Virus record (IMG/VR): IMGVR_UViG_3300027963_000035
Coordinates: 187,266-251,265 of that record
DNA length: 64,000 bases
Strand: one strand, 5' to 3'
The notes beneath the pieces were generated by a model. The model saw nothing but the letters and a program-made list of their open reading frames with translations, did not search any database and had not been told where the DNA came from. The number at the start of each line of letters is the position of its first letter. Within the stretch, counting starts at the first letter, position 1. A program made the position numbers and the translations under genes. Shown here piece after piece: positions 1 to 64,000 of the stretch.

Positions 1-1325
1 TTGTATCGAATAACATCACCAAAAGGAGGCTTAACATCACTGGTCAATACCCACAATGTATTGAACTTTTTAGGATCTTCTCCAAATTCCCCATAACCAT
101 CTGTGAAAAATACACAATAATCAGGGCGAATCTTTTTGTCAACAAGATGCTTGAACACCGGAACGAAATCAGTCCCGCCACCACCCTGCAAACAAGGCAG
201 GGGTTGATTGCTATTAATCCAACGACCAGTGTAAACATCTGCATCGCAGTCCATAAAGTAAATATTAGCATTCAATTGCTTTCGGATACCATCAAGTTCC
301 GAAATAGCATTTTTGAGATCTTCTTCACTCATGCTGCCACTTGTATCAATGGCGTATGCAATCTTAGGCTGATTAGGCCCGTGATAACTCGGGAACACGA
401 AATCACGATCAAGGAATCGCTTGTTAGGCATACTCCAATTAGTATCGGCCTTGGCAAGACGGTCAGTTCCAAACCTGAGTTTCTCACGCAACTTACTAAG
501 CCAATCAATCTTGGGACGAAGATGACTGACAATCATACGCTCCATACCAGCAGGAAGCAAACCCTGACTCTTACTGATGTTGAAGGCGTCCGAAACTGCT
601 CGACGTACATAGTCTTTCATTTCACGACTAATTTGTTCCTTATTCTTACCGTTCTTCTTAGGAAGAGGAACTCGTCGCTCACGAATATCTACATACTTCT
701 TGCCATCACCATCACCATCTTGATTATCTTCGCCTTCATTTTCATCGAACGATTCAATAAAAATATCAATCTTGATTTTTGGAAGTTTATCGGCTTCCTT
801 TTCAATGATATTGTAGATTTGCTCAACATTCATCTTGTCATACTTGTTCTCAGATGAATTAACATCCCAATTCTTATCAAAGCAAATCTTATCAATGATT
901 GGAAAATACTCTTTGCTTCCAAACTGATAATACAAGAAAAGATTAATCGCATAGTCTGCGGCCTTATTCCACAGAACATGATTTCGATTCATAATTCTTG
1001 AACTATGTTCAAAAATAAAGTGACCAATCTCATGTGCAACAAGAAACAAGAATTGCTTATTGTCAAGAGAATTGACGAAATTGAGATTAAAGATGATATG
1101 GCCGTTCTTATCAATACCAGCGGTAGGGATAAAATTATCATCCTTGGTCAAACTATATCGACACCTTTCACTAACACTTCCAAAGAATGGAAAATGATGA
1201 GCGAATCCAAAGATAATAACATCAAGTTTCTTTCGGAAACTATCCTGTTCTTCTTTGGTGACTGTGGAGAATAGATCGACTACTTCCTTCTTAGCCTTAC
1301 TCTTTTTTGCAAGTGCTTGTGACAT
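1..1325 (-). CDS. DUF2201-type putative metallopeptidase + C-terminal vWA domain protein (3' end runs off the window)
   Basis: Hand translation from the ATG at 1325 gives MSQALAKKSK...VAHEIGH (HExxH)...GGGTDFVPVF...FFTDGYG (vWA signature). It lies directly downstream of an AAA+ ATPase. It is missing from the ORF track because the window edge truncates it. Confidence 0.85.
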   Translation of the reverse strand, partial: MSQALAKKSKAKKEVVDLFSTVTKEEQDSFRKKLDVIIFGFAHHFPFFGSVSERCRYSLTKDDNFIPTAGIDKNGHIIFNLNFVNSLDNKQFLFLVAHEIGHFIFEHSSRIMNRNHVLWNKAADYAINLFLYYQFGSKEYFPIIDKICFDKNWDVNSSENKYDKMNVEQIYNIIEKEADKLPKIKIDIFIESFDENEGEDNQDGDGDGKKYVDIRERRVPLPKKNGKNKEQISREMKDYVRRAVSDAFNISKSQGLLPAGMERMIVSHLRPKIDWLSKLREKLRFGTDRLAKADTNWSMPNKRFLDRDFVFPSYHGPNQPKIAYAIDTSGSMSEEDLKNAISELDGIRKQLNANIYFMDCDADVYTGRWINSNQPLPCLQGGGGTDFVPVFKHLVDKKIRPDYCVFFTDGYGEFGEDPKKFNTLWVLTSDVKPPFGDVIRY

Positions 1326-1401
1326 TGTTATTTCTTCCTGATTATTTCGATTATTCCGCTCAGTATTCCGAGTAATGACATCATTGTAGTATGTTGCTCC
1401 T

Positions 1402-2460
1402 TTATGCGAGCATCATGCTACTGGAAATAAGTTCCTGATTCTTTTCAAGCCACTTACTCACCATATCGCTCTTGTAGCAAAGATCACGAATCTTATCATT
1501 GGTCAGAACACGACGAATAAACAACGCACCCGGCTCAGGACTAATATCAATTACGACCTTCATGCAGTTATCAAGAATCTTAGCAGGAGTCTTGCTAGAA
1601 AGCAAGGTGCTTGCAAGATTATTAGCAACAGCATAACTGACGCTGATCCTCTTGTTATCTTCCTTCCACTTACTCTTTCCGGCAATAAGATCTTCCATGT
1701 TGGGAAGATTCTTGCAAATATCAAGATAACTCAGAAGTTCAGTAGCAGGACTTCCGACACAGGCACGAATATCGGCAAGATTCTTGCTACCGGCAAACAA
1801 ATGCTTGCTGACATACCCCCAACTACGAGGATTCGTACTCACGCTATATTCATCGCTTCGATCTTGGAGAAGCAAATCCTTCCTCCAACTAATGAAGCCG
1901 ATAACATCCTCATGAACATTGCTCTTGATTGCCCAATCAACCCAAGTATCATAATCTGGAGTGTAATCATAGACCGCAAATCGGTCAAGAAGGGCTCCAC
2001 TAAGAGGATGAACATGGCACTTATCTTCTGCCCGATTACCAGCAGCAACAATATACCAATCCTTGCCAAGATGGTGAGGCCCAACCTTGCGGTCAAGAAC
2101 CAACTGCAATGCCGCATTTTGAGTTGATGGGGGAGCAGTATTAATTTCATCAAGGAAGATAATTCCTCGACCCTGCCACGGGATGAACTCTGGCCTAACC
2201 CATTCAACATGGGTTGCAGTCCCCTTTTCATTCTTCTGAATGATAGGGAGTCCACGAAGATCAATACTGTCGAGGATATTAAGGCGAAGATCAATCATCA
2301 TATCATCATCGCCATCACGACTCTGATGAACCTGTTCGCTCTTACCAATGCCGGGAGGGCCAAAGATCATCATAGGAAGATTGATGTTGCGATTACGACG
2401 AACAACATCAGTGATTCGGCCGTTGATAAGATTCTTATGAAGATTCAATCCGTCGCTCAT
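1402..2460 (-). CDS. MoxR/CbbQ-like AAA+ ATPase
   Basis: Walker A GPPGIGKS, Walker B IIFLDEIN, AAGN, ALLDRF; paired with the vWA gene. Confidence 0.9.
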   Translation of the reverse strand: MSDGLNLHKNLINGRITDVVRRNRNINLPMMIFGPPGIGKSEQVHQSRDGDDDMMIDLRLNILDSIDLRGLPIIQKNEKGTATHVEWVRPEFIPWQGRGIIFLDEINTAPPSTQNAALQLVLDRKVGPHHLGKDWYIVAAGNRAEDKCHVHPLSGALLDRFAVYDYTPDYDTWVDWAIKSNVHEDVIGFISWRKDLLLQDRSDEYSVSTNPRSWGYVSKHLFAGSKNLADIRACVGSPATELLSYLDICKNLPNMEDLIAGKSKWKEDNKRISVSYAVANNLASTLLSSKTPAKILDNCMKVVIDISPEPGALFIRRVLTNDKIRDLCYKSDMVSKWLEKNQELISSSMMLA

Positions 2461-2524
2461 TATTCAACCCTTGTAAAGTGGAAATTAGATTATCGCCAAT
2501 AACCCTTGGCGACCTGCACTGGTC

Positions 2525-2544
2525 AACCGTACCGGAGGGAAACT
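2525..2544 (-). promoter_or_regulatory. Conserved phage promoter-like motif GTTTC-N5-GGTACGGT (first of ~18 copies)
   Basis: Copies start near 2525, 4954, 6977, 9768, 11853, 17493, 19176, 26511, 31922, 32256, 47827, 48385, 52867, 55365, 56550, 57915, 60185 and 60288. All have the same orientation and lie upstream of minus-strand gene or RNA starts. Confidence 0.8.
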
Positions 2545-2886
2545 TTACCAAAAATTACTCATCCCAACTATCCCAACTATCTTCTTCTTTTTTGAAATAT
2601 TCTTCAATCCACCAACCAACCCAGTTATTGATTTCTTTTTTCTTTTCTTCACTAAGATTTTCATACTTTATAAAACTACCGAGGAGATCATTTTTTCCAT
2701 CGGCACTATAGAGTGTCATTTTAAAAGTATATCCATAAATATCTGTATATCCACCTTCTTTTGGAGAATATTCTGTTTCTGGTTCGTAAGGAATATACTC
2801 GCAATCAACATCGCAAACAAAACTTGCGAGAATATTTTCTCCGAACAATTCACCATTATCAGTTTCGATAATAACTTCACGAATAC

Positions 2887-3465
2887 TCATGCTTCATCGT
2901 CTGTTGGGATATCATAGACATCTTCGTAGTCATATTGATGGCAATTTTCCTCGATTTCATCGTAATATTCACCAAACAATATGTCAGAAAGACTTTCGCT
3001 GACCGATACCCTCGCACCAGTACCATTTGCAGCCGTACATTCGTTCCACTCTGGCTCATTGTTATGATCAATTTCAATATCGCAACAGTAATCATCTGTT
3101 ACGAAGTATTTAATTTCTTCTATATTTTCTTCCGACCAAGAACTTGAATAACCTGGTGAATAGCAAAGGATAGACTCAAGTTCTTTTGACTCATTTTTTG
3201 TTACAAAATCAATATAAGCTTTAACAAATCTTTTGTTCATACTATTGTAGGTGTTCTCAATCATCCTCAAAAGTATTTCACTATGCAGTCTATCGCAAAG
3301 TCGGTCTTTTTTGATCTTCACAGCATACAGACAGGCATACTTTGGGGAAACTGATGAAAAGACTAGCCCTTCATCTTCCCCGGAGTATGATCCTTTCAAA
3401 ACATTGAGAGCATACAAGTATGCAAATTTTGGATTGAATTCTATGTTATATGTGAAATTTCTCAT
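2887..3465 (-). CDS. Hypothetical protein with N-terminal YAxxV(I/L)KxR helical repeat module and acidic C-terminus
   Basis: FAYLYALNVLKG and YACLYAVKIKKDRL resemble the repeats of 32253-33131. Confidence 0.6.
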   Translation of the reverse strand: MRNFTYNIEFNPKFAYLYALNVLKGSYSGEDEGLVFSSVSPKYACLYAVKIKKDRLCDRLHSEILLRMIENTYNSMNKRFVKAYIDFVTKNESKELESILCYSPGYSSSWSEENIEEIKYFVTDDYCCDIEIDHNNEPEWNECTAANGTGARVSVSESLSDILFGEYYDEIEENCHQYDYEDVYDIPTDDEA

Positions 3466-4302
3466 TCATCATCAATGATAGATGGTAAGAATATCATCCA
3501 CAACACGAACAAAATAACTGTGGGAGATCTTACACTTGGTCAATCCATCTTCTTCGATATTAGACCAAATATTGATTCTATAGTTATATCCGAAAACATT
3601 TACAACCTTGATCTTGAAATAATTCTTTGGCTTTTCAACCTGCTTGAAAAGCAAATTAAGAACTTGGTCGTCACTGATACTAACCGCCTCATTTTTATCC
3701 ATGTTTTCCTTTACTTTTTCAGCTTTAAGCTTCACTGTATTTATCCTTTCTTTAAATAAACCTGTGAGGTTTACAAACAAAAAATCTTAAAATCTTACCC
3801 AAATTATACTCGTTTTTGCTCTTGATTATCTTAACAGTATCGTGGTCTAGTATCTTGACTTTATCATCTGGGCTCATTGTTAGTTCGCACATTTCGCCCC
3901 AAAAAAGACCTAATTCACTATCATGATATTCTATGTCATGGCAAGGGCTATAAAGTCGATCTTCATTATGATCAATTTCTATAAAAATATGATCGTTATT
4001 AAAATGCTCCAGAATTTCTTTGAGTGAAATTTCTCTAAAACAATCTATGCCCTTATTTTTAGCCATTTTTTAGATAAAAATTGCCTTTGATGGCTACTAC
4101 TTGATCATTCATTTCTTCAATGAATCTACCAATTGTTGTATGAGAAGGATCAATTTGTAGATGTATCGACTGTTCTAGACTTAACTTCACACCAGTTTTA
4201 AATAATTCATAGTAATAAGACTCCCCTACGCCAGAGGATAACAACCTTTTGCAAAGTTGCACATAATCTTCGGCAACCATGAATTATTTCTATTAAAAAT
4301 GT

Positions 4303-4614
4303 TTATCGAAGTTGTTCCGAAAGCACAGTATATGCTGCAATAATTTTTTTAGCAACTATCGGATCACCACCTCTATCTGGGTGGTGAATTTTCATTAGAT
4401 TTCTATACGAATTATTCAGCATTTCAATGGTGGGCATTTCATTAAAACCCATCACAGAAAGAGGATTATTATTCTTGATTTGCTTTCTGGCTTCATCAAG
4501 ATTCATCTTTTCTGTAAAAGTTTGGTTCCACTCTTTTACATTTCCCCTGCCGTGTGAATCGTCATAGGTTTTATAGCGAGAAAAAATATCACTAAAGTTT
4601 CTTTTCTTAGCCAT
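4303..4614 (-). CDS. J-domain (DnaJ-like) protein
   Basis: C-terminal YRNLMKIHHPDRGGD...IIAAYTVL with the HPD motif; probable start is the ATG at 4614. Confidence 0.8.
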   Translation of the reverse strand: MAKKRNFSDIFSRYKTYDDSHGRGNVKEWNQTFTEKMNLDEARKQIKNNNPLSVMGFNEMPTIEMLNNSYRNLMKIHHPDRGGDPIVAKKIIAAYTVLSEQLR

Positions 4615-4848
4615 TTTCTTTCCTGAAACTATCCAGCATTTTAGTTCGTTGTTTTTCACTATCTCTGATTAGATCAACAACCTTGCCAAGATTTGTGTCA
4701 AGGTTTGTTTCAATTCTTTGGATTTCTCTTTGGATTTCTTTGAGCCTATCTCTCAATAAAACGAAAGGCTTGAGAACGTCCTCGACTAACAAGTTTGTGA
4801 TTTCAGAGGGGATAAGCATTTAATTTAATTTAACCAAATCAAGCAAAT

Positions 4849-4930
4849 TGAACCATAGGGAGTCGAACCCTTCCTTACCGGCCGCCCATTAGAAGGAACT
4901 GTTAATAAGACAGTTGGCTGCGAATAGTTC
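4849..4930 (-). ncRNA. D-armless tRNA-like RNA
   Basis: Acceptor-like stem GAACTAT/ATGGTTC plus A; T-arm AGGG-TTCGACT-CCCT; stem AACTGT/ACAGTT with 7-nt loop CTTATTA. It starts just downstream of the promoter motif at 4954. Confidence 0.55.
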
Positions 4931-4987
4931 TACATTTGTTCAGGACAACCCACAACCGTACCAGAGGGAAACTTGATCCTCTTGATC

Positions 4988-5491
4988 CTAGTCGCTACTA
5001 TCGCAACCATAAATATTGCCACATTCACTGCATTCATGAACGTGCCAACAATTTCCAAGATGCTTAATACCTCTGTAATTACATTCTTGGAAACTCAGTT
5101 CGTGATATTTGTGATCACAACCAAAATGAAATACACGAACTTTACCCTCCCAATAATCATTGGTAATAGCATATCCATGATGTTCGTCAATGTAATACAA
5201 ATTGAAATCATGATAAGTATCCCGGCCTTCATGAAGAATTTCACCGGTCTTTTCATCTCTAGTAGACAAACTCTTAATTATGAATTGGCGAAATTCTTTA
5301 TGGAAGAAACTATGGACGCTAAAATATGGACTTCTGGCCCATTCTTTCTCTGTGATTTCTCTCAGGTTAGGAGGGGCATCATTATATCCACCAAACTTAG
5401 TTGAGTCAAATTCTGCAATGGTTGTCATTTTAATTTCTCTTTTTAGTACCAACTTACAAGTCGATGACCATTCATAGCGTGTGCTATCCAC
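4988..5491 (-). CDS. Hypothetical protein with C-terminal Cys/His cluster
   Basis: CDH...CWH...CSEC; ORF track. Confidence 0.55.
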   Translation of the reverse strand: MDSTRYEWSSTCKLVLKREIKMTTIAEFDSTKFGGYNDAPPNLREITEKEWARSPYFSVHSFFHKEFRQFIIKSLSTRDEKTGEILHEGRDTYHDFNLYYIDEHHGYAITNDYWEGKVRVFHFGCDHKYHELSFQECNYRGIKHLGNCWHVHECSECGNIYGCDSSD

Positions 5492-5767
5492 ATTTCAACG
5501 AAATCTTCGTACTCTTTTTCGTCAATGGGATATTCAAAATACTTCTTTGCCTTACCATACCCAACATTGCGAAGAATGTCTGCGACTTTCATCACATCAT
5601 CAACTTCAATAATGTCTGAGTAAAGACTTACTCCTGTCAATTTTTCTACAAAACTATTGTAGACCTTGCCACGAAAACTTTGATTTCCATTACCGCTACA
5701 AATGCCGCCACTAACATTATATTCCCCATCAATGTTTGCTGGCTTTCCATCTTCCATTTGCCAGTAA

Positions 5768-6460
5768 TTATCCAATCCCACTAGTATTCTCCTTCAAGAA
5801 ATCTTGACCATAAGTTTCAATCCAGCACTTAGCAGGATTATAATAACTTTGCTGCTTTGCCATCGCACTCAACAATATTTTTTTGTGAAAATCCTTCTTA
5901 TCTTTTTCTTTAAGAATCTTCATATATTCTTGTATCTTAGTATATCCTTGGTCTAAAATCCATTTTTCTGCCATCTTCCACCTTCTATTTTTCAAGAAGG
6001 TTTTTGCATAATCAACATTCCTGCTTGAACAAGCAATCTTATTTTCAACTGACTTTTTGAGTCTTTCTTTTGAAATGTTTTTTGCATAAAGAAAACTATA
6101 ATTAGTATCCCAACGGGGATTAAAAATAGATCCCTCTGCTTTATTATTCTCAGCGAGTTTGAACCTTCCCTTGATAACAAACCTTGAATAAGAGTAACTG
6201 CTATATGCTTCTTTTGCGATAATAGATTCTGCTTCCGGCCAACGCTTTTTCAATACATATCGAGCATAAAGATAACTACTTCGGGGACATTGAAGAATTG
6301 TTTTCTCAGCCTTGGGCCAAGGCTTCATCAGAACGTATCGAGCATATTCACATGCCTTATGTGCTGCTTCGTATTTGTAAGGAATAGCATTAAGAATAAT
6401 ATTTTCTGCTTGCTTATTCTTCCTTGAAACATACATATCAATTCTAATTCTCATACTCAC
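5768..6460 (-). CDS. YARxVxKxRWxEAE repeat-family protein
   Basis: Repeats such as YARYVLMKPWPKAE and YARYVLKKRWPEAE. Confidence 0.7.
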   Translation of the reverse strand: MSMRIRIDMYVSRKNKQAENIILNAIPYKYEAAHKACEYARYVLMKPWPKAEKTILQCPRSSYLYARYVLKKRWPEAESIIAKEAYSSYSYSRFVIKGRFKLAENNKAEGSIFNPRWDTNYSFLYAKNISKERLKKSVENKIACSSRNVDYAKTFLKNRRWKMAEKWILDQGYTKIQEYMKILKEKDKKDFHKKILLSAMAKQQSYYNPAKCWIETYGQDFLKENTSGIG

Positions 6461-7001
6461 AATCCTTGCTTGTAATTAAGTGTATTATTTTCCCAATTTT
6501 TATTCTTTTCAAAACTACTCAATATCTTCCACTTATCATATCTTGATTTCAAAAGTGGAAAGTCATCCATAAAGAAATAGAATCCAATATTCATTGGACA
6601 TTTTCCGAATTTATGACCGGGACAACCACTACCTGTATGGAATCCCCTGAATCCTTTATAGCCAAAAAGATGCTGGTCTGCGTCGGTGAGATGCCCTATA
6701 CGGCAATATGGATTTTGATTAGAATTTACAAGACAACTAATACTACCGATCCAGCCGTTATATCCCGTTGGTATATGTTTCTTATAACCGCCCCAATTAG
6801 TTTCTTCATTCAAAGGAGATCCATGATAATTGCTAACGGTATCAAATCTTAATTCTATTTTAAGATTTGATATTGCGGTATCATAGAATTCTTTCGATTT
6901 AGTGACAAGCATATCGCCAAGATCACTAACCCGCTCCAGATTAAGCCGGATATAATCGGAGTTTTCCATATCCTCAAACCGTACCGGAGGGAAACTTCCG
7001 G

Positions 7002-7214
7002 CTACTTTTGGAAAACGTTTATAATATCCCCGATATTTTCTATCTGAAGAATTTCGTCCTCGGTCAATCTCTTGCCTAATTCTTCTTCTATGGCAAACAG
7101 CATTTCAACTTTAGCGAAACTATCTTCCACTAATTCTGAAAGATTAGTATCTTTGCTAACTTCCTTGTCAAACTTGCTGAAGATGATATCTTTAATTCTT
7201 TCTTCCATTGACAT
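7002..7214 (-). CDS. acpP: Acyl carrier protein
   Basis: 70 aa, acidic; L-x-x-DS(F) phosphopantetheine site followed by VEMLFAIEEELG (ACP helix II). Confidence 0.75.
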   Translation of the reverse strand: MSMEERIKDIIFSKFDKEVSKDTNLSELVEDSFAKVEMLFAIEEELGKRLTEDEILQIENIGDIINVFQK

Positions 7215-9075
7215 CCCTGTATTCTATGTCTTTGAGAATTTCTCGCTGTGTTTCAATTAGTGTGTCGGCAACACCACAAGATGAATCCATATTTCGTTTC
7301 CACTCATAATGCTTTTCAACACGCTTGACATTATATCCACGTTCAAGACAAAATTTTTGAAGTTCTTGAAATTTCATAGATATCTCCTATTACAAATTAT
7401 CAATATTTTTTTCAATGAAATCAGCAATATCATTGAATGAATATTCACCATCATTCATTTCAGTTAGGTATGCTTTGCCAAGCAAATCGCTTTTGACATA
7501 TCCAATATCCGATCCGATTCCTGCCCAATTTCGAACCTTTTTAGATAAAGCGCCAGTGCTGCCGTCAAAAGTATGAATGCTATCTTTATCGCTTAACTCG
7601 CCAATCCACATCAAAGATTCTTCGATATTTTCTTCTTTATTAGATTCATAGTAAATTTCACAAAGAACGCCCAAACAACAGTGGGAGGTTTTACCTTCTA
7701 CGGTTCTTTTAAGATAATTTTTACCCTGAGTATAGTCACCAGATCGTAATGCTTCGGCCCACTTTTCTGCTATTTCTTTTTTCATTTTATTTTCTTAATC
7801 AAATCCTAACAGAATATAAAATCAAATATCTGTATATAAGTTGGAGGACAAAATGAAATACAGATTGTTAGTGATTTTTTTAGTTTCTTTTTTAATTGGA
7901 TCGTTTTCCCTTAATGTGATTCACTATGAAGCCATGATTAGAGCAGAAAACGATAAAAAGTTCAATGAAAATTTCTATTCAGAAATTATAAACAAATTAC
8001 ATAAGAGAATAATAGAGTCAGAAATTTAATGTATTGGGTTTATTTTTTCCACCAATTGGCATCATCATTGTCCTCGTTGTGAATATCTAATCTTTTTGAT
8101 TCTAGTTTGACTATTTCATAAAGAGCATCTAATTGGTCTGAAAGAATATCTACTCTTTTAGATAAGAGACTATTAATTTCATCTTGTAGTTTCATTTCTT
8201 TTTGAATATTTCTAGATAAAATCGCAACTGTGCAGACAATGCCGATCAGATAACTGATGATGAAAATCAAAATGTCTGTGGTTGTCATTATTACTCTATA
8301 AGCACTTTAATCTGGGCATTCAATTATTAGATGGGAATCGTCATTGGCGTAACATTCTACTTGAGTTTTTTGATTGATAAGTGTTTCTGTAGTATTTCGT
8401 GCAAAAACTCTTAACAACTCCCTTAGATCATCTACATCCAGGTCTGTTTTAATACGGAAACAATAATGACGATAAGTTTGAGACTTTATTCTTTCTATTG
8501 CACCGTCAAGATTTTTACTGAGAAGAATTAAATGATCTTTTATTTTCCTGACACATTTTAACTCTTTTTTATCAAGATGCCAATCAAAATAAACTACACG
8601 GATCTTTTTCTTTAGAAATTTTTCAATTTCTTTTAGATCTTTTTCCACCGCTTCTTTCAGCAGGGTTTTTGGGTCAACGAAATTGTCAAGTAGTTTTTTA
8701 TTCATTTACTTGAATTTTGTCATCTACAATAAAAGAATCAATAAATTTAGCCAGTTCTTTTAGTTCATTTCTGGTGATCGGAGGTTGAACATAATGGCTG
8801 CTTAAACTAATGTTAAGATTATCTCCATTTTCCTTTAAATGAAAAATGAAATTTTGGCCGGTGTAAGTGTGCTTGGTTTCCATTAGTTATCATCCTTAAC
8901 AATTTAGTAACTGCACTCTTTTAGGTCACGCTCAATAGTCTTTTCAATTAGTTCATTAATAAATTCTAAATCATAAACTTTCATGTTGTATTCTTCCATG
9001 AGTTTAAGAATTTTTTCACCTAGTTCGCAGAAATTGTTTTCCATAACCTAGGCTCCTAGTAAGGACATTGGGGCG

Positions 9076-9453
9076 TTAGACTGAAACTTCTTCTTCGTCT
9101 TTCATTTCAAAGACTGTGGGGGCTTTAAAATCCCTATTTCCCGTCATCCAACTCTTGATCTTCATTTCACGAAAGTAATCACTAACTGTGGGGATAAATC
9201 CCAAATCTTCTTTAACGTGCTGTTCACCAATAAAACGAACAGGAATTTCTCTGCCGTTACTATTGGTGATTGTAATGCCGAAAATCTTTTCACACATAAA
9301 GATTCCTTCGCTATGATGCCTTAAAGCACGATGGCGAATATCGGCCATATGACTCTTGCTTTCATCAAACCAATCATGAATGGCCTGATAATCGGCGGGA
9401 ATTCCTCCCCACTTTTTAGCACTACTGATAGAGTGATGATATGGGTGAGACAT
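9076..9453 (-). CDS. Conserved His-rich phage protein (DUF6915-like)
   Basis: HPYHHSISSAKKWGG...IHDWFDESK...RHRALRHHSEG...EQHVKEDLG. Confidence 0.7.
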   Translation of the reverse strand: MSHPYHHSISSAKKWGGIPADYQAIHDWFDESKSHMADIRHRALRHHSEGIFMCEKIFGITITNSNGREIPVRFIGEQHVKEDLGFIPTVSDYFREMKIKSWMTGNRDFKAPTVFEMKDEEEVSV

Positions 9454-9728
9454 TACTTCAGCCTCTTGTTCTTAGGACGATTATCGGCAATGGCAGTATT
9501 GCCGTGAATCTCACTAGGATCAAGATTACAACCGTTCAAAAGATGCTTGCAATATCGGCGGCTACAATATGCAGGGCAAGAACAACCCCAACGACCAGAT
9601 TCCTTATTCTGTGCAACAATATAGATGCGATTGCTGCTTTCGCTGCGAATCTGAATACGGTTAGTCCACTGTGCATTATCTGGCAGACTAACACCACCAG
9701 CCGGCATACGAATCGTAATATCACTCAT
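9453..9728 (-). CDS. SWIM zinc-finger protein
   Basis: WGCSCPAY...CKH (CxC-xn-CxH). Confidence 0.75.
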   Translation of the reverse strand: MSDITIRMPAGGVSLPDNAQWTNRIQIRSESSNRIYIVAQNKESGRWGCSCPAYCSRRYCKHLLNGCNLDPSEIHGNTAIADNRPKNKRLK

Positions 9729-9807
9729 TTATTTTTCTCCTGTATTTGTGAAGTCTACCCGATACCAAACCGTACCGCAGGGAAACCAGGAGGGCAAGGA
9801 GGGGGGA

Positions 9808-10422
9808 TTATATTTCAAGACTACAAGTTTCTAATTCATTTAAGCATCTAAAATTAGTTCCATTGACTGTCATTTGCCAACTCTTATGGTAGTGTCCAAA
9901 ATACCAACTTTTTGGTTGGTAAATATTAAACAATTCTTGCAAGAAATATCCTGTTTGATTTTGATACATCTGAGTATGTGGATCCAACAAATAAGGAGAA
10001 ATAGTTTCCGGACAATCATGCGTGAGCATAATATCCGGCTTGATGCTTCTATAAAGTTCCCTAGCCTTCATGAATTGTTCAACAGACACTTGTTCTTCTG
10101 ACCACCAATCAATTCCGATAGTTCTGTATTGTTTATCAATACTATATGCTCCACGGTAGTAGAAAAAATCTATTCCGTTGAAATTAACCATGTATCCATA
10201 GTCGCCAAGATAATGTGGAATATTAATTATTTTTGAATAGTTATCGTGATTACCGCCGACAATAACAAACTTTTTTGGATCGACATTATCTAATGTAGAA
10301 AAATCGAAACCCAGGTCGCCAATTTGGACTATGTATTCATGACGATCTTTCTCACGAATTATTTCGTGCATACGTCTATATTTGCCGTGAACATCACCCA
10401 AAATAGTAATAATTTTTTTCAT
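9808..10422 (-). CDS. Calcineurin-like metallophosphoesterase
   Basis: GDVHG, GDLG, GNHD, THD and GHYH motifs. Confidence 0.9.
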   Translation of the reverse strand: MKKIITILGDVHGKYRRMHEIIREKDRHEYIVQIGDLGFDFSTLDNVDPKKFVIVGGNHDNYSKIINIPHYLGDYGYMVNFNGIDFFYYRGAYSIDKQYRTIGIDWWSEEQVSVEQFMKARELYRSIKPDIMLTHDCPETISPYLLDPHTQMYQNQTGYFLQELFNIYQPKSWYFGHYHKSWQMTVNGTNFRCLNELETCSLEI

Positions 10423-10434
10423 AAAAAATAAAAT

Positions 10435-10495
10435 AACCCTCCGCACGAACCTATTAGGGTCACGAACCTATTAGAGTGTCGTGCGGAGGGTTTTT
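10435..10495. terminator. Bidirectional terminator-like hairpin with an internal 14-nt direct repeat
   Basis: AACCCTCCGCACGA...TCGTGCGGAGGGTT, with CACGAACCTATTAG present twice; A/T runs on both flanks. Confidence 0.6.
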
Positions 10496-10509
10496 AACAA
10501 TAAATTAGA

Positions 10510-10917
10510 TTAGCGATAACGGCGGCAGCAATACCATTTGCCATTATTGCCTTGTGCATAACCTACGTCAACAGTCGTGAGGTTGCTATTAGCATAGCAG
10601 CAGTTGTTGTATGCGGCCTGTTGGGAGGAACCGCTCCCGCAACCCTCATACCCGCTGTTGCCTCCCCAGTGACCAACACGGCCCGTACGAGCCATGATTT
10701 CGGCAACACCCTGAGCCGAACTGGTATCGCTATAACTTCTGGTTGGAGTTTCAGAAGTATAACTATATTGCCGTGGGGTATCTCCCCCAGTATAACTGTA
10801 TGTCTTTGGGGCAGAATAAGTCGGGGTATTATAGGTGTTATAACTGCGTCGAGGACGAGCGTGAGCAACACCACTAATCAGAACACAAACAAAAAGAGCA
10901 GCAACAAGACGATTCAT
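10510..10917 (-). CDS. Secreted Cys-containing protein (signal peptide)
   Basis: MNRLVAALFVCVLISGVAHA|RPRR...; C-terminal CC motifs. Confidence 0.65.
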   Translation of the reverse strand: MNRLVAALFVCVLISGVAHARPRRSYNTYNTPTYSAPKTYSYTGGDTPRQYSYTSETPTRSYSDTSSAQGVAEIMARTGRVGHWGGNSGYEGCGSGSSQQAAYNNCCYANSNLTTVDVGYAQGNNGKWYCCRRYR

Positions 10918-11871
10918 ACTAACCTCCATGAAATGAAACATATGGTATGATATGTTTCCTCCTAATCAAACTCCCCATACCGGGAACCAGAATACTGTAG
11001 TGTATTGAATCAATTTTGGCAAGTGGAATAAATTGTTTTGCCCATCTTACCTAACCTATTCAAAATTCCGGTTCGATGGGTTCATATGCGTCATATTGAC
11101 TCATAATATCCGTACGAAATTTACCCAACTTTTCTTTTTTACAACTAGAACAGCATTTAGTCAATGGAATATTATATCCATCGTAGATCCACTCGCTAAT
11201 CTTACCGCTTCCACAATTGCATTCGTGGCTTTTTACATTAGGTTCATTCATTACATTTCTCCAAGAAAGTCTCGGAGCATACGGGCAGTCTCAATAAAAT
11301 GCAAGCCCTTTGCGTGGGCTTCTTCTATGATGCTGTCCACTCCATCATAAATGCTCTCTGGATAATTCGCCAGAATCTCATAAAGAGGAAGTGTGCTGTA
11401 TTCATTCTCAAAATACCAATCGGTTTTGTTTTTGTATTCGGCAATATCAAGATTATTCATTACAAATACCTTTGAATAAGACGATCAATCATTCCAAATA
11501 TAATCCAAGGAATTGGACTCAAGGCAATGCCAATTGAAAACAAAATAGATAATACAGAAATAATAATTAACGAATACATCCCGTACTCCAATTCTTGGGC
11601 ATACTTTCAATCTTGCAACCAAAACTTTCCCAACGCCCCACAGTCCAAGGAAACTTGCTTTCGCTTTTAACGTAGACTTCCCAACCACGCTGGTAGTTCT
11701 TGATTGTACCCTCAATCTTACTGCTCATTTCCTCTGTGGCAGGGGATGCAGTATCATACCGGAGCATATCCAGTGGAAATTCACCATTACCAGTAATTTT
11801 AGCGTACTTCATATCAGTCTCTTAAAAAAAGTTTTAATCTGTTCCTACCAACAACCGTACCCGAAAGAAAC

Positions 11872-11900
11872 TTGACTCTTTTGGACTGACCTGCTATATT
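11872..11900 (+). promoter_or_regulatory. sigma70-like promoter for csrA
   Basis: TTGACT-17nt-TATATT, divergent from the minus-strand motif at 11853. Confidence 0.6.
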
Positions 11901-11947
11901 GTTTTTGTTGTCTGATTTTTCTAAAAATAAAACAAAAGGAACATACA

Positions 11948-12130
11948 GTGCTAGTGCTGTGCCGCAAGGAAAGCGAAAAAATTCACATCCCAGAATTAAA
12001 CGTAACGATTACCCTTGTAAGTGTCGAGGGAAATAGAGCAAGGATAGGCGTGGAAGCCCCAAAGAACTGTAGTATTGTTAGAGAAGAATTGTTAGTTGAC
12101 AACAAGCCTTGGGTCAAAAAGACTCGATGA
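11948..12130 (+). CDS. csrA: Carbon storage regulator CsrA
   Basis: MLVLCRKESEKIHI...RARIGVEAPK...IVREEL; GGA Shine-Dalgarno upstream. Confidence 0.9.
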   Translation: MLVLCRKESEKIHIPELNVTITLVSVEGNRARIGVEAPKNCSIVREELLVDNKPWVKKTR

Positions 12131-12162
12131 GATTTTACCACTAAAAAAAGGAGACAAAAAGA

Positions 12163-12312
12163 ATGAAAAGTAGATATTTGTTTATAACAGCAGCATTTTT
12201 AAGTTTTGTTTTGAGTGTAACCATATGGTTTTTATTTAAAAATGAAAATCAAGCTATTTTTGTTGGAATATGGGTTCCTAGCATATTGTGTCTAGGGAGG
12301 TATTTCGATTAA
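12163..12312 (+). CDS. Small membrane protein
   Basis: AGGAG SD; 49 aa, hydrophobic (MKSRYLFITAAFLSFVLSVTIWF...AIFVGIWVPSILCLG). Confidence 0.55.
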   Translation: MKSRYLFITAAFLSFVLSVTIWFLFKNENQAIFVGIWVPSILCLGRYFD

Positions 12313-12419
12313 TGGATAATTTCTTTCTTTTTATAATGGGAATAGCAATAACCCTAATCTGTGGTATGGGGGTATTAGTTTATTGCGTTGCCCTAGGGTT
12401 ATAAAAAAGAGCAAAAAAA

Positions 12420-12510
12420 GGTTGCGGTTATTGAGCCAGCCGGTGGAGCCGACTTTCGGGCGAGGCTAAGGGTGCTGGCCCGTTCTGAGTGAGTCCACTA
12501 ATATTCAACC
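12420..12510 (-). ncRNA. Candidate GC-rich structured RNA
   Basis: Ends GGTTG/CAACC pair and are followed by a T-run; inner stems GGGCCAGC/GCTGGCTC, AGCC/GGCT and AGTG/CACT; intergenic. Confidence 0.45.
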
Positions 12511-13190
12511 TATAACTGAAAGAAAGCCGTTAATCATATGACTTTCTTTCAGTTTTTTGTTTCTATAAAAATATGATGCCCTAATGTAATCAAATTTTCA
12601 AATCCCATTCCATCGAGATTAGATGGATCATCTTTATATTGCCAGTAGGGGCTGATTTTAGGATCATAAAAAAGTCTATGTCCAGAGGGTTTCACAAAAT
12701 TATATGAAACCTCAACGTTTTTGCATTGCACCCATCCGCAAACATCCCTCTTTTGTTTAGCAAAAACTTTCTCTGCTGTTTTTGATTCATTTTTTAACGT
12801 ACATCCCATAAGCAATAATTGAACTTTATTGGGATCATGATATTCAACTGAATTCGTAATTATGTTGCGAATCTGCCAATGCTTATAATTCTCCCCAGCA
12901 CCCAAATGAAATCGAACTTTAAGCATAATATTACCTGGCTTTTTCTTCTTTATTAGATCTTACCGATAAGATTACGATTCTATTATTTAAGATTTCTATA
13001 TGGTTTACTAATTTATCATTCTGATATTCTAGTTTCTTATTCTGGTATTCTAAATCACTAATTATGTTTCTATACTTAATGTAATTTTTTTTCTGATTAT
13101 ATATTGTTGTTCTCTGATTGTATATTATTACTCCAAGGAAGACATAAAATAGAATTCCTATAAATATTGTTATAAAAACTTTATGGAATT

Positions 13191-13961
13191 TCATGTCCAT
13201 AAGCTCTTTCTGATTTTGATTAATCTGATCATCATATCTTCATCTTCTTTATCATATTGTTCTTCGATGCTTGTGAGTTTATCGAGACTCTCTCTTATAA
13301 TCTCTTTATCTTTTATCCTACTCTCGCAGATTTCGCTCCACTTGCTAATATCGTGAGGATGTTCACGATATGGTCTAACGTTTTTCCACCAATTATAAAT
13401 TTCTAAGATTTCTTTAGAAGATTCTGCTTGGGGTGTTGGCTCGCCGTAACCCTCAGTATATTCTTTCTGGTATCCATTTTCTTCATCTTTTTTAAGACCC
13501 ATCGCCCAATTAAGATATTCGATACCGCCTTCTGCGGATCTCTTATATTTTCCTCTTTCTTTTTTATCTTTGCTTAGATAATTTATCCAAGAAAGTTCAT
13601 CTTCCACAAATTCAGATAATTCAGTAAACAAACCATAGAGTATCTTTTCATCTACTTCATGATAATGTCCTGGCTCTAGGCCGGTCTTTAAATAATGAGT
13701 CTTATCTACAAACCTATTATTTAAATAAGTTTTTATGGAATTGTAGAGATCTGACGGGTAAAATATAAAGTCTTGAAGATTGCCAAGAAGAGTATCGGAG
13801 AGATAATATCTAATCGGTCTTTTGTTCTCTTGTTCCTTTCTCCAATCTTCCCAACCTTCCATTGTGAGTCCAAGAGGCTTATCTTCACCTCTAACCCAAT
13901 TTGCAAATTTGCTACAAGTCCAGTAATTGAATCTGGTTCTTAACATAGTGAAATTTTCCAA
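13191..13961 (-). CDS. Conserved hypothetical phage protein
   Basis: 256-aa ORF ending MMIRLIKIRKSLWT. Confidence 0.6.
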   Translation of the reverse strand: MENFTMLRTRFNYWTCSKFANWVRGEDKPLGLTMEGWEDWRKEQENKRPIRYYLSDTLLGNLQDFIFYPSDLYNSIKTYLNNRFVDKTHYLKTGLEPGHYHEVDEKILYGLFTELSEFVEDELSWINYLSKDKKERGKYKRSAEGGIEYLNWAMGLKKDEENGYQKEYTEGYGEPTPQAESSKEILEIYNWWKNVRPYREHPHDISKWSEICESRIKDKEIIRESLDKLTSIEEQYDKEDEDMMIRLIKIRKSLWT

Positions 13962-14937
13962 AAAAATTAGTATCGCAGTTCCGTGTAGACCACTGCGTAA
14001 TGTATATTAAATTTAACTTACACTCTATTGGCTGTCGATAACCTCAACCCAGTAACAGTATAGTGATCGACCACTATTTTTTTGTTACCAACAAGATAGT
14101 ATTGTTGTATATACGGGTACTAATTTTTAGTTTGGAACAACGACCTTTCTTTGAAGTGTTTTTTTGCAATATTCAAACATACGAATTCCACTAATATCTT
14201 TGTTGTTTTTCAAGTCAAAGATTCGATAAAGTCTGTGAGTGCGGTTCTTAAAATTGGAATCTTTTTTTAATTTTTTAGGGCACTTAAAACGAGGCTTGTA
14301 TAATTTAAGAGAATTATAATAATGACGCAAAACCGTTTGTTTAAAATGCTCCCTAGCGAAGAACAAGAGATTGGGTTTTTTGTATTTATCATAGTATTCG
14401 ACTATAGCATAATCCATGCCTCTAACTATAGAAGCCTTATAGGCATTTAAGACTTTTTCAAGGTCTAGATTATTTTTTAACTGAATATGTGTGTTATTTT
14501 TTACGAAATCCAAGAACTCTCCTGTTACAGGAACAAAAGAACCTAGCATTTTTTCTTTTTTGCTGATTTTGTGCGGCATAGTTCTTTTGCTTTCGACAGT
14601 ATTTTTTCTATTTCAACTTCAATGAAACTTAACTTATCAATTGATTGTCCTGCCACAAAGCCTCTTTTTATTTCTTCTTCTCTATGCTTCTTTGAATATC
14701 TCGGACTTATCCAACGATATTGTTCATTTTTTTCATAATCCCAAACAGTCATCTCATAAACAGTTTGCTTGTTAGCATCAAAAACCACACCAGTAGAGCA
14801 AATAAAATTTTTGCCCCTTTTCTTATCATTTGAGATTATGAAAGCATTTTCTCCATAACAATCCCAAAGAAATTCAGCCCCATCAGTAATTGAGTAATTG
14901 ACACTGATCAGATAATCTTTTAGGGTGATCTTAGTTT

Positions 14938-15789
14938 TCATTTTAGATAGTAGGCTTTATACTTTTTTCTGTATTTTTCAGATACTTGCCAAGCAACTGT
15001 TTGAAAATAATTTGCAAGTTCAGGACTAACGCTAACCGTAGACCCCGATTCAGTAGTAACTTCACAAGGCAATCCCTTTGGATCTAATCTATGAATTATA
15101 CTGTGAAAAACACATGCTGTCAAATAAGCCCCGGTAGGATTTTCATGAACTTCATCAAGAAATAATTCAAGATCTGGTTTTTCATTACGAACTATTTTCC
15201 ATGCTTCGCCAACAAAACAAACTTCGCTATAGGTATTGTCCTTCATAGCTTGAATTAGTTGTGAAGTCAAACTTCCCTGAGCCCATAAATTACTTTTATG
15301 TGCCCAAACCAAGTATAATATCGGAACAGATTTATTGTCAATTAGACTACAGAATTTCTTTACATATTCTTGATATAAATCCGGGTCTGTGTATGGTCGC
15401 TGACTAATATCTTGCAATACAACAAAATTACTCAATTCACTTGTTATTACGTTTTGAGCATCAGGGCCACTCCAATGACCCTCTAAAGATTGACCCCCGA
15501 CAGCAACCACTTTAGTTTGTATATCTACGCCCACTGTTTTTGCAAATTCAACAATAACTCCTGGAATATCGGAGAAGTATGTATGGCTGTTGCCAACAAA
15601 GACTATTTTTAATTTTTTGCTATAAGGAGCATTATCTAATTTGCGCTGTCTAAGCCAATTTAGATGAACAACGTAATCAGCAGACTTTCTTGTTGCTTGA
15701 ACAGCACTGAGAACCAGCCCAGATAAAACTGCAATGATGGTTATGCTAACCAGCAGTTCAACAAGGGTGGTTCCACGCTTATTCATCAT
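14938..15789 (-). CDS. Prepilin-type N-terminal cleavage/methylation domain fused to an SGNH/GDSL-like hydrolase
   Basis: KRGTTLVELLVSITIIAVLSGLVLSAVQATRKSA, then VFVGNSHT, VVLQD and DEVHEN (DxxH). Confidence 0.75.
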   Translation of the reverse strand: MMNKRGTTLVELLVSITIIAVLSGLVLSAVQATRKSADYVVHLNWLRQRKLDNAPYSKKLKIVFVGNSHTYFSDIPGVIVEFAKTVGVDIQTKVVAVGGQSLEGHWSGPDAQNVITSELSNFVVLQDISQRPYTDPDLYQEYVKKFCSLIDNKSVPILYLVWAHKSNLWAQGSLTSQLIQAMKDNTYSEVCFVGEAWKIVRNEKPDLELFLDEVHENPTGAYLTACVFHSIIHRLDPKGLPCEVTTESGSTVSVSPELANYFQTVAWQVSEKYRKKYKAYYLK

Positions 15790-15870
15790 ATGGAAATTCT
15801 TCTACACAAACCAACTCATGATATTCATCAGATGGATTATCAAACCAAGGTTGTAAGTCAGGATATTCCA

Positions 15871-16611
15871 TTACTTCAACTTTTCAATCAACTGTCCGAC
15901 AGTCATATCCTTATCTTGCCGACGAAGTTCAAGCATCATAGATTGCTTGACCTTTTTCTGCTCATTGACATATTTCTTAATATTACGATCCCCTGGGTGG
16001 CTAAAAGCGAACAAGGTAATTCTCTTATGTAGTTGATCGAGAATTTCCCACTTCTTTTCAGTCTTGATTCGCTTGCCAATTTTACCCTTATTAATATCAT
16101 CCATCAGCCACACAACAATACCGGGCTTATTAAAATCTACAATTTCACCCTTAAGCCTAATAATAAGTTTAGTGTAGGCGTAACTATGTCCCCACCACCC
16201 CTTATCAATAGTCATCTTTTCTTCTGCTTTATGGAAGCGATCTTTAATCAAGTTGGTATAAACATAGATTAATGTCTTGGTTCGCCCCCAACCTTTTTCT
16301 CCAAGAACCTTAGTGTTAATCGGGGCATTAACGATAACATCTTCTGCTTCCGGCCAACGACCCTTAATTATATACCTCGCATAATCAACACAACATTGAG
16401 CATCTTCAAGGATAATATTTTCAAGATCCTTGTTTCGCTTTCCTTCATTGAGGGCGGTTATAAGTGCTTCTTGACTAGGTGAGAGTTTAGGGGCAGCCTT
16501 AGTATTATTCATTTTATAATTATTGGTTGAGTGATTATTGTTGTTAAGATAATTTGCGTTAATGAAGCCTGTGCGGTGATGCCGAGCCAGATTTATATTA
16601 TTCAAAATCAC
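15871..16611 (-). CDS. YARxIIKGRWPEAE repeat-family protein (start uncertain)
   Basis: DYARYIIKGRWPEAEDVI. Confidence 0.6.
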   Translation of the reverse strand: MILNNINLARHHRTGFINANYLNNNNHSTNNYKMNNTKAAPKLSPSQEALITALNEGKRNKDLENIILEDAQCCVDYARYIIKGRWPEAEDVIVNAPINTKVLGEKGWGRTKTLIYVYTNLIKDRFHKAEEKMTIDKGWWGHSYAYTKLIIRLKGEIVDFNKPGIVVWLMDDINKGKIGKRIKTEKKWEILDQLHKRITLFAFSHPGDRNIKKYVNEQKKVKQSMMLELRRQDKDMTVGQLIEKLK

Positions 16612-17026
16612 CTGCCTTGTATTCGTAGTCAGGAGAGTCTACTGTTTCTGTTACACGGTAGCGATTATAAACAATGATCTTATCATTATCTAGATCAAAT
16701 GTAATTTCGCCCTCGCAACCATCGTTGTTAAAATTCACTTCATCATGACTTTCAAGAACACTCCAAATACAACTATCCAGAATGTTTTTAGTCTCATGAA
16801 GATCTTTGCTTATATTTTCAAGGTCTTCGCTTTGCGGTCGGCCTTTTTCACTAAAACTATCCAAAAGTTTAGGATTTTTCAAACTACACTTAGCATAGGC
16901 GTTGCAGTCGTAGAAATCATTGAAACTATCTCCACTTCCCTCATAAGAGATAGTAATGAATCCAGTGTTGGGATAATTCTTTTTAAGACTCGCCAAAATT
17001 TCTGACTTTTTCATTGGATTTTTCAT
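16598..17026 (-). CDS. Hypothetical protein (DUF6878-like)
   Basis: ITISYEGSGDS...NNDGCEGEITFD. Confidence 0.55.
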   Translation of the reverse strand: MKNPMKKSEILASLKKNYPNTGFITISYEGSGDSFNDFYDCNAYAKCSLKNPKLLDSFSEKGRPQSEDLENISKDLHETKNILDSCIWSVLESHDEVNFNNDGCEGEITFDLDNDKIIVYNRYRVTETVDSPDYEYKAGDFE

Positions 17027-17030
17027 AATA

Positions 17031-17471
17031 TTATTTTAGGTGTTCAATAATTTTTTCTGTAATCGGAACGGTCAATCCTATGTTTTCATCGGTTTGAAAA
17101 AAACTTCCTTCAATACAAGCATCATCAAAATCATCTAATATTGCAAACTTTTGTGCTTGATTGTTATTTAGCCATGCCTGTATTTCTTCGTTTCTCCTGA
17201 CCCATCCACCTTCTGTCCATCCTTCTGACCTTTCAATTACGGGAGTGCAATCAAAAAGTTCAAGTCCATGTTGACTGAGTGCTTGAATAACAATATTTTT
17301 ATCTTTTTCTTGAACTCTCCAAGTTGAAGAAAGAACAATTTTTGCTTCTGTTTCTCTGACAATTCTTGCGACAAGAGCCACAAGAATGTTATCAATAAAA
17401 TCAAAACCAAACTTTTTTATTGTTTTTGGAGTGTTTAGAACCCCATCAACATCTAAGAAAATGATTTTCAT
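17031..17471 (-). CDS. HAD-family phosphatase (HAD_SAK_2-like)
   Basis: IIFLDVDGVLN, IVLSSTWR, R-x-x-EI, FAILDD. Confidence 0.85.
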   Translation of the reverse strand: MKIIFLDVDGVLNTPKTIKKFGFDFIDNILVALVARIVRETEAKIVLSSTWRVQEKDKNIVIQALSQHGLELFDCTPVIERSEGWTEGGWVRRNEEIQAWLNNNQAQKFAILDDFDDACIEGSFFQTDENIGLTVPITEKIIEHLK

Positions 17472-18786
17472 TTTGGCGTCCCCACAGTCTCAAACCGTAC
17501 CGGAGGGAAACTACTTCTCAAAACAACCGTACCCAGCCATATGCTCAAATGTTAATAATCCATTTCTTGGGCTTTTGGCATTAGTGCAAACTCCCCAATT
17601 ATAGCCAAGTGAATCTTTGTTTGAATTACTTTTTACAAAATGTTTGCACCCAAGACTACAATCAGGATAGTCTTTGGTTTTATCTTTCCATCGTTCAATT
17701 TGTCCTCCATACTCAAAATAATCGGTAGGAAGAATCTTTAAGTCTTTTAGGTGTTCCATTTTACTTCACTATTTTTTGGTTCATATCTTTGAGAAATTGA
17801 AATTGATTTTTAACTTTTTCTTCTACTTCCTCTAGAGGAAGATTTGTAGGAACACCAAAATAACATGCGGTCTTCATAATATCAAGCCAATTTTGATCCA
17901 GTGGTGTATAACAACCAGTTTTCACCATATTTGCGTAAACCTCTTTGGTAGAAAAAATTTGATTGCAAATTATTTTAGGAGCAGGGTCCAAAGTAATATC
18001 ATGATTGATACCATTTGAATCTATTACCCAAGCATGCTCAATAAAAATACCACTTAATCCAATCACAATACCTTCCGCATACAATAGTTCAATTACATTC
18101 TGGTCAGTTAATAGTTTTTGACTATTTGCAAAGCACTGTTTGGCAGCAGGCCGAAAGTGAGCAAGACTTATTGCTTTCTTGATATGCTCCGGATGATGCT
18201 TGTAACTTACTGGAGACCAGCCGTTTTTCATCAGTTGATGAAAAGTTTTAGCAACTCTCTTGTTCAAACTTTTTCTCCAATAAATTGAAAGTAAGCTTTT
18301 ACAAAGTAATCTTTTAAAAAGTAACCATTGGGAGCTTCCAATGAAAGAAGAAGCATTTGTTTGTGCATATCTTCTGGAAGTTTGCCTTTTGAAATATTAA
18401 TGGCATAAAAATAATTTTTCATTGGAATATAGGAAAGCTGAAGTGCAAGGCTTTCACATTCTTTTACACAGTATTTCAAGGAGCGTTCCACTCCCTTTGA
18501 CCAAGAATCTGTCCATTTAACAAGATCGCCGCTGTGGGCACAATCATAACCGATCCACCAAATATTTTCCGGCAGGCCGTTTAAATGGCCGGAAAATGTA
18601 ACACCACCATGAACAGTTAAGTATTCATCAATATCAGTGTTTTCCACCCCATAGTAGCCGCTATCTTTTTCTACACCCACATAACCACAGCGATATTGTC
18701 CATTTTGGTTAAATATTACAATGGCTCTAAGACCAGCCTTTGTAATCCAATCTTTTTCAATTTTCATGATAGGTATAAATGCCCAA

Positions 18787-18821
18787 ACGCTAGGCCCATA
18801 AATTTCTCTATGGGCCTAGCG
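18787..18821. terminator. Hairpin terminator
   Basis: CGCTAGGCCCATA...TATGGGCCTAGCG inverted repeat. Confidence 0.6.
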
Positions 18822-19249
18822 GATCTTGCGGGCTAATTTTGTAGGGAGTTAATTATGTTGACTTCAGTCAACCTTAATGTCCTTGGTGTGAGTCTCAGGA
18901 ACACCATATGCGTTCTTTGCAGTAAACTTGAGCGTCACAGTATTGCCATTGACCTTAGTGGAGAACTCATGAAAAACAAGGGTGTCGGGATAATTCACCA
19001 TTCCCCGAACAATTTCCTTTGCCTTAAGAATCTTATCAATATCAGAGTCGCTAATCTTGATGGGATCAGAAGCATAAGAAGTGTGAACCGAAGCACAAGC
19101 AACGATCATCAGGATAAAAGCAGCAACAATCTTCATATCTGTAGTCCTTTGATTTTTGGTTGGAGGCTGAGACCAGACCGTACCAAAAAGAAACTTTAGG
19201 TGCAAGTTTGATGGTTTTTAAAAAATTTTATAAAATAATACATAAACAC

Positions 19250-19957
19250 ATGGAAGTAAAATCTAAAATATTAGTTTGCATTGCATTTCACTATGTTGAA
19301 AAAAGGATAGATTACGTAAAACAATTATTGAATAATTACGCTACCTACAAAGCGGATGTTGATATTATTGTAGATTCTAATAAATATATAAATTTAAACG
19401 CTAAAGTATGTGTGCATAATTTAGAGCATCCTTATCATTTAACATGGGTGCACAGAAAACACTTTATAGATAATATTGATAATTATGATTATTTTATGTA
19501 TGTTGAAGATGATATGTTGGTGACCTACGATGCATTCAATGAATACATATCAAATTTTGATGAATTATGGAAATTGGGACGTGTTCCATCTTTTATTAGA
19601 GTTGAACATCACAATGGAAAGAAATTCGTAACTGACATTACCAGTCAACAATCAATTAATACAACATCAGTTAATGGTAAATCTTTCATGACTTTATCAC
19701 AACCATATCATGCTTTTTGGATTATGCCGAAGAAACAACTAAAAGAAAGCATAACTCCAAATTTTACCAAGCTAGATACATCAAGAGAAAATGCTGCTTC
19801 TTATCCTATGTGGGGATTAGGTAAAACTCCCATGGTTAGAATAGAAAACAATCAAATAAGCGAATTGTGCTATTCATATCACTTGGCCAACAATTACGCC
19901 TCTGATCCCAATACCTACTTTGGAAAGATAGAAGTCAAAGATATAATAAAAAATTAA
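19250..19957 (+). CDS. Putative glycosyltransferase-like protein
   Basis: YDYFMYVEDD (DxD-like) motif, LTWVHR, CYSYHLANNY. Confidence 0.55.
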   Translation: MEVKSKILVCIAFHYVEKRIDYVKQLLNNYATYKADVDIIVDSNKYINLNAKVCVHNLEHPYHLTWVHRKHFIDNIDNYDYFMYVEDDMLVTYDAFNEYISNFDELWKLGRVPSFIRVEHHNGKKFVTDITSQQSINTTSVNGKSFMTLSQPYHAFWIMPKKQLKESITPNFTKLDTSRENAASYPMWGLGKTPMVRIENNQISELCYSYHLANNYASDPNTYFGKIEVKDIIKN

Positions 19958-20221
19958 TTAGATTTTGAAAAAGAAGTATATCCCTCTATAAATCCTTCAA
20001 CTTCTTCTTTTGATTTTAAGAAGGTTGTGCAATTGGCATAAACCATATTATCATCAATTGGAAACATGTTTTCTTTCGCAGAGAAGGCTAGTTTGCCCTC
20101 TTTTAAACCACTTTGATAAAGTGCTTGTTTTTCTTCTATAGTGGATCTAGATATCCTAGTTTCCAAAAAGAAAACAAAAAGGATGCCAAGAACCAAAGAA
20201 GAAGACAAGATCAAGACTGAT

Positions 20222-20764
20222 TTATTTGGAAGCATAGTATACTCCAATTCTGTCCGTACTCTCGTTAAAAAGTTGGTATTGAACTATGTTTTCAAAGCCC
20301 CATCTTATGAAAGATTCTTCGCAAACCTTCTTTGTAGCAGGACAGTGATACTCAAAAGCGATTTGCTTGACAGAAGGCAAAGAGGGAATATCTCTAAAGT
20401 ATATCTCGGCGCCCTCTATATCACACTTAATTACTTCTGGCTCATATTTTAAAAAATATTCCAGATCTTTTGAGGATCTTATTGCCTTGGCATAAGATAC
20501 AAACCTATCGTTATCAATATTTTCTTTACTTAAATCTACACCAATAACCTTAAGTGCGCCTTTATTTAAAAACCACTGGGCGGTGGATATTGATGAATAA
20601 AATTTGCCACAACCCAAATCCAAAACAACTTTATCTTTAAAATCTAAAAAAGACCAGTGTTCATCAGGTTCTTCAGTTTGTATTTTTTTTTGAGACATAA
20701 TTGTGCTTTCTAATGAGTTTATTATAGCTTGGGTGGTAAGTTTTTCAAGTATAATATAACGCAT
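20222..20764 (-). CDS. Class I SAM-dependent methyltransferase
   Basis: VVLDLGCG, VIGVD, IKCDIEGAE. Confidence 0.75.
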   Translation of the reverse strand: MRYIILEKLTTQAIINSLESTIMSQKKIQTEEPDEHWSFLDFKDKVVLDLGCGKFYSSISTAQWFLNKGALKVIGVDLSKENIDNDRFVSYAKAIRSSKDLEYFLKYEPEVIKCDIEGAEIYFRDIPSLPSVKQIAFEYHCPATKKVCEESFIRWGFENIVQYQLFNESTDRIGVYYASK

Positions 20765-20793
20765 AAAATGGAGGGCTAAATACTATATAAATT

Positions 20794-21456
20794 ATGAAAT
20801 CAAATCATAATTTATGTCCTTCTTGTGGACGAGCTCTTAAAGGAACAAGAAGAAAGTTTTGCTCTACTGAATGCGTACTAAAATCAAGTAATTCAAAACA
20901 TCAAAATTACAAAAATCAGCACAGACGGGGCGTTTCAAAAAAAATGCAATTAATGAAGATGAAGGGAATGTCGTGTAAGGTATGTGGATACAAAAAGAAC
21001 TATGCAGCCATGGCCTTTCATCACAGAGATCCAAAGAAAAAATCACACGGTCTTGACTCTAGAGCATGTTCAAATATGTCTTGGAAGTCTTTAGTTCTGG
21101 AGGCGGAGAAGTGTGATTTGGTGTGCATGAATTGTCATATGGAAATTCATCATCCACAATTTGAGGCCGAAAATGCAAATAAAATAATGGATGATTTCGT
21201 TCAATTCAATCAAACCGAAGTAAATCAGCACCTTCTTAAACCCATGAATTGCGAGCGATGCGGCGTAGAATATCAACCCGATAAACACAAAAGAAAATTT
21301 TGTTCCGATAAATGTTATCGCTTAAACTCTAGAAGAGTAGAGCGGCCCTCCAAAGAACAACTTGAGAAAGACTTGTCTGAAATGAATTTTGTAAAGGTAG
21401 GCAAAAAATATGGTGTATCAGATAATGCAGTGAGAAAATGGCTTAAGAGCTATTAA
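20794..21456 (+). CDS. Free-standing HNH (His-Cys) endonuclease with zinc-ribbon and HTH tail
   Basis: CKVCGY...FHHRDP...KCDLVCMNCHMEIH; C-terminal VGKKYGVSDNAVRKWLK. Confidence 0.85.
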   Translation: MKSNHNLCPSCGRALKGTRRKFCSTECVLKSSNSKHQNYKNQHRRGVSKKMQLMKMKGMSCKVCGYKKNYAAMAFHHRDPKKKSHGLDSRACSNMSWKSLVLEAEKCDLVCMNCHMEIHHPQFEAENANKIMDDFVQFNQTEVNQHLLKPMNCERCGVEYQPDKHKRKFCSDKCYRLNSRRVERPSKEQLEKDLSEMNFVKVGKKYGVSDNAVRKWLKSY

Positions 21457-21460
21457 AAGA

Positions 21461-21497
21461 CACGAGGCTGCTTGATATTGTCAAGCAGCCTCGTGTT
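21461..21497. terminator. Bidirectional terminator between the HNH gene and the tRNA
   Basis: ACACGAGGCTGCTTGA...TCAAGCAGCCTCGTGT. Confidence 0.75.
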
Positions 21498-21500
21498 ACG

Positions 21501-21764
21501 TCCGAAGGGTGGGATTCGAACCCACAGTCTACAAATTCAAGTTTGTGTGATTTTCACCACTCCTTGGACTTTGTCTTCACCATATCTTACGATTTAGGTG
21601 GTCGCCGTTAAGTCTCTACACGTTCCCTTACGGGCTTCGCTCGGCATTGCCATATGCTCACGCATTTAGGTTTCACCGAATTTGACGACATCCCATACGA
21701 AGTTTCCAATCGTATGGCACGAAAATTCATGAGTTTGTTGCATTAACCGTTTTGCTACCTTCGG
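21501..21764 (-). tRNA. tRNA-CAT (probably Ile2) interrupted by a group I intron
   Basis: Spliced cloverleaf: acceptor CCGAAGG/CCTTCGG plus A, anticodon arm ACAAA-CTCAT^AA-TTTGT, T-arm GTGGG-TTCGAAT-CCCAC. Adjacent to tilS. Confidence 0.85.
21538..21728 (-). ncRNA. Group I intron (IC3, Azoarcus-like), 191 nt
   Basis: U before the 5' splice site; terminal G; IGS GTG; core AAATTCGGTGAAA, AATGCCGAGC, GTAGAGACT, AAGACAAAGTCC; CCTAA/TATGG tetraloop-receptor sequences. Confidence 0.9.
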
Positions 21765-21780
21765 AAATTAACCAACTGTG

Positions 21781-22434
21781 CTAGTCTAGAATTACCGTCT
21801 TATTCTTCAAGTTTTTTTCAATTCTCCTTGAACAATATTTTTCTAGACTTAACTTTTGTTTTTTCATTTCTGGAATGATTGTTTGACGAATCCAATTTCT
21901 TCTGCTTCCTTTGACAACCTTATTGGTTTCGTCCTCCACAGTATAGCAATTCCATTTATTCCTGTCAACGTACTCTTGAAAATCTTTTTTCTTACTTAAT
22001 AGAAAAGGATGGATGATCTTGAATCCATCGAACTCGCTAATTAATTCAAAAGGATTGTGATTGGGTTGTCCACGAAAACAATTAATTAAATAGCTTTCCA
22101 CATAATCATTGAGATGATGAGCAGTGATTACATAACCTTCGTAATCCACAACCTCTTTATAAAAATTTAAGCGGGCCTCCCTGCAATCTTTTTCTGTTTT
22201 TAAATTTTGGCCCTTACCCACAATGCCCTTTAATCCTAATTTACCACAAAGTTCATGGAACTTATTTTCCATGGCATGGTTCTGTTCTCTTAGATTATGA
22301 TTAAAGTGCAATGGAGTAATGTTGTATCCCTTGCTTCTCAACCAAAATAAAGAAGATACGCTATCGACACCCATGCTTACGGCAACATAGCAATGAGTTT
22401 CTTTTGAAACAATTTCTTTAATGATCTTGATCAA
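21781..22434 (-). CDS. tilS: tRNA(Ile)-lysidine synthetase, minimal PP-loop form
   Basis: VAVSMGVDS, HFNHNLR, TAHHLNDYVES, HPFL, EDETN, RNWIR. Confidence 0.85.
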   Translation of the reverse strand: MIKIIKEIVSKETHCYVAVSMGVDSVSSLFWLRSKGYNITPLHFNHNLREQNHAMENKFHELCGKLGLKGIVGKGQNLKTEKDCREARLNFYKEVVDYEGYVITAHHLNDYVESYLINCFRGQPNHNPFELISEFDGFKIIHPFLLSKKKDFQEYVDRNKWNCYTVEDETNKVVKGSRRNWIRQTIIPEMKKQKLSLEKYCSRRIEKNLKNKTVILD

Positions 22435-24019
22435 GACTGAACCTTTTTAAATTTTGGTAACTATTAATTCGCTGCCTACTCTCTTTAATGTCCTGTTCCA
22501 CTTGCTTCCAGAATTCTTCATCAATGCACTTGGTCATAGTTCCCCAAGACACAACCTTATAAATTGTGTTCTTGGTTTCGAATATATTTTTATCTTTATC
22601 GAAACCGATTGGGCGACTAGGCATCAATTCCGTTCCATCCACAACGCCATGAATACGCCAAGTGTCTCCATCTGACCTCATTTGATTGAAATAGCAAGCC
22701 TTTTCAATCATCCTGACTGGCTTTTCACTTATCTTTTCTGTTAGTATATCGTTCATATTCAGGGATGTCTCCATTCTCCTTGATTTTTAGATCTTCATAA
22801 TCTTCGGCTACTCGTCTATAAAACTCTTGCTTTATATTGTCTAATACACCGGTGATCATGGCGACTTTAGTATAAGAGACATCTCCCATCACATTAGAAA
22901 CTACTCTAGAGAAACAATAGTTTATATTTCCAAGAAGTTTTAATACTTCTTCATTAGTTAATGGTTCTTTACTAAATATATTACCATCATCTACGGTTCT
23001 TTTCAAGGCCATAACCATAGTGCTGATTGAATTGTCTAATAGCTTTCTATTTTCTTCTGATATGTAAGGCATCTTTTCCTCAAATTAAAGGTTGGTTCAA
23101 TTATGCAAAAATAGATGGAGATGTCTTGCTTTTCAAGAACTCTATTATTTCATCAAAACATTTTTCGCATAGATCAATGTCATATCTGGTTCCATCTTTA
23201 CCACTAGAATATCCCCAATCTGCACTTAGGGATGCACTTTCATAGTTACCCAATTTATCTTTGCATGAGTTCCCACAGATATCGCAAAATGTATCTTCGT
23301 GAACTTCAATACTTTTATATTTTTTCATATTCCTACCTTTAACTTTATATTAAAAACGTCCCCATTATCTGACGTTGAAACCCTAAATACGGGAAACAGA
23401 GGTCAAGGACGTTACCCTTGGCGATCAACTCAAAGGTGAGTGTTAATTCACTTCTTCCCCAGTATTATAGTCAATAACTGACTTTTTACAAGCCTCTAGC
23501 ATTTTCTTCAAGTTGTGCTTTAATCCTTCGACATTATCTGACACGGGAAGTGATATTTTACCAATGTTTACAATGTCTAGATTTTCATCATGATATACAT
23601 CATGCACAGTATAAGTAATATCAATTCCTCCCCCAGGAATCTTGGTTGCTTTTTTAATGACACGGTAATTCCACGACATTATTGTATTCCTTTAAAGTTT
23701 GTTTTTTCAATAATGAATACGCAAGAAACTTCATATTCTTTTTTGAAATAAGTATTCTTTATCGTGCTCAAGTTTTTGAAACTCTCCCAAGAAAACAATA
23801 TAGCATAATGGCCAAGGCAAAATATCTTTAACCATTTTATAATGATAAAGACAGTCTTTGGTAATTACCATAAAGTGCGGGATTCTGGTCTCTGGTCTGC
23901 ATCTAACTATAAATCTTGGATTGTTTTTTCTTTCAGTCCACAATAAAACAAATGCACCAAAAAGACAGTTTCCGTACTTCATATTACTATCTCCATCTTC
24001 CTTGATGGATTATACTACA

Positions 24020-24694
24020 TCATCTAGATGATTTCCACAAATTTGGATCAAATAGTTTCATATTCTCGAAATCTCTATTACATTCTATCAAAATATCTCT
24101 TTTTACAAAAAACATATCGAATTGTCTTAATTGTCCCTCATAGTAAATATTATCCACTATGTCAAACAATTTAAAACCATGTTGTTCTATAAAATTAGAA
24201 CGTTCCAGAAAATCTCTCGGGTGCATCTCTATCTGTATAACAGAACAGTATTTTAGAGTTTCAACTGCACCTTTTAATATTTCTAATTCGGCATCATCGA
24301 CATCTAATTTTAGAAAGTAAGGTTTTTTAAAATCGGTGTCTTTTAGTACTGAATCTAGCTTTTTAGCCTGCATTACACGAAAATTTTTACAATCTTCTTT
24401 TGTTATTCTTGAATGTTTAATTTTTTTATTTTCATCAAGACTAATTTTCATTTTCACTTCACAGTCTTCTTCATATAAAGGAAAACTATAAAGTTTGTGT
24501 TGAATATCTCTGTATGTATTTTCTATAATTGGCCGAAATTCTTCTATTGGTTCAAATAAGATGTGAGTTTTATCTGAGAAAAAACTTCTCAAAACAGGAG
24601 TGTCAATAAATACTCCCACATCTATTATTGTTTCAATAGGAATATTGAATTTTTTTAATAATGAAAAACAATATTTTTGTTGTAAATGTTCCAT
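24020..24694 (-). CDS. FkbM-family methyltransferase
   Basis: IIDVG, LFEP, KLDS, FLKLDVDDAELEILKGA, QFDMFF. Confidence 0.85.
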   Translation of the reverse strand: MEHLQQKYCFSLLKKFNIPIETIIDVGVFIDTPVLRSFFSDKTHILFEPIEEFRPIIENTYRDIQHKLYSFPLYEEDCEVKMKISLDENKKIKHSRITKEDCKNFRVMQAKKLDSVLKDTDFKKPYFLKLDVDDAELEILKGAVETLKYCSVIQIEMHPRDFLERSNFIEQHGFKLFDIVDNIYYEGQLRQFDMFFVKRDILIECNRDFENMKLFDPNLWKSSR

Positions 24695-25336
24695 GGTCTA
24701 TGACCTACTGTCGTTTAGGATATTTCCCTTTTTATCCTCTTGCCAACAACGATAACCATTCTTGCTGAAATAATTCTTGAGTTTATCCCAAGCACCCTTA
24801 CTTGATTTTAGACTATAACTAAGTCTGAGAACTCTCTTTTTATTCTCTTGACCATAATCACAATATGTTGCAACAACCCAATCCCTTGCTGACTTACTGG
24901 CTTTAACAGAACTCACAACAAAAAGTCCTTTCTTGTTTAGTGGTTGATTCAAACAGATTTTGCTATAGATTCAAAATTAACATTATAAAGTGTGCCATCC
25001 TTGTTTCTGTATAATAACCTTGGATCTTCTGATCTGATCCATAAAAATGTATTAGGTAATTGAAAATTTGGATTCGGTGATTCTGAAAAGTTTTCAGATG
25101 TTGGCGACTCTGCCAGTCTTATGTCTATGGTTTTAGATGGTAAGTGTTTTGACCATATCTGAAAACTTCCATCAAATCCAACTTCAATAGGTTTCATTTT
25201 TTCCATTAAAAGAGCTTCTTAAAAAGGTGACTGTGACTGCTCATGGAGTCTGTGGAAGGAGAAGCGGGAAACGGGCGGGAGAGGGCCAACGGTGGGGAGA
25301 GAGAGGCACTAGGGAGAGGGCAGAGGAAAAATAAAC

Positions 25337-25418
25337 TGGTTGATGCAGGATTCGAACCTGCGAAGCTAATAGCATTTGATTTACAGTCAAACCCCTTTGA
25401 CCACTCGGGAAATCAACC
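25337..25418 (-). tRNA. tRNA-Tyr(GTA)
   Basis: Acceptor GGTTGAT/ATCAACC plus A; TTTGA-CTGTAAA-TCAAA; long variable arm; GCAGG-TTCGAAT-CCTGC. Confidence 0.95.
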
Positions 25419-25704
25419 TATATTATTTAAAGTAGACTTCAGTAGCAGCACCCAAAGCAATTGATGATCCTGCTACAACACCAAATGTAAGGAGACATTG
25501 CCAAACAATTTCTCCTGTCAATCCACCCCAAATACCTGCAATTGCAATAACAGCAGAAGATAAAATCAAAAAGCAAAGGGTGGAACCAACGATCTTTTTT
25601 ATTTTTAGATTGTTGTTGTTATTGACGATTTTTTTCATGTTTTCCTTTAGTTGAATAAAAATTTAAAACTCTACTATATATATAGTATAAAGAGTTTTAA
25701 ATTT

Positions 25705-26163
25705 ATGAAATACACATACACACATGAAACTTTAAAAGAACTTGTTGAAAGTTCAACATCAGTGAGACAAGTTCTTTTTAAATTAAAATTAGTTGCTGCC
25801 GGTGGTAATTACGCCACAATAAAAGCATATATTAAGAAGTTTAATTTAGACACTTCTCACTTTAAGGGTCACGGATGGTCTAAAGGGTTTGTTCTACCAC
25901 CAAAAAAACCAATTGAATCATATCTTGTTAAAGGAAGTAACACTCAAAGTTTCAAACTAAAAAAGAAGTTAATTAGAGAAAAAATCTTTGAACATAAATG
26001 CATGAATTGCAAGAATACTCATTGGCTTGGGAATTTAATTCCAATAGAACTTCACCATAAAGATGGAGATTCTTCAAACAATGAGCTTTCTAATTTAGAA
26101 ATTCTTTGTTACAACTGCCACGGTTTGACACCAAACTTTCGTGGTAAAAACAAGAAAAAATAA
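25705..26163 (+). CDS. Free-standing HNH endonuclease
   Basis: KCMNC...ELHHKDGDSSNNELSNLEILCYNCH; the stop codon abuts the tRNA-Leu 3' end. Confidence 0.9.
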   Translation: MKYTYTHETLKELVESSTSVRQVLFKLKLVAAGGNYATIKAYIKKFNLDTSHFKGHGWSKGFVLPPKKPIESYLVKGSNTQSFKLKKKLIREKIFEHKCMNCKNTHWLGNLIPIELHHKDGDSSNNELSNLEILCYNCHGLTPNFRGKNKKK

Positions 26164-26164
26164 A

Positions 26165-26451
26165 TGCCAAAGGCGGGGGTCGAACCCGCACAGGATGTTA
26201 TCCCGAGGGATTTTCTTACCACTATAGTTTTCACTACCCTTGCGGTTTGTAGTCTGGACTTTACCTTCACCATAACTTCTCAGTTTTAGGTGCTGCCCGT
26301 CAAGTCTCTACACCTTCCTGATTTCTCAGGCTTGGCTCGGTATTAGCAGTTAAGCCTTCACCGAATTTGAGCAGTTCTGCTCTAAAAGTTTCCTTTTAGG
26401 CACTCAATTTAATATCAAGTCCCTTGCGTCTGCCTATTTCGCCACTTTGGC
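26165..26451 (-). tRNA. tRNA-Leu(TAA) interrupted by a group I intron after U34
   Basis: Acceptor GCCAAAG/CTTTGGC plus A; AGGGA-CTT^AAAA-TCCCT; long variable arm. Confidence 0.9.
26215..26416 (-). ncRNA. Group I intron, 202 nt
   Basis: IGS TT-GAG; core AAATTCGGTGAA, AATACCGAGC, GTAGAGACT, AAGGTAAAGTCC; terminal G. Confidence 0.9.
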
Positions 26452-26603
26452 TTTTTAAAACCAAACCCAAATAAATTTTCAAAGAACAACCAGCAATCGT
26501 CACTCCCTCCAACCGTACCGGAGGGAAACTTGGTTTTTCACTTTAACACACTTTTAAACTTTTTTCAAGTAGAATTTCTAATACTTTTCTGCATAACTAT
26601 CAT

Positions 26604-27923
26604 TCATTTTACACCTTTAAGGTAATTTTTATATTCTTCTAAGAAAATCTTTTCTTCATTCTTTGGATTAGAATTAGAGTGGCCTTTTGCTTGAACAACT
26701 TTGTTATTTTTAATTTCAATTGTTACTAGTGGTTTTTGAATTTCAGAGTTTAACCTTAAAAACAAAATAGTAGAATTCTTATTAGCGATATCTTCGTCAT
26801 AGCTTGCAACGCAATGATTTAGCTTTATTCCTTCTTGAATTAAATCCTCGTGTTTAACTGGGGCTATTACGCTATACCTTTCATTTTTATATTCATATTT
26901 TTTAAAAGTTTTGCAAACTTTAGAGAACCTATTTTTAAAAGTTCTACTTTTTAAGACCTCATAATTTTTGCTAGTTATATCATGAAGTGTTTTAAGATAT
27001 CTTGGATACTTATCAAAATCATTTTTCATTTGAACGTTCATTTTTGCATAATCATGAAGAATTGATAATGCATCTTCAATATCTTCAATTCCCTGATTAG
27101 GCAACCCCCTGCAAATATAATCTGTTAATTTAAATTTGTCATAACCCATCTTTATTAAGATATTAAAATATTCATCGTGCATATCTGGAAACCGATTATA
27201 GTTGTCAATTGCATACTTTATCACATCTACATTTTTAACCTCGCACCACCGTTCCAGAGTTGCATAATCGACTAATCTCATATAATCAGCCGGAACACTA
27301 CTATATTCAGCAACCATTGTATCTAATTTTTCAATATAGTAATCCAAGCTATACTTTTTAAAATCACTTATAGTTTTAATATTATAATCAAAATAGATTT
27401 GTGCGAATTCTAGATGGTGGAATTTTTCTTTATTTTTTTGTAAAAAGTCCCACTTTGCAAATTTTTCAAAATCCCCCATAATCACAGGATTATTTAAAAT
27501 ACTAAAAAGATCGCTCCTATCAGGTACATAGTAATCTTCACGGCTGGTGATAATGAAGAATAACTGAATCCATTCTTCTTTGCACAATTTATAAATATCT
27601 TTATCTCTCGCCAATCCAGAAAGATTGCCAGATGCAAATTTTATACATGACTTAGGATTTTTAATAAGAGTATTTGTCTCTGCGTCATAGAACTTATTAT
27701 CAATCAGAGAATATTTAACATTTGTTTTGTTGCTAAAATTAAAAATTAAACTTTTCTTGTCCTCAGACTCACTAACACTTTTCAAGTATTGATAGTGCTT
27801 AATTTTTGATTCTTTTTTCTTCTTTTCAGCTAAATGTATTTGGTTTATAAGTTCTTTGGTTGTGAAACCATTAACTTGTATAGTTGCTGTTTTCTTGCCA
27901 TTATTAATTTTGATTGTTCTCAT
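26604..27923 (-). CDS. PcfJ-domain protein
   Basis: DYAKM...KYPRYLKTLHD...DLIQEGIKLNHCVASY...LFLR...VTIEI...QAKGHSN. The real start is probably the ATG at 27923, because the longer ORF call extends into the array. Confidence 0.85.
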   Translation of the reverse strand: MRTIKINNGKKTATIQVNGFTTKELINQIHLAEKKKKESKIKHYQYLKSVSESEDKKSLIFNFSNKTNVKYSLIDNKFYDAETNTLIKNPKSCIKFASGNLSGLARDKDIYKLCKEEWIQLFFIITSREDYYVPDRSDLFSILNNPVIMGDFEKFAKWDFLQKNKEKFHHLEFAQIYFDYNIKTISDFKKYSLDYYIEKLDTMVAEYSSVPADYMRLVDYATLERWCEVKNVDVIKYAIDNYNRFPDMHDEYFNILIKMGYDKFKLTDYICRGLPNQGIEDIEDALSILHDYAKMNVQMKNDFDKYPRYLKTLHDITSKNYEVLKSRTFKNRFSKVCKTFKKYEYKNERYSVIAPVKHEDLIQEGIKLNHCVASYDEDIANKNSTILFLRLNSEIQKPLVTIEIKNNKVVQAKGHSNSNPKNEEKIFLEEYKNYLKGVK

Positions 27924-27935
27924 TTTACTTGTTAT

Positions 27936-28625
27936 GGACACCCTGTTCGTTATTAAAATCAGAGGGTTTTGGTTCACTCTCGCACATTGTTAAAATCGCA
28001 CAGCTAGGTTCACTAAACCATCATGTTAAATCTTCTTATTTGGTTCACTCTCGCACATTGTTAAAATACCGGCACTAGGTTCACTCTTCACGCATGTAAA
28101 ATCAGATTTTATGGTTCACTCGACAACTATGTTAAAATCGAAGGGCTAGGTTCACTCTTCATCTATGTTAAAATCAAGCAGGTTGGTTCACTCAACTACC
28201 TTGTTAAAATATCGAATGATGGTTCACTCACCAAATTTGTTAAAATTCCCGACTGTGGTTCACTCCAGAGGTCTGTTTAAATCCGGACATATGGTTCACT
28301 CGAATGCGGTGTTAAAATCGCCGTTTGTGATTCACTCACTATACATGTAAAATCTCTCACATTGGTTCACTTAACTACCTTGTTGAAATCGTCGGGCTTG
28401 GTTCGCTCCGGCAGTATGTAAAAATCCAGTCTGATGACTCACTCAACGTTCATGTTAAAATCGTTAATAATGGTTCACTTCTCGTCCTTGTTAAAATCAA
28501 GCAGGTTGGTTCACTCCGGCAAAATGAAAAAATCTGGGCTTCTGGTTCACTCATGGACGCATGTTAAAATCAAGGAAACTGGTTCACTCTTGACTTTTGT
28601 TAAAATCTCAGCCACTGGTTCACTC
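27936..28625 (-). repeat. TIGR-like dual-repeat guide-RNA array (~18 full 36-nt units plus one degenerate terminal unit)
   Basis: The + strand unit is GGTTCACTC-N8-TGTTAAAATC-N9. There are 19 GGTTCACTC-type boxes from 27971 to 28625 with a 35-37 nt period, and the variable segments are mostly unique. Confidence 0.9.
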
Positions 28626-28653
28626 CAGTTAATTTTCAACTTGTTCAAAACTC

Positions 28654-28675
28654 TATACCCAGACTTTAACTTATT
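28654..28675 (-). promoter_or_regulatory. Candidate promoter in the array leader (ATAAGTTAAAGTCTGGGTA)
   Basis: A near-identical copy lies at 30012-30032 and a variant at 30355-30372. Each is upstream of a minus-strand gene or the array. Confidence 0.5.
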
Positions 28676-30566
28676 GATTATCATTTAGTAAAAGTGTGCA
28701 TTATTATGCACTTTTTCAATTCTTTTTCAATTTCTTTAACACTCATTTTGAAATAATGGGATGGTATCTGTAAGTAATCTCCTACAATAAATTCAAAAAG
28801 CATTAATTTACCTTTTGAATTTTTTAGATAAATTTCTAGTGGTGAATCGTAACAACCACTATTGATTAATTCAACTGTCACTAGGGGCGTACCATCGGTT
28901 TCTAAATTACCCACGTTATCAACAATCATGTGATTAGGGGTAAAAGGTTTGTGCTTCCATTTTTCACGATTTCCATTTTCATCAACAACGTCAAAACATT
29001 CACATATAACTTTTTTTATTTGATCGATTTGCTTTTTGGAAGATTTAACTATAGGCTGTGGGTCGTACGCATCCTCTCCGAGTAAACTGAAGGCGGTGCA
29101 TGAATCACACTCGCACATTTCGGTATAATAAATTTTATTTAATTTCATTTCTTTGTAACTTTTTCGTCCCTATAAATTTTTGTGACTAATAATAAGATTT
29201 AAAAATCACACGCCCCGTCCTCTACAGGATCCATGTATTCCAGCAAGGGAGTTATTCTATCCTCTGCCATTTCCAGTATTACATCTTCGTCAACGTCTTT
29301 TCCTATAACTTTCTTACTTACTATATGAAGATTGTATATTTCGTAGAAACAATAACCTTCGCCGTTGTATTCATCGGTTTGTACCGTCAAATCCATTTTT
29401 ATATCAACCTCGACAAACGAATCTAGGCCGATGAGAAATTGTAAGTGTATAATTTTGCCGCCCGAAACAAAACCATCTAACTTTCTTTGAATTTTTTGTG
29501 TTACGCAAGTGTTGAGAACATCCTTAAAATTTGATTTCATAATTATCTTTTAGTCTCCTTGTTGGTCTTGTCGCTATTTCGTGGCTAGAAATCTTTTCCT
29601 GTAAATTTTTGCTCGTTCGGCGTCTTTGTTTTTGAGTCCAGTAGGTACAATTAGTCTACCGTGCCATCCTTCTGGAGCCTTTATATTGGCTTCTACGCAC
29701 AATCTAAGGACTTTCGGTAGGAGATTACACTCCAAGCCCCGCAGTTCACCATAGGTGAAGGTAAGGAAAAGGGCTTGTTGCATGATTTTGTGGGCTTCGT
29801 GGATTGTTACATCTTTATTTGACAATCTACTTGATAAGAGATGTTCTATGTTTCTATCGTATTCTTTTACAAACTCGTCGCACGAAAAGATTATTTTTGC
29901 TGCTTTTTTCCTAAAAGATGCGGGTCCGTTTTCAAAGACGTTAGTTGCCCATGCACGGAGTTTGTTTGCGAGTCTAATTGCTGTGTCCATGTTTCTTCTC
30001 AATAAACTGCACGTACCTAGACTTTAACTTATCAAATAAAACTATAAGGTTTTAATGAATAAAAAGTTAAAACAACTCCAACATTATAAGCAGAACTTGG
30101 ATCTGTTTTTATAACCTTAAAAACATTATGATCAATTAATTTAAGAACATCTTTTGAGGAAAGACAACGCATACAATTTTTTCCATCAAAAATTCCAACA
30201 TCATTCTGTTCGACTTTATCTATTTCTATTTGGCAGAGAAAGTATTCTTCTTCATCTTTAGACATATCAACTAAAAATTTTTCATTTATACTGTTTAGGA
30301 CATCGCCTAAAGTGAAATCTTTAAAAAAATTTAACTTTTTATTCATTGTTTACTTACCCGGACATTGACTTAAACAGTTTTTCAATAATCTGTTACTCTG
30401 AGCCACTATTATCTAAACTCTGAAAAAGTGCATCAACATCTTCAATACTATATGTGTAGTTAAAATGACCATTATCTTTAGCGTGTTTCATATCTTCTAC
30501 AAGATTTTCCAAAGCATCCAAGATAATTTCCATATCATGCTTTTCAATATAGTAATTCATGTTTTT

Positions 30567-31490
30567 CTACTTCTTCAAATACTCATCAATATCCAAAAGA
30601 TTTGGCTGAATGATATGATGGGTGTGTCCCAAATGAGCCATGACATAAGGCTTGGGGCAATCAATTCCTTCAACCTTGCACCAAAGTTCATGGACATTAC
30701 TCAGGAACAACTTAACCACCCAACGCCTTGCCATAGCATCCACATGACCATCTGGCAGAATTCCACTCTTATACTTAGCGATAACTTCCTTGTTCTTGAA
30801 GTTCTTTGAATTCAAGACAGAATCAGCAAGTTCCTTGAATCCGCCTTCAAGGTTCTTTTTTACAAGAAACTCCTTCTGGGTCTTGTAAAGCTTACCATAG
30901 AAGCACTCCTCCTTACCAGAGAACTTCATGAAACTCTGCCCGACCTTCCAGCACAGGGTTTTAAGGCTGGCGTTCCAGGGACGCTTTTGACCCTTTTCCC
31001 ACTTACTTGTGGGATCGAGACCAGCATAACGCCAAATAGCACCAGCGGTCTTTGCCTTATTGATGTCAATATGAGCAACAAGACCAGCAGTAATCACAGG
31101 ACCGATTCCGTAAACCTTATCCTTCAAAATCTTTGCAATCAAAAAACTATCAGTCCAGTGATCCATAGCCCGTTTGATTTGAGTTTCAAGAACTTCTGTT
31201 TGATCGTTCAAGAAACTAAAGAGTTCATGAGGCTCTTTATCCTTGCCAAAAGCGGTGATCTGATTGGTGCTTCGCTTACGATTCTCTTGAATCATATAAT
31301 AGTAATCAACAATATACCTCACTTCATCCTTGGTGAGGGTCTTAATCTTATTAGTGAGATCTTTATTGAGCCTAGCAACAGTCCCAAGACTTGTCAGGCT
31401 ATCTGGCATTAGGCTATCTGCAATCTTCTTGCTTGAAATGCCCTTGCCGCAAGTGGGACACTTCTTCTTTGTTACACTTTCCTTTGACAT
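30567..31490 (-). CDS. IS110/Nop-domain RNA-binding protein lacking RuvC/HNH (TasA-like)
   Basis: A coiled-coil segment, then VYGIGPVITAGLVAHID...AGAIWRYAGLDP...WNASLKTLCW...FYGKLY...HVDAMARRWVVKLFL (IS110 Transposase_20/Nop-like). No N-terminal DEDD domain. About 2 kb from the 36-nt array. Confidence 0.85.
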   Translation of the reverse strand: MSKESVTKKKCPTCGKGISSKKIADSLMPDSLTSLGTVARLNKDLTNKIKTLTKDEVRYIVDYYYMIQENRKRSTNQITAFGKDKEPHELFSFLNDQTEVLETQIKRAMDHWTDSFLIAKILKDKVYGIGPVITAGLVAHIDINKAKTAGAIWRYAGLDPTSKWEKGQKRPWNASLKTLCWKVGQSFMKFSGKEECFYGKLYKTQKEFLVKKNLEGGFKELADSVLNSKNFKNKEVIAKYKSGILPDGHVDAMARRWVVKLFLSNVHELWCKVEGIDCPKPYVMAHLGHTHHIIQPNLLDIDEYLKK

Positions 31491-32252
31491 ATTATTTTAT
31501 CTTTCTATGAAATTATGGGGATCACTACTTCTGCAAAACGTCCCAGCCCCAAGTATCTGTTCGTTCGGCTGGTGCAACCAAAATAACATCGCTATTGTAC
31601 TTGTTGCCCTTATGGTCTTGTTCACCCTTGGCTAAAAGAACCATACAACAAATTACATTACCCGACTTGTTAAACCCATACAGGGGGATTCCGCCCTTGT
31701 CGATAGGCTCGTACCATCGTTTGCCGGGAGGCACGTTGAACGTATTGGTTGTAGTGGGCGTCAATACACGTTCAACATTTCCCTGCCAATTAAGACTCAA
31801 GCAGCCGTGACACTGCTCAAGAAGATGAACGTCACCAACAACTTCCAAATTACCAATCATTACTTGCTTTTTAGTAACTGTTTTCATGTTTTGTTTCTTT
31901 TGTTTTATGGAGACTACTCTCAACCGTACCGGAAGGAAACTTGTTTGTTTTATTATTTGTCAGAATCAGTTAGTTCAATATCTGCCTCAACTGAGTCATC
32001 CACGGGGTCGATGCTATGAATATCATAATCACAGGGAAATCCACCGTGACCCTCCATAACCTCTTCCCACTCAAGTTCAATATCATCATCATTAATCATA
32101 TCGAGATCAAAGTTATCTTTAATATCTTCTACGCTATCTGCAATTACCACAATCGTGGCACGTTCCCTAACACTAGGGACTTCACGCTCAATAGTAATTT
32201 CAAATTTAGGCATATTAATTATTTAATGGGAGGTTTGGGAGGTTCGCTACCC

Positions 32253-33131
32253 TCAAACCGTACCGGAAGGAAACTCGAGTGTTTCAAAAACACTTTCAAG
32301 TTCTTCTGATAATCTTCCTTTGATTACTTCGACTGCATATTGATAAAGAAATTCTGGACTAGTCTTGATGACTTCTTCTGCTTCAATCCATCTTCCTTTA
32401 ATTACATCTTTAGCGTAACCACAGGCATACTCTGGACTAGTTTTTATGGTTTCTTCTGCGTCAACCCAGCGACCTTCGATTACGTCTCTAGCATAATAAT
32501 AGGCATATCGTGGATCAGTTTTAATAATCCCTTCTGATTCGATCCATCTGCCTTTAATTATATCTTTGGCGTAAAGATACATATAGTGGATTAAAACCCT
32601 CTCAGCTTCAATCCATCTATCTTTTAGGACATCTTTGGTGTAATAGTAAACATATGCAGGACTAGTTTTAATAATTTTTTCTGCTTCAATCCAGCGATCT
32701 TTAATTATATCTCTAGCATAGAGATAGGCATAATATGGGTCAGTCTTAATAATCTCTTCTGCTTCATTCCAACGATTTTTAATTACATCTCTGGAATAAA
32801 GATAAGCATACTGGGGATCACTCTTGATAATCTCTTCGCACTCAATCCACCGTCCCTTGATAACATCTTTGGCATAATGATGGATATATTCTGGACGGCT
32901 ATTCTTTATGATTTCTTCAACTTCAATCCACCGGTCTTTAATTACATCCCTAGCATAGCAGTAAGCATAATATGGTTCTGTCTTAATAATTGAAAACAAA
33001 GCTGTCTTTTGAATATTGTTGGGCTTTTCCCCATTAATCATAGTTCCATTTTTAATGAAACAATCAACATCCTCATAAGTAACGTTTGAGATGAACTGGT
33101 GATATTTTTCTGAGTAACTAGTCATTTTCAC
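32253..33131 (-). CDS. Tandem ~25-aa repeat protein (YAYxYARDVIKGRWIEAEEIIKTSP, ~10 repeats)
   Basis: Repeats are directly visible in both protein and DNA. Confidence 0.8.
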   Translation of the reverse strand: MKMTSYSEKYHQFISNVTYEDVDCFIKNGTMINGEKPNNIQKTALFSIIKTEPYYAYCYARDVIKDRWIEVEEIIKNSRPEYIHHYAKDVIKGRWIECEEIIKSDPQYAYLYSRDVIKNRWNEAEEIIKTDPYYAYLYARDIIKDRWIEAEKIIKTSPAYVYYYTKDVLKDRWIEAERVLIHYMYLYAKDIIKGRWIESEGIIKTDPRYAYYYARDVIEGRWVDAEETIKTSPEYACGYAKDVIKGRWIEAEEVIKTSPEFLYQYAVEVIKGRLSEELESVFETLEFPSGTV

Positions 33132-33191
33132 CTCACAACTCTATTTCAGCTTCAACTTGATAGTCAGATATCATTTTGGTTCTGCTTTTGT

Positions 33192-33380
33192 TTATCCCGG
33201 TATTTCACTCTCTAATCTATACAGCATTTCAAACAAAGGATCAAAATTTCCTTCATTCACTAAATCAATAGGTTTTTTACCGTTAAAAGCTTTATTTGGG
33301 GTTTGCAACCAATCGTTTGCATATTCTTCCTTAACAATAGAAGATAGCCTTTCTTTGAATTCAGTAAATTTTTCGGTCAT
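33192..33380 (-). CDS. Antitoxin Xre/MbcA/ParS C-terminal-like domain protein
   Basis: ANDWLQTPNKAFNGKKPIDLV...LFEML; start placed at the ATG at 33380, downstream of the tRNA-like RNA. Confidence 0.7.
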   Translation of the reverse strand: MTEKFTEFKERLSSIVKEEYANDWLQTPNKAFNGKKPIDLVNEGNFDPLFEMLYRLESEIPG

Positions 33381-33399
33381 TGTTTTTTTCTTTGGCCAG

Positions 33400-33499
33400 G
33401 GCGAATGGGTGGAATCGAACCACCACAAGGGCATTTGTTTGCCTACTCTGCTGTCGCAGTTCGGAACTTCCCTCACGCTACCACTACGCTACATTCACC
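33400..33499 (-). tRNA. tRNA-His-like RNA or pseudogene with aberrant, expanded anticodon arm
   Basis: G-1:C73 plus GTGAATG/CATTCGC; D-arm GCGT-AGTGGTA-GCGT; T-arm GGTGG-TTCGATT-CCACC. The anticodon loop is replaced by ~38 nt with no GTG. Confidence 0.6.
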
Positions 33500-33862
33500 A
33501 TGATGAGTATAATCAAAAATTTTATTTTGTAAAGATCTTCACTTCCTATTATACCTTTTAGTCATGTCAATATTTTTATAACTATCTTTAAGAAGACCTT
33601 CAAATATATCAAGTGAACATTCGTAAATTAATGGCGAAAGAGATAAAATAAAAAGTACAACCATTAATATCGATGCAACTTCTACACCAAATATAAAAAT
33701 ATTAAAAAAATATACTGGAAAAAGTAAAATCATGAATAACATAAAGAGTTTAGAAGATCTGTCTCTTCGACGCCATTTCATATTGCATCGAAAATTTTCG
33801 TTTTCTTCGATTAAACGGTCTAATTCAGGAACGTCACTCATTTTTTGCTCCAAGCTCCATTA

Positions 33863-33974
33863 TTTGGCCGTTATTTTGGCCACTTTCCCGAGCGGGAAAT
33901 TTTCTAGTATTTTGGCTTAAAATTACCATAAATGTACCGAGCGGGAAAATTCACTTTGGCCGTTATTTTGGCCA
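33863..33974. repeat. Intergenic direct repeats
   Basis: TTTGGCCGTTATTTTGGCCAC x2 and CCGAGCGGGAAA x2. Confidence 0.7.
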
Positions 33975-35669
33975 CATCTATGAGGTTTTTAATGTTTTTC
34001 CCATTGTTCTCTCGTCCAATTGATATCGTATTTATATTTATGCTTCTTAGCTAGATCTAGGAAATCTTTTATACATACAAATAAATTATAGTGATCACTA
34101 GAGTTAACTTGACCCCATAGAGGCAAACCAAAGCATTTTGAACTACAGATATCTTTTATTTCTTTTATTTTAAATATGTTACAAACAATATAAATCAATT
34201 CAAAATTGCTTTCGTAATAAAATTTTTCTAGGGCACCGGTTTTTTTTATTTTGTTAAATTCTTTGAATCTTTTAGCATACTCTAACCTATTTTGCGGCAA
34301 AGAAGAGTCAGCAGAAATATTACAAACTCTTTTGCACAAAACATGGTTTCTATACTCACTGTTTTTGGAAATTTCTTTCCAAGAATCTTCACCAAATAAA
34401 GAAGGTAGTTCGGATTCTTTGACTCCAAAATAAAAAACCAAAGGTAAATGATTTTTTATTTTAACCTGCTTTAATAGATCTACTGTCTCACTGAGTCTAT
34501 GAACTTTATCGGCGCTTGGTTTTCTTTTTAAATTAAAACAAAACTTTGTAAAAAGATATGGGTCTACAACCCAAATCTCCTTCATTTTTGAATTTATGAT
34601 TTTTCTAGCGGTAGAGGCGGTTATTCCATATTCTTCTTTAAAAGAACTGTAATTATTTTTTATTAAGTAGGCACGATGTACTTTTGATAAAACATCTTTT
34701 TCAACAAAAGAAAAGAGAGGATTTTTAGATTTAAATTCTTCTTCAGTTAATTGCTTTTCATGCCAAGGCCGAGAAAGTGATTGAAGCACTAGTTTTGTGC
34801 TAAAGTAGAAAAAAGTATCCCATTTGCGAATAACTTTATTTTTATGAATAGCAACCACAGATTTACCTTCTGTGGTGATTTTGATTTTTTCATCCATGTT
34901 ATTCCTCTAAAGTAATGTGTTTAGGCCTATTGTTTCACTTAATTCTTTTCCGTTGCCATCAACAAACTTACAGATTTTATATTTCATTAGTTACTATCCT
35001 TTCTCCAAAAAAGAAATTAAATACAATATTGAAACGAATGTTGTTCCTTCAACTATAGGAAATAGTGCAAAATAAATGGGGTATTTATTATTAACAAACA
35101 AAGACATTATTCCACAAACTAAACAAACTACTGGAAAACTTAAAAACAAAAATGATACTATATGATTCGATATTTTTTCATTTTTTCGCCCAATGTTAAA
35201 TCTTAATGATCTTCTTATTGTTTGCTCCATACAAAAACCCAAATTATATTCATCAAAACTATTGGAAGTGTAAATATTGATGCAAATAGTCCTGCAACTA
35301 CGATAGATCCAAAACCATCAAAATCATTATGAACCTCGGGATTACATCCCTCTAATATGCAAAAAATTCCAAAAAACCAAGATATTAATAACGCAAGTTC
35401 CATTCCATACATAGGCATAATTGGAGGAAAATCAACATTTGTTGGTTTTGTTAACAAGCAAAACAAACAAAACCCAATATATATTAACAAAAAACCCCAT
35501 ACAATTTTTTTCATTTTTTATCCAACTGTTCAGCAAACTCCCAAGGAACATGATACTTATTATATAAGTCTACTACTCTCTTTGGAATGTATCCTTCATC
35601 TTCGCCGTATGCTTTTATTATCTCATGTAACGCTTCAATAATTTCGTCTTTATTCATAATTAAAACTTT

Positions 35670-36269
35670 TTATTCAATCCAATTATTTTCAATAATTTCA
35701 TAAATTAAATCTTTTTGCTTGTCAGTAAACTTCCATCTTATATTAACATTTTTATCTGCCCAATCTTTGGGATTGCTACCTTTTTCTTTTGACATAGCCA
35801 TCCAATCTGCACACATTTCTGCAACATCAATGTCTGGCATCTTTGTTGCATCTACTATTTCTTTGGGTGGCTTATCACGGTTTTCTCTGTTAATTAACCC
35901 TGTTTTTGTTGGGCCATGATATTCAGGATGATGCGAATTGGTTGTTATATGATGTAAAGTAGCCTCTGACATTTTATCTAAAATTTCTTGAGGCACTTTA
36001 AATTCTTTATTATCATCTTTGCACTTGTATTGCCAAGAAATGAAAAGATAAGGAGTATATTCTGGTTCTTCAAATTTACTATCATCATGAACCTTTTTTC
36101 GTTCTTTTAGCTCAGAAAACCTATTTGGATCATACTCTGCAATTTTATTGCAAAATTTTCCTACTAAATCTATATGGTATTTTGTTCGTTTATCAAAATG
36201 ATCTTTCATTTCCTGTGTAATCATCTGATTATTTTTATTTTTATCCAACCATTCGTTGAAATTTTTCAT
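35670..36269 (-). CDS. DUF5662-like (HD-related) protein
   Basis: HIDLV...HDDSKF...HHITTNSHHPEYH...EMCADWMA. Confidence 0.7.
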   Translation of the reverse strand: MKNFNEWLDKNKNNQMITQEMKDHFDKRTKYHIDLVGKFCNKIAEYDPNRFSELKERKKVHDDSKFEEPEYTPYLFISWQYKCKDDNKEFKVPQEILDKMSEATLHHITTNSHHPEYHGPTKTGLINRENRDKPPKEIVDATKMPDIDVAEMCADWMAMSKEKGSNPKDWADKNVNIRWKFTDKQKDLIYEIIENNWIE

Positions 36270-36456
36270 TTTTATTTCCTATTTCATTTATAAGTTATAC
36301 GTTTATAGTCTGACATCAGAAACAACTTCATAGGTAGTATGACAAAGTTTCTTTGCTTCTGCAAGTTCTTTTACAATTTCCTTTGAGCGATTATGCCAAT
36401 AGGTCACATTATTTTTTGCAACATCGGCATTTTCATAACGAATAGCATGACAGTTT

Positions 36457-36582
36457 CTCCACAACCAGAAAAATAAAGGATCTTTTTGTTGAACAAAACT
36501 CCACAACCAGAAAAATAAAGGATCTTTTTGTTGAACAAAACTCCACAACCAGAAAAATAAAGGATATTTTTGTTGAACAAAA
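36457..36582. repeat. 42-bp in-frame tandem repeat x3 within ORF 36303-36875
   Basis: CTCCACAACCAGAAAAATAAAGGATCTTTTTGTTGAACAAAA; encodes FVQQKDPLFFWLWS. Confidence 0.9.
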
Positions 36583-37544
36583 AATCCACGAAATTCTCCA
36601 TTGCTGTAGTACTGCTCGACAACTCTAAATTTGATTTTTTTATAAACTTCTACAACCCTATTTTTAAAGGGTTTAAATATATATTCATTTTTTTGAGCTT
36701 CATCAAGAGTAATAGGATAGAAATGACAATCTTTATACAGCCAAAAAAATAATGGATTTTGTTTTTGGATAAAATATCCAGTAGATCCAGAGGGATAAAT
36801 TCTTTTAATAATTCTAGTGCGATTGAACATTTTATTTACCTCTTGTAATATGTTGTTTAGTGGTTTAATTTTCATTTTTTTAATATCTCTTTTTTATAAT
36901 ATTCTAGGTATTCAATAGCCCAAATATCTTCTTGCTTCCACCTGTCGATGTCCGTTTCTTTAGACCAATTTTTATATTCATCTGAGTCGTAGTTTTTATT
37001 TTTTAATATATCAATAGCCTGTTCTATTGTTGAGTTCTTAGAAAATGCACTCATGATCTTACGTGCCGTTCCTCCCCAATGTTTTAAGTTGGGTGTGCTA
37101 TCTATTCCAAGATGTTCTTCCGCATAGCATTTTGCACAAGTTTGAGGCTCATAAACACAATCTCCACAATGACTACTTTGTAGTTCTTCTATAAAATATT
37201 TTATAGATTCTTCGTCGTATTTTGTTTCGATAAATTTTTCAGAGATATCACGTAATTTATTTTGGATATTATCTAAATTAGTTTCTTTTTTTTCTCTTAT
37301 ATCAAATTCAATCCAAGAAACACTTTCTCCAATCATGTCCCATTTGTATTTCCAAAACAATAACTGTTTTTCAGTATCGTCAAGAAATACTTTACTTGCT
37401 AATGGGTTTTCATTATATTCTATTTTCATTTTCTAATTTCTCAAGCCTTTTGTAAATTTTTTTAAATCTAAAGGCAGTTGCCCAAGAATCTATGTAAAGG
37501 TAAGCAATTATCATTATATAAAAATATTTAAATGATTCAATCAT

Positions 37545-37895
37545 TTAAATAAATAGGGAAAGATCAATTCCCTTGTCTCTTTCTAAATTATGAGCATAAG
37601 CAGTTAAAGTACCGTCTGGCTTTTTGTCATTAATTAAAATTCTTGAGCCTGTAGGAATTCCGCAAACAATTAGATCAAATTTAAGGTTGTGATATTGAAG
37701 AAATTTTTCTATTCTTTCTTTGTCTTCACAAGTTCGTGCAGTGGTAATAATTACAAAATCTTCTTCTTTTACTATTTCTTCAAAGAAAGATTTTGTAGTT
37801 GAAAGAATAAAGTCTTCTGAACTCATGTGGCTTTTTTGAGTCACAAGAGTGCCATCAAAATCTATGAACCATGTTTTAGGTTGATTTTTAGTCAT
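37545..37895 (-). CDS. Small HAD-like hydrolase
   Basis: WFIDFDGTL, ITTAR, RILINDKKP. Confidence 0.7.
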   Translation of the reverse strand: MTKNQPKTWFIDFDGTLVTQKSHMSSEDFILSTTKSFFEEIVKEEDFVIITTARTCEDKERIEKFLQYHNLKFDLIVCGIPTGSRILINDKKPDGTLTAYAHNLERDKGIDLSLFI

Positions 37896-39691
37896 TATAA
37901 TTCCAACATTCTACTTTTTTAATTTGATTTGATTTATCAAACCATTTATCTCCTTCAATGTATTTGTTTGCTTCTTCTACATTAGAAAGTTTAAGAATAA
38001 CTCTATAAGAACGTAGTCCAATTTTTTCAAATGTATCCAAATAACGCCAAAATAACCACCCCTTTTTCTTGACTTGATACCATTCTTTTCCGTTACCATC
38101 AACAAATTTACAAATTTTGTATTTAGTCACTTTTCTACCCAGGGTCTTGCGAGTAATAAGCCGGTGTTCGATCATCTTGCAGAAAATCGTATTGCGATGC
38201 AATTACAGCAAAATATATCCCTAATGAGCCGTTTTTTGATCTTCTTCCTTCACAACATCCATAAATATTTTTTTCTAAATCATTGTAAAAATTATACCTC
38301 AGTGATTGATCTACAAAATATTTCATTTCTTCTATAATGTTTGATTTATGATGATCCATCTTACAAAATGGAATGTAAATATTTAATTTTTTTGCTCTTT
38401 CTAGCATTTCAGACTTAGAAATAACACACAAATTTTTTCCTTTGTATATTGTCTGGTGTTCTTTAGTTCTTAAATATGCACCGTATGAATTTTTAAAAAC
38501 TAAAATTCCAGCCATTGTTGGCAACAAAGATTTAATAAGACTTCTTCTGTTCATTTCTTTTCTCCTTGGTTGTTTTTTTCCATCTCAGAGTTTACTTCAC
38601 CCTTCAGCATAACTAAATCCAATCTAATATTTTTTACATCTTCACTTATTTTGTATGAAATAAAAGTCATTATGAATGCCAACATCATAATGATAATCGT
38701 GATAAATAAAATAATTGCTTTAAGTAATTTATCGTTTTCGTTCATTTCTTGTCTCCGTATATAAATTTCCACTCTGATAAGTCTGTATCAACACCAGCAG
38801 CATCCCTAATACCATAAATGGTCTTGGGATCATGGTCGTATTTATGATTACGAATTTCTTTGGTTATTCTGAAGTTCATAATAGGTTGTGTTCTTTAAGA
38901 GTTTGATATAAATTTTTTACTTCTTTTTCGTCCAGCCTTATTTCGCTGGGGTCAGTATTGTTATAACTAAATACTCTGACCAAGTAAGGTTTATTTTTCA
39001 AAAACTCATTATAATGAATCTCAACAATATCATATTCAAGATTCAGAGTTCTTACTAGAGTTTGCATTTAAAACTCTTAGCGATATGCCGCTCATTGAAC
39101 ATTGTATATGTCAAATGGGCCAAAGAATCCTCTTTCTATGATTTGATTGACAAACAATTTAATATCCTCAATAGAAGGGTTTCCTGTTTCATTTTCAACT
39201 TCTATTGTTATTAGAGTTTTCATAATTTTTCTTATATTAAAACCTAATCACTTTATAATCATTACCAACTTTACAGTTTATACTTCCATGCAAACCTGGG
39301 AGGATGATATTAGCAATGATTAACTCTGCCCCAATTACTTTATTCTTACTGTAGACTTCTTGGGCTATTTTAACATCTTCTAAAGAGGCAGGACGAGATC
39401 CTCTTTCATTAAAGTCTTTGATAACCTTAGTTCTATTCTCATCATTAGAACTTGAGCAATCGTCTAAGATTTTTTCTTCTTCTTCTGAAAACTTTGGAGA
39501 AAGTCTTTCAATCCATTTATCATCTATCAAACAAAGGCATCGTGTCATTTTCCCTCCTTGGAAAAATGTTAGTGGGTGCTAATAGCATACCAGAAATTTT
39601 TGTTTCGTCAATAGAAAGTTACATCATGATTGAATTTATTTATAAAATTATGGTTCAATGCATATATATAAATATATTAAAGGTTCAAGTC

Positions 39692-40258
39692 ATGAAAGTA
39701 AAAGATAAAATATTAGAATTAAGGGCATTGGGATATTCATATAAAAAAATCCAAGATGAGATCAAGTGCTCAAAAGGAACAATATCGTATCATTGTGGTG
39801 AAGGTCAAAAAGAAAAATACGCCAAAAGACGTAAATCAAACAGATCTAAACAGCATCCTTTGATTCGCAAGATTGAAAATTTTATTTATGATAAATACTA
39901 CAAACCTGTTCCGAAGAATAGGCATATTCATACATTGCACAAAAACCTGAAGATAAGGATAGAAGGATTCTCTAGAGTTAACAAGGAGTATGCTGGCATG
40001 GAATTTACAATTAAAGATTTTTTAGATAAGGTTGGAGATAATCCAACATGCTCATTAACTGGAAAACCAATTGATTTAATGAAACCTAGAACATATCAAT
40101 TGGATCATATAATCCCAAGATCTAAGGGGGGAGAAAATACTCTAAATAACTGTCAGCTTGTTCTCAAGGAAGTCAATTTAGCAAAACATACTTTAAGCTC
40201 AGAAGAGTTTGTTAAATTATGCAGAGAAGTTGTTGATTATCACGATAGAAAAAACTAA
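39692..40258 (+). CDS. Free-standing HNH endonuclease with N-terminal HTH
   Basis: ILELRALGYSYKKIQ...CSKGTISYH; CSLTG...QLDHIIPRSKGGENTLNNCQLV...VNLAK. Confidence 0.9.
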   Translation: MKVKDKILELRALGYSYKKIQDEIKCSKGTISYHCGEGQKEKYAKRRKSNRSKQHPLIRKIENFIYDKYYKPVPKNRHIHTLHKNLKIRIEGFSRVNKEYAGMEFTIKDFLDKVGDNPTCSLTGKPIDLMKPRTYQLDHIIPRSKGGENTLNNCQLVLKEVNLAKHTLSSEEFVKLCREVVDYHDRKN

Positions 40259-40297
40259 TCAAAGTTTGTAGCTCTTTATATTCAAACCAGCTTGTAG

Positions 40298-40438
40298 CTC
40301 CGTGACTTGGATTTGAACCAAGAACCATTCGATTAATCCACTGTTTGGGCATTGAACCCAACATAAATTGCCAGCTTTTTTGAGCTTCAATTCAGTGGCT
40401 TTTTACAGTCGAACACTCTACCGTTGAGTTATCACGGA
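40298..40438 (-). tRNA. tRNA-Asn(GTT) with a 69-nt structured insertion in the anticodon
   Basis: Acceptor TCCGTGA/TCACGGA plus G73; TTCGA-CTGT[insert 40336-40404]TAA-TCGAA; T-arm CTTGG-TTCAAAT-CCAAG. Confidence 0.75.
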
Positions 40439-40503
40439 ATAATTAGCACAAAATATTAATAGTAAATACTTTGCACTTTTCTAAACAAAACAAAAAAACA
40501 AAA

Positions 40504-40780
40504 TGACCCAGCCAAGGATCGAACTTGGAACCTACAGCTTAGCGGTACCACTATAGTTTTCACTACCATTACTGTTTGTGGTCTGGACTTTATCTTCACC
40601 ATTGTCTTTCAACTTTAGGTGTCGCCTGTTAAGTCTCTACACCTTCCTAATTGCTTAGGCTTGGCTCGGTATTAGCAGTTAAGCCTTCACCGAATTTAAG
40701 CGATTCTACATTAAAGATTTCTCTCTAAGCACTCCTATTTCACGAAGGCTGTTGCTCTTATCCAATTGAGCTACTGGGCC
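40504..40780 (-). tRNA. tRNA-Arg(TCT) interrupted by a group I intron after U34
   Basis: Acceptor GGCCCAG/CTGGGTC plus A; ACAGC-CTT^CTAA-GCTGT; A20-type D-loop. Confidence 0.85.
40543..40744 (-). ncRNA. Group I intron, 202 nt, close relative of the tRNA-Leu intron
   Basis: IGS TAG-GAG; terminal G; shares long identical blocks with 26215-26416, e.g. AAATTCGGTGAAGGCTTAACTGCTAATACCGAGCCAAGCCT and GGTAGTGAAAACTATAGTGGTA. Confidence 0.9.
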
Positions 40781-41603
40781 AAAAATCAACCTAAATCAAA
40801 CCAAAATCAACCTTTAAACCTTTATCCCCTTTTTTACAGTTTTAGGACTGGTTTTTTACTTGCATTTAAAATACAATTGGCAAATTGTACCAGTTCTTCA
40901 ACTGAATTTCCACAGGGGTTTGCATTTGATGAACCAACGACTTCTTCATTATCATTATAGTAAACTTCTTGAATAATGAAATAGTCTTGCATTTCACCAA
41001 TATTTACTACTCGGTAATCAGAGTTCACATTAACCTCCTTGATCTGCTGTTTCCTTGTATTTATTTTTCATTTCATCCGTGACTTGAAACTTTTCCAACT
41101 TCTCAAGAAAACCTAATTTTTCTTCGTTGGTTAATGGCTGATCAATTTTATTTTTACCAAGGTCGGTGCTATAGTATGGCGTTAATGGCTTTGCGATTTC
41201 AAAGCAATTGAAAATAACTTCTGGCAAGTCCTTTGGATTCTTAACTAGCCTTTCAAGATTATTCTTGATCTTGAAAAGAGCAGAACTAAGATATGCCTTG
41301 TGATCTAGTTGATTGATATAAATTTCTTTATTTGCTTCAAATAGGCTATTCAACTTGAGAATAGTCTCTTTGATTTCCTTATCGTTATCAATGTAGGACA
41401 TTTTTTGTTTTCTTTAAAATATTAATTTCGTCGGAGATTCTTCTAAATGCTTCTTTTACACTCTTGAAAAGCAGAACCTTATCTTCTGTTTTGCTATAAA
41501 GTTCGTATTCTTCATCTTTTTTTTTAATGATGAAGCCGTTATTGGTTGCGAACTTACTCAAGTCCTCAGAATTTAATTCTCTCATATTTTTTTATAATAA
41601 AAA

Positions 41604-41704
41604 ACCCCCTTGCTCGGAGTCTCGGCATATCTGGTTGTGCAGGAGAACCGTGATATGCTACGTTGACCGTGCGGGTTGAACACGGGAGACACGAGCAAGG
41701 GGGT
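41604..41704 (-). ncRNA. Candidate structured RNA (three-way junction, 13-bp closing stem)
   Basis: Read on +: ACCCCCTTGCTCG/CGAGCAAGGGGGT, GTCTC/GAGAC, GCATATC/GATATGC, CCGTG/CACGG. A T-run follows on the minus strand. Confidence 0.55.
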
Positions 41705-41718
41705 GGCGGGACAAGCAG

Positions 41719-42099
41719 TTACCGTACCGAAACGGAAGTACGGCTACGACTTCTCTTGATTACATTCCCATTGAGTCGCTTGCGACTAGTCTCAACGGTA
41801 TCCGTCGACTCTTTAACCTGCTGGCAGTTCTGGCAGGTTACGTTCTCGGTATGAGTGCGGGAACGGCTGAAAGCCCTTTCACGCTTGCAGCAACTATCAC
41901 AGTTGTTGATGCAACCATCATTACAACTATTGCAACTGTTGCAGCAATTAGCGATTACAACTGGCGTAGCAGTTGTAGAGGCAATGCTATCAGTCCTGAG
42001 AACCGAAACTGATGTATCGGTGCTATCAATACTTGTCTGGCCGGCATACGATCCAGCACAAACCACTAAACAAGAAACAAAACTAAGAAACTTAATCAT
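41719..42099 (-). CDS. Secreted Cys-rich protein
   Basis: Signal peptide MIKFLSFVSCLVVCAGSYAG; CCNSCNSCNDGCINNCDSCC. Confidence 0.6.
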   Translation of the reverse strand: MIKFLSFVSCLVVCAGSYAGQTSIDSTDTSVSVLRTDSIASTTATPVVIANCCNSCNSCNDGCINNCDSCCKRERAFSRSRTHTENVTCQNCQQVKESTDTVETSRKRLNGNVIKRSRSRTSVSVR

Positions 42100-42210
42100 A
42101 TCTACTCCTTTGGTTAAAAATCGTCCTCGAACAGTGAGCATTGTAGCAAAAAGAGAATCCGGGTCAAGAGAAAATTCTGGATTTTTTTGAATTAAAAGAT
42201 AGATAATATT

Positions 42211-42582
42211 ATGCTAGATCTTATTTTGGACAAAATAAATAAAAAATACCCATTCGCTAATGTTTCTGCATTTGAAGCAAAACATAACATCGAATTGGAG
42301 ACCATCAGAATACCAGAGGAAAAACAAAACTCTGGAGTTGGATCAGATATAATCAGAATGTTGCAGAGTTATGCAAAAGAAGTTGATAAGCCTATTGTGA
42401 TCAGACCAGAGGCAGATAAAGGCAAGAAAGAAGCTCTAAATAGATTCTACAAAAAATTAGGATTTGTAAAGAATAGTGGTCGTAATATGGATTATACTCT
42501 CAGTAGCCCAATGGCATCCACCATGTATTGGAGAGAGAGTTTTAAGAACTGGCTATTTAATATCGAAAATATAAGAGACTGA
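42211..42582 (+). CDS. GNAT-family acetyltransferase
   Basis: QNSGVGS motif A and LNRFYKKLGF motif B. Confidence 0.75.
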   Translation: MLDLILDKINKKYPFANVSAFEAKHNIELETIRIPEEKQNSGVGSDIIRMLQSYAKEVDKPIVIRPEADKGKKEALNRFYKKLGFVKNSGRNMDYTLSSPMASTMYWRESFKNWLFNIENIRD

Positions 42583-42911
42583 GCGGTTTGCCGGTCGTCT
42601 ACGATTTCCCGGAAAAAATTAGTTATTTGAAATTAAAAACAACACATAGAAAACAAAAGACTAGGTGAAAAGCTAGAAAAGCCAAGATTAGTCCAGATGC
42701 AATTAAAAACGGACTCACGAAATTGACATATTCGGCTATTTCTCTTACTCTTTTTTCAGTTGTTTTGCCCTGAACGGCTAAATAATTCAACTGGACATCG
42801 TTTATGTCCCCATTAACATATCTCATCGCCAGTTCGTATTCTTTTTCTGTGTAGGTCATCTCCCTATTATACAGAAAATAAAAACAGACTCAAATATCTA
42901 AATAAAGTATC

Positions 42912-44786
42912 ATGAATTTTAAGAACTGGTTCTTTTTAAACGAAAATATAGCTTCCGACTTTGATACGTACCTGGCTAATTTGGTCAAATACGCCAAACC
43001 AGAAGAAAAAAGATATTTGGATGCTCATCCTCAGATAGTGTCATTTCCTCCTAAAGATATCATAATTCAGGTTTTAAAAGAAAAGAATCTTGAAAACTTT
43101 AATTGGTTTAGTTTCTCAATGGGTTATTGGAGCGTAAAAAGATACAGAAAAGAAGATTTGGAAATTTCAATCAATGTTGCCAAAAAAATGATTGATAGCG
43201 GTAAATTGCCTAAAAGTGAAATAGGAGTTAAAGGTTGGTTTAAGGTTGGACAAGAAATCAAAGAAAAAGTTGAAGAATACATAAAATCAACCCAAGAAAT
43301 AAGCAATAGACAAGAGAGAAAATTAAGAAAAAGTGGTGAGACACTAGAGGGTGATGATAAGCTAATAGAATTGGTTGCCACAGACGCTGATTTAAAACTT
43401 TATTTTCTACCGGCTTTGGGAAGTGGGACAGAACACGGATTGCCAAAAGATGAAAATGAAATAAAAGCCAGAAAAAGAATATTATGCAGTTATGGTAAAG
43501 GGACCCAATGGTGTACCGCAGCACCAGATGGAGATTATCATGAAAGCTACTTAGGAAATAATATTTATATTATCCATGATAAAGATAAACCAGTGTATCA
43601 ATTTGTAAATTGTTTAGATGAGGGAGAAGATAGTCATCAATTTATGGATGTTGAAGACAACCATGTTGAAGAATTAGATGTGAAATATTATGACTTTTTA
43701 AAGAAATATGCAAACGGAGCAAGCAGTTGTTATAACATCAGGTTAAAATTTGATAGTTCCACATTTTTGAATCCATTAATAGATAAAGATCTAAAGAAAA
43801 ATATATCAGGCCGGAATTTAGCGGAAATTATTAACAACAACTCAGGAGTGTATCGTAGAGATGATTTTTTCAAGATAGCATCTATGATCAAGGACTTAAA
43901 TATTAATTTTGATGCATTTAATATACGTGATTTTCTTTGGAATATAGATTCATTAAATATCAACAATCCTGCTATCAAGAAAATGGTCGCTGACCATACG
44001 GGTGAATTGGTAGGAGCACAAATTCATGATCTTATTGCTAATTCGCCGCCACTGGCGAAAGCAAAGTCGCATTCGGGAAATAGCAGGCTTGATACAAAAT
44101 TAGATACATATCAAATGGTGGATATTATTGGTAAAAACAATCTAACTAAAATGAATGTGGTTCATATAATTGGAATTATACAAAGGTCTACAAATAAAAC
44201 AGAAATGGCAAAACTATTAGGGACTGAATTAATAAGTAAATTAAAAACAGACCCAGCAGAGATTGTGGGTTGGATTGTTCATTCGGATAATATCAAAGAA
44301 ACACTTAATATTCTCGGAAAAGAAAACATTAAAGGCTTGCTTCCAAGTGAAGTTGATACTGTATTTAGGAGCAAATATCTTCGAGCAAGAAATTCTCGAG
44401 AAAATATGGAATATCTGGTGAAAGAGTTCCTGGATGCTGGATTGGTGTTCAATATGGGCTCAGTTTCTGCGATACTTCTTAACGAACACCCACAGTCGTG
44501 GTGGCGAAGCGACAGGCCATCTGATTACATGTTCAGAATGATCAAGATGCTTGGTAAAGAAAATGTAAGTAAATTATGGCATGACTCTATAAGCAGAATG
44601 TTTAATGAAATTTATGAAAAAAAGGGAATCGAAGGTCAAAAAGAATTAGCTAAATTATTGAAAGATTATTATCTGCATCCCGATAACAATAAGAGCATGA
44701 ACCAAAAGCATACAGACTATAGAATGTCGGACTATGCCAAAATAGAAAATCTAATTAATAAGCACTTAGATCAAGTGGCAGTCTAA
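42912..44786 (+). CDS. Large hypothetical protein, possibly virion-internal
   Basis: 624 aa; N-terminus MNFKNWFFLNE; YGKGTQWCTA motif; TAAATA upstream. Confidence 0.6.
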   Translation: MNFKNWFFLNENIASDFDTYLANLVKYAKPEEKRYLDAHPQIVSFPPKDIIIQVLKEKNLENFNWFSFSMGYWSVKRYRKEDLEISINVAKKMIDSGKLPKSEIGVKGWFKVGQEIKEKVEEYIKSTQEISNRQERKLRKSGETLEGDDKLIELVATDADLKLYFLPALGSGTEHGLPKDENEIKARKRILCSYGKGTQWCTAAPDGDYHESYLGNNIYIIHDKDKPVYQFVNCLDEGEDSHQFMDVEDNHVEELDVKYYDFLKKYANGASSCYNIRLKFDSSTFLNPLIDKDLKKNISGRNLAEIINNNSGVYRRDDFFKIASMIKDLNINFDAFNIRDFLWNIDSLNINNPAIKKMVADHTGELVGAQIHDLIANSPPLAKAKSHSGNSRLDTKLDTYQMVDIIGKNNLTKMNVVHIIGIIQRSTNKTEMAKLLGTELISKLKTDPAEIVGWIVHSDNIKETLNILGKENIKGLLPSEVDTVFRSKYLRARNSRENMEYLVKEFLDAGLVFNMGSVSAILLNEHPQSWWRSDRPSDYMFRMIKMLGKENVSKLWHDSISRMFNEIYEKKGIEGQKELAKLLKDYYLHPDNNKSMNQKHTDYRMSDYAKIENLINKHLDQVAV

Positions 44787-45158
44787 TTTTGGTTTATCTT
44801 TCTTAGTTTCTTTTTTTACTTTTAAAACATTCAAAGCTTTTACACTCTGCACTGATTTTTTTGCTTGATTAAGATTATCAGCAGAACCTTGATCAAAAAG
44901 TTCTTGGGCTGAATGTAGATTTTCTATAGAGTATTCCAATTCTATTTGTTCTTTTATATTTCCTTCTTTATCTAGAGTCTGCTTTAGTGTTTTAGGAACA
45001 CTATAGCAAGCAAAACACATTTTTGGATATAGATTGTTATCTACAAAAGGTTTGTTTTTGTGACTAGTAACTACAAGATCCATCTTTTGTTGACAAATTG
45101 GGCATTTCATACTATTATTATACTGTGGATAATAAAATAGTCAACAAAAAATGGGGAT

Positions 45159-45899
45159 ATGAGAATATTAGTAGTTGGCGAATCCTGCTCTGATGAATAC
45201 ATCTACGGGACATGCGAAAGAGTATGTCCAGAAGCTCCTGCATTGTGTTTTAAAAATAATGGAAAGAAGAACTCGACAGATGGCATGGCAGCAAATGTCG
45301 TTAGAAATATTCTTTCTTTATTGCCTTCTGCAGATGTGGATTTAATAACAAATAAACAAAAGATAATAAAAAGAAGATTTATTGATACAAGATATAACTC
45401 AATAGTCTTTAGAGAAGATATTCACGATAATTGCGAAAGAATAAACACTAAAAAATACAAACATCAAAAATATGATGCAATAGTAATATCAGATTATAAC
45501 AAAGGGTTTTTACAAGAACCTGATTTAGAACTTATATGCAAAAACAGTGCTGTTAGGTTCGTGGATACAAAAAGAAAACCAAAAGATTTATCCTTTATTG
45601 ACTTCTTGAAGGTAAATCAAAAAGAATACCTGAATAACATTCAAGGCTTAAAATTCCCTGACTGTTGCCACCTAGTAGTTACAGACGGGGAGAATGGGGC
45701 AATACACTTCCACAAACAAAAAATAAAAAAATATCCAACAAGGAAAGTTGAAATTAGAGATGTTTGCGGCGCAGGAGATACTTTTCTTGCCGCCCTTGTT
45801 GTGGGCTACCTAAAAACTAATAAAATAGAAAAGAGCATAAGATTCGCAAATCAATGCTCTTTGAAGGTAGTCCGTCAATTTGGAGTATCAACTCCATGA
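45159..45899 (+). CDS. hldA: PfkB-family heptose-7-phosphate kinase (HldE/RfaE domain I, HldA-like)
   Basis: ILVVGE..DEYIYG..ERVCPEAP, GMAANV, ISDYNKG, DVCGAGDTF. Confidence 0.85.
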   Translation: MRILVVGESCSDEYIYGTCERVCPEAPALCFKNNGKKNSTDGMAANVVRNILSLLPSADVDLITNKQKIIKRRFIDTRYNSIVFREDIHDNCERINTKKYKHQKYDAIVISDYNKGFLQEPDLELICKNSAVRFVDTKRKPKDLSFIDFLKVNQKEYLNNIQGLKFPDCCHLVVTDGENGAIHFHKQKIKKYPTRKVEIRDVCGAGDTFLAALVVGYLKTNKIEKSIRFANQCSLKVVRQFGVSTP

Positions 45900-46285
45900 A
45901 AACAATCTGGACTAACGGATGCTACGATATTTTGCATATAGGCCATATTAGGCTTATGAGATATGCAAAGAGTCTTGGAGACAGATTGATTGTTGGAATA
46001 GACAGCGATCAAAGAGTTTCTTTATTAAAAGGCAAAGACAGACCTTTTAATAAAGAAGAAAATAGAAAAGAATTTCTTCTCACTATCAAATACGTGGATA
46101 ATGTCTTTATATTTGATAGTGAAGAAGAGATGAGGAAACTATTATATGATCAACAAGTAGACATTATAGTTGTAGGTAAAGAATATGAAAACAAAAAAGT
46201 AGTAGGATCAGAATTAGCAGAAGTTAGATTTTTTGATAAGGTTGAAAATTATTCAACCACCAATGTTTTTTTAAACTCCAGATAA
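45896..46285 (+). CDS. hldC: Heptose-1-phosphate adenylyltransferase (HldE/RfaE domain II, HldC-like)
   Basis: TNGCYDILHIGH, LIVGIDSD, KGKDRP, YSTT; ATGA overlap with the kinase gene. Confidence 0.85.
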   Translation: MKTIWTNGCYDILHIGHIRLMRYAKSLGDRLIVGIDSDQRVSLLKGKDRPFNKEENRKEFLLTIKYVDNVFIFDSEEEMRKLLYDQQVDIIVVGKEYENKKVVGSELAEVRFFDKVENYSTTNVFLNSR

Positions 46286-46984
46286 CTATTAAGATATTCC
46301 TTGTCTTCGGATTCTTTTTTCTTTCCAAAACAATTAAGAATATGAAAATCCTCAATGTTCTTTGGAAGAACATCCTTTAAAACATGAACACTATAGAGAT
46401 AGGCTTCCCTCATGTTTCCCTTTTTAAGGAAGATCTTATCCTCAGTTTCTTTACTTAGCCTTCCATGATCAAAGGCATAATATAAAGCCCACTTTGGATC
46501 AAATTTTGATGCAATCTTAGCCAGAACAGATTCATCCTCTAACTTATTTCCGGCAGCAAGATCGAGAATAAACCTATTAAATTCTCTATTGGGCTTAGTT
46601 GTATAACTGGGCGAGGTGTAATCCGATCTTAGAAGAGAGTTTTCATCTCCGTATCCAAAATCTTTGCCTACTTCTTCAATTAAACTCGCACAAGCCTGTA
46701 CAATTTCCCTATCTAGCTTCTTACCACTAGGATTGTTACTTACACCATCATAATCCTCTAGTTCATCATCATAGCAATCTTCATAAGGACTCCAAGAATA
46801 ACCATTGACGCTTTCAAGTCTTACACTATCGTAGTAATTGCTATCATCATATTCATTGGTTACAGAGAAGCCAATTGAATTAAGCTCGGGAACACTCCTG
46901 AACAATGAACTGATAAGTTGCCTATCGCTAATGATACTCTTGAGAGTTTCCCTGATATCGTTATTCTTATAAAACTCGAGCATT

Positions 46985-47614
46985 TTAAAACCTATACTTC
47001 CTTGAAGGATGACGGAATTTTATTTGCCAACTATTATTGCTTTTTTGACCAGCACAATCCTTTAGGACGCTATCTCTCTTTTTTAACACAAAGCCTTCAT
47101 CAACATCTTTATCTTTGATATTGTTGAAGAGATCTAGGATACCTTCTTCGATATTTTTTGCAAGCCAAAATCTTGGCTCAATTTCAAAGTGGCTGTATTC
47201 TTCTTTTTTATTTTCAGGATGGAAAATATCTCTCAGAAGATTCTGCCGTTCAGTAAAAGTCTTTCCATAAAGTTCTTCGGAGTTATGGACGATAATATCA
47301 AAGATATAAACAGTGTCCTTGATGCTGGTTGTTTTGCTGTGAATTACTTCACCAACAAGAACGTGCCACTTATCGGCCGGAAGATACTTTGTGAAACAAT
47401 CCCTAAAATAGTTGGAAAATTCCCACTGTTTATGGTTATCATTGTGGCGAGTCATTGCAATAAAATCTTTGGGATGATTGATTGCAAAGATGCTACAAGT
47501 GCCATTCTTCTTGTATTGCCCAGTATACCCCGACTTTTCAAACACCGGGATTCTATCCGGCGGCAGGGCATTTTCCGGGCGAGGCGGATAAAGATATTTA
47601 AAACTATCGTACAT
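46985..47614 (-). CDS. Ligase/capping-type nucleotidyltransferase (adenylation domain only)
   Basis: QYKKNG (KxNG), GEVI, YIFDI, EGFVLK, WQIKFR; no OB domain. Confidence 0.75.
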   Translation of the reverse strand: MYDSFKYLYPPRPENALPPDRIPVFEKSGYTGQYKKNGTCSIFAINHPKDFIAMTRHNDNHKQWEFSNYFRDCFTKYLPADKWHVLVGEVIHSKTTSIKDTVYIFDIIVHNSEELYGKTFTERQNLLRDIFHPENKKEEYSHFEIEPRFWLAKNIEEGILDLFNNIKDKDVDEGFVLKKRDSVLKDCAGQKSNNSWQIKFRHPSRKYRF

Positions 47615-48410
47615 AATTACTTTACTTTACATACTCCAAGTATTCATTTTCAACAAGGCAATCCCTACAAACCTTTTCCTTTGTATACGCACCGCACTCG
47701 CTGCAAAAACTATTCTTGTTATTAACGTAATTCTTCTTAATGACCTTTTCAAGAACCTTCTGGTCGATCCAATCTTTATCTTTCATGTTTCTCTCTATTG
47801 TTTTTTGAGTCTCTCTGACAAGAGACTACCGTACCTGAGAGAAACTCTTCTTGATAAAATTCTTTGGCTTTATGTAATCTGTTGCCATTAAACGCACAAA
47901 GATTCGTCGGCCATCCTTTTCGCAAACAACACCTTTATGGGGATCTTTACTGGAGTATACAACAAAAGTTTCCTCGGGCACTTCAAAAGATTCTTTGTCC
48001 TTTAGAAGTAGCTCCAGAAATTTATTCTGCTCATCTCTCGAACTTGGAAAACCCTCTAAATTAAATTGTTCTTTAGGGAACAAAGTTCTATTTGGCCCGC
48101 TAACCCAAAGACAATATTGATTATTGCTTTCATATTCACCATCAACATGATAGCGAACATCGACACAAGTCTTTTGATTTTTCTTGTGGTCTTTAATGAT
48201 TAGATCCACAAGATAATATTTATGATCATTATTCAGATGAGTTTTCATTCTGAGTAGTAAATCAGAGAATTCAGGGAAGTCTTTCACGAATTTGTTAAAT
48301 GAATAGTCTTTAACAAAGACTTCGCCAGACTTTGATTTGAATTTATAGTTTTCTAGAATTTGCACGGCTTCTCTCCTGAACAGGAACCGTACCGGAGGGA
48401 AAGGATTTCT

Positions 48411-49007
48411 TTAACTATCGTCTTCAATAAGTCCTTGGGCAAAGTCGTCTCCAAAACCTTTTTGACTATAATAAATAAATATCCATTGCTCGCCTACTTC
48501 TCTGCCGTCGAACCCATAATCCTTTAATAATTTATACCACCAAGATGGACTATTTTTGTTGTCTTTTATAACTACTTTACATTTTTGTCTTGGGGTGCCT
48601 TGGCTGCCTAGTTTTTCGAATATTCTAGAGAGTAAACTTTCGATTACTTTTTTTGCATCCTTTTTTGTATTTAAAATCAAGATTTGATAAAATGTATTTG
48701 TTGAAGCAAAGATGACAAAACCTATTATTTCTCCATCTTTATCTTCACAAACCAAGCCGAGCATATTAGGATCGCTTAAAGAATCCTCCAAATCTTTCTT
48801 TATTCGCTTCTTTTCAGATTGGGCCTTACCACGACAAGCTATTTCGGCAACAGCCTCTATATCCCTTCTTATCATCCACCTGGAGGCGTATATGGGCTTC
48901 GGCTTATTTACTTCATCCAATAATTTAAAACTGGTGGCTCTATTGAATAGCCCCTTTTGTACTATTGGATTTCCTTGCTCGCTATAGAATTCAAAATAAG
49001 ACAGCAT
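48411..49007 (-). CDS. GNAT/RimI-like protein
   Basis: RWMIRRDIEAVAEI...GLVCEDKDGEIIGFVI...LKDYGF. Confidence 0.55.
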   Translation of the reverse strand: MLSYFEFYSEQGNPIVQKGLFNRATSFKLLDEVNKPKPIYASRWMIRRDIEAVAEIACRGKAQSEKKRIKKDLEDSLSDPNMLGLVCEDKDGEIIGFVIFASTNTFYQILILNTKKDAKKVIESLLSRIFEKLGSQGTPRQKCKVVIKDNKNSPSWWYKLLKDYGFDGREVGEQWIFIYYSQKGFGDDFAQGLIEDDS

Positions 49008-49818
49008 AAATATTATAATTTTCCTTTATAATATTTATGCTATCGGTATTTAAAACGAAAAAATTAATCCTTGTATGGAATTATTTTTTTTCTGACAAAA
49101 TACAAATTTATGAAAAATCCACAAAAAGCAGAAAAAATATTGCTCACTCCTGGATATGTGGTATCTTGGAGGGGATTAATAAACAAACTCACAAAGAGAC
49201 TAATCCAAAAACTACTACATTCGTGACACAACAAAGCTGTTCTTATGTATGGAACTTTTGCCACCATGTTCCTAAAAGGAACACTTGCATCAGTATCGCT
49301 CCAACCATAAGCAACTCCCAAACAAGTTATTAAATAGATTAAAAAAATCATAGAAAATATACTTTTAGTGAATCTCCATTTTCTACAACACTAAATGCAC
49401 GGAAATACTTCCCACCACTTGTAATTTCTTGTGCAAAAGTCTTCCAAGCCTCATCTCCCTTACTGACAGTCAAAATCCTACCTGAGTAATTATTGTCAAT
49501 TCTCTGAGTTTTTATTTTTTGAAGCTCAGTATTTAGAGAATTGGGGTCTTTAATATACTTGTTAAGTACTCCTGGAGACTCCTCTAATTTAGTTGTAAAG
49601 AACTTGACCACTCTTCCTCTGCAACTGCAGTTTGGATTTGTTCTAAACGTAACTAAATCTGCAAGAATATCTGGGAAATCTGATTTAAGTGATTCAAACG
49701 TTGAATCATCTTTCATTAAAATTGGTAGCGCATCATTAACATTAGAAACATCAATCATTTTTTACTCCTTTTTTTAAAAGAATTGTTAAGTTTAATATAG
49801 TCTTTTTTAAATCAAAAA

Positions 49819-50109
49819 TCAAGAAAGAACTGCTTTTATTGATTGCGGTTCCATTAGAACCTTATCTCTTTCGCTATCATCATAATTTGGGACGGGTACG
49901 CCAGTGCCAGATAGCAATACTCTGTCGCCAACCTTGAATCCGTAATCTTCTTTAAGCATTGGTCCAACCGCCAATACAATTGCCTGGAAATCCCGCATTG
50001 TCTTAGAGGCTTCATTTAAAATAATCTTTGTACCAAGCATTTCTTGGGCACTTAAAAGTTCAAGTAATACTTGATATCCACATGGTGAACACTGTTTAAC
50101 TTTGCTCAT
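49819..50109 (-). CDS. groES: Co-chaperonin GroES-like protein
   Basis: PCGYQVLLE...AIVLAVGP...FKVGDRVL...IKAVL. Confidence 0.75.
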   Translation of the reverse strand: MSKVKQCSPCGYQVLLELLSAQEMLGTKIILNEASKTMRDFQAIVLAVGPMLKEDYGFKVGDRVLLSGTGVPVPNYDDSERDKVLMEPQSIKAVLS

Positions 50110-51464
50110 ATTTTCTTTCTTTCTTTTTAAATTAATAAAGTTCTTCAAATATTATAGTGTAAAATTTTATTTTAGTAAAGAGTAAATTTCAAAATTATTA
50201 TCAGAAGGATAAATACTATGTAGTTCAAACTTTTATCAAGGAGGTAAAGATGAACAATAACTTAGAGATTGTGGATTCAAGCAAGGATAAAGAAACATTT
50301 GTTTATTATGTGTCAAGAATAAACAAAAAAATTCCTTGGCCAAGCAATTCAAACATTGCTGTATTTGCTCTAAAGGATGAGCCAAATAGAGACCAATTAA
50401 TCAAGCGTTTTAGAATGCTTACAATAGGAGACAACAACGTTAAAGTAGTTGCAGTAAACAATCCATTTGCAGAAAATGTTTATAAAAGCGATGAAGATAA
50501 ATAAAAAAAAAGGTATCCAGATCACTCTGGGTACCTTTTTCTATAAACTTTTTCTAATAAACTTGTAAATTCAAATTTATTTTCTGCTTCTTCTGTTCTG
50601 AATCCACGTTCATCAACATGAATGTAGTCTGAATGGCTGCATATCCATTGCGGACCCAATATAAGAATAAGGCAATATGCTGCCTCTTCTGGATCTGATT
50701 GGTCTGTGATGAGTGATTTATTTCTATATTTTACATAGTATTTTGGCATGTGCTTATTGTAGCACATTTAATATGTTTAATCAATCCATCATAAGAGGAT
50801 TAATACTTCTCAGAACTTCCTCCCTATCCAAAGTGATGGTGACTCTCTGGCCGGAGGTTTGCCATTCAACCCAAGCACGGCAACAGCCGCATAGAGGCTC
50901 GTATTCTTCGCATGGAGGCCCAAAATAACTCTGGACTTCGTTGTAAGTCATTGGGAGGGTAACATCAACATGATTGATGCTATGACCGTATTTTGCTTTA
51001 AGTGCCTCCAATTGTTTTTTGGAGCCCTCCATGAGTTTATTTTTTTTATTTTTTTTAGCCATTATGTTAACTTTAATAATGCTCCCTAGTCACCCATGAG
51101 TCTATATCGAGACCAAACTCAATACCAATTTCACACAATTTGGAAAAAACTTTGTTTTGATTTTTGGTAAATTGATCTTTATTGCCCCAATAATTACCAT
51201 CTTGTATGTTGCCGATAACCAAGTCGGCTAAATAACGAAGTTCAGTTTTTGTTAATTCTAATTCGGTGGTTTTCATTAATTCTCCGTAGCATCATCAATA
51301 TACCAATCATATTCTCCATCCTTGGCAAATTCTTTCAAATCACCACTAAGACTATCAATAGCAAAAGTAGCGTCCTCGCTATTAGCATCTTTAATTTCGG
51401 GGAAATCAAATACTACATAAACTTTCATTTTATCACCTGAATATAACTTGTTATATTTAATATA

Positions 51465-52790
51465 TCACTCTTTGAAAAGCAGACCACGATCCGCTAACAG
51501 GCTGCAAATCTTTTTCATATCTGCTTTTTTGGGCTCATTATTTCCACGAGCCTTGAACTGAACAATGTTCTTTCTTGCAACTTCAACATTATAAATCATT
51601 TCATTGGTATTCTTGTCCATGACTGCAAATACAACTGTCTTGGCCTTCAAAACATTGTCAGCATAACCGTGGATGCAGTTCTGCATAATATTAGTCCACT
51701 CTTTGAGATCGTAATTTGTATTGGGCATCAACAATCTCATATCGTCAACTTCATGTTCATTGAGACTCCAAAAGTCAGGGAAATTTTCCTTGATTTTAAG
51801 ATCGAATTCGGGATCCTGCAACTTGGCAGTTTCCTTGTTAAGATAGTTAAGGATTTCATCTGCGTTGTTTACAAGACCAACCTGTTGAACGTCCAGGTTA
51901 ATGGTTTCCTTCAACCTTGGGTATTGATCCCCGATTTCAATGAATGCGGCCTGACGAGTTGAACTCTTGAGAAAATTAAGGATTTTCTTTTGGTTGTAAG
52001 ATCCGTCTTTTTCTCTTGTGTAATCTTTAATAAAACTATTCAAACCGCTATAGCCGGCAATATCTCCGAAGTCAACGTTAAAGATATTCTTTTCAATAAC
52101 TTCATAAAGATTGTCTGCATGAAGAGCATCCTTGAAGGCTTCTCCAAAAAAGAAAAACCTATAGTCCAAGAAATTATTATCAGGCTTGAAAATATTCTGC
52201 AGTGCAAGTTTCTTGAGTTTCTTAGCACTAAATCCGAAAACACTTTCAAGAACCTCATCAAGATTTTTACGATTGCTAAATGCTGTGAAATATTTCTCGG
52301 GACAATTAGCAATATTATAAAAATGAATATGAGAATCAGATTGATTCTTTTTATTCAAAACACTATTTGTCTGATCTGAATTGTTGTTTGAATAAATCAG
52401 ATAGAACCCATCCTCGGTAACAGGATAGGCACTGTTCTCAATAAGAGCCTGAATCATTTCAGAGGCAGCATGATCATCGACCCTATTCTTTAGATTATAC
52501 CAGAAGTTGAAAAGACTTTTGAATACCCAACTTGTTTCTTTGAAAAGAAGAAACTGATTGCCCAATATGCTCGGGATAGGATCCTTGCCATAATGGACAA
52601 GTCCATCAATAACCGTGAAACCATCTTTATTGAGATTCTTGGTAGGATTAATAGCATCCGCAACCAATTCAAACTTACCTTCATTCAGGTATGTCTTAAT
52701 CTTATCATACCTATAGTCATTATTGCTAATGGTATAAGTTTGACCCGAAGTATTTATAACAATTGAATTGGAAAGAAGATAGTATTTCAT
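51465..52790 (-). CDS. rIIB-like N-terminus fused to a C-terminal PcfJ domain
   Basis: N-terminal ...SLFNFWYNL...YPVTEDG (rIIB-like); C-terminal DLKEWTNIMQNCIHGY...IVQFKARGNNEP. Downstream of rIIA. Confidence 0.6.
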   Translation of the reverse strand: MKYYLLSNSIVINTSGQTYTISNNDYRYDKIKTYLNEGKFELVADAINPTKNLNKDGFTVIDGLVHYGKDPIPSILGNQFLLFKETSWVFKSLFNFWYNLKNRVDDHAASEMIQALIENSAYPVTEDGFYLIYSNNNSDQTNSVLNKKNQSDSHIHFYNIANCPEKYFTAFSNRKNLDEVLESVFGFSAKKLKKLALQNIFKPDNNFLDYRFFFFGEAFKDALHADNLYEVIEKNIFNVDFGDIAGYSGLNSFIKDYTREKDGSYNQKKILNFLKSSTRQAAFIEIGDQYPRLKETINLDVQQVGLVNNADEILNYLNKETAKLQDPEFDLKIKENFPDFWSLNEHEVDDMRLLMPNTNYDLKEWTNIMQNCIHGYADNVLKAKTVVFAVMDKNTNEMIYNVEVARKNIVQFKARGNNEPKKADMKKICSLLADRGLLFKE

Positions 52791-53128
52791 GATTTCTTAG
52801 AGTTAATATAAAAGATCAATTCTTTTAGGATTTTTTCGTTTTCCTCGTCCACCTGCTCTGGTGTCATACCGTACCGGAAGGAACCTTTCGGGCTTATACC
52901 CGCACACAGCATCAGCGGATATTTGTCGTTGATCCTATCCTCCAAGACATTCAATTCCTTCATCAAGGACATTAAATTTTCTTTGACCTTGTAGTAGTTC
53001 TTAAATATATCACATTCGATTTTATCTTTATATTTTTCAAGTCTAAAAGTATGTTTAGTTTGAAAAAATTCATCGTTCTTATCAAAGCTTCTTCCACCAC
53101 AAACGATTGTCCATATTTCTTTGATCAC
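52787..53128 (-). CDS. Short paralog of the rIIA C-terminus
   Basis: LEDRINDKYPLM...ELIFYINSKK versus LENEINSKYPLL...DLVFYINNKS in 53140-55314. Confidence 0.55.
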   Translation of the reverse strand: MIKEIWTIVCGGRSFDKNDEFFQTKHTFRLEKYKDKIECDIFKNYYKVKENLMSLMKELNVLEDRINDKYPLMLCAGISPKGSFRYGMTPEQVDEENEKILKELIFYINSKKS

Positions 53129-53139
53129 GGCTTATCTCC

Positions 53140-55314
53140 TTAGTTCACCTTGGACTTATTATTGATATAGAATACAAGATCATTCATTTCCCTATTCTTA
53201 CGACCAGCCTCATCACGATCATGACCGTGACCATAATATCCATAACCATAATTCATGCCGGTCGAGATACACCTCAGAAGCGGATACTTTGAGTTGATTT
53301 CGTTCTCCAATTTATTCATCTTATCAAGATTGCCATTAATTGTGGCATACTGTGGGTAGAGGCTGATGATACGGTCGGGGATATCCGCACGAGCAGCAGG
53401 CCTACCCGTTTCCTTGATTCCACCCTTGATTTCAAAGTATTCCCTGAGTTTGGGACATTCGACTCTATCAATGAACTTCCTCATAAAATCAAGAGTGTTG
53501 CTTGCTTGACGATAAACAAAGTTCTCAATAACCTTATCATCCACTTCGATATAATCAGGAAAACTCTCAATTACATCTTCGTAAGTATGAACATTGTCCG
53601 CAGAACCAACGATCAAGGCATAATCCTTCTTAGAACACTTGATCACGGTATATTTGCCGTGATTGATGATAAACTTGACATTATCTTCAAAAGTTTCATC
53701 GTGATACATTTCATCGCCCGAGAAAGGAACGACAACGAATTCACTAGATGAACTTTCGATTTCATCGAGAGTAACATCCTTCTTAGTACCAGAAGCCAAT
53801 TTCTTGCTGCTGTAGGCACTACTAAGCATAATCTCCCGATAACTAATCTTGCCAGCCTCTCTCTTTTGCTTGTAACTCACCCTGTTGTGGGGAAGATCAA
53901 GCATATATTTAGCACCAAGATGTTCCGTAAAACGCTTTTGCTGATCGGTGTTATAACCTTCGATGCAATATACCGCAGTAACGCTCTGGTTGTCCGCAAA
54001 ATACTTCTTGATCTTTTCTTTGATAGTATATCTTGGGTTTCGACCATCATCAAGAATAAAACAAGACTTCAAGGCTTGATCAATCTCAATAGGATGGTTT
54101 TCCTCAATCTTCAATACGCTTCGAGTCTTCTGTTGCTTGAGGTGATACTTATTGATACGGCAACCATCAAAACTCGTAGAAACAAGACGACCGCTATTAT
54201 ACTTATAATCAAAACCATCCTTCTTGAAGGCAAACTCAATCTTTGTTGGAAGTGATGCAAAGTTAAAGATACACTTCACACTAAAGTAGAACTTGATATA
54301 TTCTTCAATAGTGGCAAAATCCTTGCCAAGTTCATCATCAACACAAGATACAAGACTCTTGATGGCCTCACCGCAAATATCATTTACCTTCTTCTTGCTA
54401 TCATCCTTGTCGCTAACACTTTCACGAGTAGCACTGATTTCAAGAATTCCGTTATCAACTTCAACAAAACTCATATGAGTTGCATATGAAGAATTCCTGA
54501 GAGCATTTACATTGGCAGAAAGTTCATGAGATGCAAATTTATTGATGCTATATGGGATCTTATCAATAAGGACAAAGATGTCAGCGTGATAAGAATCAAA
54601 AAGACGCTTGATGAAATCATCCTTATGAAGTATAAACCAATTGCCGTTCTTGAATGAAATATTCTTACTAGAATCTAGCCAAGAAGCAGGAATCTCCAGT
54701 TTGGTGATTCCCTTCAATTCCGGCTTTACATCCCAAAAGAAAGTGCAGCGATAAACAGCATAGACAAACTGTTCAATATCGGACTCACGAATTGGAATCT
54801 GGACTTCGACACCATTGGGTTCATTGGTGTCATCCTCACTAATGAGTTCAAGAGTACCATTGCTATTCTTGCCGGTATGGGCAATATATGAACGAAGCTT
54901 ACCATTGTAGTAACTAAGAATGGTAAAACTATCGGTGTATGCCCATGCACTTTTGGCTCCGATGCCGAAACCACCAGTCTGGACATTATCGGCACGTTTT
55001 GTGCTGCTTCCATAATTGACGAAAACATCCTTGACACGTTCCGGACTAAGACCAGTACCATAATCCCTGATCTTAAGAACGCTATCCAACTTGGTGGGAA
55101 GCGTAACAGAAACCGGAGTATCACTATTGCCTGAATCACGGTGGCTATCCCGTGCATTGCAAAGATATTCCTGAGTCAGAGTCCGAATAGGATTTGCATA
55201 AAGCCTATTTCGGAGGATATCAATGATAGTGCTAACATCGCCAATTCCAAATTCAATGGATTCGGCATTAAAGTTGTTAGTCTTGAGATTGGAACCGTTC
55301 GTATTGATCTTCAT
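53140..55314 (-). CDS. rIIA: rIIA-like protein with GHKL (Hsp90-like) ATPase domain
   Basis: LYANPIRTLTQEYLCNARDSH, IRDYGTGLS, STK, GGFGIGAKS, NGVEVQIP. Confidence 0.85.
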   Translation of the reverse strand: MKINTNGSNLKTNNFNAESIEFGIGDVSTIIDILRNRLYANPIRTLTQEYLCNARDSHRDSGNSDTPVSVTLPTKLDSVLKIRDYGTGLSPERVKDVFVNYGSSTKRADNVQTGGFGIGAKSAWAYTDSFTILSYYNGKLRSYIAHTGKNSNGTLELISEDDTNEPNGVEVQIPIRESDIEQFVYAVYRCTFFWDVKPELKGITKLEIPASWLDSSKNISFKNGNWFILHKDDFIKRLFDSYHADIFVLIDKIPYSINKFASHELSANVNALRNSSYATHMSFVEVDNGILEISATRESVSDKDDSKKKVNDICGEAIKSLVSCVDDELGKDFATIEEYIKFYFSVKCIFNFASLPTKIEFAFKKDGFDYKYNSGRLVSTSFDGCRINKYHLKQQKTRSVLKIEENHPIEIDQALKSCFILDDGRNPRYTIKEKIKKYFADNQSVTAVYCIEGYNTDQQKRFTEHLGAKYMLDLPHNRVSYKQKREAGKISYREIMLSSAYSSKKLASGTKKDVTLDEIESSSSEFVVVPFSGDEMYHDETFEDNVKFIINHGKYTVIKCSKKDYALIVGSADNVHTYEDVIESFPDYIEVDDKVIENFVYRQASNTLDFMRKFIDRVECPKLREYFEIKGGIKETGRPAARADIPDRIISLYPQYATINGNLDKMNKLENEINSKYPLLRCISTGMNYGYGYYGHGHDRDEAGRKNREMNDLVFYINNKSKVN

Positions 55315-55393
55315 GTTATGGATCTCCTTGTAAAAATTTTATTTGTCCGTCGCTGACAACATTCTACCGTACCAAAAAGAAACCTCCCTCAAA

Positions 55394-56407
55394 TCAATCT
55401 AGGAGGGCAATAGCTTTATCATTCTCACCAGACATAAAGAACTCAAAGAAATTTTCAATATCATTTGGCTCGAGAACACAGATTTTCATGATGAACTCAG
55501 GAAGAGAAATCTTTTCATTTTCTCTATACTGCTTGATCAGGCAAAGAATTTTACGCCAAACTTCTGAACCAATTTGGATATATCTTGGTTCATCGCTTCT
55601 TTTATCAGCAAAACTATAAACAATTTTGAGTTCTTCTTCTGAAATATCTCTGCTACCATGAAGTGCAATACATTCAATTGCACCCTTCACTAATTCTTGG
55701 CAAAGAACTGCAAATGTTCTAGCGGCCGCAACAACAGAAGGTTCATCTGAATCTTCTTCGTATTCCACCTTAGAACTACCCTGAACCAGCATGGAAGGAT
55801 CCATCTTATCAACTATAGCTGAATAGTCAATCTTCCAATAAGAAAAAACTGTACCCACACTGATTTCATCATACAATTTAATCAATTCAGGGGATACTTC
55901 ATCCAATTCATTTTTCACAAGATGGTGCATTGTATAAAAAGCATGAATGCTGGCACCTTGGATAATTGAATTGATCAAGATCCTTTTATTGATCAGATCT
56001 TTGATATTTTGATCAAGAGAATCATAATCTACATTTTCAGGGAAGCTTTCTTCGGTATTATTTACTTCAATATTTTCATCATCATTGAGACTCGCATCAA
56101 GCAAATCTTCTGGAATTTCAAATGCTTCACAAACTGCCTTGATTGCAAGATCCCTAAGAACTTCTTCTTTGCCCTTTTCAACTTCAAGGGCTTTAAGGAA
56201 ACTCATCGTCAAATTATTATGGTCAAACTTGATCCCAAGATTGTTCATTCTATCTTGAACAAACTCGTAACTACTCTTACTGAGATCGTGACCGAAATAT
56301 ACTAGATTCCTATTTTTCTTGAATACATGAAATTCAGAATCATTCTTCCTGAGATTAGTCCAAAAATTTCTAATACCAGGATTCACATGCAAAGAATTAT
56401 TATACAT
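55394..56407 (-). CDS. Hypothetical phage protein
   Basis: 337-aa ORF (KRILINSIIQGAS...QELVKG). Confidence 0.6.
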   Translation of the reverse strand: MYNNSLHVNPGIRNFWTNLRKNDSEFHVFKKNRNLVYFGHDLSKSSYEFVQDRMNNLGIKFDHNNLTMSFLKALEVEKGKEEVLRDLAIKAVCEAFEIPEDLLDASLNDDENIEVNNTEESFPENVDYDSLDQNIKDLINKRILINSIIQGASIHAFYTMHHLVKNELDEVSPELIKLYDEISVGTVFSYWKIDYSAIVDKMDPSMLVQGSSKVEYEEDSDEPSVVAAARTFAVLCQELVKGAIECIALHGSRDISEEELKIVYSFADKRSDEPRYIQIGSEVWRKILCLIKQYRENEKISLPEFIMKICVLEPNDIENFFEFFMSGENDKAIALLD

Positions 56408-56646
56408 ATTAGTTTTTTGGTTCGGGCATCACAGTTGGTTTCGGACTCTTAAAAGGATCGCTGCTGGGTGTCTTATCGGGGCTTCTAACTGGCGTTTTTA
56501 CAGGGGCAGTAGTTGTAGACATTTTTTCCTCTTTGTCGGGACAGGGGACAACCGTACCAAAAAGAAACACGGCAGGGACTTTGAGCAACAAATAAACCTT
56601 TGAGCATACCAAAAATAATGGTGATCTGTCAATGCTAAAAAAAATA

Positions 56647-56686
56647 ATCCCCCATTGGTCGCAATTAAGATGACCAATGGGGGATT
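56647..56686. terminator. Hairpin terminator
   Basis: ATCCCCCATTGGTC...GACCAATGGGGGAT with an A-run on the left (T-run on minus). Confidence 0.7.
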
Positions 56687-56708
56687 GGATTTCAGTTATT
56701 TTACAAAC

Positions 56709-56978
56709 TTACTTCTTGCTGCGAATCAGCTTCAGAATTTCGTTTGCTTTTTCAACAACATTTGGGCGACCACTGCCACTGAACTTACGAAGGTCAACAC
56801 CTTTCTGGCGTAACTTACTAGCTCTTTGGCTCACGGCACTAGGCTTGAGGCCAAGATGGTCTGCCACTTCACCAATAGAGCCAAAAGCAGGATTCTCATA
56901 CGCTCTGAGGAAATTCTCAATGGTGACGTATGTTCTCTTATCGCCGGCTGTTTTCTTGGACATGGTGAAATCCTCCAT
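56709..56978 (-). CDS. Small HTH DNA-binding protein
   Basis: SIGEVADHLGLKPSAVSQRASKLRQKGV; paralogous to 59841-60119. Confidence 0.7.
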   Translation of the reverse strand: MEDFTMSKKTAGDKRTYVTIENFLRAYENPAFGSIGEVADHLGLKPSAVSQRASKLRQKGVDLRKFSGSGRPNVVEKANEILKLIRSKK

Positions 56979-57126
56979 TTGTCTCTAGTTCTTTCGCATA
57001 CCACACAGATATGCTCTTCAGATCAACGATACACAACAAAAAACAAAAGACAAGGGGCTATCTAGAAAAAAATTTTCTTCTGTGGATTCTTGAGATTTTT
57101 CTGTTGTGTGTGGCGGACACTTATAT

Positions 57127-57879
57127 TTAGACAACAAAAGAATTGTTATTAAGATCGATTTCGTTTCTAACCTTTTTGAATTTCAAACCAATTATTACGT
57201 TTTTTGGATCATGATAACGCATATCATATTCATCCCCGCTAATAACCTCATGATCAATAAACTTTTCAGGCAACTTATCTTTAAAAACCACAGCCACTCT
57301 AGTATTATCAATATTGATTGCCTTTTGACATTCTTCAATATTATTTCCACTATATGAAAAAGTTAGATCATAATTATGATATTTCTTAGTTAAAGCAATT
57401 CTTCGATAGATCTTGCTGTACTCATAAAATTGGCAGTCACTAAATATCTCGAGAATATTCTTATCTCCAAGCGTAAAGATTTCAGGAGATAAATCACTTG
57501 TGTTATTTAATCTTATACTAAAATTATATCCAAGTTTCTTAGCCTTACTTCTTGTTGATTCAATTTCATCAATCATCCAACTCATGAAATAATCACGCTC
57601 TTGAAAAAAGAGCCTTGTCTTTGCAATTCTAGACTTATTGATATTATTCTGCTTATGATCTATGCGATTAAGTCCAGATTCATGCAAGCAAGCAATTGTG
57701 CATTCTTTTGTTCTTCCTGCACAAACTTCAAATCCAGATGTATTTGCAGGAGATAAATACAAAGAATATGTAAGTTCGTTATATTTAAATGCCTTAGAAT
57801 GCTTGGCAGTCATATTGACGCTGCCCAAGTAACTAATGCCAGTTTCTTTGATTGCTTTGCTTTTGTTTTTGTATATCAC
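57127..57879 (-). CDS. Phage GP88-like protein
   Basis: LYLSPA...VCAGRTKECTIACL...IRLNNTSD...FYEYSK...YDLTFSYS...GDEYDMRYHDP...IGLKFK. Confidence 0.75.
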   Translation of the reverse strand: MIYKNKSKAIKETGISYLGSVNMTAKHSKAFKYNELTYSLYLSPANTSGFEVCAGRTKECTIACLHESGLNRIDHKQNNINKSRIAKTRLFFQERDYFMSWMIDEIESTRSKAKKLGYNFSIRLNNTSDLSPEIFTLGDKNILEIFSDCQFYEYSKIYRRIALTKKYHNYDLTFSYSGNNIEECQKAINIDNTRVAVVFKDKLPEKFIDHEVISGDEYDMRYHDPKNVIIGLKFKKVRNEIDLNNNSFVV

Positions 57880-58156
57880 AATTATTGGTTCCGTCCGTGG
57901 AGAGGTCGAGTCTTCAACGTACCAAAAAGAAACTTTTGTTTTTACTATCTTATTTTTAGGAAGATTTTTAACAAAAAGGAATTATATGCCAGCTATTTTG
58001 CCACAGGATATGAGCGAACTAAAAAGAATCGCAACAAACACATATGAAGAAGAGAAAAGGGATCAGATTCTCCGAATTATAAGAGGAATCAACGAACTTG
58101 AAAGCCAAATCAGAAAACTGCAGATAGAGAATGAAAGCCTCAAGAAGAAAGACTGA

Positions 58157-59242
58157 TCATTCTTCTTCTGCTTTAAACTTTAATTGTGTTTGCTGGCACT
58201 CTTCTTTTGAGATGTCATTCCTAACACCCAAATAAATAGGTTGATATAGAGAACCAGATTGCTTTCTGGCGTAGAGGTATTTTACCTCTACGATTTCACC
58301 CACATTCGGTACATCGAAATTAACAGGAATGGTTACATTTCCGGCCTTCACAAGTTTCTTTCCCTTGTAAAGACCAATAGCAGCACTACGCTTTTTATTA
58401 ATTTCGGTAACCACACAACTACACGTACTATAAAACTTGTACTTCAAATAGTTTCCGCCACTTGCAGGGCGACCAATATTATAGTGAGCATCAATATGCT
58501 TGAAGACAACTCCTTCTTTGTTTTCTTTAAGCAAACTGTCATAAACCTCACGCTTGTCTTTCTTTTCAAGATAAAGAGGAGTATGAATAATATTCTCAGA
58601 TTCAATGTACTTAAACAAAGTTTTGAGATATTTCATCCTCTCAATTAAACTTTTCTTCCTAAGACATTCACTGCGATATTCGAGAATATCAAAAACGTGC
58701 AAAGTCTCACCAATCAGTTCACCATCAACTAAGAAATTATCATCAAACTTAGTGACAACATTCCAAATCACAGTAGGAATGCTGATCCTTTTGCCCTTAC
58801 GATTAATTCCGTGGGGAGACTGATCCTTTTCCTTACCCAACATAAACCGGACACCATCAAGTTTATGTTGGAGAGCCCAATTATCATCATTAATAAGCTT
58901 TTCAGCTTCATCTTGACTAATTGGATTTAAGAGAACGCACTGTATCTCATTGGGAGTATCAGGCAGATCATCACTCACAACAGGAATTTCAGAGGGATTG
59001 GCATTTTCAACAAACCTATATCCCTTGCTCGTTTTTTCCTTTACAAGATTATTAAAAATAGTCTTGGCATCTTCAAGAGTAGTTGGACTTTGGGTTTTAC
59101 TGCCTGTTTTCAAGGCACTTCCCCTGCGTCCATAACTAAAATTCACAACATATCCACTGCTGATATCTTCAATGGTGGTGTGATAAACTTTGTCGCTGGC
59201 GCCTTCTTTATAATACAGATTGGCAGATTCGATCACAGACAT
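58157..59242 (-). CDS. WGR domain + ATP-dependent DNA ligase
   Basis: SDKVY...YGRRG...KEKTSKGY (WGR); QHKLDG, DGEL, FDIL, EGVVFK, KYKF; OB tail YQPIYLGVRND. Confidence 0.85.
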   Translation of the reverse strand: MSVIESANLYYKEGASDKVYHTTIEDISSGYVVNFSYGRRGSALKTGSKTQSPTTLEDAKTIFNNLVKEKTSKGYRFVENANPSEIPVVSDDLPDTPNEIQCVLLNPISQDEAEKLINDDNWALQHKLDGVRFMLGKEKDQSPHGINRKGKRISIPTVIWNVVTKFDDNFLVDGELIGETLHVFDILEYRSECLRKKSLIERMKYLKTLFKYIESENIIHTPLYLEKKDKREVYDSLLKENKEGVVFKHIDAHYNIGRPASGGNYLKYKFYSTCSCVVTEINKKRSAAIGLYKGKKLVKAGNVTIPVNFDVPNVGEIVEVKYLYARKQSGSLYQPIYLGVRNDISKEECQQTQLKFKAEEE

Positions 59243-59736
59243 TATGATTCCTTTATTATTCAATTCCATTCGTGAGAACATTTAAGAAATAAATTAGAAA
59301 AATTACCTTCACTACCATATGTTTTACCAAATTCAACCCATTCTTTAAGAATAGCAGTATCTTCGGAAAATCTTTCTATTTCCGAATAATAGCCTGTTTC
59401 ATATGGAAGAAACTTGCTGCAGTGAGTCATTGTTATTGCTTCTATCTTTTTAACAAAAGATCCATCTTTTTCATAAAGACTCATCCAAGATTCAGCAACA
59501 AAAAGATACTCAACAAGTTGTTTTTCAATTATCTGATATCTGATAAAGTCGGCAAATTTTTCTTTATCATCAGGCGAATTAAAATCTGCTGAATATACAT
59601 TGATTTCAGAATCTGTATATTCAGCGATAAGAGCCGGGGATAAATACCCGTCTTTTGCGAAATTAATTCCTGCGCAATTTTGAAATACTTTTATTTTATC
59701 ACTAAGCATAAAATCTCGATTTGATTTATTAAAAGA

Positions 59737-59770
59737 TAAGACCCGCCCTAAATTGATTAGGGCGGGTCTT
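59737..59770. terminator. Hairpin terminator
   Basis: AAGACCCGCCCTAA...TTAGGGCGGGTCTT. Confidence 0.75.
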
Positions 59771-59771
59771 A

Positions 59772-59833
59772 AGCAGATAACAGGAATTGAACCTGTTCCA
59801 CAACCACCTTGTTGCAGGCTCCCCACCTCTGCT
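59772..59833 (-). ncRNA. Minimal tRNA-like RNA (acceptor-like stem + hairpin + T-arm)
   Basis: AGCAGA/TCTGCT, CTGCAAC/GTTGTGG, ACAGG-TTCAATT-CCTGT; lies between a stop codon and a terminator. Confidence 0.5.
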
Positions 59834-59840
59834 GTAACGA

Positions 59841-60119
59841 TCAACCAGCCGCAGCGGCCAGAATAGCATTACAGGCGGCAACGTCAATACGGCGACCGAC
59901 AGTACCAGCCTTGGTGAACTTCGGAACCTTGACACCACGATCACGGAGAGCCTTGCAACGCAGGCTGACAGCACCAGCGGTCAGACCGAGTTTATCGGCA
60001 ACTTCCGACTGCGTACCACCAGCAGCAGCCACCTTGGCAACCGTAGTGAGGAACGTTTCCATATCAACACTCTTCTTACCAGCACGACGACCACGAACAT
60101 ACTTCTTAGGACGAGCCAT
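59841..60119 (-). CDS. Basic HTH DNA-binding protein
   Basis: TQSEVADKLGLTAGAVSLRCKALRDRGV; strong GAGGT SD; promoter motif at 60185. Confidence 0.75.
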   Translation of the reverse strand: MARPKKYVRGRRAGKKSVDMETFLTTVAKVAAAGGTQSEVADKLGLTAGAVSLRCKALRDRGVKVPKFTKAGTVGRRIDVAACNAILAAAAG

Positions 60120-60359
60120 AATTACACCTCTTTTAAAAACTATTCTTTGTGCCAGCCTCACATGAGGACTGTCGCACGACCAACAACCGTACCAAAAAGA
60201 AACTTAAAGGATTAAAAAGGTTCCGTTTCAGCGGGAAACCCAATAAGACTCTAACCTCTCTTGACACGATCAATCGTCACAACAGTCAACTGTACCCAAA
60301 AGAAACAAAAAGTCCAGAAACTTTTTCAAAAAAAAACAAATGACAACACAGAATATATT

Positions 60360-61025
60360 TCAAAACTTAGAAAATGCCTCATTAACCAAAATATCTAACC
60401 TATTTTTTACACTAAAAATATCATATCTTGCTATAACTTTGTTTTTTATTATGCAATCTTCTGTTTTTATAACTTTATCTAATTTTTGATATAGTAAATG
60501 AATCCAATCATCGCAATACCAATTCTTGATTTCATTAGGATAAAAATAACCTAACCTGTTGACATGTTCCATGCTAACAAAAGGGTTGGTGCAAATACCA
60601 TAGACGCTAGAGCAGTCTTGGGCATGACCTAATCCTATCTGTTTATTGGCGTTAATGTATTCAATAAAAGAATCTATGAAATCTAATCTGGATAGATTGA
60701 GATCATCTCCATTCACAAAAAGATAATCAGCATTGTAGAAATTCTTAGCTATAATTGATAATTTATTGACTATTTCAACATAACTTTTTTTAGGATTATC
60801 TATAAAAAAATAATCAAAGTTATTTGGAAGCAACTTCTTCAGTTCTTCTAAATTATTTTTGTAAAAGATATCATCACCATCAAATCCAATTAAAAAATTA
60901 TACTTTTCAATATCAAATTTTTTAATGGATTTATAGTACTCGGAATATAAAGTAGAAGATTCTACGCTTTTATAATCGCACTTATTTGAAGTTGATGGTA
61001 TTAAAAAACAAACTTTGTTTTGCAT
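60360..61025 (-). CDS. Glycosyltransferase (GT-A-like)
   Basis: FLIPST, IGFDGDD, LFVNGDD, YFYPNEIKNWYCDDWI. Confidence 0.7.
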   Translation of the reverse strand: MQNKVCFLIPSTSNKCDYKSVESSTLYSEYYKSIKKFDIEKYNFLIGFDGDDIFYKNNLEELKKLLPNNFDYFFIDNPKKSYVEIVNKLSIIAKNFYNADYLFVNGDDLNLSRLDFIDSFIEYINANKQIGLGHAQDCSSVYGICTNPFVSMEHVNRLGYFYPNEIKNWYCDDWIHLLYQKLDKVIKTEDCIIKNKVIARYDIFSVKNRLDILVNEAFSKF

Positions 61026-61088
61026 CTAACTAATATAGTTTACTACAAAAAATACCATTTTTACCTTTTGTGATAAATGTATTTTACT

Positions 61089-64000
61089 TTATAGATAATA
61101 AATTCCTGGGGAACCTATATTGCCAATCCCTGCTGACCGGTATGCACCTAATACTCCATTTGAATTCAATGTCCCAGCAGCATTCGAAATCAAAGTTCCA
61201 TTAGAGTCATACCGCCAATAGAAAGTAACCCCAGTTGTGGCTACTGCAAAATTAGATAGCGGCAATGGCGGCACTCTTGTAACTTCTGATCGACTTGAAT
61301 TGTATATTACAACTCCGTCCCCATTGGCCCCGAAACTTACTCCACTACCAGAATAAGTGGCAATTTTTACTCCACTTCCTAAACTCCAAAAACTCTTGAA
61401 TGCTGGAACCGCCGTATTCGGGGTTGCAGTTTCTATACAAACAACTGATTCTCCTGCGGATATAGTTGTCCATCCGCCATAAGGAACAAGTGATACTGCA
61501 CTGGAGTATAGGAATGAATCGTCGTCCATCTTCCAACCAGTAATATCAACAGGCAAACCTCCAAAATTTGTCAACTCGAACCAGTCTCCAGTTCCACCCG
61601 CTCCACTTGAACTCATGACTTCCGTTATTCGAATTATTCCAGGACCCAGTGTTGATGTAGGTGTTGATGTAGGTGTTGATGTAGGTGTTGATGTTGGGTA
61701 TGGTGGCAAAGTTGTCGGCACATCTTGATTATCTTGATTAGTTTGTGTGGGAGTCGATGTTTGTGTGGGAGTCGATGTTTGTGTGGGAGTTGATGTTTGT
61801 GTGGGAGTTGATGTGGGTGCAGGTGGTAAATAAAAGGGACGAGAATATGCTGTGTGTAATTTTACATATGCACCACCACCTTCAGCTGCAGTATAGGGGA
61901 ATATAAAAAACTGTAATCCTTCCGAGTAATCGGAAGTTAGGCTTCTTAGGTCGATTGTTACTGTGCATTCACTTATTGCGCCATACATAATACAAGAACC
62001 TAAATCTTTGGAAGGATCCGTTAAAGGATAAGATCCATAATAAACAAGATACGAAACATTGGAGATATTATCATTTCCAATATTGGATATAACACAATCC
62101 CAAGATAAAGTAACAAAATTACCATCTTGAACCGCCGTAAAGTTATTTGGTAAGTTTGGACACTTTAAAAACTCTGTTATCTCGCCTTGGCGACTTTGTA
62201 AGAAAGTGATTATTAAATTTTTAGAATTTAAAATAGACTGTTGTGTTGTTCCTATTGGATTTTTCTTATCACTTAATAAACTTGCTATTTTTTTGTCATA
62301 CACGTAATTAACATAACTGTAAATATCATTAAATACTGTGTCATCCTCTTCAAATGTTGATGTTTGTATCCAATTATGAAAGCTTAGCAACTCAGATATA
62401 AAAATATCTAAAGTTTCTCTATGAGAAAGACATTGATCAAAGAAATAAGAATTATTAAGTGTGTATTGAAAGCCCATAGTCTCAAAAATTAAACCTGATC
62501 CATCGAAGTACGTGTCTGCTCCCCAAGGTAATAATCTAAATTTTCCACTTGAGTCGCTATGATAAACGCTATTATTACCAAAAGAAACATAACCATCATT
62601 GTGGCCGCAATAAAGCTCTATAACACAATACTTCATCAGCTGTTCGATATGTGCACAAGTTAACATATTATTATACCAACTTAAACCTTGTGGATTCTTG
62701 ATCGAGTCTTCCACATACGAGAATGATTGAACTCTATTCAAAAAGTTTTCAAGATCACCTAGCCCAGAAACACTAGGATCAGCATAATCAACATCATAGG
62801 CAATAGAATTTGCCACAAATTCATATGGATTTGTAGTTATATTTACTTCATATAAATGTTGTGTATTATTTTGTCCAAATAATCTTTCCAGCGTAGAAAC
62901 ATTTCTATATTCTTCTATCGCAAAGTACTCTCCGAAATCAATGGAAAATTCCAAATCAGAACTTATTGATGGAAGAGAAAATTCCGTTCCGCCGATTGTT
63001 GAAGAAACTTTAAAGGTTGTAGAAGTTAAACTGTTTGATATAGCGTAAAAGACTTGATTTTCTGAGACTCCACTTAATCCTATAAATTTAACACCCATTC
63101 CTTCTATAAGGTAATGCTCTATATTTGTGGTAACAATGTTACCGTCTATGCTGGTGATTTTTAATGTGGGATCATTGATAAAAAGCCTGCAAAAGTTTGT
63201 TTTAGGTGCGGGCATACCATACTCATTAAATATTTTGTATATGATATGTTGTTTTATTTTAGACGCATCTTGCAAAGAATTATTTAATGCCAAATATTTT
63301 ACAGAATTTATTCCGTTTATAAAATTATTTGACTTTATCTTTAATGGTATTTTTCTATTGTATGGCGTTAAAGAACCATATCCTTTTCCTCTTGCACTCA
63401 CAGTAGATTTTGGGAATGCCGTTCCAGAATAAGAAACATTCAACTCAACAGAAACATAAGTTTGCTTCCAAGTCTCAGGAGGATTTTGAACTATGGTTGC
63501 CGGAAGAAATCTTTCTACATCATAAACATTATTGGTGGAAATTACCTTATTCCACTCTGAACGGGCAGAACTGTTTATTCTTAAATTAAATTCTAAATTA
63601 TTACTATTAAAAGGGTTAGGAGATAATGTGGGCGTAGGTGTTAGTGTAGGTGTACTTGTTAGTGTTGGTGTACTTGTTGATGTTAGCGTAGGTGTTAGTG
63701 TAGGTGTTAGTGTAGGTGTTAGTGTAGGTGTTAGTGTAGGTGTACTTGTTGATGTAGGAGTTCTTGTTGATGTTAGCGTAGGTGTTAGTGTAGACGTACT
63801 TGTTGATGTAGGAGTTCTTGTTGATGTTAGCGTAGGTGTTAGTGTAGACGTACTTGTTGATGTAGGAGTTCTTGTTGATGTTAGCGTAGGTGTTAGTGTA
63901 GACGTACTTGTTGATGTAGGAGTTCTTGTTGATGTTAGCGTAGGTGTTAGTGTAGACGTACTTGTTGATGTAGGAGTTCTTGTTGATGTTAGCGTAGGTG
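61089..64000 (-). CDS. CotH-kinase-like + lamin-tail (LTD) domain protein with Thr/Pro/Ser linkers (5' end beyond window)
   Basis: LALNNSLQDASKIKQ...GMPAPKTNF...HNDGY...NN...LLPWGADTYF (CotH-like); IRITEVM...DWFELTN...VDITGWKMDD (LTD). The frame stays open upstream of 63443 into the T/P/S repeats. Confidence 0.75.
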   Translation of the reverse strand, partial: PTLTSTRTPTSTSTSTLTPTLTSTRTPTSTSTSTLTPTLTSTRTPTSTSTSTLTPTLTSTRTPTSTSTSTLTPTLTSTRTPTSTSTPTLTPTLTPTLTPTLTPTLTSTSTPTLTSTPTLTPTPTLSPNPFNSNNLEFNLRINSSARSEWNKVISTNNVYDVERFLPATIVQNPPETWKQTYVSVELNVSYSGTAFPKSTVSARGKGYGSLTPYNRKIPLKIKSNNFINGINSVKYLALNNSLQDASKIKQHIIYKIFNEYGMPAPKTNFCRLFINDPTLKITSIDGNIVTTNIEHYLIEGMGVKFIGLSGVSENQVFYAISNSLTSTTFKVSSTIGGTEFSLPSISSDLEFSIDFGEYFAIEEYRNVSTLERLFGQNNTQHLYEVNITTNPYEFVANSIAYDVDYADPSVSGLGDLENFLNRVQSFSYVEDSIKNPQGLSWYNNMLTCAHIEQLMKYCVIELYCGHNDGYVSFGNNSVYHSDSSGKFRLLPWGADTYFDGSGLIFETMGFQYTLNNSYFFDQCLSHRETLDIFISELLSFHNWIQTSTFEEDDTVFNDIYSYVNYVYDKKIASLLSDKKNPIGTTQQSILNSKNLIITFLQSRQGEITEFLKCPNLPNNFTAVQDGNFVTLSWDCVISNIGNDNISNVSYLVYYGSYPLTDPSKDLGSCIMYGAISECTVTIDLRSLTSDYSEGLQFFIFPYTAAEGGGAYVKLHTAYSRPFYLPPAPTSTPTQTSTPTQTSTPTQTSTPTQTNQDNQDVPTTLPPYPTSTPTSTPTSTPTSTLGPGIIRITEVMSSSGAGGTGDWFELTNFGGLPVDITGWKMDDDSFLYSSAVSLVPYGGWTTISAGESVVCIETATPNTAVPAFKSFWSLGSGVKIATYSGSGVSFGANGDGVVIYNSSRSEVTRVPPLPLSNFAVATTGVTFYWRYDSNGTLISNAAGTLNSNGVLGAYRSAGIGNIGSPGIYYL
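63631..64000 (-). repeat. 54-bp / 12-bp coding tandem repeats (TPTLTSTRTPTSTSTSTL)
   Basis: GTTAGCGTAGGTGTTAGTGTAGACGTACTTGTTGATGTAGGAGTTCTTGTTGAT repeated at least 4 times. Confidence 0.9.

What the first reader, a model, noticed from the sequence alone, without database searches (positions are those of the whole stretch)
21538..21728. 191-nt Azoarcus-like group I ribozyme in a phage tRNA-CAT
Seen: insertion after CAU, IGS GUG, and element order closely following the Azoarcus pre-tRNA-Ile intron (about 205 nt, one of the smallest characterised self-splicing group I introns). This copy is shorter and AT-richer, so it is a candidate natural minimal ribozyme.
Basis: partly seen in the sequence, partly recalled or inferred. 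Interest (0 to 1): 0.6.

Follow-up and report, generated by a model that had tools for sequence, protein, structure and literature searches.

The report
Self-splicing intron in phage tRNA-Ile2 gene
A large freshwater phage carries a 191-base Azoarcus-type group I self-splicing intron in the anticodon loop of its own tRNA(CAU) gene; the intron looks functional, but it is one of a large family and is not a uniquely minimal ribozyme.

Summary
On the minus strand, window 21538-21728 is a 191-nt group I intron (Rfam RF00028, 59.2 bits against a cut-off of 50). It sits between nucleotides 36 and 37 of a tRNA(CAU) gene (21501-21764).

- **Splice sites:** U-1 pairs with the G of the guide sequence GUG, and the intron ends in G.
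- **Structure:** all 59 pairs of a P1-P9 model are canonical here. Across 87 relatives, 93% of cells pair, against 28-39% in slid controls, and 30 pairs show compensatory changes.
- **Boundaries:** a related phage contig has the same tRNA without the intron, joined exactly at CAT|AA.
- **tRNA identity:** the gene just upstream is a TilS N-domain (lysidine synthase), and AUA is the phage's commonest Ile codon. The tRNA is therefore most likely tRNA-Ile2, as in Azoarcus.
- **"Minimal" claim is weak:** the 14 nt missing relative to Azoarcus come only from the P5 and P6a hairpin tips. Relatives of 188, 189 and 190 nt exist.
- **Context:** the family is common in freshwater Betaproteobacteria and in viral contigs. 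This genome has four intron-bearing tRNA genes, which contradicts a 2014 review statement that phage introns lie only in protein genes.
- **Gap:** no RNA data exist, so splicing is inferred.

The parts
21729..21764 (-). tRNA(CAU) 5' exon, nt 1-36: acceptor CCGAAGG, D arm, anticodon stem ACAAA, loop C-U-C-A-U
   Evidence: ARAGORN -i; sequence. Identical 36/36 in the intron-less orthologue L268.
21538..21728 (-). 191-nt group I intron, IC3 Azoarcus type, with no ORF. Helix coordinates: P1 loop 21721-21728; guide GUG 21718-21720; P2 21693-21717 (L2 GAAA 21703-21706); P3 21684-21689 with 21601-21606; P4 21674-21679 with 21641-21646; P5 21650-21670 (receptor CCUAAA..UAUGG); P6 21620-21640; P7 21610-21616 with 21566-21571; P8 21578-21600 (receptor); P9.0 21563-21564 with 21540-21541; P9 21545-21562 (L9 GAAA 21552-21555); terminal G 21538.
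   Evidence: Rfam RF00028 59.2 bits. All 59 modelled pairs are canonical. Covariation on 87 sequences. Motif coordinates checked.
21501..21537 (-). tRNA(CAU) 3' exon, nt 37-73: A37 A38, anticodon stem UUUGU, variable loop, T arm, acceptor CCUUCGG, discriminator A. CCA is not encoded.
   Evidence: L268 differs at 2 variable-loop positions only.
21460..21496 (-). Intrinsic-terminator-like hairpin (16 pairs, 9 G-C) followed by CUUUU, directly after the tRNA
   Evidence: consensus scan only.
21781..22434 (-). 217-aa ORF on the same strand, ending 17 nt upstream of the tRNA: a TilS N-terminal (PP-loop) catalytic domain, i.e. tRNA(Ile)-lysidine synthase without the C-terminal domains
   Evidence: TIGR02432 lysidine_TilS_N 99.6 bits (cut-off 93.6) and PF01171 E 7e-26. 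All PDB matches are TilS: 1wy5 E 9e-15, 1ni5, 3a2k. Syntenic in L268 at 55-64% aa identity.
20794..21456 (+). Free-standing HNH endonuclease gene, convergent with the tRNA; present in this phage and absent from close relatives
   Evidence: phrog_2255 E 3e-19. DNA contigs of runs X5 and X6 skip 20819-21441. The 323-kb relative L115 (96-98% identical) lacks 20822-21441 but has an identical tRNA and intron.

Best explanation
This is a functional, ORF-less, self-splicing group I intron of the IC3/Azoarcus type. It interrupts the anticodon loop, between nt 36 and 37, of a phage-encoded tRNA(CAU) that is most likely tRNA-Ile2.

Inferred pathway:
1. The tilS-like gene and the tRNA are transcribed on the minus strand and end at the hairpin terminator.
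2. The intron folds: P1 with a U.G wobble, P3-P8 core with the P3/P7 pseudoknot, L2 docking into the P8 receptor and L9 into the P5 receptor.
3. An external guanosine attacks after U36.
4. The freed 3'-OH of U36 attacks after the terminal G (21538). This ligates the exons to give the loop C-U-C-A-U-A-A.
5. The ends are processed and CCA is added by host enzymes.
6. The phage TilS domain converts C34 to lysidine, so the tRNA is charged with Ile and reads AUA, the phage's commonest Ile codon.

Shown here: the intron's boundaries, its fold by covariation, its family, the intron-less allele, the TilS domain and the codon usage. Inferred: catalysis itself, the order of the steps, and Ile2 identity. 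The intron is an ordinary-sized member of a large family shared by freshwater Betaproteobacteria and phages, not a specially reduced ribozyme.
For: - Rfam hit above the curated cut-off.
- ARAGORN intron at 36/37 in a good cloverleaf.
- U-1.G and terminal G present; all 59 pairs canonical.
- On 87 unique relatives, 93.4% of cells pair against 28-39% when partners are slid. 30 pairs have changes on both sides, and 0/500 shuffles reach the observed values.
- Window-specific compensations: P6 G91-C107, P7 U119-A158, P9.0 A165-U189.
- Within the phage clade, the L109 copy is also 191 nt. It differs at 25 intron positions: 5 pairs are changed on both sides and stay paired, 2 are changed on one side and stay paired, and most of the remaining changes lie in unpaired positions. 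The anticodon-stem pair 30:40 is also compensated.
- The only unpaired core positions that depart from columns at least 90% conserved (A120, A155) carry the same base in other IC3 introns of this genome.
- An intron-less orthologue has the junction exactly at CAT|AA, in a syntenic locus.
- A TilS N-domain gene lies 17 nt upstream.
- ATA makes up 1597 of 3158 Ile codons in long ORFs.
- The tRNA is not an initiator: 1:72 is paired and the anticodon stem is A/U-rich.
Against: - There is no RNA evidence at all: no RNA run holds the locus.
- P10 pairing between the 3' exon and the guide region is weak or absent by inspection. In tRNA introns the anticodon stem is known to hold the exons instead (Zaug et al. 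1993, listed in the references of PMC3984707).
- The single-sequence MFE is not significantly lower than shuffles (z -1.44). That method cannot see the pseudoknot.
- One receptor position (64:75) is A-U here and A.C in L109/L269, rather than the canonical G.U.
- Ile2 versus elongator Met identity rests on the neighbouring gene and codon usage, not on identity elements.
- The TilS-like protein lacks the C-terminal tRNA-binding domains of bacterial TilS.
Confidence: 0.8

Rival explanations
1. The intron is a decayed relic that no longer splices, and the tRNA gene is a pseudogene.
For: There are no RNA data. P10 is weak. Two bases, A120 and A155, differ from columns at least 90% conserved.
Against: Every helix is intact, and the changes that are specific to this lineage are compensated. 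The same 191-nt intron and tRNA are kept in at least four phage or metagenome contigs, with substitutions mostly in unpaired positions. It is the only tRNA(CAU) found in the 251 kb of the genome held, and half of all Ile codons are ATA. A dedicated tilS-like gene sits beside it.
Confidence: 0.05
2. The intron splices, but the tRNA is an elongator tRNA-Met rather than tRNA-Ile2. The PP-loop neighbour would then modify something else.
For: The anticodon CAU is shared by both tRNAs. ARAGORN labels it Met. The acceptor stem (C1-G72, A-U at 4:69 and 5:68) does not resemble what I recall of E. coli tRNA-Ile2. The TilS-like protein has only the N-domain.
Against: The protein passes the curated TilS N-domain equivalog cut-off, and only TilS structures match it. 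The gene pair is syntenic in related phages. ATA usage is very high while no tRNA-Ile(UAU) was found. The bacterial homologues of this intron sit in tRNA(CAU) genes, as does the founding Azoarcus tRNA-Ile case.
Confidence: 0.15
3. The intron and the adjacent free-standing HNH gene form an active homing unit. The nuclease would cut intron-less tRNA(CAU) alleles of co-infecting phages, and repair would copy in the intron, with or without the HNH gene. This does not exclude the main explanation.
For: The HNH gene abuts the tRNA and is present or absent among strains 96-98% identical. The intron is present or absent among related phages. In L036 the tRNA-plus-intron module sits in unrelated flanks. 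From my own knowledge there are precedents for free-standing nucleases acting at tRNA clusters or intron insertion sites: T4 SegB and cyanophage F-CphI.
Against: The target of the HNH protein is unknown. L115 keeps the intron without the HNH gene. There is no Pfam or PDB match to guide a prediction. Alternatively, the intron-less state of L268 could be ancestral, with a single old gain of the intron.
Confidence: 0.25

Closest known systems
[quoted passage not shown]
   Same: It has the same host gene type and insertion site (after CAU, 36/37) and the same guide sequence GUG after an 8-nt P1 loop. It is colinear from P2 to P9, with both GAAA tetraloops (L2, L9), both CCUAA./UAUGG receptors (P5, P8), P9.0 and a terminal G. 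It shares the signature motif with more than 120 bacterial contigs, mostly Betaproteobacteria and including Rhodocyclaceae and Zoogloeaceae.
   Different: It is 14 nt shorter (P5 tip -4, P6a -10). GC is 45.5%; Azoarcus is about 70% from my memory, which I did not compute. It sits in a phage genome and in a divergent tRNA body (C1-G72, A/U-rich anticodon stem). P10 is weak. It lies on a long branch in the family tree with other viral copies.
[quoted passage not shown]
   Same: It is also an IC3 core inside a tRNA anticodon loop. The other introns of this genome (Leu-UAA, Arg-UCU, probable Gln-UUG) are inserted between nt 34 and 35, as that intron is.
   Different: The CAU intron sits at 36/37 and has the Azoarcus-type P9, not the extended 3' region of the 202-nt introns.
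Group I introns of phage protein-coding genes (T4 td/nrdB, Twort, Bastillevirinae; about 206-nt introns of gut 'Jug' phages, PMC12363816)
   Same: These are also small self-splicing introns in phage genomes, often accompanied by HNH or other homing endonucleases.
   Different: Those interrupt protein genes. A 2014 review states that all phage introns known then were in protein-coding genes despite the many phage tRNA genes (PMC3984707). BLAST of this intron against 50,697 GenBank phage records gave only weak core matches. The annotated ones I checked lie in polymerase or reductase genes. One unannotated 735-kb metagenomic phage has an intron in tRNA-Leu(UAA).

Membership tests
Group I intron (Rfam RF00028) | Covariance-model score above the curated gathering threshold | tested here: met
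   59.2 bits against 50; E 1.8e-12, E 1.7e-15.
Group I intron | U at the end of the 5' exon, paired as U.G with the internal guide sequence in P1; G as the last intron nucleotide | tested here: met
   U36 pairs with G9 of GUG. C-A-U/G-U-G is invariant in 87/87 relatives, and the terminal G is invariant.
Group I intron | Conserved core P3-P8, with the P3/P7 pseudoknot and a P7 carrying the bulged nucleotide of the G-binding site | tested here: met
   P3, P4, P6, P7 and P8 are all canonical here. On the family alignment these helices pair in 94-100% of cells, with compensatory changes in each. A114 is bulged in P7.
Group I intron | Self-splicing with guanosine and Mg2+ | not testable with these tools
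   No RNA run holds the locus; a bench assay is needed.
IC3, Azoarcus-type tRNA intron | No P5abc extension; L2 GAAA with a P8 receptor and L9 GAAA with a P5 receptor; P9.0; length about 200 nt | tested here: met
   Motifs found at the expected places. The P9.0 pair covaries: A-U here, G-C elsewhere. Colinear with the Azoarcus sequence in PMC8890501. The tertiary docking itself is inferred.
IC3, Azoarcus-type tRNA intron | Insertion between nt 36 and 37 of a tRNA(CAU) gene | tested here: met
   ARAGORN 36/37. The intron-less orthologue L268 is joined at CAT|AA. 91 intron-bearing tRNA(CAU) genes in the loci fetched (87 unique sequences) have the intron at the same site.
tRNA-Ile2 (lysidine tRNA) | CAU anticodon, not an initiator, substrate of TilS, charged by IleRS | tested here: inconclusive
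   CAU is present and initiator features are absent. A TilS N-domain gene is adjacent and syntenic. ATA is the top Ile codon. Identity elements, modification and charging were not testable.
Mobile group I intron with homing endonuclease | Endonuclease ORF inside the intron | tested here: not met
   191 nt leaves no room for an ORF. An HNH gene is adjacent and free-standing, and varies between strains.

The most novel reading that the evidence does not exclude
Self-splicing group I introns may be a common but so far undescribed feature of tRNA genes in large environmental phages. This genome has four, in the tRNAs that read its four favourite A-ending codons. Such introns would be exchanged with the tRNA-Ile2 genes of freshwater Betaproteobacteria. 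Phage tRNA inventories would then be systematically under-counted, and the rule that phage introns live in protein genes would be wrong. The introns might also gate tRNA maturation, or make the phage tRNA genes immune to nucleases that target the anticodon region.
Probability: 0.4. Interest if true: 0.6.

Novelty: new member of a known kind. Interest (0 to 1): 0.45.

Why it matters
- **As a ribozyme:** it offers a natural, lower-GC and slightly trimmed Azoarcus-type sequence, with natural variants of 188-222 nt, for folding and engineering studies. It is not a new minimal form.
- **For phage biology:** a 2014 review stated that phage group I introns occur only in protein genes. Here one phage has four tRNA genes split by such introns, and more than 100 IMG/VR contigs show the same. 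Default tRNA finders miss or mislabel these genes, so phage translation repertoires are under-estimated.
- **As a test system:** the tilS plus tRNA-Ile2 cassette, the strain-variable HNH gene and a natural intron-less allele together allow direct tests of intron mobility and of how a phage secures AUA decoding.

Tried and rejected
- **Close relatives in GenBank phages:** megablast of 21000-24000 against GenBank phages gave no match.
- **Technical failure:** the first IMG/VR scan returned no answer and was repeated.
- **MFE folding:** single-sequence folding gave z -1.44, which is uninformative for a pseudoknotted ribozyme.
- **My own boundary finder:** a regex-based boundary search picked wrong 5' sites. 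I discarded it in favour of ARAGORN-based boundaries.
- **Very short introns:** ARAGORN 'introns' of 173-188 nt in other tRNAs are boundary misplacements. The 189-nt one (L061) is a real CAU intron with shifted boundaries.
- **Suppressor tRNA / TGA recoding:** rejected. Reading TGA through merges only 4 ORF pairs, against 13 for TAA, and 58 of 201 long ORFs end in TGA. ARAGORN's 'tRNA-SeC(tca)' is better read as tRNA-Gln(UUG) with an intron at 34/35, given the U-1/terminal-G rule, a 3' end homologous to the Leu intron, and CAA being the top Gln codon.
- **RNA evidence:** no RNA run holds the locus.
- **Intron-less DNA alleles:** DNA contigs from four runs showed none. The 3' exon pattern in IMG/VR found only intron-bearing copies.
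- **HNH protein:** no Pfam or PDB match.
- **Literature:** searches found no report of group I introns in phage tRNA genes. The huge-phage paper PMC7162821 never mentions introns.
- I did not search or fold a joined (spliced) exon sequence. The exons were searched separately as short patterns, and the natural intron-less locus L268 served as the reference for the mature tRNA. I did not type the Azoarcus sequence into a script, so no computed identity to it is given.

Full report
**What is there**

The feature is on the minus strand. Rfam's group I model (RF00028) matches 21545-21738(-) at 59.2 bits, above the gathering score of 50 (E 1.8e-12).

Default ARAGORN sees only a broken 'tRNA-???' at 21500-21567. 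With introns allowed it finds a clean 74-nt tRNA(cat) at window 21500-21764, with a 191-nt intron between nt 36 and 37.

Read directly:
- The 5' exon is 21729-21764 and ends CUCAU.
- The intron is 21538-21728. It begins with an 8-nt P1 loop followed by GUG-CC, and ends in G.
- The 3' exon is 21501-21537 and begins AAUUUGU. The ligated anticodon loop would therefore be C-U-C-A-U-A-A.

**Structure**

I wrote a P1-P9 model by analogy with IC3 introns. It includes the P3/P7 pseudoknot and the 2-bp P9.0. All 59 pairs are canonical in this copy.

The tertiary-contact motifs are in place:
- L2 and L9 are GAAA tetraloops.
- P5 and P8 each carry a CCUAAA..UAUGG receptor.

To test the model I collected relatives using a P9 signature pattern:
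- 37 IMG/VR contigs matched.
- More than 120 bacterial contigs matched, mostly freshwater Betaproteobacteria such as Polynucleobacter, Limnohabitans, Methylophilaceae and Rhodocyclaceae.
- ARAGORN places 91 of these introns in tRNA(CAU) at the same site, of which 87 are unique.

On the alignment of these 87 (A1), the results were as follows:

| Measure | Result |
|---|---|
| Cells forming a pair | 93.4% |
| Cells pairing when 3' partners are slid | 28-39% |
| Pairs with changes on both sides | 30 |
| Shuffles reaching the observed values | 0 of 500 |

Several changes peculiar to this phage lineage are compensated: P6 G91-C107, P7 U119-A158 and P9.0 A165-U189.

A second phage copy, L109, is also 191 nt and differs at 25 intron positions:
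- 5 pairs are changed on both sides and stay paired.
- 2 pairs are changed on one side and stay paired.
- 1 change alters the receptor wobble position.
- Most of the remaining changes lie in unpaired positions.

The only unpaired core bases that depart from columns at least 90% conserved are A120 and A155. The same bases occur in the other IC3 introns of this genome.

**Comparison with Azoarcus**

The Azoarcus ribozyme sequence is printed in PMC8890501, which states that it lacks the first eight natural nucleotides. That gives 197 + 8 = 205 nt.

Set beside the window's intron, the two are colinear without indels except in two places:

| Element | Window | Azoarcus |
|---|---|---|
| P5 tip | 21 nt | 25 nt |
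| P6/P6a | 21 nt | 31 nt |

That accounts for the whole 14-nt difference. I made this comparison by eye and did not type the Azoarcus sequence into a script. The shortening is therefore peripheral, and nothing of the core or the tertiary contacts is missing.

In the 87-member sample the lengths run from 188 to 255 nt with a median of 206. Introns of 188 nt (L139) and 190 nt (L143) are shorter, and a 189-nt relative (L061) lies outside the set. GC is 45.5%, the 9th lowest of 87. The 'minimal, AT-rich' reading is therefore only mildly true.

**Boundaries confirmed by a natural intron-less allele**

I searched the exons separately.

- The 3' exon pattern in IMG/VR found only three intron-bearing contigs.
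- The 5' exon pattern in metagenome contigs found six loci.

One of these, L268 (a 36-kb contig), has the identical 36-nt 5' exon followed directly by the 3' exon, with 2 differences in the variable loop. Its upstream ORF is the orthologue of the window's, at 55-64% amino-acid identity. The intron is thus an insertion polymorphism among related phages, and the junction is exactly CAT|AA.

L036, a 188-kb contig, has the same intron with 31 extra nt forming a hairpin in the P1 loop, giving 222 nt. Its acceptor pair 1:72 is U-A instead of C-G.

**Which tRNA it is**

The ORF ending 17 nt upstream on the same strand (21781-22434) is a TilS N-terminal domain:
- TIGR02432 scores 99.6 bits against a cut-off of 93.6, and PF01171 gives E 7e-26.
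- All PDB matches are TilS.

In long ORFs, ATA is the commonest Ile codon (1597 of 3158). ARAGORN found no other tRNA(CAU) and no tRNA-Ile(UAU). The tRNA also lacks initiator features.

I therefore read it as tRNA-Ile2, the same isoacceptor as in Azoarcus. The gene pair looks like a cassette that secures AUA decoding. This identity is inferred, not shown.

**Surroundings**

- **Terminator:** a strong terminator-like hairpin follows the tRNA.
- **HNH gene:** beyond the terminator, on the other strand, is a free-standing HNH endonuclease gene at 20794-21456.
- **HNH polymorphism:** DNA contigs of two freshwater runs skip 20819-21441. The 323-kb relative L115, 96-98% identical, lacks the same stretch yet has an identical tRNA and intron. 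The HNH gene is thus a separate, strain-variable mobile element. Whether it drives intron homing is open.
- **Phage identity:** the record is a 251-kb IMG/VR phage contig with GC 35.7%. It carries rIIA/rIIB and a DNA ligase and uses the standard code. All 24 runs listed for the locus, four of them holding at least half of its sampled words, are water metagenomes, mostly freshwater or lake.

**Wider picture**

The genome has four RF00028 hits, all in tRNA genes: CAU; Leu(UAA); Arg(UCU); and one that ARAGORN calls SeC(UCA) but which is better read as Gln(UUG). These decode ATA, TTA, AGA and CAA, each the most used codon for its amino acid.

A general IC3 core pattern hits more than 118 IMG/VR contigs. 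107 of the 118 hits lie inside intron-bearing tRNA genes.

A 2014 review says all phage introns known then were in protein genes (PMC3984707). My searches found no later report of tRNA introns in phages.

In GenBank phages, the weak matches that I checked in annotated records lie in polymerase or reductase genes. One unannotated 735-kb metagenomic phage has an intron in tRNA-Leu(UAA).

**Limits**

No RNA data exist for this locus, so splicing is inferred from conservation. P10 is weak by inspection. IMG/VR 'viral' labels were taken as given for the other contigs.

Noticed in passing
window 26165-26451(-), intron 26215-26416; window 40503-40780(-), intron 40543-40744; G000:C1:144281-144554(-), outside the window: There are three more group I introns, 202 nt each and closely related to one another. 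They sit in tRNA-Leu(UAA), tRNA-Arg(UCU) and a tRNA that ARAGORN calls SeC(UCA) but that is better read as Gln(UUG). All are inserted between nt 34 and 35, as in cyanobacterial tRNA-Leu. With the CAU tRNA, they decode the phage's most used codons: TTA, AGA, CAA and ATA.
   Followed up: partly
window 40298-40438(-): tRNA-Asn(GUU) carries a 69-70-nt structured insertion in the anticodon loop. The insert folds as a three-way junction with a T-arm-like hairpin. It is not a group I intron and has no Rfam match. In the syntenic locus of the 323-kb relative (L104), the insert is nearly identical while the tRNA acceptor and T stems are largely replaced. The mechanism of removal, if any, is unknown.
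   Followed up: partly
window 33400-33498(-): A tRNA-Gly-like gene (Rfam tRNA, 38 bits) has about 38 nt where the 7-nt anticodon loop should be. ARAGORN reads this as a 27-nt 'intron'. It is unexplained.
   Followed up: no
window 21781-22434(-): The phage encodes a 217-aa TilS made of the catalytic N-domain only, directly upstream of the tRNA(CAU). Phage TilS has been reported before in a Pseudomonas jumbo phage (PMC6892783).
   Followed up: partly
window 20794-21456(+): A free-standing HNH endonuclease gene is present here and precisely absent (20819-21441) in close relatives. It has no Pfam or PDB match.
   Followed up: partly
L036:5640-5861 (IMGVR_UViG_3300027741_000022): This contig holds the same intron with a 31-nt hairpin inserted in the P1 loop (222 nt), in a different phage background whose flanks are unrelated to the window.
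   Followed up: partly
alignment A1, tree: The window's intron groups with other viral copies. With weak support it falls near introns of freshwater Methylophilaceae (Ca. Methylopumilus). I recall these as low-GC genomes, but did not check. This is a possible host clue only.
   Followed up: no
L277 (GenBank LR756501.1, 190 kb region): A published 735-kb uncultured phage genome, which has no annotation, carries a tRNA-Leu(UAA) gene with a 205-nt group I intron.
   Followed up: partly
window 30567-31490(-); 53140-55314(-) and 51465-52790(-): One ORF is transposase-like (phrog_4285, E 2.5e-36). Two others are rIIA and rIIB-like genes.
   Followed up: no
window 21500-21567: Default ARAGORN labels the 3' part of the split gene 'tRNA-??? 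(tg)'. Standard tRNA annotation would miss or mislabel at least 4 of about 10 tRNA genes in this genome.
   Followed up: yes

Follow-up and report, generated by a model that had tools for sequence, protein, structure and literature searches.

A dual-repeat TIGR-TasA locus in an uncultured 251-kb phage, with a probable role in RNA-guided DNA binding

Introduction

What does a phage do with an array of short alternating repeats and a small RNA-binding protein that carries no nuclease domain? This question is raised by a locus in the genome of an uncultured 251-kb phage, of which we have analysed a stretch of 64,000 nucleotides, called here the window. The original prediction, made from the letters of the sequence, had taken the locus for a TIGR-TasA system. 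Systems of the TIGR family process their arrays into 36-nt RNAs and target DNA on both strands (PMC12045711). We think that the locus is very probably a dual-repeat TIGR-TasA system of the phage, in which 36-nt guides direct DNA binding without cutting, and thereby repression. The protein, the array, the neighbouring genes, the related lineages and the possible targets are considered below, together with the explanations that compete with this one.

The TasA protein

The tasA gene is located on the minus strand at 30567-31490 and encodes a 307-aa solo Nop/IS110-RBD protein without a nuclease domain; the reading frame and the IS110/Nop motifs quoted for it in the original prediction are both present. 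The profile NF052498 (TIGR-Tas system RNA-guided endonuclease; TIGR_Tas_endo) matches the protein with 184.7 bits against a cut-off of 100, over profile positions 1-214 of 215, and it also matches each of the 40 homologues in our alignment (A1). A sequence search with phmmer against solved structures gave SpTasH (E 1.4e-16) and TaTasR (E 8.6e-12), and a profile search returned TaTasR (1.5e-22) and SpTasH (6.7e-17) as well as the recombinases IS621 (4e-6) and ISCro4 (4e-5). A comparison of the fold with Nop, IS110 and Tas proteins had been proposed beforehand. It was performed with an AlphaFold2 model of TasA (pLDDT 87.3, pTM 0.81), for which the best 11 Foldseek matches are TasH or TasR chains, all with a probability of 1.00 and a target-normalised TM of 0.53-0.73. 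IS621 and ISCro4 come far below them, and Nop5 is absent among the matches listed. The identification as TIGR-TasA is therefore upheld by sequence, profile and fold, besides the dual-repeat array.

At the N-terminus of TasA, the first 40 residues make up a tail modelled with low confidence, which has one CxxC and lacks His. They are followed by a long helical pair (helices 54-83 and 89-114) and by the RNA-binding C-terminal domain (residues ~117-297). Homology begins at residue 124 of TaTasR and at residue 82 of SpTasH, which corresponds to profile position 39-40, and ~40-55 residues of TasA lie upstream of this start. We assign the protein to TasA because this leaves no room for an HNH or a RuvC domain; in agreement with what had been predicted, no family of either kind was found in it with Pfam at E values up to 0.1.

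In the residue-by-residue phmmer alignment, Y282 and H289 of TasA (codons at 30624-30647, minus strand) are aligned with Y289 and H296 of SpTasH, the dyad that cuts pre-tigRNA (PMC13421893; bioRxiv 10.64898/2026.09.09.750476). H289 is found in 40 of 40 homologues, and position 282 is Y in 30 of them and F in 10. The presence of F in a quarter of the homologues is counted against our best explanation. TasA itself keeps both residues aligned to the processing dyad, and their catalytic action is predicted from this alignment.

The dual-repeat array

The TIGR array occupies positions 27967-28625 of the minus strand and is formed by 18 units of 35-37 nt each, followed by a terminal truncated edge repeat. 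Every unit runs from the edge repeat GAGTGAACCA through spacer A (8 nt) and the loop repeat GATTTTAACA to spacer B (8 nt). Parsing gave 19 edge repeats at distances of 35-37 nt, that is, those of the 18 full units and the terminal one at 27967-27979. What could be counted as a 19th unit is this truncated repeat, which runs into an inserted gene; the end of the array was set by comparison with the relatives L003 and L150. The array is genuine and not a product of chance: when at most two mismatches are allowed, the pattern AGTGAACC-N9-GATTTTAAC has 16 matches, every one of them on the minus strand and within 27989-28624, and none of 100 dinucleotide-preserving shuffles contained a match to the same pattern.

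The dual array of AGTGAACC type with about 18 units and a 36-nt period is thus as originally described, except that the spacers of 9 and 8 nt given at that time have to be corrected. The base directly after GAGTGAACC is a conserved A, so the repeats are 10 nt long and both spacers 8 nt; a CA ending is present in 181 of the 203 edge repeats of the family (six most frequent classes). Nor is the array degenerate at its downstream end, as had been stated, since units 16-18 are well formed and the weaker units (6, 7 and 9) lie in the middle. Several units have off-length loops (9 or 11 nt) or mutated edge repeats, and this we count against the best explanation.

Across the repeat family, 166 of 203 edge repeats and 172 of 203 loop repeats have the outer motif GA..CA. 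The inner pair between positions 3 and 8 is G-C in 190 of the edge repeats and U-A in 187 of the loop repeats. The L181 arrays, with 40 units, have other combinations: in the loop repeat this pair is G-C in 15 units and U-A in 14, and in the edge repeat A-U in 18 and G.U in 15. The 3-8 pair covaries, by these counts, in edge and loop repeats, and the box C/D-like end motifs are common to both, as the binding of a symmetric dimer would require.

A leader of 31 nt (28626-28656, minus strand) immediately precedes the first edge repeat. The same 31 nt are found without change in the relative L144, in which the DNA further upstream is unrelated to the window. A weak hairpin that has a T-rich tail (28696-28711) lies ahead of the array, whose putative promoter is a consensus match only; both points count against the best explanation. 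No known RNA family was found over the array in Rfam, and no palindromic or repeated structure was found when spacers A and B were compared. We have rejected a CRISPR array, as two different 10-nt repeats alternate here with 8-nt spacers, whereas CRISPR repeats measure 25-36 nt (PMC12045711). Transcription of the plus strand has also been rejected because of the orientation of the SpTIGR repeats, the terminator after the array of L128 and the direct adjacency of the array to the tasA stop codon in relatives.

Gene neighbourhood

The stop codon of tasA is 1,941 nt upstream of the first array unit on the same strand, close to the 2 kb first estimated. In between, five small ORFs of 55, 104, 142, 113 and 155 aa (28681-30560, minus strand) were found, the same number as expected, and none of them belongs to a Pfam, PHROG or NCBIfam family. 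L002, L141 and L149 are without them, L144 has other DNA in their place and L003 has lost part of them; they are variable cargo, outside the TIGR system. On the other side, directly after the terminal edge repeat, there is a cassette (26578-27966, minus strand) with a PcfJ-like gene (26604-27977; PF14284, E 7.5e-25). This cassette is specific to the window phage: in L003 and L150, which are without it, the end of the array joins the sequence found at position 26577 of the window. Close relatives have the same repeats directly after tasA; in the window phage, cassettes of variable small ORFs have entered this interval, and the PcfJ-like gene has come in behind the array. A role in the TIGR system was rejected both for the five ORFs and for the PcfJ-like gene because neither is conserved with tasA and the array.

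The separation of 1.9 kb between gene and array is counted against the best explanation. In L002, L141 and L149 the tasA stop codon is no more than a few nucleotides away from the start of the repeats, and in L128 they begin ~125 nt past it; a survey describes the positions of TIGR arrays as flexible (bioRxiv 10.64898/2026.09.09.750476). In L128, a hairpin with a T-run terminator follows the last truncated edge repeat, and a terminator is found likewise in SpTIGR. The 74-nt block that follows the array in L003 and L150 is located at 26504-26577 of the window and harbours a 10-bp hairpin (26503-26527, minus strand), which may be a terminator or a structure protecting the RNA end; in the window phage it is without a U-tract.

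The neighbouring genes bear on a different explanation, which we consider unlikely. TasA would be a targeting module, with guides that bring a separately encoded effector (a nuclease, a recombinase or a partition protein) to the DNA, or the bending of DNA would aid recombination or segregation of the phage genome. Both DNA bending and association with ParB are raised for TasA in the Discussion of Faure et al. (PMC12045711), and a gene for an HNH endonuclease (25651-26163) is found near the array, as is the PcfJ-like gene. However, these neighbours are not conserved with the system: L003 and L150 do without the PcfJ-like gene, the five ORFs are absent or replaced in relatives, and tasA and the array are the only elements conserved together in L002, L141 and L149. 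Moreover, TasA is by itself able to repress genes in E. coli (bioRxiv 10.64898/2026.09.09.750476).

Related lineages and exchange of spacers

At least six related lineages have the same repeats with different sets of guides: the window phage with L003, L144 and L150; L002 with L146; L138, L142, L143 and L145; L141; L149; and L128. The repeat family has 138 unique guides in all. Cultured phages have no DNA in common with the region, and a match to TasA was found in none of them except the Salicola phage. Relatives of TasA in cellular genomes are spread over many phyla, with at most 52% identity.

The closeness of some of these lineages allows for following how the arrays change. Between the window and L003, the flanking DNA is 96-98% identical, whereas the arrays are only ~80% identical and 11 of the 18 guides are common to both, which shows that the guide content turns over fast while the flanks hardly change. 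The comparison of lineages also shows that arrays lengthen when segments are duplicated, after which the spacers acquire point changes, and that gene cassettes insert into the arrays as well as beside them.

Guides recur across otherwise different arrays, which we count, together with the contrast between arrays and flanks, among the signs of function; two of them recur with their spacers exchanged. The guide ACCTGCTT/AGGACGAG of window unit 4 is present in L002 with A and B swapped and one mismatch, and the guide TCAGACTG/TACTGCCG of window unit 6 is swapped in L138, L142 and L143 with no mismatch. Neither simple descent nor an inversion nor a shift in the register of the units can produce such an exchange. 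A spacer-swapped guide specifies the same double-stranded target, and this leads us to suggest a shared set of conserved 16-bp targets, from which guides would have been gained, or on which they would have been selected, in either orientation. Related jumbo phages would in this way track common sequences of hosts or rival elements. The G+C content of the spacers, 48% in a phage of 35% G+C, points in the same direction. We offer this as a tentative idea, which we think somewhat less likely than not.

Target searches and integrity of the locus

The original prediction had proposed to search phage and host genomes for the joined spacer pairs in both orders. For self-targets, this was performed with 78 guides (from the window, L002 and L003), both orders of the half-sites and gaps of 0-2 bp, on 157 kb of DNA made up of the window, with which the 251-kb genome ends, and six tas-bearing loci. 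The search gave no exact match, and there were three distinct matches with one mismatch, compared to ~1.7 expected by chance. IMG/VR was scanned with guides 4, 6, 12 and 17 on the inferred geometry. Guide 4 had at least 120 matches, and ~70 among the matches listed are one redundant prophage gene. The 29 matches of guide 6 are distributed as 13, 7 and 9 at gaps 0, 1 and 2, which is the level of chance, and the 40 matches of guide 12 have no excess at gap 0. Among the matches listed for the four guides, neither the phage's own contig nor its two IMG/VR relatives appear, and a second, unrelated guide matches none of the loci fetched by these scans. On tiling, predicted targets overlap into longer sequences no more than re-paired controls do. 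That these searches found no target is counted against the best explanation. The natural targets are most likely in the DNA of the host or of rival mobile elements, not in the phage's own genome.

A separate observation concerns guide 6, whose site is kept in L152, L170 and L174 within a diverged protein longer than 1,000 aa; we mention it as a weak lead.

It could also be argued that the locus is a decaying or orphaned relic, in which the array has been cut off from tasA by insertions and is unexpressed or unloaded, with its spacers drifting neutrally. The gap between gene and array, the insertion after the array, the mutated repeats with some off-length loops and the target scans that found no targets would all fit, as would the four loci L006, L007, L129 and L131, whose TasA is 76-86% identical and which have no array within up to 8 kb of flank on each side. 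Still, we find it very improbable. The tasA gene is intact with H289 invariant, more than 90% of 203 units retain the repeat bases and the 3-8 pair, with spacers that differ, and the 31-nt leader is conserved with the array. Besides, the same guides are retained or turn up again in separate lineages, in two cases with the spacers swapped, and neutral drift does not predict that.

Proposed mechanism and comparison with known systems

A functional TIGR-TasA system is the explanation that we prefer, and its steps can be proposed from the published work on SpTasH, TaTasR, FpTasA and MbTasA. Leftward transcription of the array would begin in its own leader or come from read-through. The units would then each be bound by TasA dimers, and a cut within each edge repeat, made by means of Y282 and H289, would give 18 tigRNAs of ~36 nt that consist roughly of AACCA, spacer A, loop, spacer B and GAGUG. 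Each guide would take a TasA dimer to a 16-bp DNA site, at which the two spacers would pair with adjacent stretches on opposite strands, spacer A on one and spacer B on the other; one strand would therefore read 5'-[spacer B][reverse complement of spacer A]-3'. The bound complex, being nuclease-less, would block transcription of the target or, possibly, replication. The dual-repeat FpTasA binds DNA (bioRxiv 10.64898/2026.08.11.744272), and the proposal of binding without cutting is in line with later experiments on TasA (bioRxiv 10.64898/2026.09.09.750476).

The system is similar to the dual-repeat TIGR-TasA of FpTasA type (Flavonifractor plautii; Faure et al. 2025, PMC12045711) in its solo Nop-domain Tas protein of ~260-310 aa, its 36-nt period, its alternating edge and loop repeats with two short spacers, the location of the array on the tas strand and its being phage-borne. 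It differs in having spacers of 8+8 nt instead of 9+9, outer motifs GA...CA instead of UG...CCA, and an array at a distance from tasA with unrelated small ORFs between them.

The closest relative with a solved structure is SpTIGR-TasH of Salicola phage CGphi29 (PDB 9W03, 9W04 and 21KL), with ~22-24% identity and a TM of up to 0.73. Both have 10-nt repeats, 8-nt spacers and the Y/H processing dyad; a period of 36 nt with two 10-nt repeats and two 8-nt spacers is the published dual-repeat design, including that of SpTIGR (PMC12045711). The edge repeats are similar (AAGCGAGCCA in SpTIGR and GAGTGAACCA in the window) and have the same orientation relative to the tas gene, whereas the loop repeats differ, U-rich GATTTTAACA in the window and AAGACAACCA in SpTIGR. 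The SpTIGR repeats pair 3-8 as G-C and 4-7 as C-G, while the 4-7 pair is U-A in the window array. SpTasH has an N-terminal HNH nuclease that cuts both DNA strands, in the place of which the window TasA has a tail of ~40 residues.

With TaTasR (PDB 9MTY) and the catalytically dead TasR repressors PateTasR and CsTasR, the window TasA has in common the Nop-domain core and, as predicted, the coiled-coil dimer and the tandem-spacer recognition of both strands, but it is without a RuvC domain. The dead TasR proteins and MbTasA are RNA-guided repressors. Those characterised use stem-loop guides and have no Y/H loop, in contrast to the window TasA, which keeps it.

The RNA-binding domain is also homologous to those of the IS110/IS621 bridge-RNA recombinases (the Foldseek probability with IS621 is 1.00) and of the box C/D snoRNP protein Nop5, but the window system has no DEDD recombinase domain, bridge RNA or transposon ends. 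The idea that the protein is a fragment of an IS110-type RNA-guided transposase, next to an unrelated tandem or CRISPR-like repeat, is refuted: it could appeal to the only Pfam match, a borderline Transposase_20 (20.9 bits, cut-off 21.3), and to the name 'transposase' of PHROG 4285 and of some homologues in their sources, yet the NCBIfam IS110 model NF033542 reaches 26.7 bits against a cut-off of 140, over residues 69-162 only, and the N-terminal DEDD/RuvC-like domain is absent.

Conclusions

The locus is genuine, but as a member of the TIGR-Tas family, which was described in 2025, it is an ordinary one, and its kind was already known. Its value as a discovery is modest because it adds one more phage TIGR-TasA to a family with ~20,000 tas loci, in which 6,685 arrays have been annotated. 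In our opinion, a 307-aa system with spacers of 8+8 nt and intact residues of the self-processing dyad is a candidate programmable DNA binder.

The locus is also useful as a natural comparative series of related lineages, which bears on how TIGR arrays gain spacers and on what they target in nature, both of which the literature calls open. If the phages do share a set of conserved targets, the swapped guides would be the first natural evidence on the origin of spacers and on the sharing of targets in TIGR systems.

TasA Protein

The protein of the locus, TasA, is encoded by a 307-aa ORF (30567–31490, minus strand) that lies upstream of the array on the same strand. The 1,941 nt in between are occupied by five small ORFs, so the separation described in the original prediction is confirmed. 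That prediction also held the protein to be IS110/Nop-related without RuvC or HNH domains, and the family searches bear this out. The NCBIfam model NF052498 (TIGR-Tas system RNA-guided endonuclease) scores 184.7 bits against a cut-off of 100, with the entire profile covered. An identity as an IS110 transposase was rejected, as the NCBIfam IS110 model gives only 26.7 bits against a cut-off of 140, and the outcome on both models is the same for all 40 aligned homologues. Among solved structures, sequence comparison of TasA finds the HNH-bearing SpTasH of a Salicola phage (E 1.4e-16) and the RuvC-bearing TaTasR (E 8.6e-12); the profile of 40 homologues gives 1.5e-22 for TaTasR and 6.7e-17 for SpTasH, followed by the IS110-type recombinases IS621 (4e-6) and ISCro4 (4e-5).

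The AlphaFold check that had been proposed for this ORF gives the same picture. The AlphaFold2 model is confident (pLDDT 87.3, pTM 0.81) and all-helical, residues 54–114 forming a long helical pair, and the best 11 Foldseek matches in the PDB are TasH/TasR chains (probability 1.00, target-normalised TM up to 0.73), with the IS621 and ISCro4 recombinases ranking directly below. The alignment of TasA starts at residue 124 of TaTasR and residue 82 of SpTasH, past their RuvC and HNH domains. Ahead of this start, TasA has a low-confidence N-terminus of ~40–55 residues with one CxxC, for which family searches gave no match to any nuclease family. The protein is therefore a TasA, a Tas protein without a nuclease domain.

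A metal-independent Y/H dyad cuts the pre-tigRNA (the array RNA before processing) in dual-repeat systems, whereas stem-loop systems lack it (PMC13421893; bioRxiv 10.64898/2026.09.09.750476). Aligned residue by residue, TasA has Y282 and H289 at the places of Y289 and H296 of SpTasH; H289 is present in 40/40 homologues, and position 282 is Y in 30 of them and F in the other 10.

Array Structure

The edge repeat, with consensus GAGTGAACCA, occurs in 19 copies on the minus strand from 28625 down to 27967, at a spacing of 35–37 nt, and the loop repeat GATTTTAACA lies midway in each interval. The combined pattern has 16 matches at ≤2 mismatches, none of them outside the array, and 0 in 100 shuffles; thus, the predicted array of ~18 units with a 36-nt period is real. 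The two boxes per 36-nt unit also hold, but the proposed spacers of nine and eight nucleotides do not: by position, the information profile runs through 10 conserved, 8 variable, another 10 conserved and another 8 variable positions, so that each unit consists of an edge (10), spacer A (8), a loop (10) and spacer B (8). Variants of 35 and 37 nt are mostly due to a U/A run at the centre of the loop. SpTIGR, the characterised array of the Salicola phage, has 10-nt edge (AAGCGAGCCA) and loop (AAGACAACCA) repeats and 8-nt spacers, and a truncated edge repeat in it is followed by a terminator, all in the orientation of tasH. In the orientation of tasA, the window repeats are arranged in the same way, and their edge repeat resembles that of SpTIGR. 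The window array is a TIGR array of the dual-repeat type, read from the same strand as tasA.

Scan matches and arrays already known together provided 203 units of the window repeat family, with 138 unique 8+8 guides (spacer A/spacer B pairs). Across these units, both repeats keep G-A at positions 1–2 and C-A at positions 9–10, while position 3 is paired with position 8 as G-C in 190/203 edges and as U-A in 187/203 loops. In the loops of L181, a 52%-identical system, the same positions are G-C in 15 and U-A in 14. Such covariation would be expected if a symmetric dimer reads edge and loop alike, as has been published for TaTasR (PMC12045711).

A promoter-like consensus site (28730–28703) and a conserved leader precede the array. 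Moreover, the 18-nt motif TAAGTTAAAGTCTRGGTA has three copies against 0.09 expected (28656–28673, 30014–30031 and 30355–30372, minus strand), all intergenic, on the gene strand and just upstream of the array leader and of orf104 and orf142, two of the five small ORFs. Possible roles are those of a local promoter, a processing site or a cassette boundary. As expression signals of the window array, these elements are weak evidence.

Phage Background

The source is an uncultured jumbo phage of 35.1% G+C, and the window forms the final 64 kb of its 251,265-bp IMG/VR contig, IMGVR_UViG_3300027963_000035. The window shows no DNA similarity to cultured phages and encodes rIIA-like and rIIB-like proteins, a DNA ligase, an HNH endonuclease and an ATPase. 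ARAGORN finds two tRNAs, and a third is a split tRNA-Leu(UAA) (26165–26451, minus; ARAGORN intron mode) whose anticodon loop is interrupted at the classic site by a 202-nt group I intron, matched by Rfam Intron_gpI at 26239–26426 (minus; 50.8 bits, gathering threshold 50, E 3e-12). Relatives of this tRNA gene that also bear an intron (77–78% identity) are found in Agrobacterium phage Atu_ph07 and in two uncultured phages of 735 kb, LR756501/LR756503. An HNH endonuclease ORF (25651–26163) lies beside it and a tRNA-Tyr (25337–25418) nearby. ARAGORN also reports an unusual tRNA-like gene whose anticodon has two bases (21500–21567), and a PP-loop ATPase ORF (21781–22434; PF01171, E 7e-26) adjoins it.

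Several repetitive genes were also observed. Two genes upstream of tasA, a 292-aa ORF (32253–33131, minus) consists of about ten 26-residue repeats with a consensus near YAYLYARDVIKDRWIEAEEIIKTDP, seen by TRF as 78-nt repeats, and has no assigned family. The ORF at 36303–36875 contains a near-perfect 42-nt tandem repeat in three copies (36457–36582), and an 18/54-nt repeat block (63626–64000), which continues past the window end, is probably within a long repetitive structural gene.

Separation of tasA and Array

The window repeats, with different spacers, are also present in related phages. In three related loci the array directly follows tasA: L002 (TasA 93% identical), where ~47 units begin 5 nt past the stop codon, L141 (92%) and L149 (91%). 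In L128 (80%) it is ~125 nt off and has a hairpin and T-run terminator after the last truncated edge repeat. In the window's own lineage, tasA and array have been moved apart. Within that lineage, L144 (TasA 99.7%) has the same 31-nt leader before the first unit as the window, and a gap of 1,128 nt that includes a different 0.9-kb insert. In L003 (TasA 99%; 9355–11830 against window 28607–30126), a 1.5-kb deletion joins orf104 in frame to unit 1, and unit 3 is interrupted by 2.4 kb of inserted DNA that comprises five ORFs, ending with one for an XRE-type HTH protein, and is bounded by a 21-nt duplication of unit 3. The PcfJ-like gene that follows the window array (26578–27966) is absent in L003 and L150. 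Since the ORFs between tasA and array vary in this way, as does the PcfJ-like gene, being replaced, deleted or absent in L144, L003 and L150, they are cargo, and a role as components of the system was rejected.

No array was detected within flanks of ≤8 kb per side of tasA in L006, L007, L129 and L131 (76–86% TasA identity), whose arrays may be distal or absent, and no tasA lies within 600–900 nt upstream of the arrays of L138, L142 and L143. Gene–array detachment is thus common in the clade. In the L181 system, too, ~1 kb with four small ORFs lies between the gene and the arrays.

Proposed Mechanism and Targets

The mechanism of the window locus would follow published experiments on its relatives. 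SpTasH itself cuts pre-tigRNA by means of the Y/H dyad (PMC13421893). The two spacers pair with one DNA strand each at adjacent half-sites, with tolerance for gaps of 0–2 bp (PMC12045711). In E. coli, TasA acts as a repressor of the genes it is targeted to, and in vitro it binds its target DNA (bioRxiv 10.64898/2026.09.09.750476), and the dual-repeat FpTasA reaches its targets in human cells (bioRxiv 10.64898/2026.08.11.744272). One strand of the target is predicted to read spacer B and then the reverse complement of spacer A, because the reported 8-nt 3' overhangs are possible in one order only.

No guide targets were found in scans of the window and six tas-bearing loci, or among the IMG/VR matches listed for four guides, which agrees with a published comment on the many false positives that short spacers produce. 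A site identical to the 16-bp target predicted for guide 6 is conserved in L152 (~1751), L170 (~4011) and L174 (~5615), in three diverged homologues of a >1,000-aa phage protein with the local sequence ..NLDNAxQTAAVN... No second guide matches these three loci, and we regard the site as a weak lead.

The spacers of the array family (window, L002, L003, L128, L138–L150) have 47.7% G+C against 35.1% in the phage window, with 46–51% in each of eight arrays checked, and the repeats are AT-rich. This composition fits either targets that are foreign and richer in G+C or selection for stability of the 8-bp duplexes.

Array Evolution and Swapped Guides

Between the window and L003, the flanking DNA is 96–98% identical and the array ~80%, with 11 of the 18 window guides common to both. 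The L002 array (8895–10580) contains a segmental duplication of several units, in which the repeats are kept, an unusual 11-nt loop among them, and the guides have 1–4 substitutions over their 16 spacer positions (for example, TGCGCGAA/GCATCAAC vs TACGCGAC/GCATCGAG). Therefore, arrays grow by duplication and the spacers diverge afterwards.

A few guides recur in otherwise unlike arrays. Two were found with spacers A and B exchanged between related phages. Window unit 4 (28480–28515) reads ACCTGCTT/AGGACGAG and unit 8 of L002 (from 9149) AGGACGAA/ACCTGCTT; L146, with an L002-like array, carries the window guide unswapped in two copies. Window unit 6 (28408–28443) reads TCAGACTG/TACTGCCG and unit 2 of L138 (from 969) TACTGCCG/TCAGACTG, a swap with no mismatch that is also present in L142 and L143. 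We estimate that one swapped match with ≤1 mismatch would arise by chance among ~20,000 guide pairs with a probability of ~2e-4. A swapped guide specifies the same double-stranded target, and swapped guides are functional in vitro (PMC12045711). They cannot come from simple descent of a unit. A swap implies that one double-stranded target was reached independently. Neither natural swapped guides nor array duplication is mentioned in the two key papers or in a full-text literature search.

The finding is real and its reading as a TIGR-TasA locus is supported. Systems of this kind are already known, and the window locus is a further member. We think that the interest is mainly in the comparative series and the swapped guides, rather than in the window locus itself.

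Follow-up and report, generated by a model that had tools for sequence, protein, structure and literature searches.

An intron-like insert with a partly tRNA-like predicted fold interrupts the tRNA-Asn gene of a huge freshwater phage

Results

Genomic context of the interrupted tRNA-Asn gene

The region analyzed here (hereafter the window) is a stretch of 64,000 nucleotides corresponding to positions 187266-251265 of a 251-kb viral contig (IMG/VR record IMGVR_UViG_3300027963_000035), which is judged about 50% complete and has a G+C content of about 35%. The sequencing runs in which it occurs are freshwater metagenomes. Its tRNA-Tyr has a long variable arm, and its genes include a pilin-type leader and TilS-like and PcfJ-like proteins. 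It is therefore a huge phage of a bacterium.

On the minus strand, this phage carries a tRNA-Asn(GUU) gene that is split inside its anticodon, between U35 and U36, by a 69-nt insert (Table 1). The tRNA model of Rfam (RF00005) matches the whole gene at 53.8 bits, for a gathering score of 29, with a 70-nt insertion in the anticodon loop. ARAGORN calls a tRNA-Asn(gtt) with a 69-nt intron when introns are allowed but misses the gene without this option. The coordinates were checked base by base. The minimum-energy fold of the 141-nt RNA is a full cloverleaf bearing a Y-shaped insert (-40.8 kcal/mol, z = -3.7 against shuffles). Hence, the preliminary description of this locus, which reported a 69-nt structured insert with these stems, without group I core or terminal G, inside an otherwise intact tRNA-Asn, is confirmed.

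Table 1. Features of the tRNA-Asn region and related genes (positions within the window; RNA letters on the tRNA-sense strand)
Coordinates	Strand	Feature	Supporting observations
40298-40438	-	tRNA-Asn(GUU) gene with its insert (141 nt)	Rfam tRNA, 53.8 bits; ARAGORN
40405-40438	-	5' exon: acceptor 5' strand, D arm, anticodon stem 5' strand, loop bases C32 U33 G34 U35	Rfam; ARAGORN
40336-40404	-	69-nt insert between U35 and U36 (64-69 nt in relatives)	One architecture in nine alleles; exactly absent at this point in alleles L255 and L256
40399-40404	-	Single-stranded 5' leader of the insert, NNAAAG	Two variable bases, then AAAG (AAUG in one allele)
40393-40398	-	P1 closing stem, 5' strand CCACUG	Invariant in nine alleles
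40338-40343	-	P1 closing stem, 3' strand CAGUGG	U-G wobble in one allele, U-U mismatch in another
40366-40392	-	Bent arm: P2a (AAUUG/CAAUU), unpaired A, P2b hairpin (AGCU-CAAAAA-AGCU), unpaired GG	GG invariant; compensatory changes in P2a and P2b; top and bottom pairs of P2a not kept
40345-40361	-	P3, T-arm mimic: 5-bp stem UUGGG/CCCAA closed by G-C, 7-nt loop UUCAAUG	Fits the T-loop pattern UUCAANN; UUCAA invariant and last two loop bases variable in nine alleles
40336-40337	-	3' tail of the insert	Invariant A, then a variable base (U, A or G) just before the 3' junction
40298-40335	-	3' exon: U36 A37 A38, anticodon stem 3' strand, 5-nt variable loop, T arm, acceptor 3' strand, discriminator G73	Rfam; ARAGORN
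39692-40258	+	Free-standing HNH endonuclease (188 aa, N-terminal helix-turn-helix-like region), convergent with the tRNA-Asn gene	Pfam HNH_4/HNH; PHROG HNH endonuclease
about 39594-40480		Cassette formed by the HNH gene and the tRNA-Asn gene	Shared at 88% with L009, in an unrelated context
40503-40781	-	tRNA-Arg(UCU) with a 202-nt group I intron (internal comparison)	Rfam Intron_gpI, 59.3 bits; ARAGORN
17031-17471	-	HAD phosphatase of the RNA-repair type, candidate end-healing enzyme	PF18143 HAD_SAK_2, E 2.3e-30
46985-47614	-	Weak match to the ATP-dependent DNA-ligase nucleotidyltransferase domain	No match to any RNA-ligase family

Alleles with and without the insert

Pattern scans and searches through neighboring proteins recovered nine alleles carrying the insert, in different huge-phage contigs. 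Besides the window, these are L001 (323-kb contig, genome G001), L004 (187 kb, genome G002), where the gene is inverted relative to its neighbor, L009 (5.9-kb contig with unrelated flanks), L122, L128 (204 kb, genome G004), L169, L253 and L259 (490-kb contig). Most hits of the exact-pattern scans were chance matches or genuine tRNAs and were filtered out. In every allele, the insert lies in a tRNA-Asn gene at the same point, and only a junction between U35 and U36 restores the loop CUGUUAA in all nine. The alternative register proposed in the preliminary description, which would give a GTA (Tyr) anticodon, works only in the window, since relatives would give GUC or a pyrimidine at position 37; it is therefore refuted. 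A 34/35 junction was also rejected, since it would turn two alleles into GAU in an Asn-type body with G73.

Homologous alleles that lack the insert, L255 (which shares the upstream flank of the window) and L256, read CTGT|TAA exactly at this point. There is one copy per genome, always inside tRNA-Asn: no second copy was found in the 251-kb genome and none outside tRNA-Asn in eight viral scans, one metagenome scan and one scan of 185,579 prokaryote genomes. The insert is therefore not a repeated mobile DNA element such as a MITE or an IS200/IS605-derived palindromic element. Such presence or absence at one site of a conserved gene, with an element more similar than its flanks (see below), is as in mobile introns. 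This had not been seen in the preliminary description.

Conservation of the exons

Between the window and G001, the adjacent tRNA-Arg and its group I intron are 100% and 99.5% identical, whereas the two tRNA-Asn exons are only 71% and 53% identical and the insert between them is 90% identical. Despite this divergence, all 21 exon base pairs are kept in all nine alleles. In an analysis of seven of them, 16 exon pairs changed on both sides; 95% of the cells of the whole structure are paired against 83% in shuffles, and 0 of 500 shuffles reached the observed values, while slid controls fall to 31-46%. As this covariance-model-based count misaligned the T-arm mimic in alleles lacking the bulged A, those pairs were recounted from an explicit segmentation. 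Within a close clade whose members all carry the insert (L004, L122, L128, L169 and L259), acceptor pair 3-70 runs G-C, G-U, A-U, and the other changes fall at positions that vary freely in working tRNAs. The bases CUGU and UAA and the discriminator G73 never change, although the insert bases touching them do.

Furthermore, the interrupted gene is the only tRNA-Asn gene found in the available part of this genome and in G001, G002 and G004, which were searched whole. Asn makes up 7.3% of codons in the long ORFs of this genome and AAT is the most used codon. A dead gene or a mere scaffold would not show this pattern. However, the different exons around a similar insert could partly reflect recombination with intact insert-free alleles rather than selection after the insertion.

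Predicted structure of the insert

All nine inserts fit one plan: the 5' leader, the P1 5' strand, the P2a arm, an unpaired A, the P2b hairpin with a CAAAA or CAAAAA loop, the invariant GG, the P2a return strand, a 1-4-nt linker, P3, an optional A, the P1 3' strand, an A and one variable base. Compensatory changes support this three-way junction: UU/AA to CC/GG in L122 and U-A to C-G in L259 for P2a, U-A to C-G in L128, L169 and L259 for P2b, and U-A to C-G in L128 for P3. In addition, G-U wobbles occur in P1 (L169), P2a (L128) and P3 (L122 and L253). They pair only on the tRNA-sense strand, which indicates that selection acts on the RNA and not on the DNA. Some substitutions nevertheless break pairs, namely the outer pairs of P2a in L001 and L004, pair 2 of P3 in L001 and pair 5 of P1 in L259. 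A pseudoknot between AUUGAA and the hairpin loop UUCAAU was considered and rejected, since L122 has no AUUGAA and the last two loop bases vary.

P3 has the sequence features of a tRNA T arm (U-U-C-R-A-N-N loop with the last two bases free), and its stem covaries. A pattern built from P3 plus the P1 3' strand also retrieves the 3' ends of genuine tRNAs, from which the 3' part of the insert cannot be told apart by pattern. The insert can thus be viewed as a D-armless, tRNA-like three-way junction, in which the invariant GG might, as an inference only, play the part of G18-G19.

Searches for known introns, ribozymes and RNA families

No group I model (RF00028) nor any other family of Rfam 15, including known small self-cleaving ribozymes (hammerhead, twister, pistol, hatchet, HDV-like and others), matches the insert, even at E <= 10 on 91 nt, whereas the same search finds the neighboring introns at 59 bits. 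The last base of the insert is U in the window and U, A or G in relatives, never a conserved G. U35 is present, but no guide sequence with a conserved G exists. The insert shows no similarity above shuffles to four co-resident group I introns.

The bulge-helix-bulge motif cannot form either: the first insert bases (NNAAAG) and the first bases of the 3' exon (UAA) cannot pair, both partners of the central 4-bp helix being A-rich, and the fold shows an asymmetric internal loop instead. No tRNA-intron endonuclease (EndA, PF01974) was found in the 251 kb of this genome and no RtcB in genomes G000, G001 or G002, these searches covering phage genomes that are 50-88% complete and not their host.

RNA-repair genes and RNA data

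Genomes G001, G002 and G004 each encode a T4 Rnl1-type ligase (PF09511; phrog_562; match to the T4 structure 2c5u), in a region that lies beyond the end of the contig studied here. An AAA_33 kinase is encoded by G000 and G001 but not by G002; in the genome of the window it lies about 4.4 kb before the start of the window. No PNK3P was found, and no conserved protein gene, including an endonuclease gene, was found to travel with the insert. Of the two genes that the preliminary description named as a possible ligase and phosphatase, only the phosphatase at 17031 is of the RNA-repair type.

No public RNA run contained the tRNA-Asn gene. The two RNA libraries mapped on it cover only group I introns of other organisms, and four RNA libraries mapped on the region covered only the group I intron of the neighboring tRNA, with reads from other organisms. 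DNA runs of related strains gave almost no coverage of the tRNA-Asn gene, and one contig skips or replaces positions 39567-40494.

An HNH endonuclease family linked to tRNA-Asn genes

The cassette formed by the HNH gene and the tRNA-Asn gene recurs in L009. In G001, the HNH gene is reduced to a remnant, and at least four insert-bearing alleles have none nearby. The family has 262 homologs at E <= 1e-10. In all nine further homolog contexts retrieved, the gene abuts or overlaps the 3' end of a tRNA-Asn(GUU) gene, which is insert-bearing in L253 and L259, plain in L255, L256 and L260, or provided with a 13-14-nt extra variable arm in L247 and L248. With its HNH motif, its sporadic presence among relatives and its position, this link, which the preliminary description had not noted, indicates a putative homing-endonuclease family specific to tRNA-Asn genes, a specificity inferred from position alone. 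It may help the insert to spread and may explain the mosaic exons, but it is neither necessary nor sufficient for the insert.

Discussion

Our analysis indicates that a conserved, structured, intron-like element, present in some alleles and absent from others, lies in a phage tRNA-Asn gene that selection keeps intact. Literature searches for a tRNA-like or non-group-I phage tRNA intron found nothing relevant. The reading that best survives the comparative tests, and that we consider somewhat more likely than not, is that the insert is a mobile, RNA-level intron of a new class that is removed by proteins. It would therefore probably need a splicing route not yet described in bacteria or their viruses. 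In this view, P1 can stack on P3, and two cuts would fall at fixed distances from P1, 6 nt upstream and 2 nt downstream. If the G before P1 and the A after it are counted as a 7th, unpaired acceptor position, the variable last base corresponds to a discriminator and the 3' junction is exactly where RNase Z cuts a tRNA. By contrast, RNase P, if it acted, would cut at the 5' end of P1 and not at U35, leaving 5-6 extra bases for which this model does not account. The exon halves, held together by the tRNA body, would then be sealed by the Rnl1-type ligase of the lineage, with the HAD phosphatase and the small kinase healing the ends if needed. For instance, T4 Pnkp and Rnl1 are known to rejoin tRNAs cut in the anticodon loop (PMC3400036). 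However, Rnl1 and repair enzymes are common in large phages for other reasons, and their occurrence together with the insert is only weak support.

The anatomy of the element, its conservation and covariation, its exact presence or absence, the selection on the exons and the presence of the repair genes rest directly on the sequences. In contrast, the occurrence of splicing, the nuclease or nucleases involved, the end chemistry, the role of the ligase, the movement of the insert, the three-dimensional T-loop fold and the cleavage specificity of the HNH protein are inferred, without RNA evidence. That the insert is spliced is a strong inference. Hence, the interpretation given in the preliminary description, an unknown class of protein-spliced intron, is partly supported. 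The conserved structure in homologs, whose absence together with that of a spliced product was to have indicated a pseudogene, was found. Its other suggestion, an anticodon-shielded decoy, is not excluded but is disfavored, because the seven bases that would re-form the anticodon loop are invariant while the adjacent insert bases vary freely.

Several other explanations appear unlikely. The insert might be a new small ribozyme which, perhaps helped by the tRNA body, cuts itself out at both junctions, the ends being rejoined by reversal of the reaction or by a host or phage ligase. Indeed, the structure and several unpaired bases are conserved (AAAG, GG, the CAAAA loop and UUCAA), every tRNA intron described so far in bacteria is self-splicing (PMC3400036), and no endonuclease gene travels with the element. 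However, no known self-cleaving family matches, the variable bases flanking both junctions inside the insert are unusual for a catalytic site, and the T loop is a standard protein- and RNA-recognition motif rather than a known catalytic core. The insert could equally be a selfish DNA that is never removed, the dead or dying gene persisting through spreading of the cassette with the HNH endonuclease or through refreshing of the exons by recombination. The tight link of the HNH family with tRNA-Asn genes, the cassette found in an unrelated context, the mosaic exons (L009) and the lack of any observed spliced RNA are consistent with this reading, which is about as doubtful as the former one. On the other hand, there is no uncompensated stem mutation in 21 pairs across nine alleles although the inserts themselves differ by roughly 10% in the pairs compared, the anticodon-loop bases and G73 are invariant, this is the only tRNA-Asn gene found in the phage genomes searched while Asn supplies the most used codon, at least four insert-bearing alleles have no HNH gene nearby, and the covariation of the insert is of RNA type.

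Slightly less likely still, the 141-nt RNA may work unspliced, the tRNA body being a stable scaffold that displays the module, for example as a decoy for host anticodon nucleases or other tRNA-binding factors, or RNase P and RNase Z may release the tRNA-like module as the functional product. The module is more conserved than the surrounding exons and mimics the T arm and acceptor stem of a tRNA, and tRNA-Asn(GUU) belongs to the anticodon group that some anticodon nucleases attack. However, a scaffold needs neither the invariant CUGU and UAA nor the Asn discriminator G73, insert-free alleles exist as ordinary tRNA-Asn genes, and the phage would then have no tRNA-Asn at all. Two further origins are very unlikely. 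A deletion remnant of a group I intron, spliced with help in trans or not spliced, would agree with the about five group I introns that come and go in the tRNA anticodon loops of these genomes and with the 5' exon ending in U, but not with the lack of match, similarity and terminal G or with a fold conserved in its own right; furthermore, no intermediate-length relative was found in 10 collection scans. An archaeal or eukaryal-type intron would be of similar size, and non-canonical positions are known in archaea, but the central helix of the motif cannot form, the enzymes were not found in the phage sequences searched, and the long variable arm of the tRNA-Tyr marks a bacterial-type system.

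A more speculative extension, which we consider possible but unlikely, would be a third route of tRNA splicing. The intron being itself a miniature tRNA, it would be recognized and released by the tRNA end-maturation enzymes of the cell, RNase Z at the 3' junction and RNase P or a relative plus trimming at the 5' side, before a phage Rnl1-type ligase reseals the anticodon loop. This would be the first protein-dependent tRNA splicing in the bacterial world and would give a housekeeping role to phage RNA-repair enzymes.

The accepted view is that bacterial and phage tRNA introns are self-splicing group I introns and that protein-dependent tRNA splicing belongs to archaea and eukaryotes (PMC3400036). 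If the tRNA described here works, some uncharacterized splicing activity must exist in these phages or their hosts, a question that is directly testable with a 141-nt transcript and a handful of enzymes. These data also suggest that the Rnl1 ligase and end-healing enzymes common in large phages may carry out routine RNA processing as well as repairing damage from host defenses, and the tRNA-like shape of the intron points to how processing enzymes could be co-opted for splicing. Moreover, the link between an HNH family and tRNA-Asn genes in three forms (plain, extra-armed or insert-bearing) is a compact natural system for studying how homing endonucleases reshape an essential small gene. This case also shows that standard tRNA finders miss such genes.

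Comparison with known systems

Like group I introns of bacterial and phage tRNAs, for example those of cyanobacterial tRNA-Leu(UAA) and Azoarcus tRNA-Ile, the insert interrupts the anticodon loop of a bacterial-type tRNA after a 5' exon ending in U, varies in presence between homologous alleles and coexists with true group I introns in the same tRNA set. However, it is about a third of the minimal size, without P3-P9 core, terminal G or internal guide pairing with a U-G wobble, and its conserved core is instead a T-loop hairpin that can stack on a closing stem. As in archaeal and eukaryal protein-spliced introns (splicing endonuclease plus RtcB or Trl1 ligase), it is short, has no ORF and has variable bases at the junctions, so that the cut sites are probably set by structure or distance, and it would need an endonuclease plus a ligase. 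It differs by the lack of a bulge-helix-bulge motif, by its position (35/36, inside the anticodon, not 37/38), by the absence of EndA and RtcB homologs in what was searched, by its bacterial-type context and by being itself tRNA-like.

In phage T4, Pnkp and Rnl1 rejoin tRNA-Lys cut by PrrC, and the lineage studied here likewise encodes an Rnl1-family ligase, a HAD phosphatase of the RNA-repair type and a small P-loop kinase, for a putative break in an anticodon loop. In T4, however, the break is host-inflicted damage and nothing is removed, whereas here 69 nt would first have to be excised and the three activities, whose role is inferred, are separate genes. The tRNA-like signals cut by RNase P and RNase Z (plant mitochondrial t-elements and the MALAT1 mascRNA) share with the insert an acceptor-like stem stacked on a T arm, embedded in a longer transcript, and a predicted 3' cut one base after the stem-plus-one position, as for RNase Z. 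They mark transcript ends, however, nothing is rejoined and none lies inside a tRNA, and the 5' junction is here 5-6 nt upstream of where RNase P would cut. Finally, as in the collaborative homing of an ORF-less intron with a free-standing endonuclease in DNA polymerase genes of T3/T7-like phages, an ORF-less insert in a conserved gene lies beside a free-standing, variably present HNH gene, with mosaic exons around it. Here, however, the HNH family also abuts insert-free tRNA-Asn genes and several insert-bearing alleles have no HNH gene.

Other tRNA genes and neighboring genes

Four tRNA genes other than the tRNA-Asn gene carry group I introns of 191-202 nt in the anticodon loop. These introns come and go between relatives: the related genome G001 has an intronless tRNA-Leu(UAA) and the related genome G002 an intronless tRNA-Arg(UCU). 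One of the interrupted genes, located in the same genome (G000) but outside the window, has the anticodon UCA, which reads UGA. It could be an opal suppressor, which would hint at stop-codon recoding in this phage. Furthermore, the tRNA with a CAU anticodon lies directly beside a gene encoding a PP-loop ATPase of the TilS type. This tRNA may therefore be tRNA-Ile2, converted by lysidine, rather than tRNA-Met.

Positions of the features (window positions unless another sequence is named)
Feature	Sequence	Position	Strand
tRNA(CAU), group I intron	window	21500-21764	-
tRNA-Leu(UAA), group I intron	window	26165-26451	-
tRNA-Arg(UCU), group I intron	window	40503-40781	-
tRNA(UCA), group I intron	G000	144281-144554	-
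PP-loop ATPase, TilS type	window	21781-22434	-
Odd tRNA-like gene	window	33399-33498	-
tRNA-Arg(UCU)-like gene	L246 (LR756501.1)	207096-207213	-
tRNA-Asn(GUU), extra variable arm	L247	2568-2649	-
tRNA-Asn(GUU), extra variable arm	L248	2610-2693	-
TnpB/IS605 OrfB-type gene	L009	598-1725	+
TnpB/IS605 OrfB-type gene	L247	3584-4567	+
Minimal nucleotidyltransferase, ligase-like	window	46985-47614	-
Ligase-like protein with WGR domain	window	58157-59281	-
Calcineurin-type metallophosphoesterase	window	9808-10446	-
Homologue of the metallophosphoesterase (G002)	L004	2112-2711	+
Region compared with DNA run X5	window	38500-42500	
CotH kinase and lamin-tail protein	window	61089-63443	-
PcfJ-like protein	window	26604-27977	-
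PcfJ-like protein	window	51465-52790	-

In L247 and L248, two loci encoding close homologues of the HNH endonuclease, the adjacent tRNA-Asn(GUU) genes have an intact anticodon loop but a 13-14-nt extra variable arm with a GAAA-capped hairpin. This arm is unusual for tRNA-Asn and lies about 10 nt from the insert site of the other alleles. TnpB/IS605 OrfB-type genes lie within 1-2 kb of the tRNA-Asn-plus-HNH cassette in two unrelated contexts (L009 and L247). Moreover, in a DNA run (X5), the contig of a related strain jumps from 39566 to 40495, indicating that the HNH-plus-tRNA-Asn segment is missing or replaced in this strain.

Two genes of the window are ATP-dependent ligase-like: one encodes a minimal nucleotidyltransferase of 209 aa that has only a weak DNA-ligase match and the other a protein of 374 aa that has a WGR domain. 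The window also encodes a calcineurin-type metallophosphoesterase, whose homologue in G002 is located about 1 kb from the tRNA-Asn gene, a 784-aa protein with a CotH kinase domain and a lamin-tail domain and two PcfJ-like proteins.

A second odd tRNA-like gene (38 bits with the Rfam tRNA model) was found in the window. Its acceptor, D and T arms are good, but 38 nt stand where the model has 9 in the anticodon-loop region, and ARAGORN calls it Gly(tcc) with a 27-nt intron. Since it is 100% identical in G001, there is no covariation by which to judge it, and it does not resemble the Asn insert. In addition, the 735-kb phage LR756501 has a tRNA-Arg(UCU)-like gene of 118 nt, with an insert of about 45 nt containing an 8-bp hairpin near the anticodon stem. 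Short non-group-I inserts in tRNAs of huge phages may be more widespread.

What the first reader, a model, noticed from the sequence alone, without database searches (positions are those of the whole stretch)
40504..40780. Apparent intron transposition between tRNA-Leu(UAA) and tRNA-Arg(UCU)
Seen: both introns are 202 nt, share long identical blocks, and insert after CUU (U34). The P10 part of the IGS differs to match each 3' exon (TT for AA, TAG for CTA). Known: the Leu(UAA) U34 site is the classic cyanobacterial/plastid site. I am not aware of an Arg(UCU) U34 site being well described. Inference: spread by reverse splicing followed by IGS adaptation.
Basis: partly seen in the sequence, partly recalled or inferred. 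Interest (0 to 1): 0.6.

Follow-up and report, generated by a model that had tools for sequence, protein, structure and literature searches.

The report
Hopping self-splicing introns in phage tRNAs
A giant bacteriophage carries closely related 202-base self-splicing (group I) introns at the same spot in the anticodon loops of three different tRNA genes, so this intron has moved between tRNA genes; that behaviour is known in principle, and this insertion site has already been catalogued in bacteria.

Summary
Window 40504-40780(-) is a tRNA-Arg(UCU) gene split after U34 (CUU|) by a 202-nt group I (IC3-like) intron. Window 26165-26451(-) is a tRNA-Leu(UAA) gene split at the same position by a homologous 202-nt intron (84% identity over 189 nt, E 4e-54). 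The bases 5' of the internal guide GAG pair with each 3' exon (UAG/CUA in Arg, UU/AA in Leu). This covariation holds across 41 related phage introns.

A third 202-nt paralogue lies outside the window in tRNA-Gln(UUG), and it is the Arg intron's closest relative (91% against 81% for Leu). About 200 nt cannot resolve which intron gave rise to which. A 96%-identical sister phage keeps the Arg intron but has intronless tRNA-Leu and tRNA-Gln genes with different exons. HNH endonuclease genes abut every intron-bearing tRNA gene. This suggests DNA-level homing of whole cassettes, alongside an older switch of host tRNA at CUU loops. Reverse splicing fits that switch but is unproven, and no reverse transcriptase was found in the contig.

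The Arg U34 site is not new: "Arg.3Ug" is in the Williams 2020 seed alignment with the same UAG-GAG guide. This is a new member of a known kind, in a roughly 0.5-Mb phage.

The parts
40745..40780 (-). tRNA-Arg(UCU) 5' exon (36 nt), ending ...ACAGC-CUU (U34 = U-1 of the intron)
   Evidence: Read from the sequence. ARAGORN with introns allowed. The U-1/omega-G rule gives one solution only.
40543..40744 (-). 202-nt ORF-less group I (IC3-like) intron of tRNA-Arg(UCU). Omega-G is at 40543.
   Evidence: Rfam RF00028, 59.3 bits, E 1.6e-12, model positions 1-253. In the family alignment, 29 of 43 predicted pairs are kept through compensatory changes. It is 99.5% identical to the intron in sister phage G001.
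40732..40737 (-). Internal guide sequence. UAG (40735-40737) is the P10 guide pairing with 3' exon CUA. GAG (40732-40734) is the P1 guide pairing with 5' exon CUU, with a G.U wobble at the splice site.
   Evidence: The UAG guide is present in 5 of 5 distinct Arg(UCU) introns.
40504..40542 (-). tRNA-Arg(UCU) 3' exon (39 nt), starting CUAA-GCUGU
   Evidence: The ligated junction is found uninterrupted in at least 119 phage tRNA-Arg genes.
26417..26451 (-). tRNA-Leu(UAA) 5' exon (35 nt), ending ...AGGGA-CUU
26215..26416 (-). 202-nt group I intron of tRNA-Leu(UAA), a paralogue of the Arg intron. Its guide is UU|GAG at 26403-26407.
   Evidence: blastn 83.6% over 189 nt, E 3.75e-54. RF00028 scored 50.8 bits in the whole-contig scan..
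26165..26214 (-). tRNA-Leu(UAA) 3' exon (50 nt, with a long variable arm), starting AAAA-UCCCU
39452..40258 (+). Free-standing HNH endonuclease gene (268 aa) on the opposite strand. It lies 39 nt from the 3' end of tRNA-Asn and about 245 nt from tRNA-Arg.
   Evidence: Pfam HNH_4 3.9e-7 and HNH 4.3e-6. phrog_6050 1.7e-26. In G001 it is reduced to an 87-aa remnant.
25651..26163 (+). Free-standing HNH endonuclease gene (170 aa) ending 1 nt from the 3' end of the intron-bearing tRNA-Leu gene
   Evidence: phrog_10822 2e-37. It is 35% identical to the HNH next to the Gln intron. Both this gene and the intron are absent at the G001 Leu locus. The same arrangement is seen in L025, L009 and L130.
21500..21764 (-). 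tRNA(CAU) gene with a 191-nt Azoarcus-type group I intron after U36 (intron 21538-21728). This intron is a more distant member of the family, about 65% identical.
   Evidence: RF00028 59.2 bits.. Identical in G001.
20794..21456 (+). HNH endonuclease gene (220 aa) abutting the 3' end of the intron-bearing tRNA(CAU) gene
   Evidence: phrog_2255 2.9e-19. It shares a C-terminal domain with the HNH next to the Gln intron.

Best explanation
The window is the last 64 kb of a 251-kb fragment of a roughly 0.5-Mb bacteriophage. The phage's tRNA genes have been colonised by one family of small (about 200 nt), ORF-less group I (IC3-like) self-splicing introns. Three close paralogues, each 202 nt, sit after U34 in anticodon loops that begin C32-U33-U34. 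Their hosts are tRNA-Arg(UCU) and tRNA-Leu(UAA) in the window and tRNA-Gln(UUG) outside it.

Each intron should splice by the standard group I route. The guide GAG pairs with the exon CUU to form P1, with a U.G wobble at the splice site. Exogenous G attacks the 5' splice site. The bases just 5' of GAG pair with the first 2-3 bases of the 3' exon to form P10, and omega-G defines the 3' splice site. Splicing would restore the loops CUUCUAA, CUUAAAA and CUUUGGA.

Shown here: the three introns are homologous, their exons are not, the P10 guide is tuned to the host, helices are kept by compensatory changes, and related phages differ in whether they carry the intron.

Inferred: the family has switched host tRNA more than once. 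The Arg copy of this lineage derives from a Gln/Leu-type copy. The step that changes host most likely goes through RNA, by reverse splicing into any tRNA whose loop offers CUU to the GAG guide. That would be followed by cDNA synthesis and recombination, and then by selection retuning the P10 guide. I put about 0.4 on this mechanism. Once resident, the intron spreads between co-infecting phages at the DNA level, together with its exons and the adjacent free-standing HNH endonuclease gene, by collaborative or intronless homing of whole cassettes.
For: Intron identity and structure: RF00028 hits above the gathering score. U-1 and omega-G give a unique solution. In 31 family members, 29 of 43 consensus pairs show compensatory changes.

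Homology against exons: introns are 81-91% identical and exons 54-60%. The high-identity block between Arg and Gln begins at the GAG guide and ends at GUGGUA.

Target rule: among 97 tRNA-hosted phage introns sampled, all hosts with the intron after position 34 have U34. Almost all have a CUU loop start: Leu UAA 38, Arg UCU 9, Gln UUG 5, Lys UUU 3, Thr UGU 2, Pro UGG 1, Ala UGC 1.

P10 tuning: guides form on average 2.46 of 3 base pairs with their own 3' exon and 0.51 with the 3' exons of other hosts. No permutation out of 20000 reached the observed value.

Host switch in this lineage: the Arg intron is 91% identical to the phage's own Gln intron. It is 87% identical to the Gln intron of G002 and to the Leu intron of L009. 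It is only 69-70% identical to every other phage Arg(UCU) intron. The ML clade Arg+Gln has 100/97 support. The distant relative G002 has an intron in Gln but an intronless tRNA-Arg(UCU).

DNA-level spread: sister phage G001 (96% identity over 216 kb) has intronless tRNA-Leu and tRNA-Gln genes with divergent exons, and lacks the phrog_10822 HNH genes at those syntenic sites. HNH genes abut all four intron-bearing tRNA genes. An HNH-like ORF lies within 500 nt of 21 of 73 other phage tRNA introns, about 8 times the background density.
Against: No reverse transcriptase (PF00078) was found in the contig, although the contig is only about half the genome and a host RT could serve.

The phylogeny is weak at about 200 nt. 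The AU test does not reject a single origin of all Arg(UCU) introns (p 0.17), nor Leu+Arg as exclusive sisters (p about 0.5). The topology changes with the alignment method.

The 9% divergence between the Arg and Gln introns exceeds the 4% divergence between the two phage genomes. The switch was therefore not a recent event inside this genome, and it may have happened in another phage or in a bacterium.

The anticodon-arm DNA of Gln and Arg shares CAGNCTT just upstream of the insertion site. A relaxed-specificity endonuclease could therefore also explain ectopic insertion.
Confidence: 0.55

Rival explanations
1. DNA-level ectopic homing. One of the free-standing HNH endonucleases has relaxed specificity and cut the anticodon-loop DNA of a different tRNA gene. 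The break was repaired from an intron-containing tRNA gene using microhomology around CTT. No RNA intermediate was needed.
For: HNH genes abut all four intron-bearing tRNA genes and are enriched next to phage tRNA introns in general. The Leu- and Gln-adjacent HNH proteins are homologous (35% identity, E 7e-28). No RT was found in the contig. The review PMC3984707 describes ectopic integration through relaxed homing-endonuclease specificity, and collaborative homing.
Against: Double-strand-break repair normally needs exon homology and co-converts the flanks. The Arg, Gln and Leu exons share no more than generic tRNA similarity. The HNH next to Arg is unrelated to those next to Gln and Leu. The only feature common to all hosts is the 3-nt CUU, which matches the RNA guide and is much shorter than a typical endonuclease site.
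Confidence: 0.25
2. No transposition took place in this phage lineage. The intron-bearing tRNA-Arg(UCU) gene was acquired whole, already adapted, from another phage or bacterium that carries the catalogued Arg.3Ug class. Its resemblance to the resident Leu and Gln introns only reflects membership of the same widespread family.
For: Whole-cassette replacement is seen directly at the Leu and Gln loci between this phage and G001. Arg.3Ug with the same AAUA-GGAG guide exists in a bacterial genome and in other phages. The AU test does not reject a single clade of all Arg introns (p 0.17).
Against: The other Arg(UCU) introns found are only 69-70% identical, against 91% for the phage's own Gln intron and 87% for the G002 Gln and L009 Leu introns. 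The ML tree needs 3 changes for the Arg label, and well-supported branches force 3. The core-pattern scan of one genome per species (GTDB) found no Arg(UCU) intron with this core.
Confidence: 0.15
3. An intron-containing tRNA gene was duplicated and then remoulded, through changes to the anticodon and identity elements, so the intron never moved.
For: All three genes lie in one genome and their introns are the same length, 202 nt.
Against: The exons are 54-60% identical and differ in class: Leu has a long variable arm and Arg and Gln do not. The introns are 81-91% identical. Similarity drops at the splice sites. The equal length is a coincidence of different indels in the P5/P6/P8 loops.
Confidence: 0.03

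Closest known systems
[quoted passage not shown]
   Same: It has the same insertion site (CUU|AAAA, after U34), the same U-1/omega-G rule, the same GAG-type guide and a small ORF-less ribozyme core. The window's Leu intron is a member of this class.
   Different: Here it lies in a phage genome, next to a free-standing HNH gene, and has close paralogues in two other tRNA genes. A 96%-identical sister phage lacks it.
'Arg.3Ug' class of bacterial tRNA introns (Rba190.Arg.3Ug in the seed alignment of Williams 2020, bioRxiv 10.1101/2020.01.27.920355)
   Same: The tRNA-Arg is split after CUU, with the guide AAUA-GGAG-UGC, followed by P2 with a GAAA loop and the same core blocks (AAAUUCGG.GAA, CCGAGCC, GGUGUAGAGACU, AGUCCA).
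   Different: The bacterial example is GC-rich and has longer peripheral loops. The class is listed only in a preprint table and seed alignment, with no study of its origin. The copy here is phage-borne and groups with Gln and Leu introns rather than with other Arg introns.
Azoarcus tRNA-Ile(CAU) and alpha-proteobacterial tRNA-Arg(CCU) introns ('Ile2.5Ug', 'Arg.5Ug'). Paquin, Heinfling and Shub (J Bacteriol 1999) proposed transposition of a group I intron between tRNA genes; I cite this from memory and did not read it here.
   Same: These are small IC3 introns in anticodon loops. The idea that one intron family moved between different tRNA genes is the same. The window's tRNA(CAU) intron at 21538-21728 is of the Azoarcus type, inserted after U36 with a CAU/GUG P1.
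   Different: Those introns sit after position 36, not 34. The genome scan here found Arg(CCU).5 in many proteobacteria but no Arg(UCU).3.
Collaborative (trans) homing of ORF-less group I introns with adjacent free-standing homing endonucleases (phage psbA and DNA polymerase systems, reviewed in PMC3984707)
   Same: An ORF-less intron lies beside a free-standing endonuclease gene, and related phages differ in whether they carry the pair.
   Different: The hosts here are tRNA genes, and several unrelated HNH families are involved. Whether these enzymes cut the intron insertion site has not been tested.
[quoted passage not shown]
   Same: Related introns lie at heterologous sites that share only a short match to the guide sequence.
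   Different: The targets are anticodon loops of different tRNAs rather than sites within one rRNA. As in rDNA, there is no direct evidence.

Membership tests
Group I intron (Rfam RF00028; IC3-like tRNA introns) | Match to the covariance model above the curated threshold over the whole core | tested here: met
   Arg intron: 59.3 bits against gathering score 50, model positions 1-253. Leu intron: 50.8 bits in the whole-contig scan, but missed in the window scans.
Group I intron (Rfam RF00028; IC3-like tRNA introns) | U at -1 forming a U.G wobble with the internal guide (P1), and G at the 3' end (omega-G) | tested here: met
   CUU|...G| is the only split that restores a 7-nt loop with U-1 and omega-G. 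GAG lies 10-11 nt into the intron.
Group I intron (Rfam RF00028; IC3-like tRNA introns) | P10 pairing between the guide and the 3' exon | tested here: met
   UAG/CUA in Arg, UU/AA in Leu, CUG/UGG in Gln. Family-wide, 2.46 of 3 bp with the intron's own exon against 0.51 with other hosts' exons; permutation 0 of 20000.
Group I intron (Rfam RF00028; IC3-like tRNA introns) | Conserved helices P2-P9 maintained by compensatory substitutions | tested here: met
   RNAalifold on 31 members: 29 of 43 pairs have changes on both sides. P7 is a pseudoknot and was not modelled. Its strands GAGACU and AGUC are invariant.
Group I intron (Rfam RF00028; IC3-like tRNA introns) | Self-splicing with guanosine and Mg2+ | not testable with these tools
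Arg.3Ug class (Williams 2020) | tRNA-Arg split between loop positions 3 and 4 (after U34) with U-1 and omega-G | tested here: met
   The seed member Rba190.Arg.3Ug has the same CUU|C..AAUA-GGAG-UGC start.
Transposition by reverse splicing | Homologous introns at non-homologous sites that share only a short complement to the guide | tested here: met
   Introns 81-91% identical against exons 54-60%. All hosts with the intron after position 34 have U34, and nearly all have a CUU loop start.
Transposition by reverse splicing | A reverse transcriptase available to copy the recombinant RNA | tested here: not met
   No PF00078 match in the 251-kb contig. This is inconclusive for the whole system, because the contig is about 50% complete and host enzymes were not examined.
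Transposition by reverse splicing | Demonstrated integration of intron RNA into the target RNA | not testable with these tools
   This needs a bench assay.
Collaborative / intronless homing with a free-standing endonuclease | An endonuclease gene adjacent to an ORF-less intron | tested here: met
   HNH ORFs at window 39452-40258, 25651-26163 and 20794-21456, and at G000:143622-144305. An HNH-like ORF is nearby in 21 of 73 other loci.
Collaborative / intronless homing with a free-standing endonuclease | Presence/absence polymorphism among close relatives, with co-conversion of the flanks | tested here: met
   G001 (96% identity) lacks the Leu and Gln introns and their phrog_10822 HNH genes, and has divergent exons at the syntenic sites.
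Collaborative / intronless homing with a free-standing endonuclease | The endonuclease cleaves the intronless allele at or near the intron insertion site | not testable with these tools
   This needs a cleavage assay.

The most novel reading that the evidence does not exclude
In jumbo phages, a small ORF-less IC3 ribozyme is actively moving at the RNA level, by reverse splicing, into any tRNA whose anticodon loop starts with CUU. So far it is seen in Leu, Arg, Gln, Lys, Thr, Pro and Ala tRNAs. After each move it retunes its P10 guide, while unrelated free-standing HNH endonucleases then drive each new intron-plus-tRNA cassette through phage populations. This would be a natural system with recent intermediates in which reverse-splicing mobility, so far supported only by circumstantial evidence, could be demonstrated directly.
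Probability: 0.25. Interest if true: 0.7.

Novelty: new member of a known kind. Interest (0 to 1): 0.45.

Why it matters
Group I introns are thought to reach new sites by reverse splicing, but the evidence is circumstantial and comes mostly from rDNA (PMC3984707). This phage offers a compact natural case.

- It has three paralogous 202-nt introns in three unrelated tRNA genes that share only the 3-nt guide complement CUU.
- The P10 guides are tuned to each host.
- A 96%-identical sister phage lacks two of the three introns.
- A more distant relative has an intronless Arg gene.
- Candidate homing endonucleases lie next to each intron-bearing tRNA gene.

Together these make RNA-level and DNA-level mobility separately testable with short synthetic substrates.

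There is also a practical point. Standard tRNA finders miss these genes or mis-call them. ARAGORN reads the Gln(UUG) genes as a UGA-suppressor 'SeC(UCA)', which could wrongly suggest stop-codon recoding in huge phages.

Tried and rejected
- **RNA evidence for splicing.** I did not try another route, and read laying was not used.
- **Bacterial relatives.** They were Arg(CCU) after position 36, Leu(CAA) after 33 and Leu(UAA). None was an Arg(UCU) intron. The pattern needs exact matches, so this says little about absence.
- **Reverse transcriptase.** PF00078 was not found in the contig.
- **Phylogeny.** AU tests were inconclusive: all Arg introns as one clade, p 0.17; own Leu plus Arg as an exclusive clade, p 0.47-0.51. 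A second alignment method (MAFFT localpair) moved Lys and Ser introns into the Gln group. I therefore do not claim a donor.
- **Locating the guide automatically.** Taking the last candidate position picked GAG motifs inside P2 and gave noisy guides. I discarded that result and used the first candidate, which is chosen without reference to P10.
- **ARAGORN intron calls.** Calls such as 'SeC(tca)', 'Stop(tta)' and 'Pyl(cta)' were re-derived with the U-1/omega-G rule. Several stayed unresolved and were left out of the trees, as were introns longer than 240 nt and locus L127, which is the same record as G001.
- **The 69-nt insert in tRNA-Asn.** No Rfam family matched even at E up to 10 on the 181-nt stretch, and blast found no similarity to the group I introns.
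- **Spliced sequences.** The joined form was used only as a 22-base junction pattern in the DNA search and inside scripts.

Full report
**Context.** The window is G000:C1:187266-251265, the last 64 kb of a 251,265-bp IMG/VR viral contig. It has 35% G+C, and CheckV estimates about 50% completeness, implying a phage genome of roughly 0.5 Mb. Genes are short, densely packed and mostly on the minus strand. All tRNA genes are on the minus strand.

**Checking the observation.**
- Read on the minus strand, window 40780-40504 is a tRNA gene with the layout GGCCCAG-UA-GCUC...GAGC-A-ACAGC-CUU | 202 nt | CUAA-GCUGU-AGGUU-CCAAG-UUCGAUC-CUUGG-CUGGGUC-A.
- Rfam scores the insert as Intron_gpI at 59.3 bits (gathering score 50, E 1.6e-12, whole model).
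- blastn of this pre-tRNA against the window finds a second copy at 26217-26405: 83.6% over 189 nt, E 3.75e-54.
- That copy lies in a tRNA-Leu(UAA) gene at 26165-26451(-), and its intron is also 202 nt.
- The window-wide Rfam scans missed the Leu intron. The whole-contig scan scored it 50.8 bits.
- For both genes, only the split CUU|...G| restores a 7-nt loop with U at -1 and G at the intron's 3' end.

- The contig holds four group I introns. A 191-nt Azoarcus-type intron sits after U36 of a tRNA(CAU) gene at window 21500-21764(-). It is only about 65% identical to the others.
- A third 202-nt intron lies outside the window at G000:144281-144554(-). ARAGORN calls its host 'SeC(UCA)'. The U-1/omega-G rule, and homology with the other two introns, place the splice sites at CUU|...GGUAAG|UGGA. 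That gives the loop CUUUGGA, which is tRNA-Gln(UUG).
- The intronless tRNA-Gln of the sister phage has the same loop.
- Pairwise intron identities are Arg-Gln 91%, Leu-Gln 83% and Leu-Arg 81%. The corresponding exons are 54-60% identical, which is no more than generic tRNA similarity.
- The equal length of 202 nt is coincidental, because the indels lie in different loops.

**The introns look functional.**
- A MAFFT/RNAalifold analysis of 31 family members recovers P2, P3, P4, P5, P6, P8 and P9. Compensatory changes on both sides occur in 29 of 43 pairs.
- I located the guide as the first G that can pair with the last three exon bases, a choice made without reference to P10. The three preceding bases then form on average 2.46 of 3 contiguous pairs with the intron's own 3' exon. 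With the 3' exons of other host tRNAs the figure is 0.51.
- In permutations of exons among introns, 0 of 20000 reached the observed value for all 41 distinct introns, and 4 of 20000 for the 14 non-Leu introns.
- Guides by host: Leu AAAA with UU(U); Arg CUAA with UAG in 5 of 5 distinct introns; Gln UGGA with CUG or UCG; Thr GUAA with UAC; Lys UUAA with UAG. These sequences are related, so the permutation count is not a strict probability.
- The predicted ligated Arg anticodon arm, used as a 22-base junction pattern, is uninterrupted in at least 119 phage tRNA-Arg(UCU) genes.

**Distribution in phages.**
- Four pattern scans of IMG/VR with ARAGORN post-processing gave 97 tRNA-hosted introns with this core.
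- After position 34 the hosts were Leu(UAA) 38, Arg(UCU) 9, Gln(UUG) 5, Lys(UUU) 3, Thr(UGU) 2, Pro(UGG) 1 and Ala(UGC) 1.
- Other insertion positions were also seen: Asn(GUU) and Tyr after position 35, and CAU tRNAs after 33 or 36.
- All hosts with the intron after position 34 have U34, and nearly all have a CUU loop start, which is the complement of the GAG guide.

**Phylogeny.**
- An IQ-TREE analysis of 75 introns joins (own Arg, G001 Arg) at 100/98 with (own Gln, G002 Gln) at 97/73. The combined clade has 100/97 support. The phage's own Leu intron is the next branch, but with only 70/25 support.
- The other phage Arg(UCU) introns lie elsewhere on the tree and are only 69-70% identical to this one. 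The ML tree needs three changes for the Arg label.
- AU tests reject neither a single Arg clade (p 0.17) nor own Leu plus Arg as exclusive sisters (p about 0.5). A different alignment method alters the local topology.
- About 200 nt is too little to name a donor. By identity and by the ML tree, the Arg copy derives from a Gln/Leu-type intron rather than from the other Arg introns.

**Comparison with relatives.**
- IMGVR_UViG_3300023174_000040 (G001, 323 kb) is 96% identical to this contig over 216 kb.
- G001 has the Arg intron with a single difference in 202 nt, and an identical CAU intron.
- Its tRNA-Leu(UAA) (G001:113382-113467) and tRNA-Gln(UUG) (G001:186340-186412) are intronless and have clearly different exons. 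They lie at syntenic positions between conserved flanks. Whole tRNA cassettes have therefore been exchanged there.
- A distant relative, G002 (about 71% identity over 44 kb), shares the arrangement of tRNA-Thr(UGU) followed by tRNA-Gln(UUG) with an intron. Its tRNA-Arg(UCU) is intronless.

**Endonucleases.**
- In this phage, every intron-bearing tRNA gene is abutted at its 3' end by an opposite-strand HNH endonuclease ORF.
  - Window 25651-26163 lies next to Leu (phrog_10822, 2e-37).
  - Window 20794-21456 lies next to CAU (phrog_2255, 2.9e-19).
  - Window 39452-40258 lies next to Asn and Arg (Pfam HNH_4/HNH; phrog_6050, 1.7e-26).
  - G000:143622-144305 lies next to Gln (phrog_10822, 9e-46).
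- The Leu- and Gln-adjacent proteins are 35% identical. The Arg-adjacent protein is unrelated to them.
- In G001 the Leu locus has no HNH gene, the Gln locus has an HNH of a different family, and the Arg/Asn HNH is an 87-aa remnant.
- Among other phage contigs, 21 of 73 tRNA-hosted introns have an HNH-like ORF within 500 nt. The background is about 0.26 such ORFs per 10 kb.
- This matches the collaborative or intronless homing described in PMC3984707.
- No reverse transcriptase was found in the contig.

**Literature.**
- The classical bacterial tRNA intron classes are Leu.3Ug, fMet.2Ug, Ile2.5Ug and Arg.5Ug.
- Williams (bioRxiv 10.1101/2020.01.27.920355) expanded them to 21 settings.
- The seed alignment of that preprint includes Rba190.Arg.3Ug, which starts CUU|C-AAUA-GGAG-UGCA. 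It has the same site and the same guide as here. It also includes Lys.3Ug and Thr.3Ug. No 'Gln' entry appears in the seed, and the full table is an image that I could not read.
- The review PMC3984707 states that reverse splicing lacks direct experimental support.
- A 2026 jumbo-phage survey mentions intronic sequences in phage tRNAs without analysing them.
- I found no paper on paralogous group I introns in phage tRNA genes, but only open-access texts were searched.

**Conclusion.** The feature is real, and it is a bona fide group I intron family. It has changed tRNA host at loops that begin CUU, and its P10 guides are tuned to each host. Reverse splicing is the best fit for the host-changing step, at about 0.4, but it is unproven. 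DNA-level homing of cassettes with HNH genes is evident for spread between phages. The Arg U34 site has been catalogued before, so this is a new, phage-borne member of a known kind.

Noticed in passing
window 40297-40438 (-); also L212:10877-11019 (+) and L369:385-522 (-): tRNA-Asn(GUU) carries a 65-69-nt insert in the anticodon loop after CUGU that is not a group I intron. There is no omega-G: it ends GGAU in two phages and GGAA in the third. No Rfam family matches. The insert is about 92% conserved between this phage and G001, and present again in G002, while the exons differ with compensatory stem changes. It folds into a closing stem CCACUG/CAGUGG, a small hairpin, and a T-arm-like hairpin (UUGGG-UUCAAUG-CCCAA) next to the closing stem. 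How it is removed, or whether it is removed at all, is unknown. It may be the more novel element in this window.
   Followed up: partly
window 33399-33498 (-): tRNA-Gly(UCC) has a short insert in or next to the anticodon loop: 27 nt after position 37 by ARAGORN, or 38 nt by the Rfam tRNA alignment. The gene and insert are identical in sister phage G001. The insert is too short for a group I intron and is unexplained.
   Followed up: partly
G000:C1:144281-144554 (-) = L001:1444-1717 (outside the window): This is the third 202-nt paralogue of the intron, in tRNA-Gln(UUG). ARAGORN mis-calls the gene as a UGA-reading 'SeC(UCA)' tRNA. The same mis-call occurs in L013, L103 and L128. Such calls could wrongly suggest stop-codon recoding in huge phages.
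   Followed up: yes
window 21500-21764 (-) and 21781-22434 (-): A tRNA(CAU) gene has a 191-nt Azoarcus-type intron after U36. Directly upstream is a PP-loop (TilS-like, PF01171, 7e-26) ORF. This suggests the tRNA is a lysidine-modified tRNA-Ile2 supplied together with its modifying enzyme.
   Followed up: partly
window 20794-21456 (+), 25651-26163 (+), 39452-40258 (+): In a window whose genes run mostly on the minus strand, these three plus-strand ORFs are each an HNH endonuclease gene abutting the 3' end of an interrupted tRNA gene. HNH-like ORFs are also enriched next to tRNA introns in other phage contigs (21 of 73).
   Followed up: yes
window 26215-26416 (-): The Rfam scans of the 64-kb window, at both the gathering and the E<=1 thresholds, missed the Leu intron entirely. 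The genome search scan of the whole contig with the same model scored it 50.8 bits. A blank from the window scan is therefore not evidence of absence.
   Followed up: yes
window 26604-27977 (-): A PcfJ-like protein (PF14284, 7.5e-25) is encoded just upstream of tRNA-Leu. Its counterpart in G001 is only 67-80% identical in DNA, in contrast to the 96% genome-wide identity.
   Followed up: no
window about 27950-28625 and 32312-32990: blastn against G001 gives many staggered, overlapping HSPs at 67-80% identity in these two stretches. This indicates internally repetitive sequence (tandem or dispersed repeats) inside ORFs.
   Followed up: no
G002 (IMGVR_UViG_3300027741_000022) 119619-119891 and 120415-120688: ARAGORN calls two adjacent tRNA-Leu(UAA) genes about 500 nt apart in a distant relative, with introns of 198 and 200 nt. 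The whole-record Rfam scan scored an intron only in the second, at 120439-120624. The splice sites were not re-derived with the U-1/omega-G rule.
   Followed up: no
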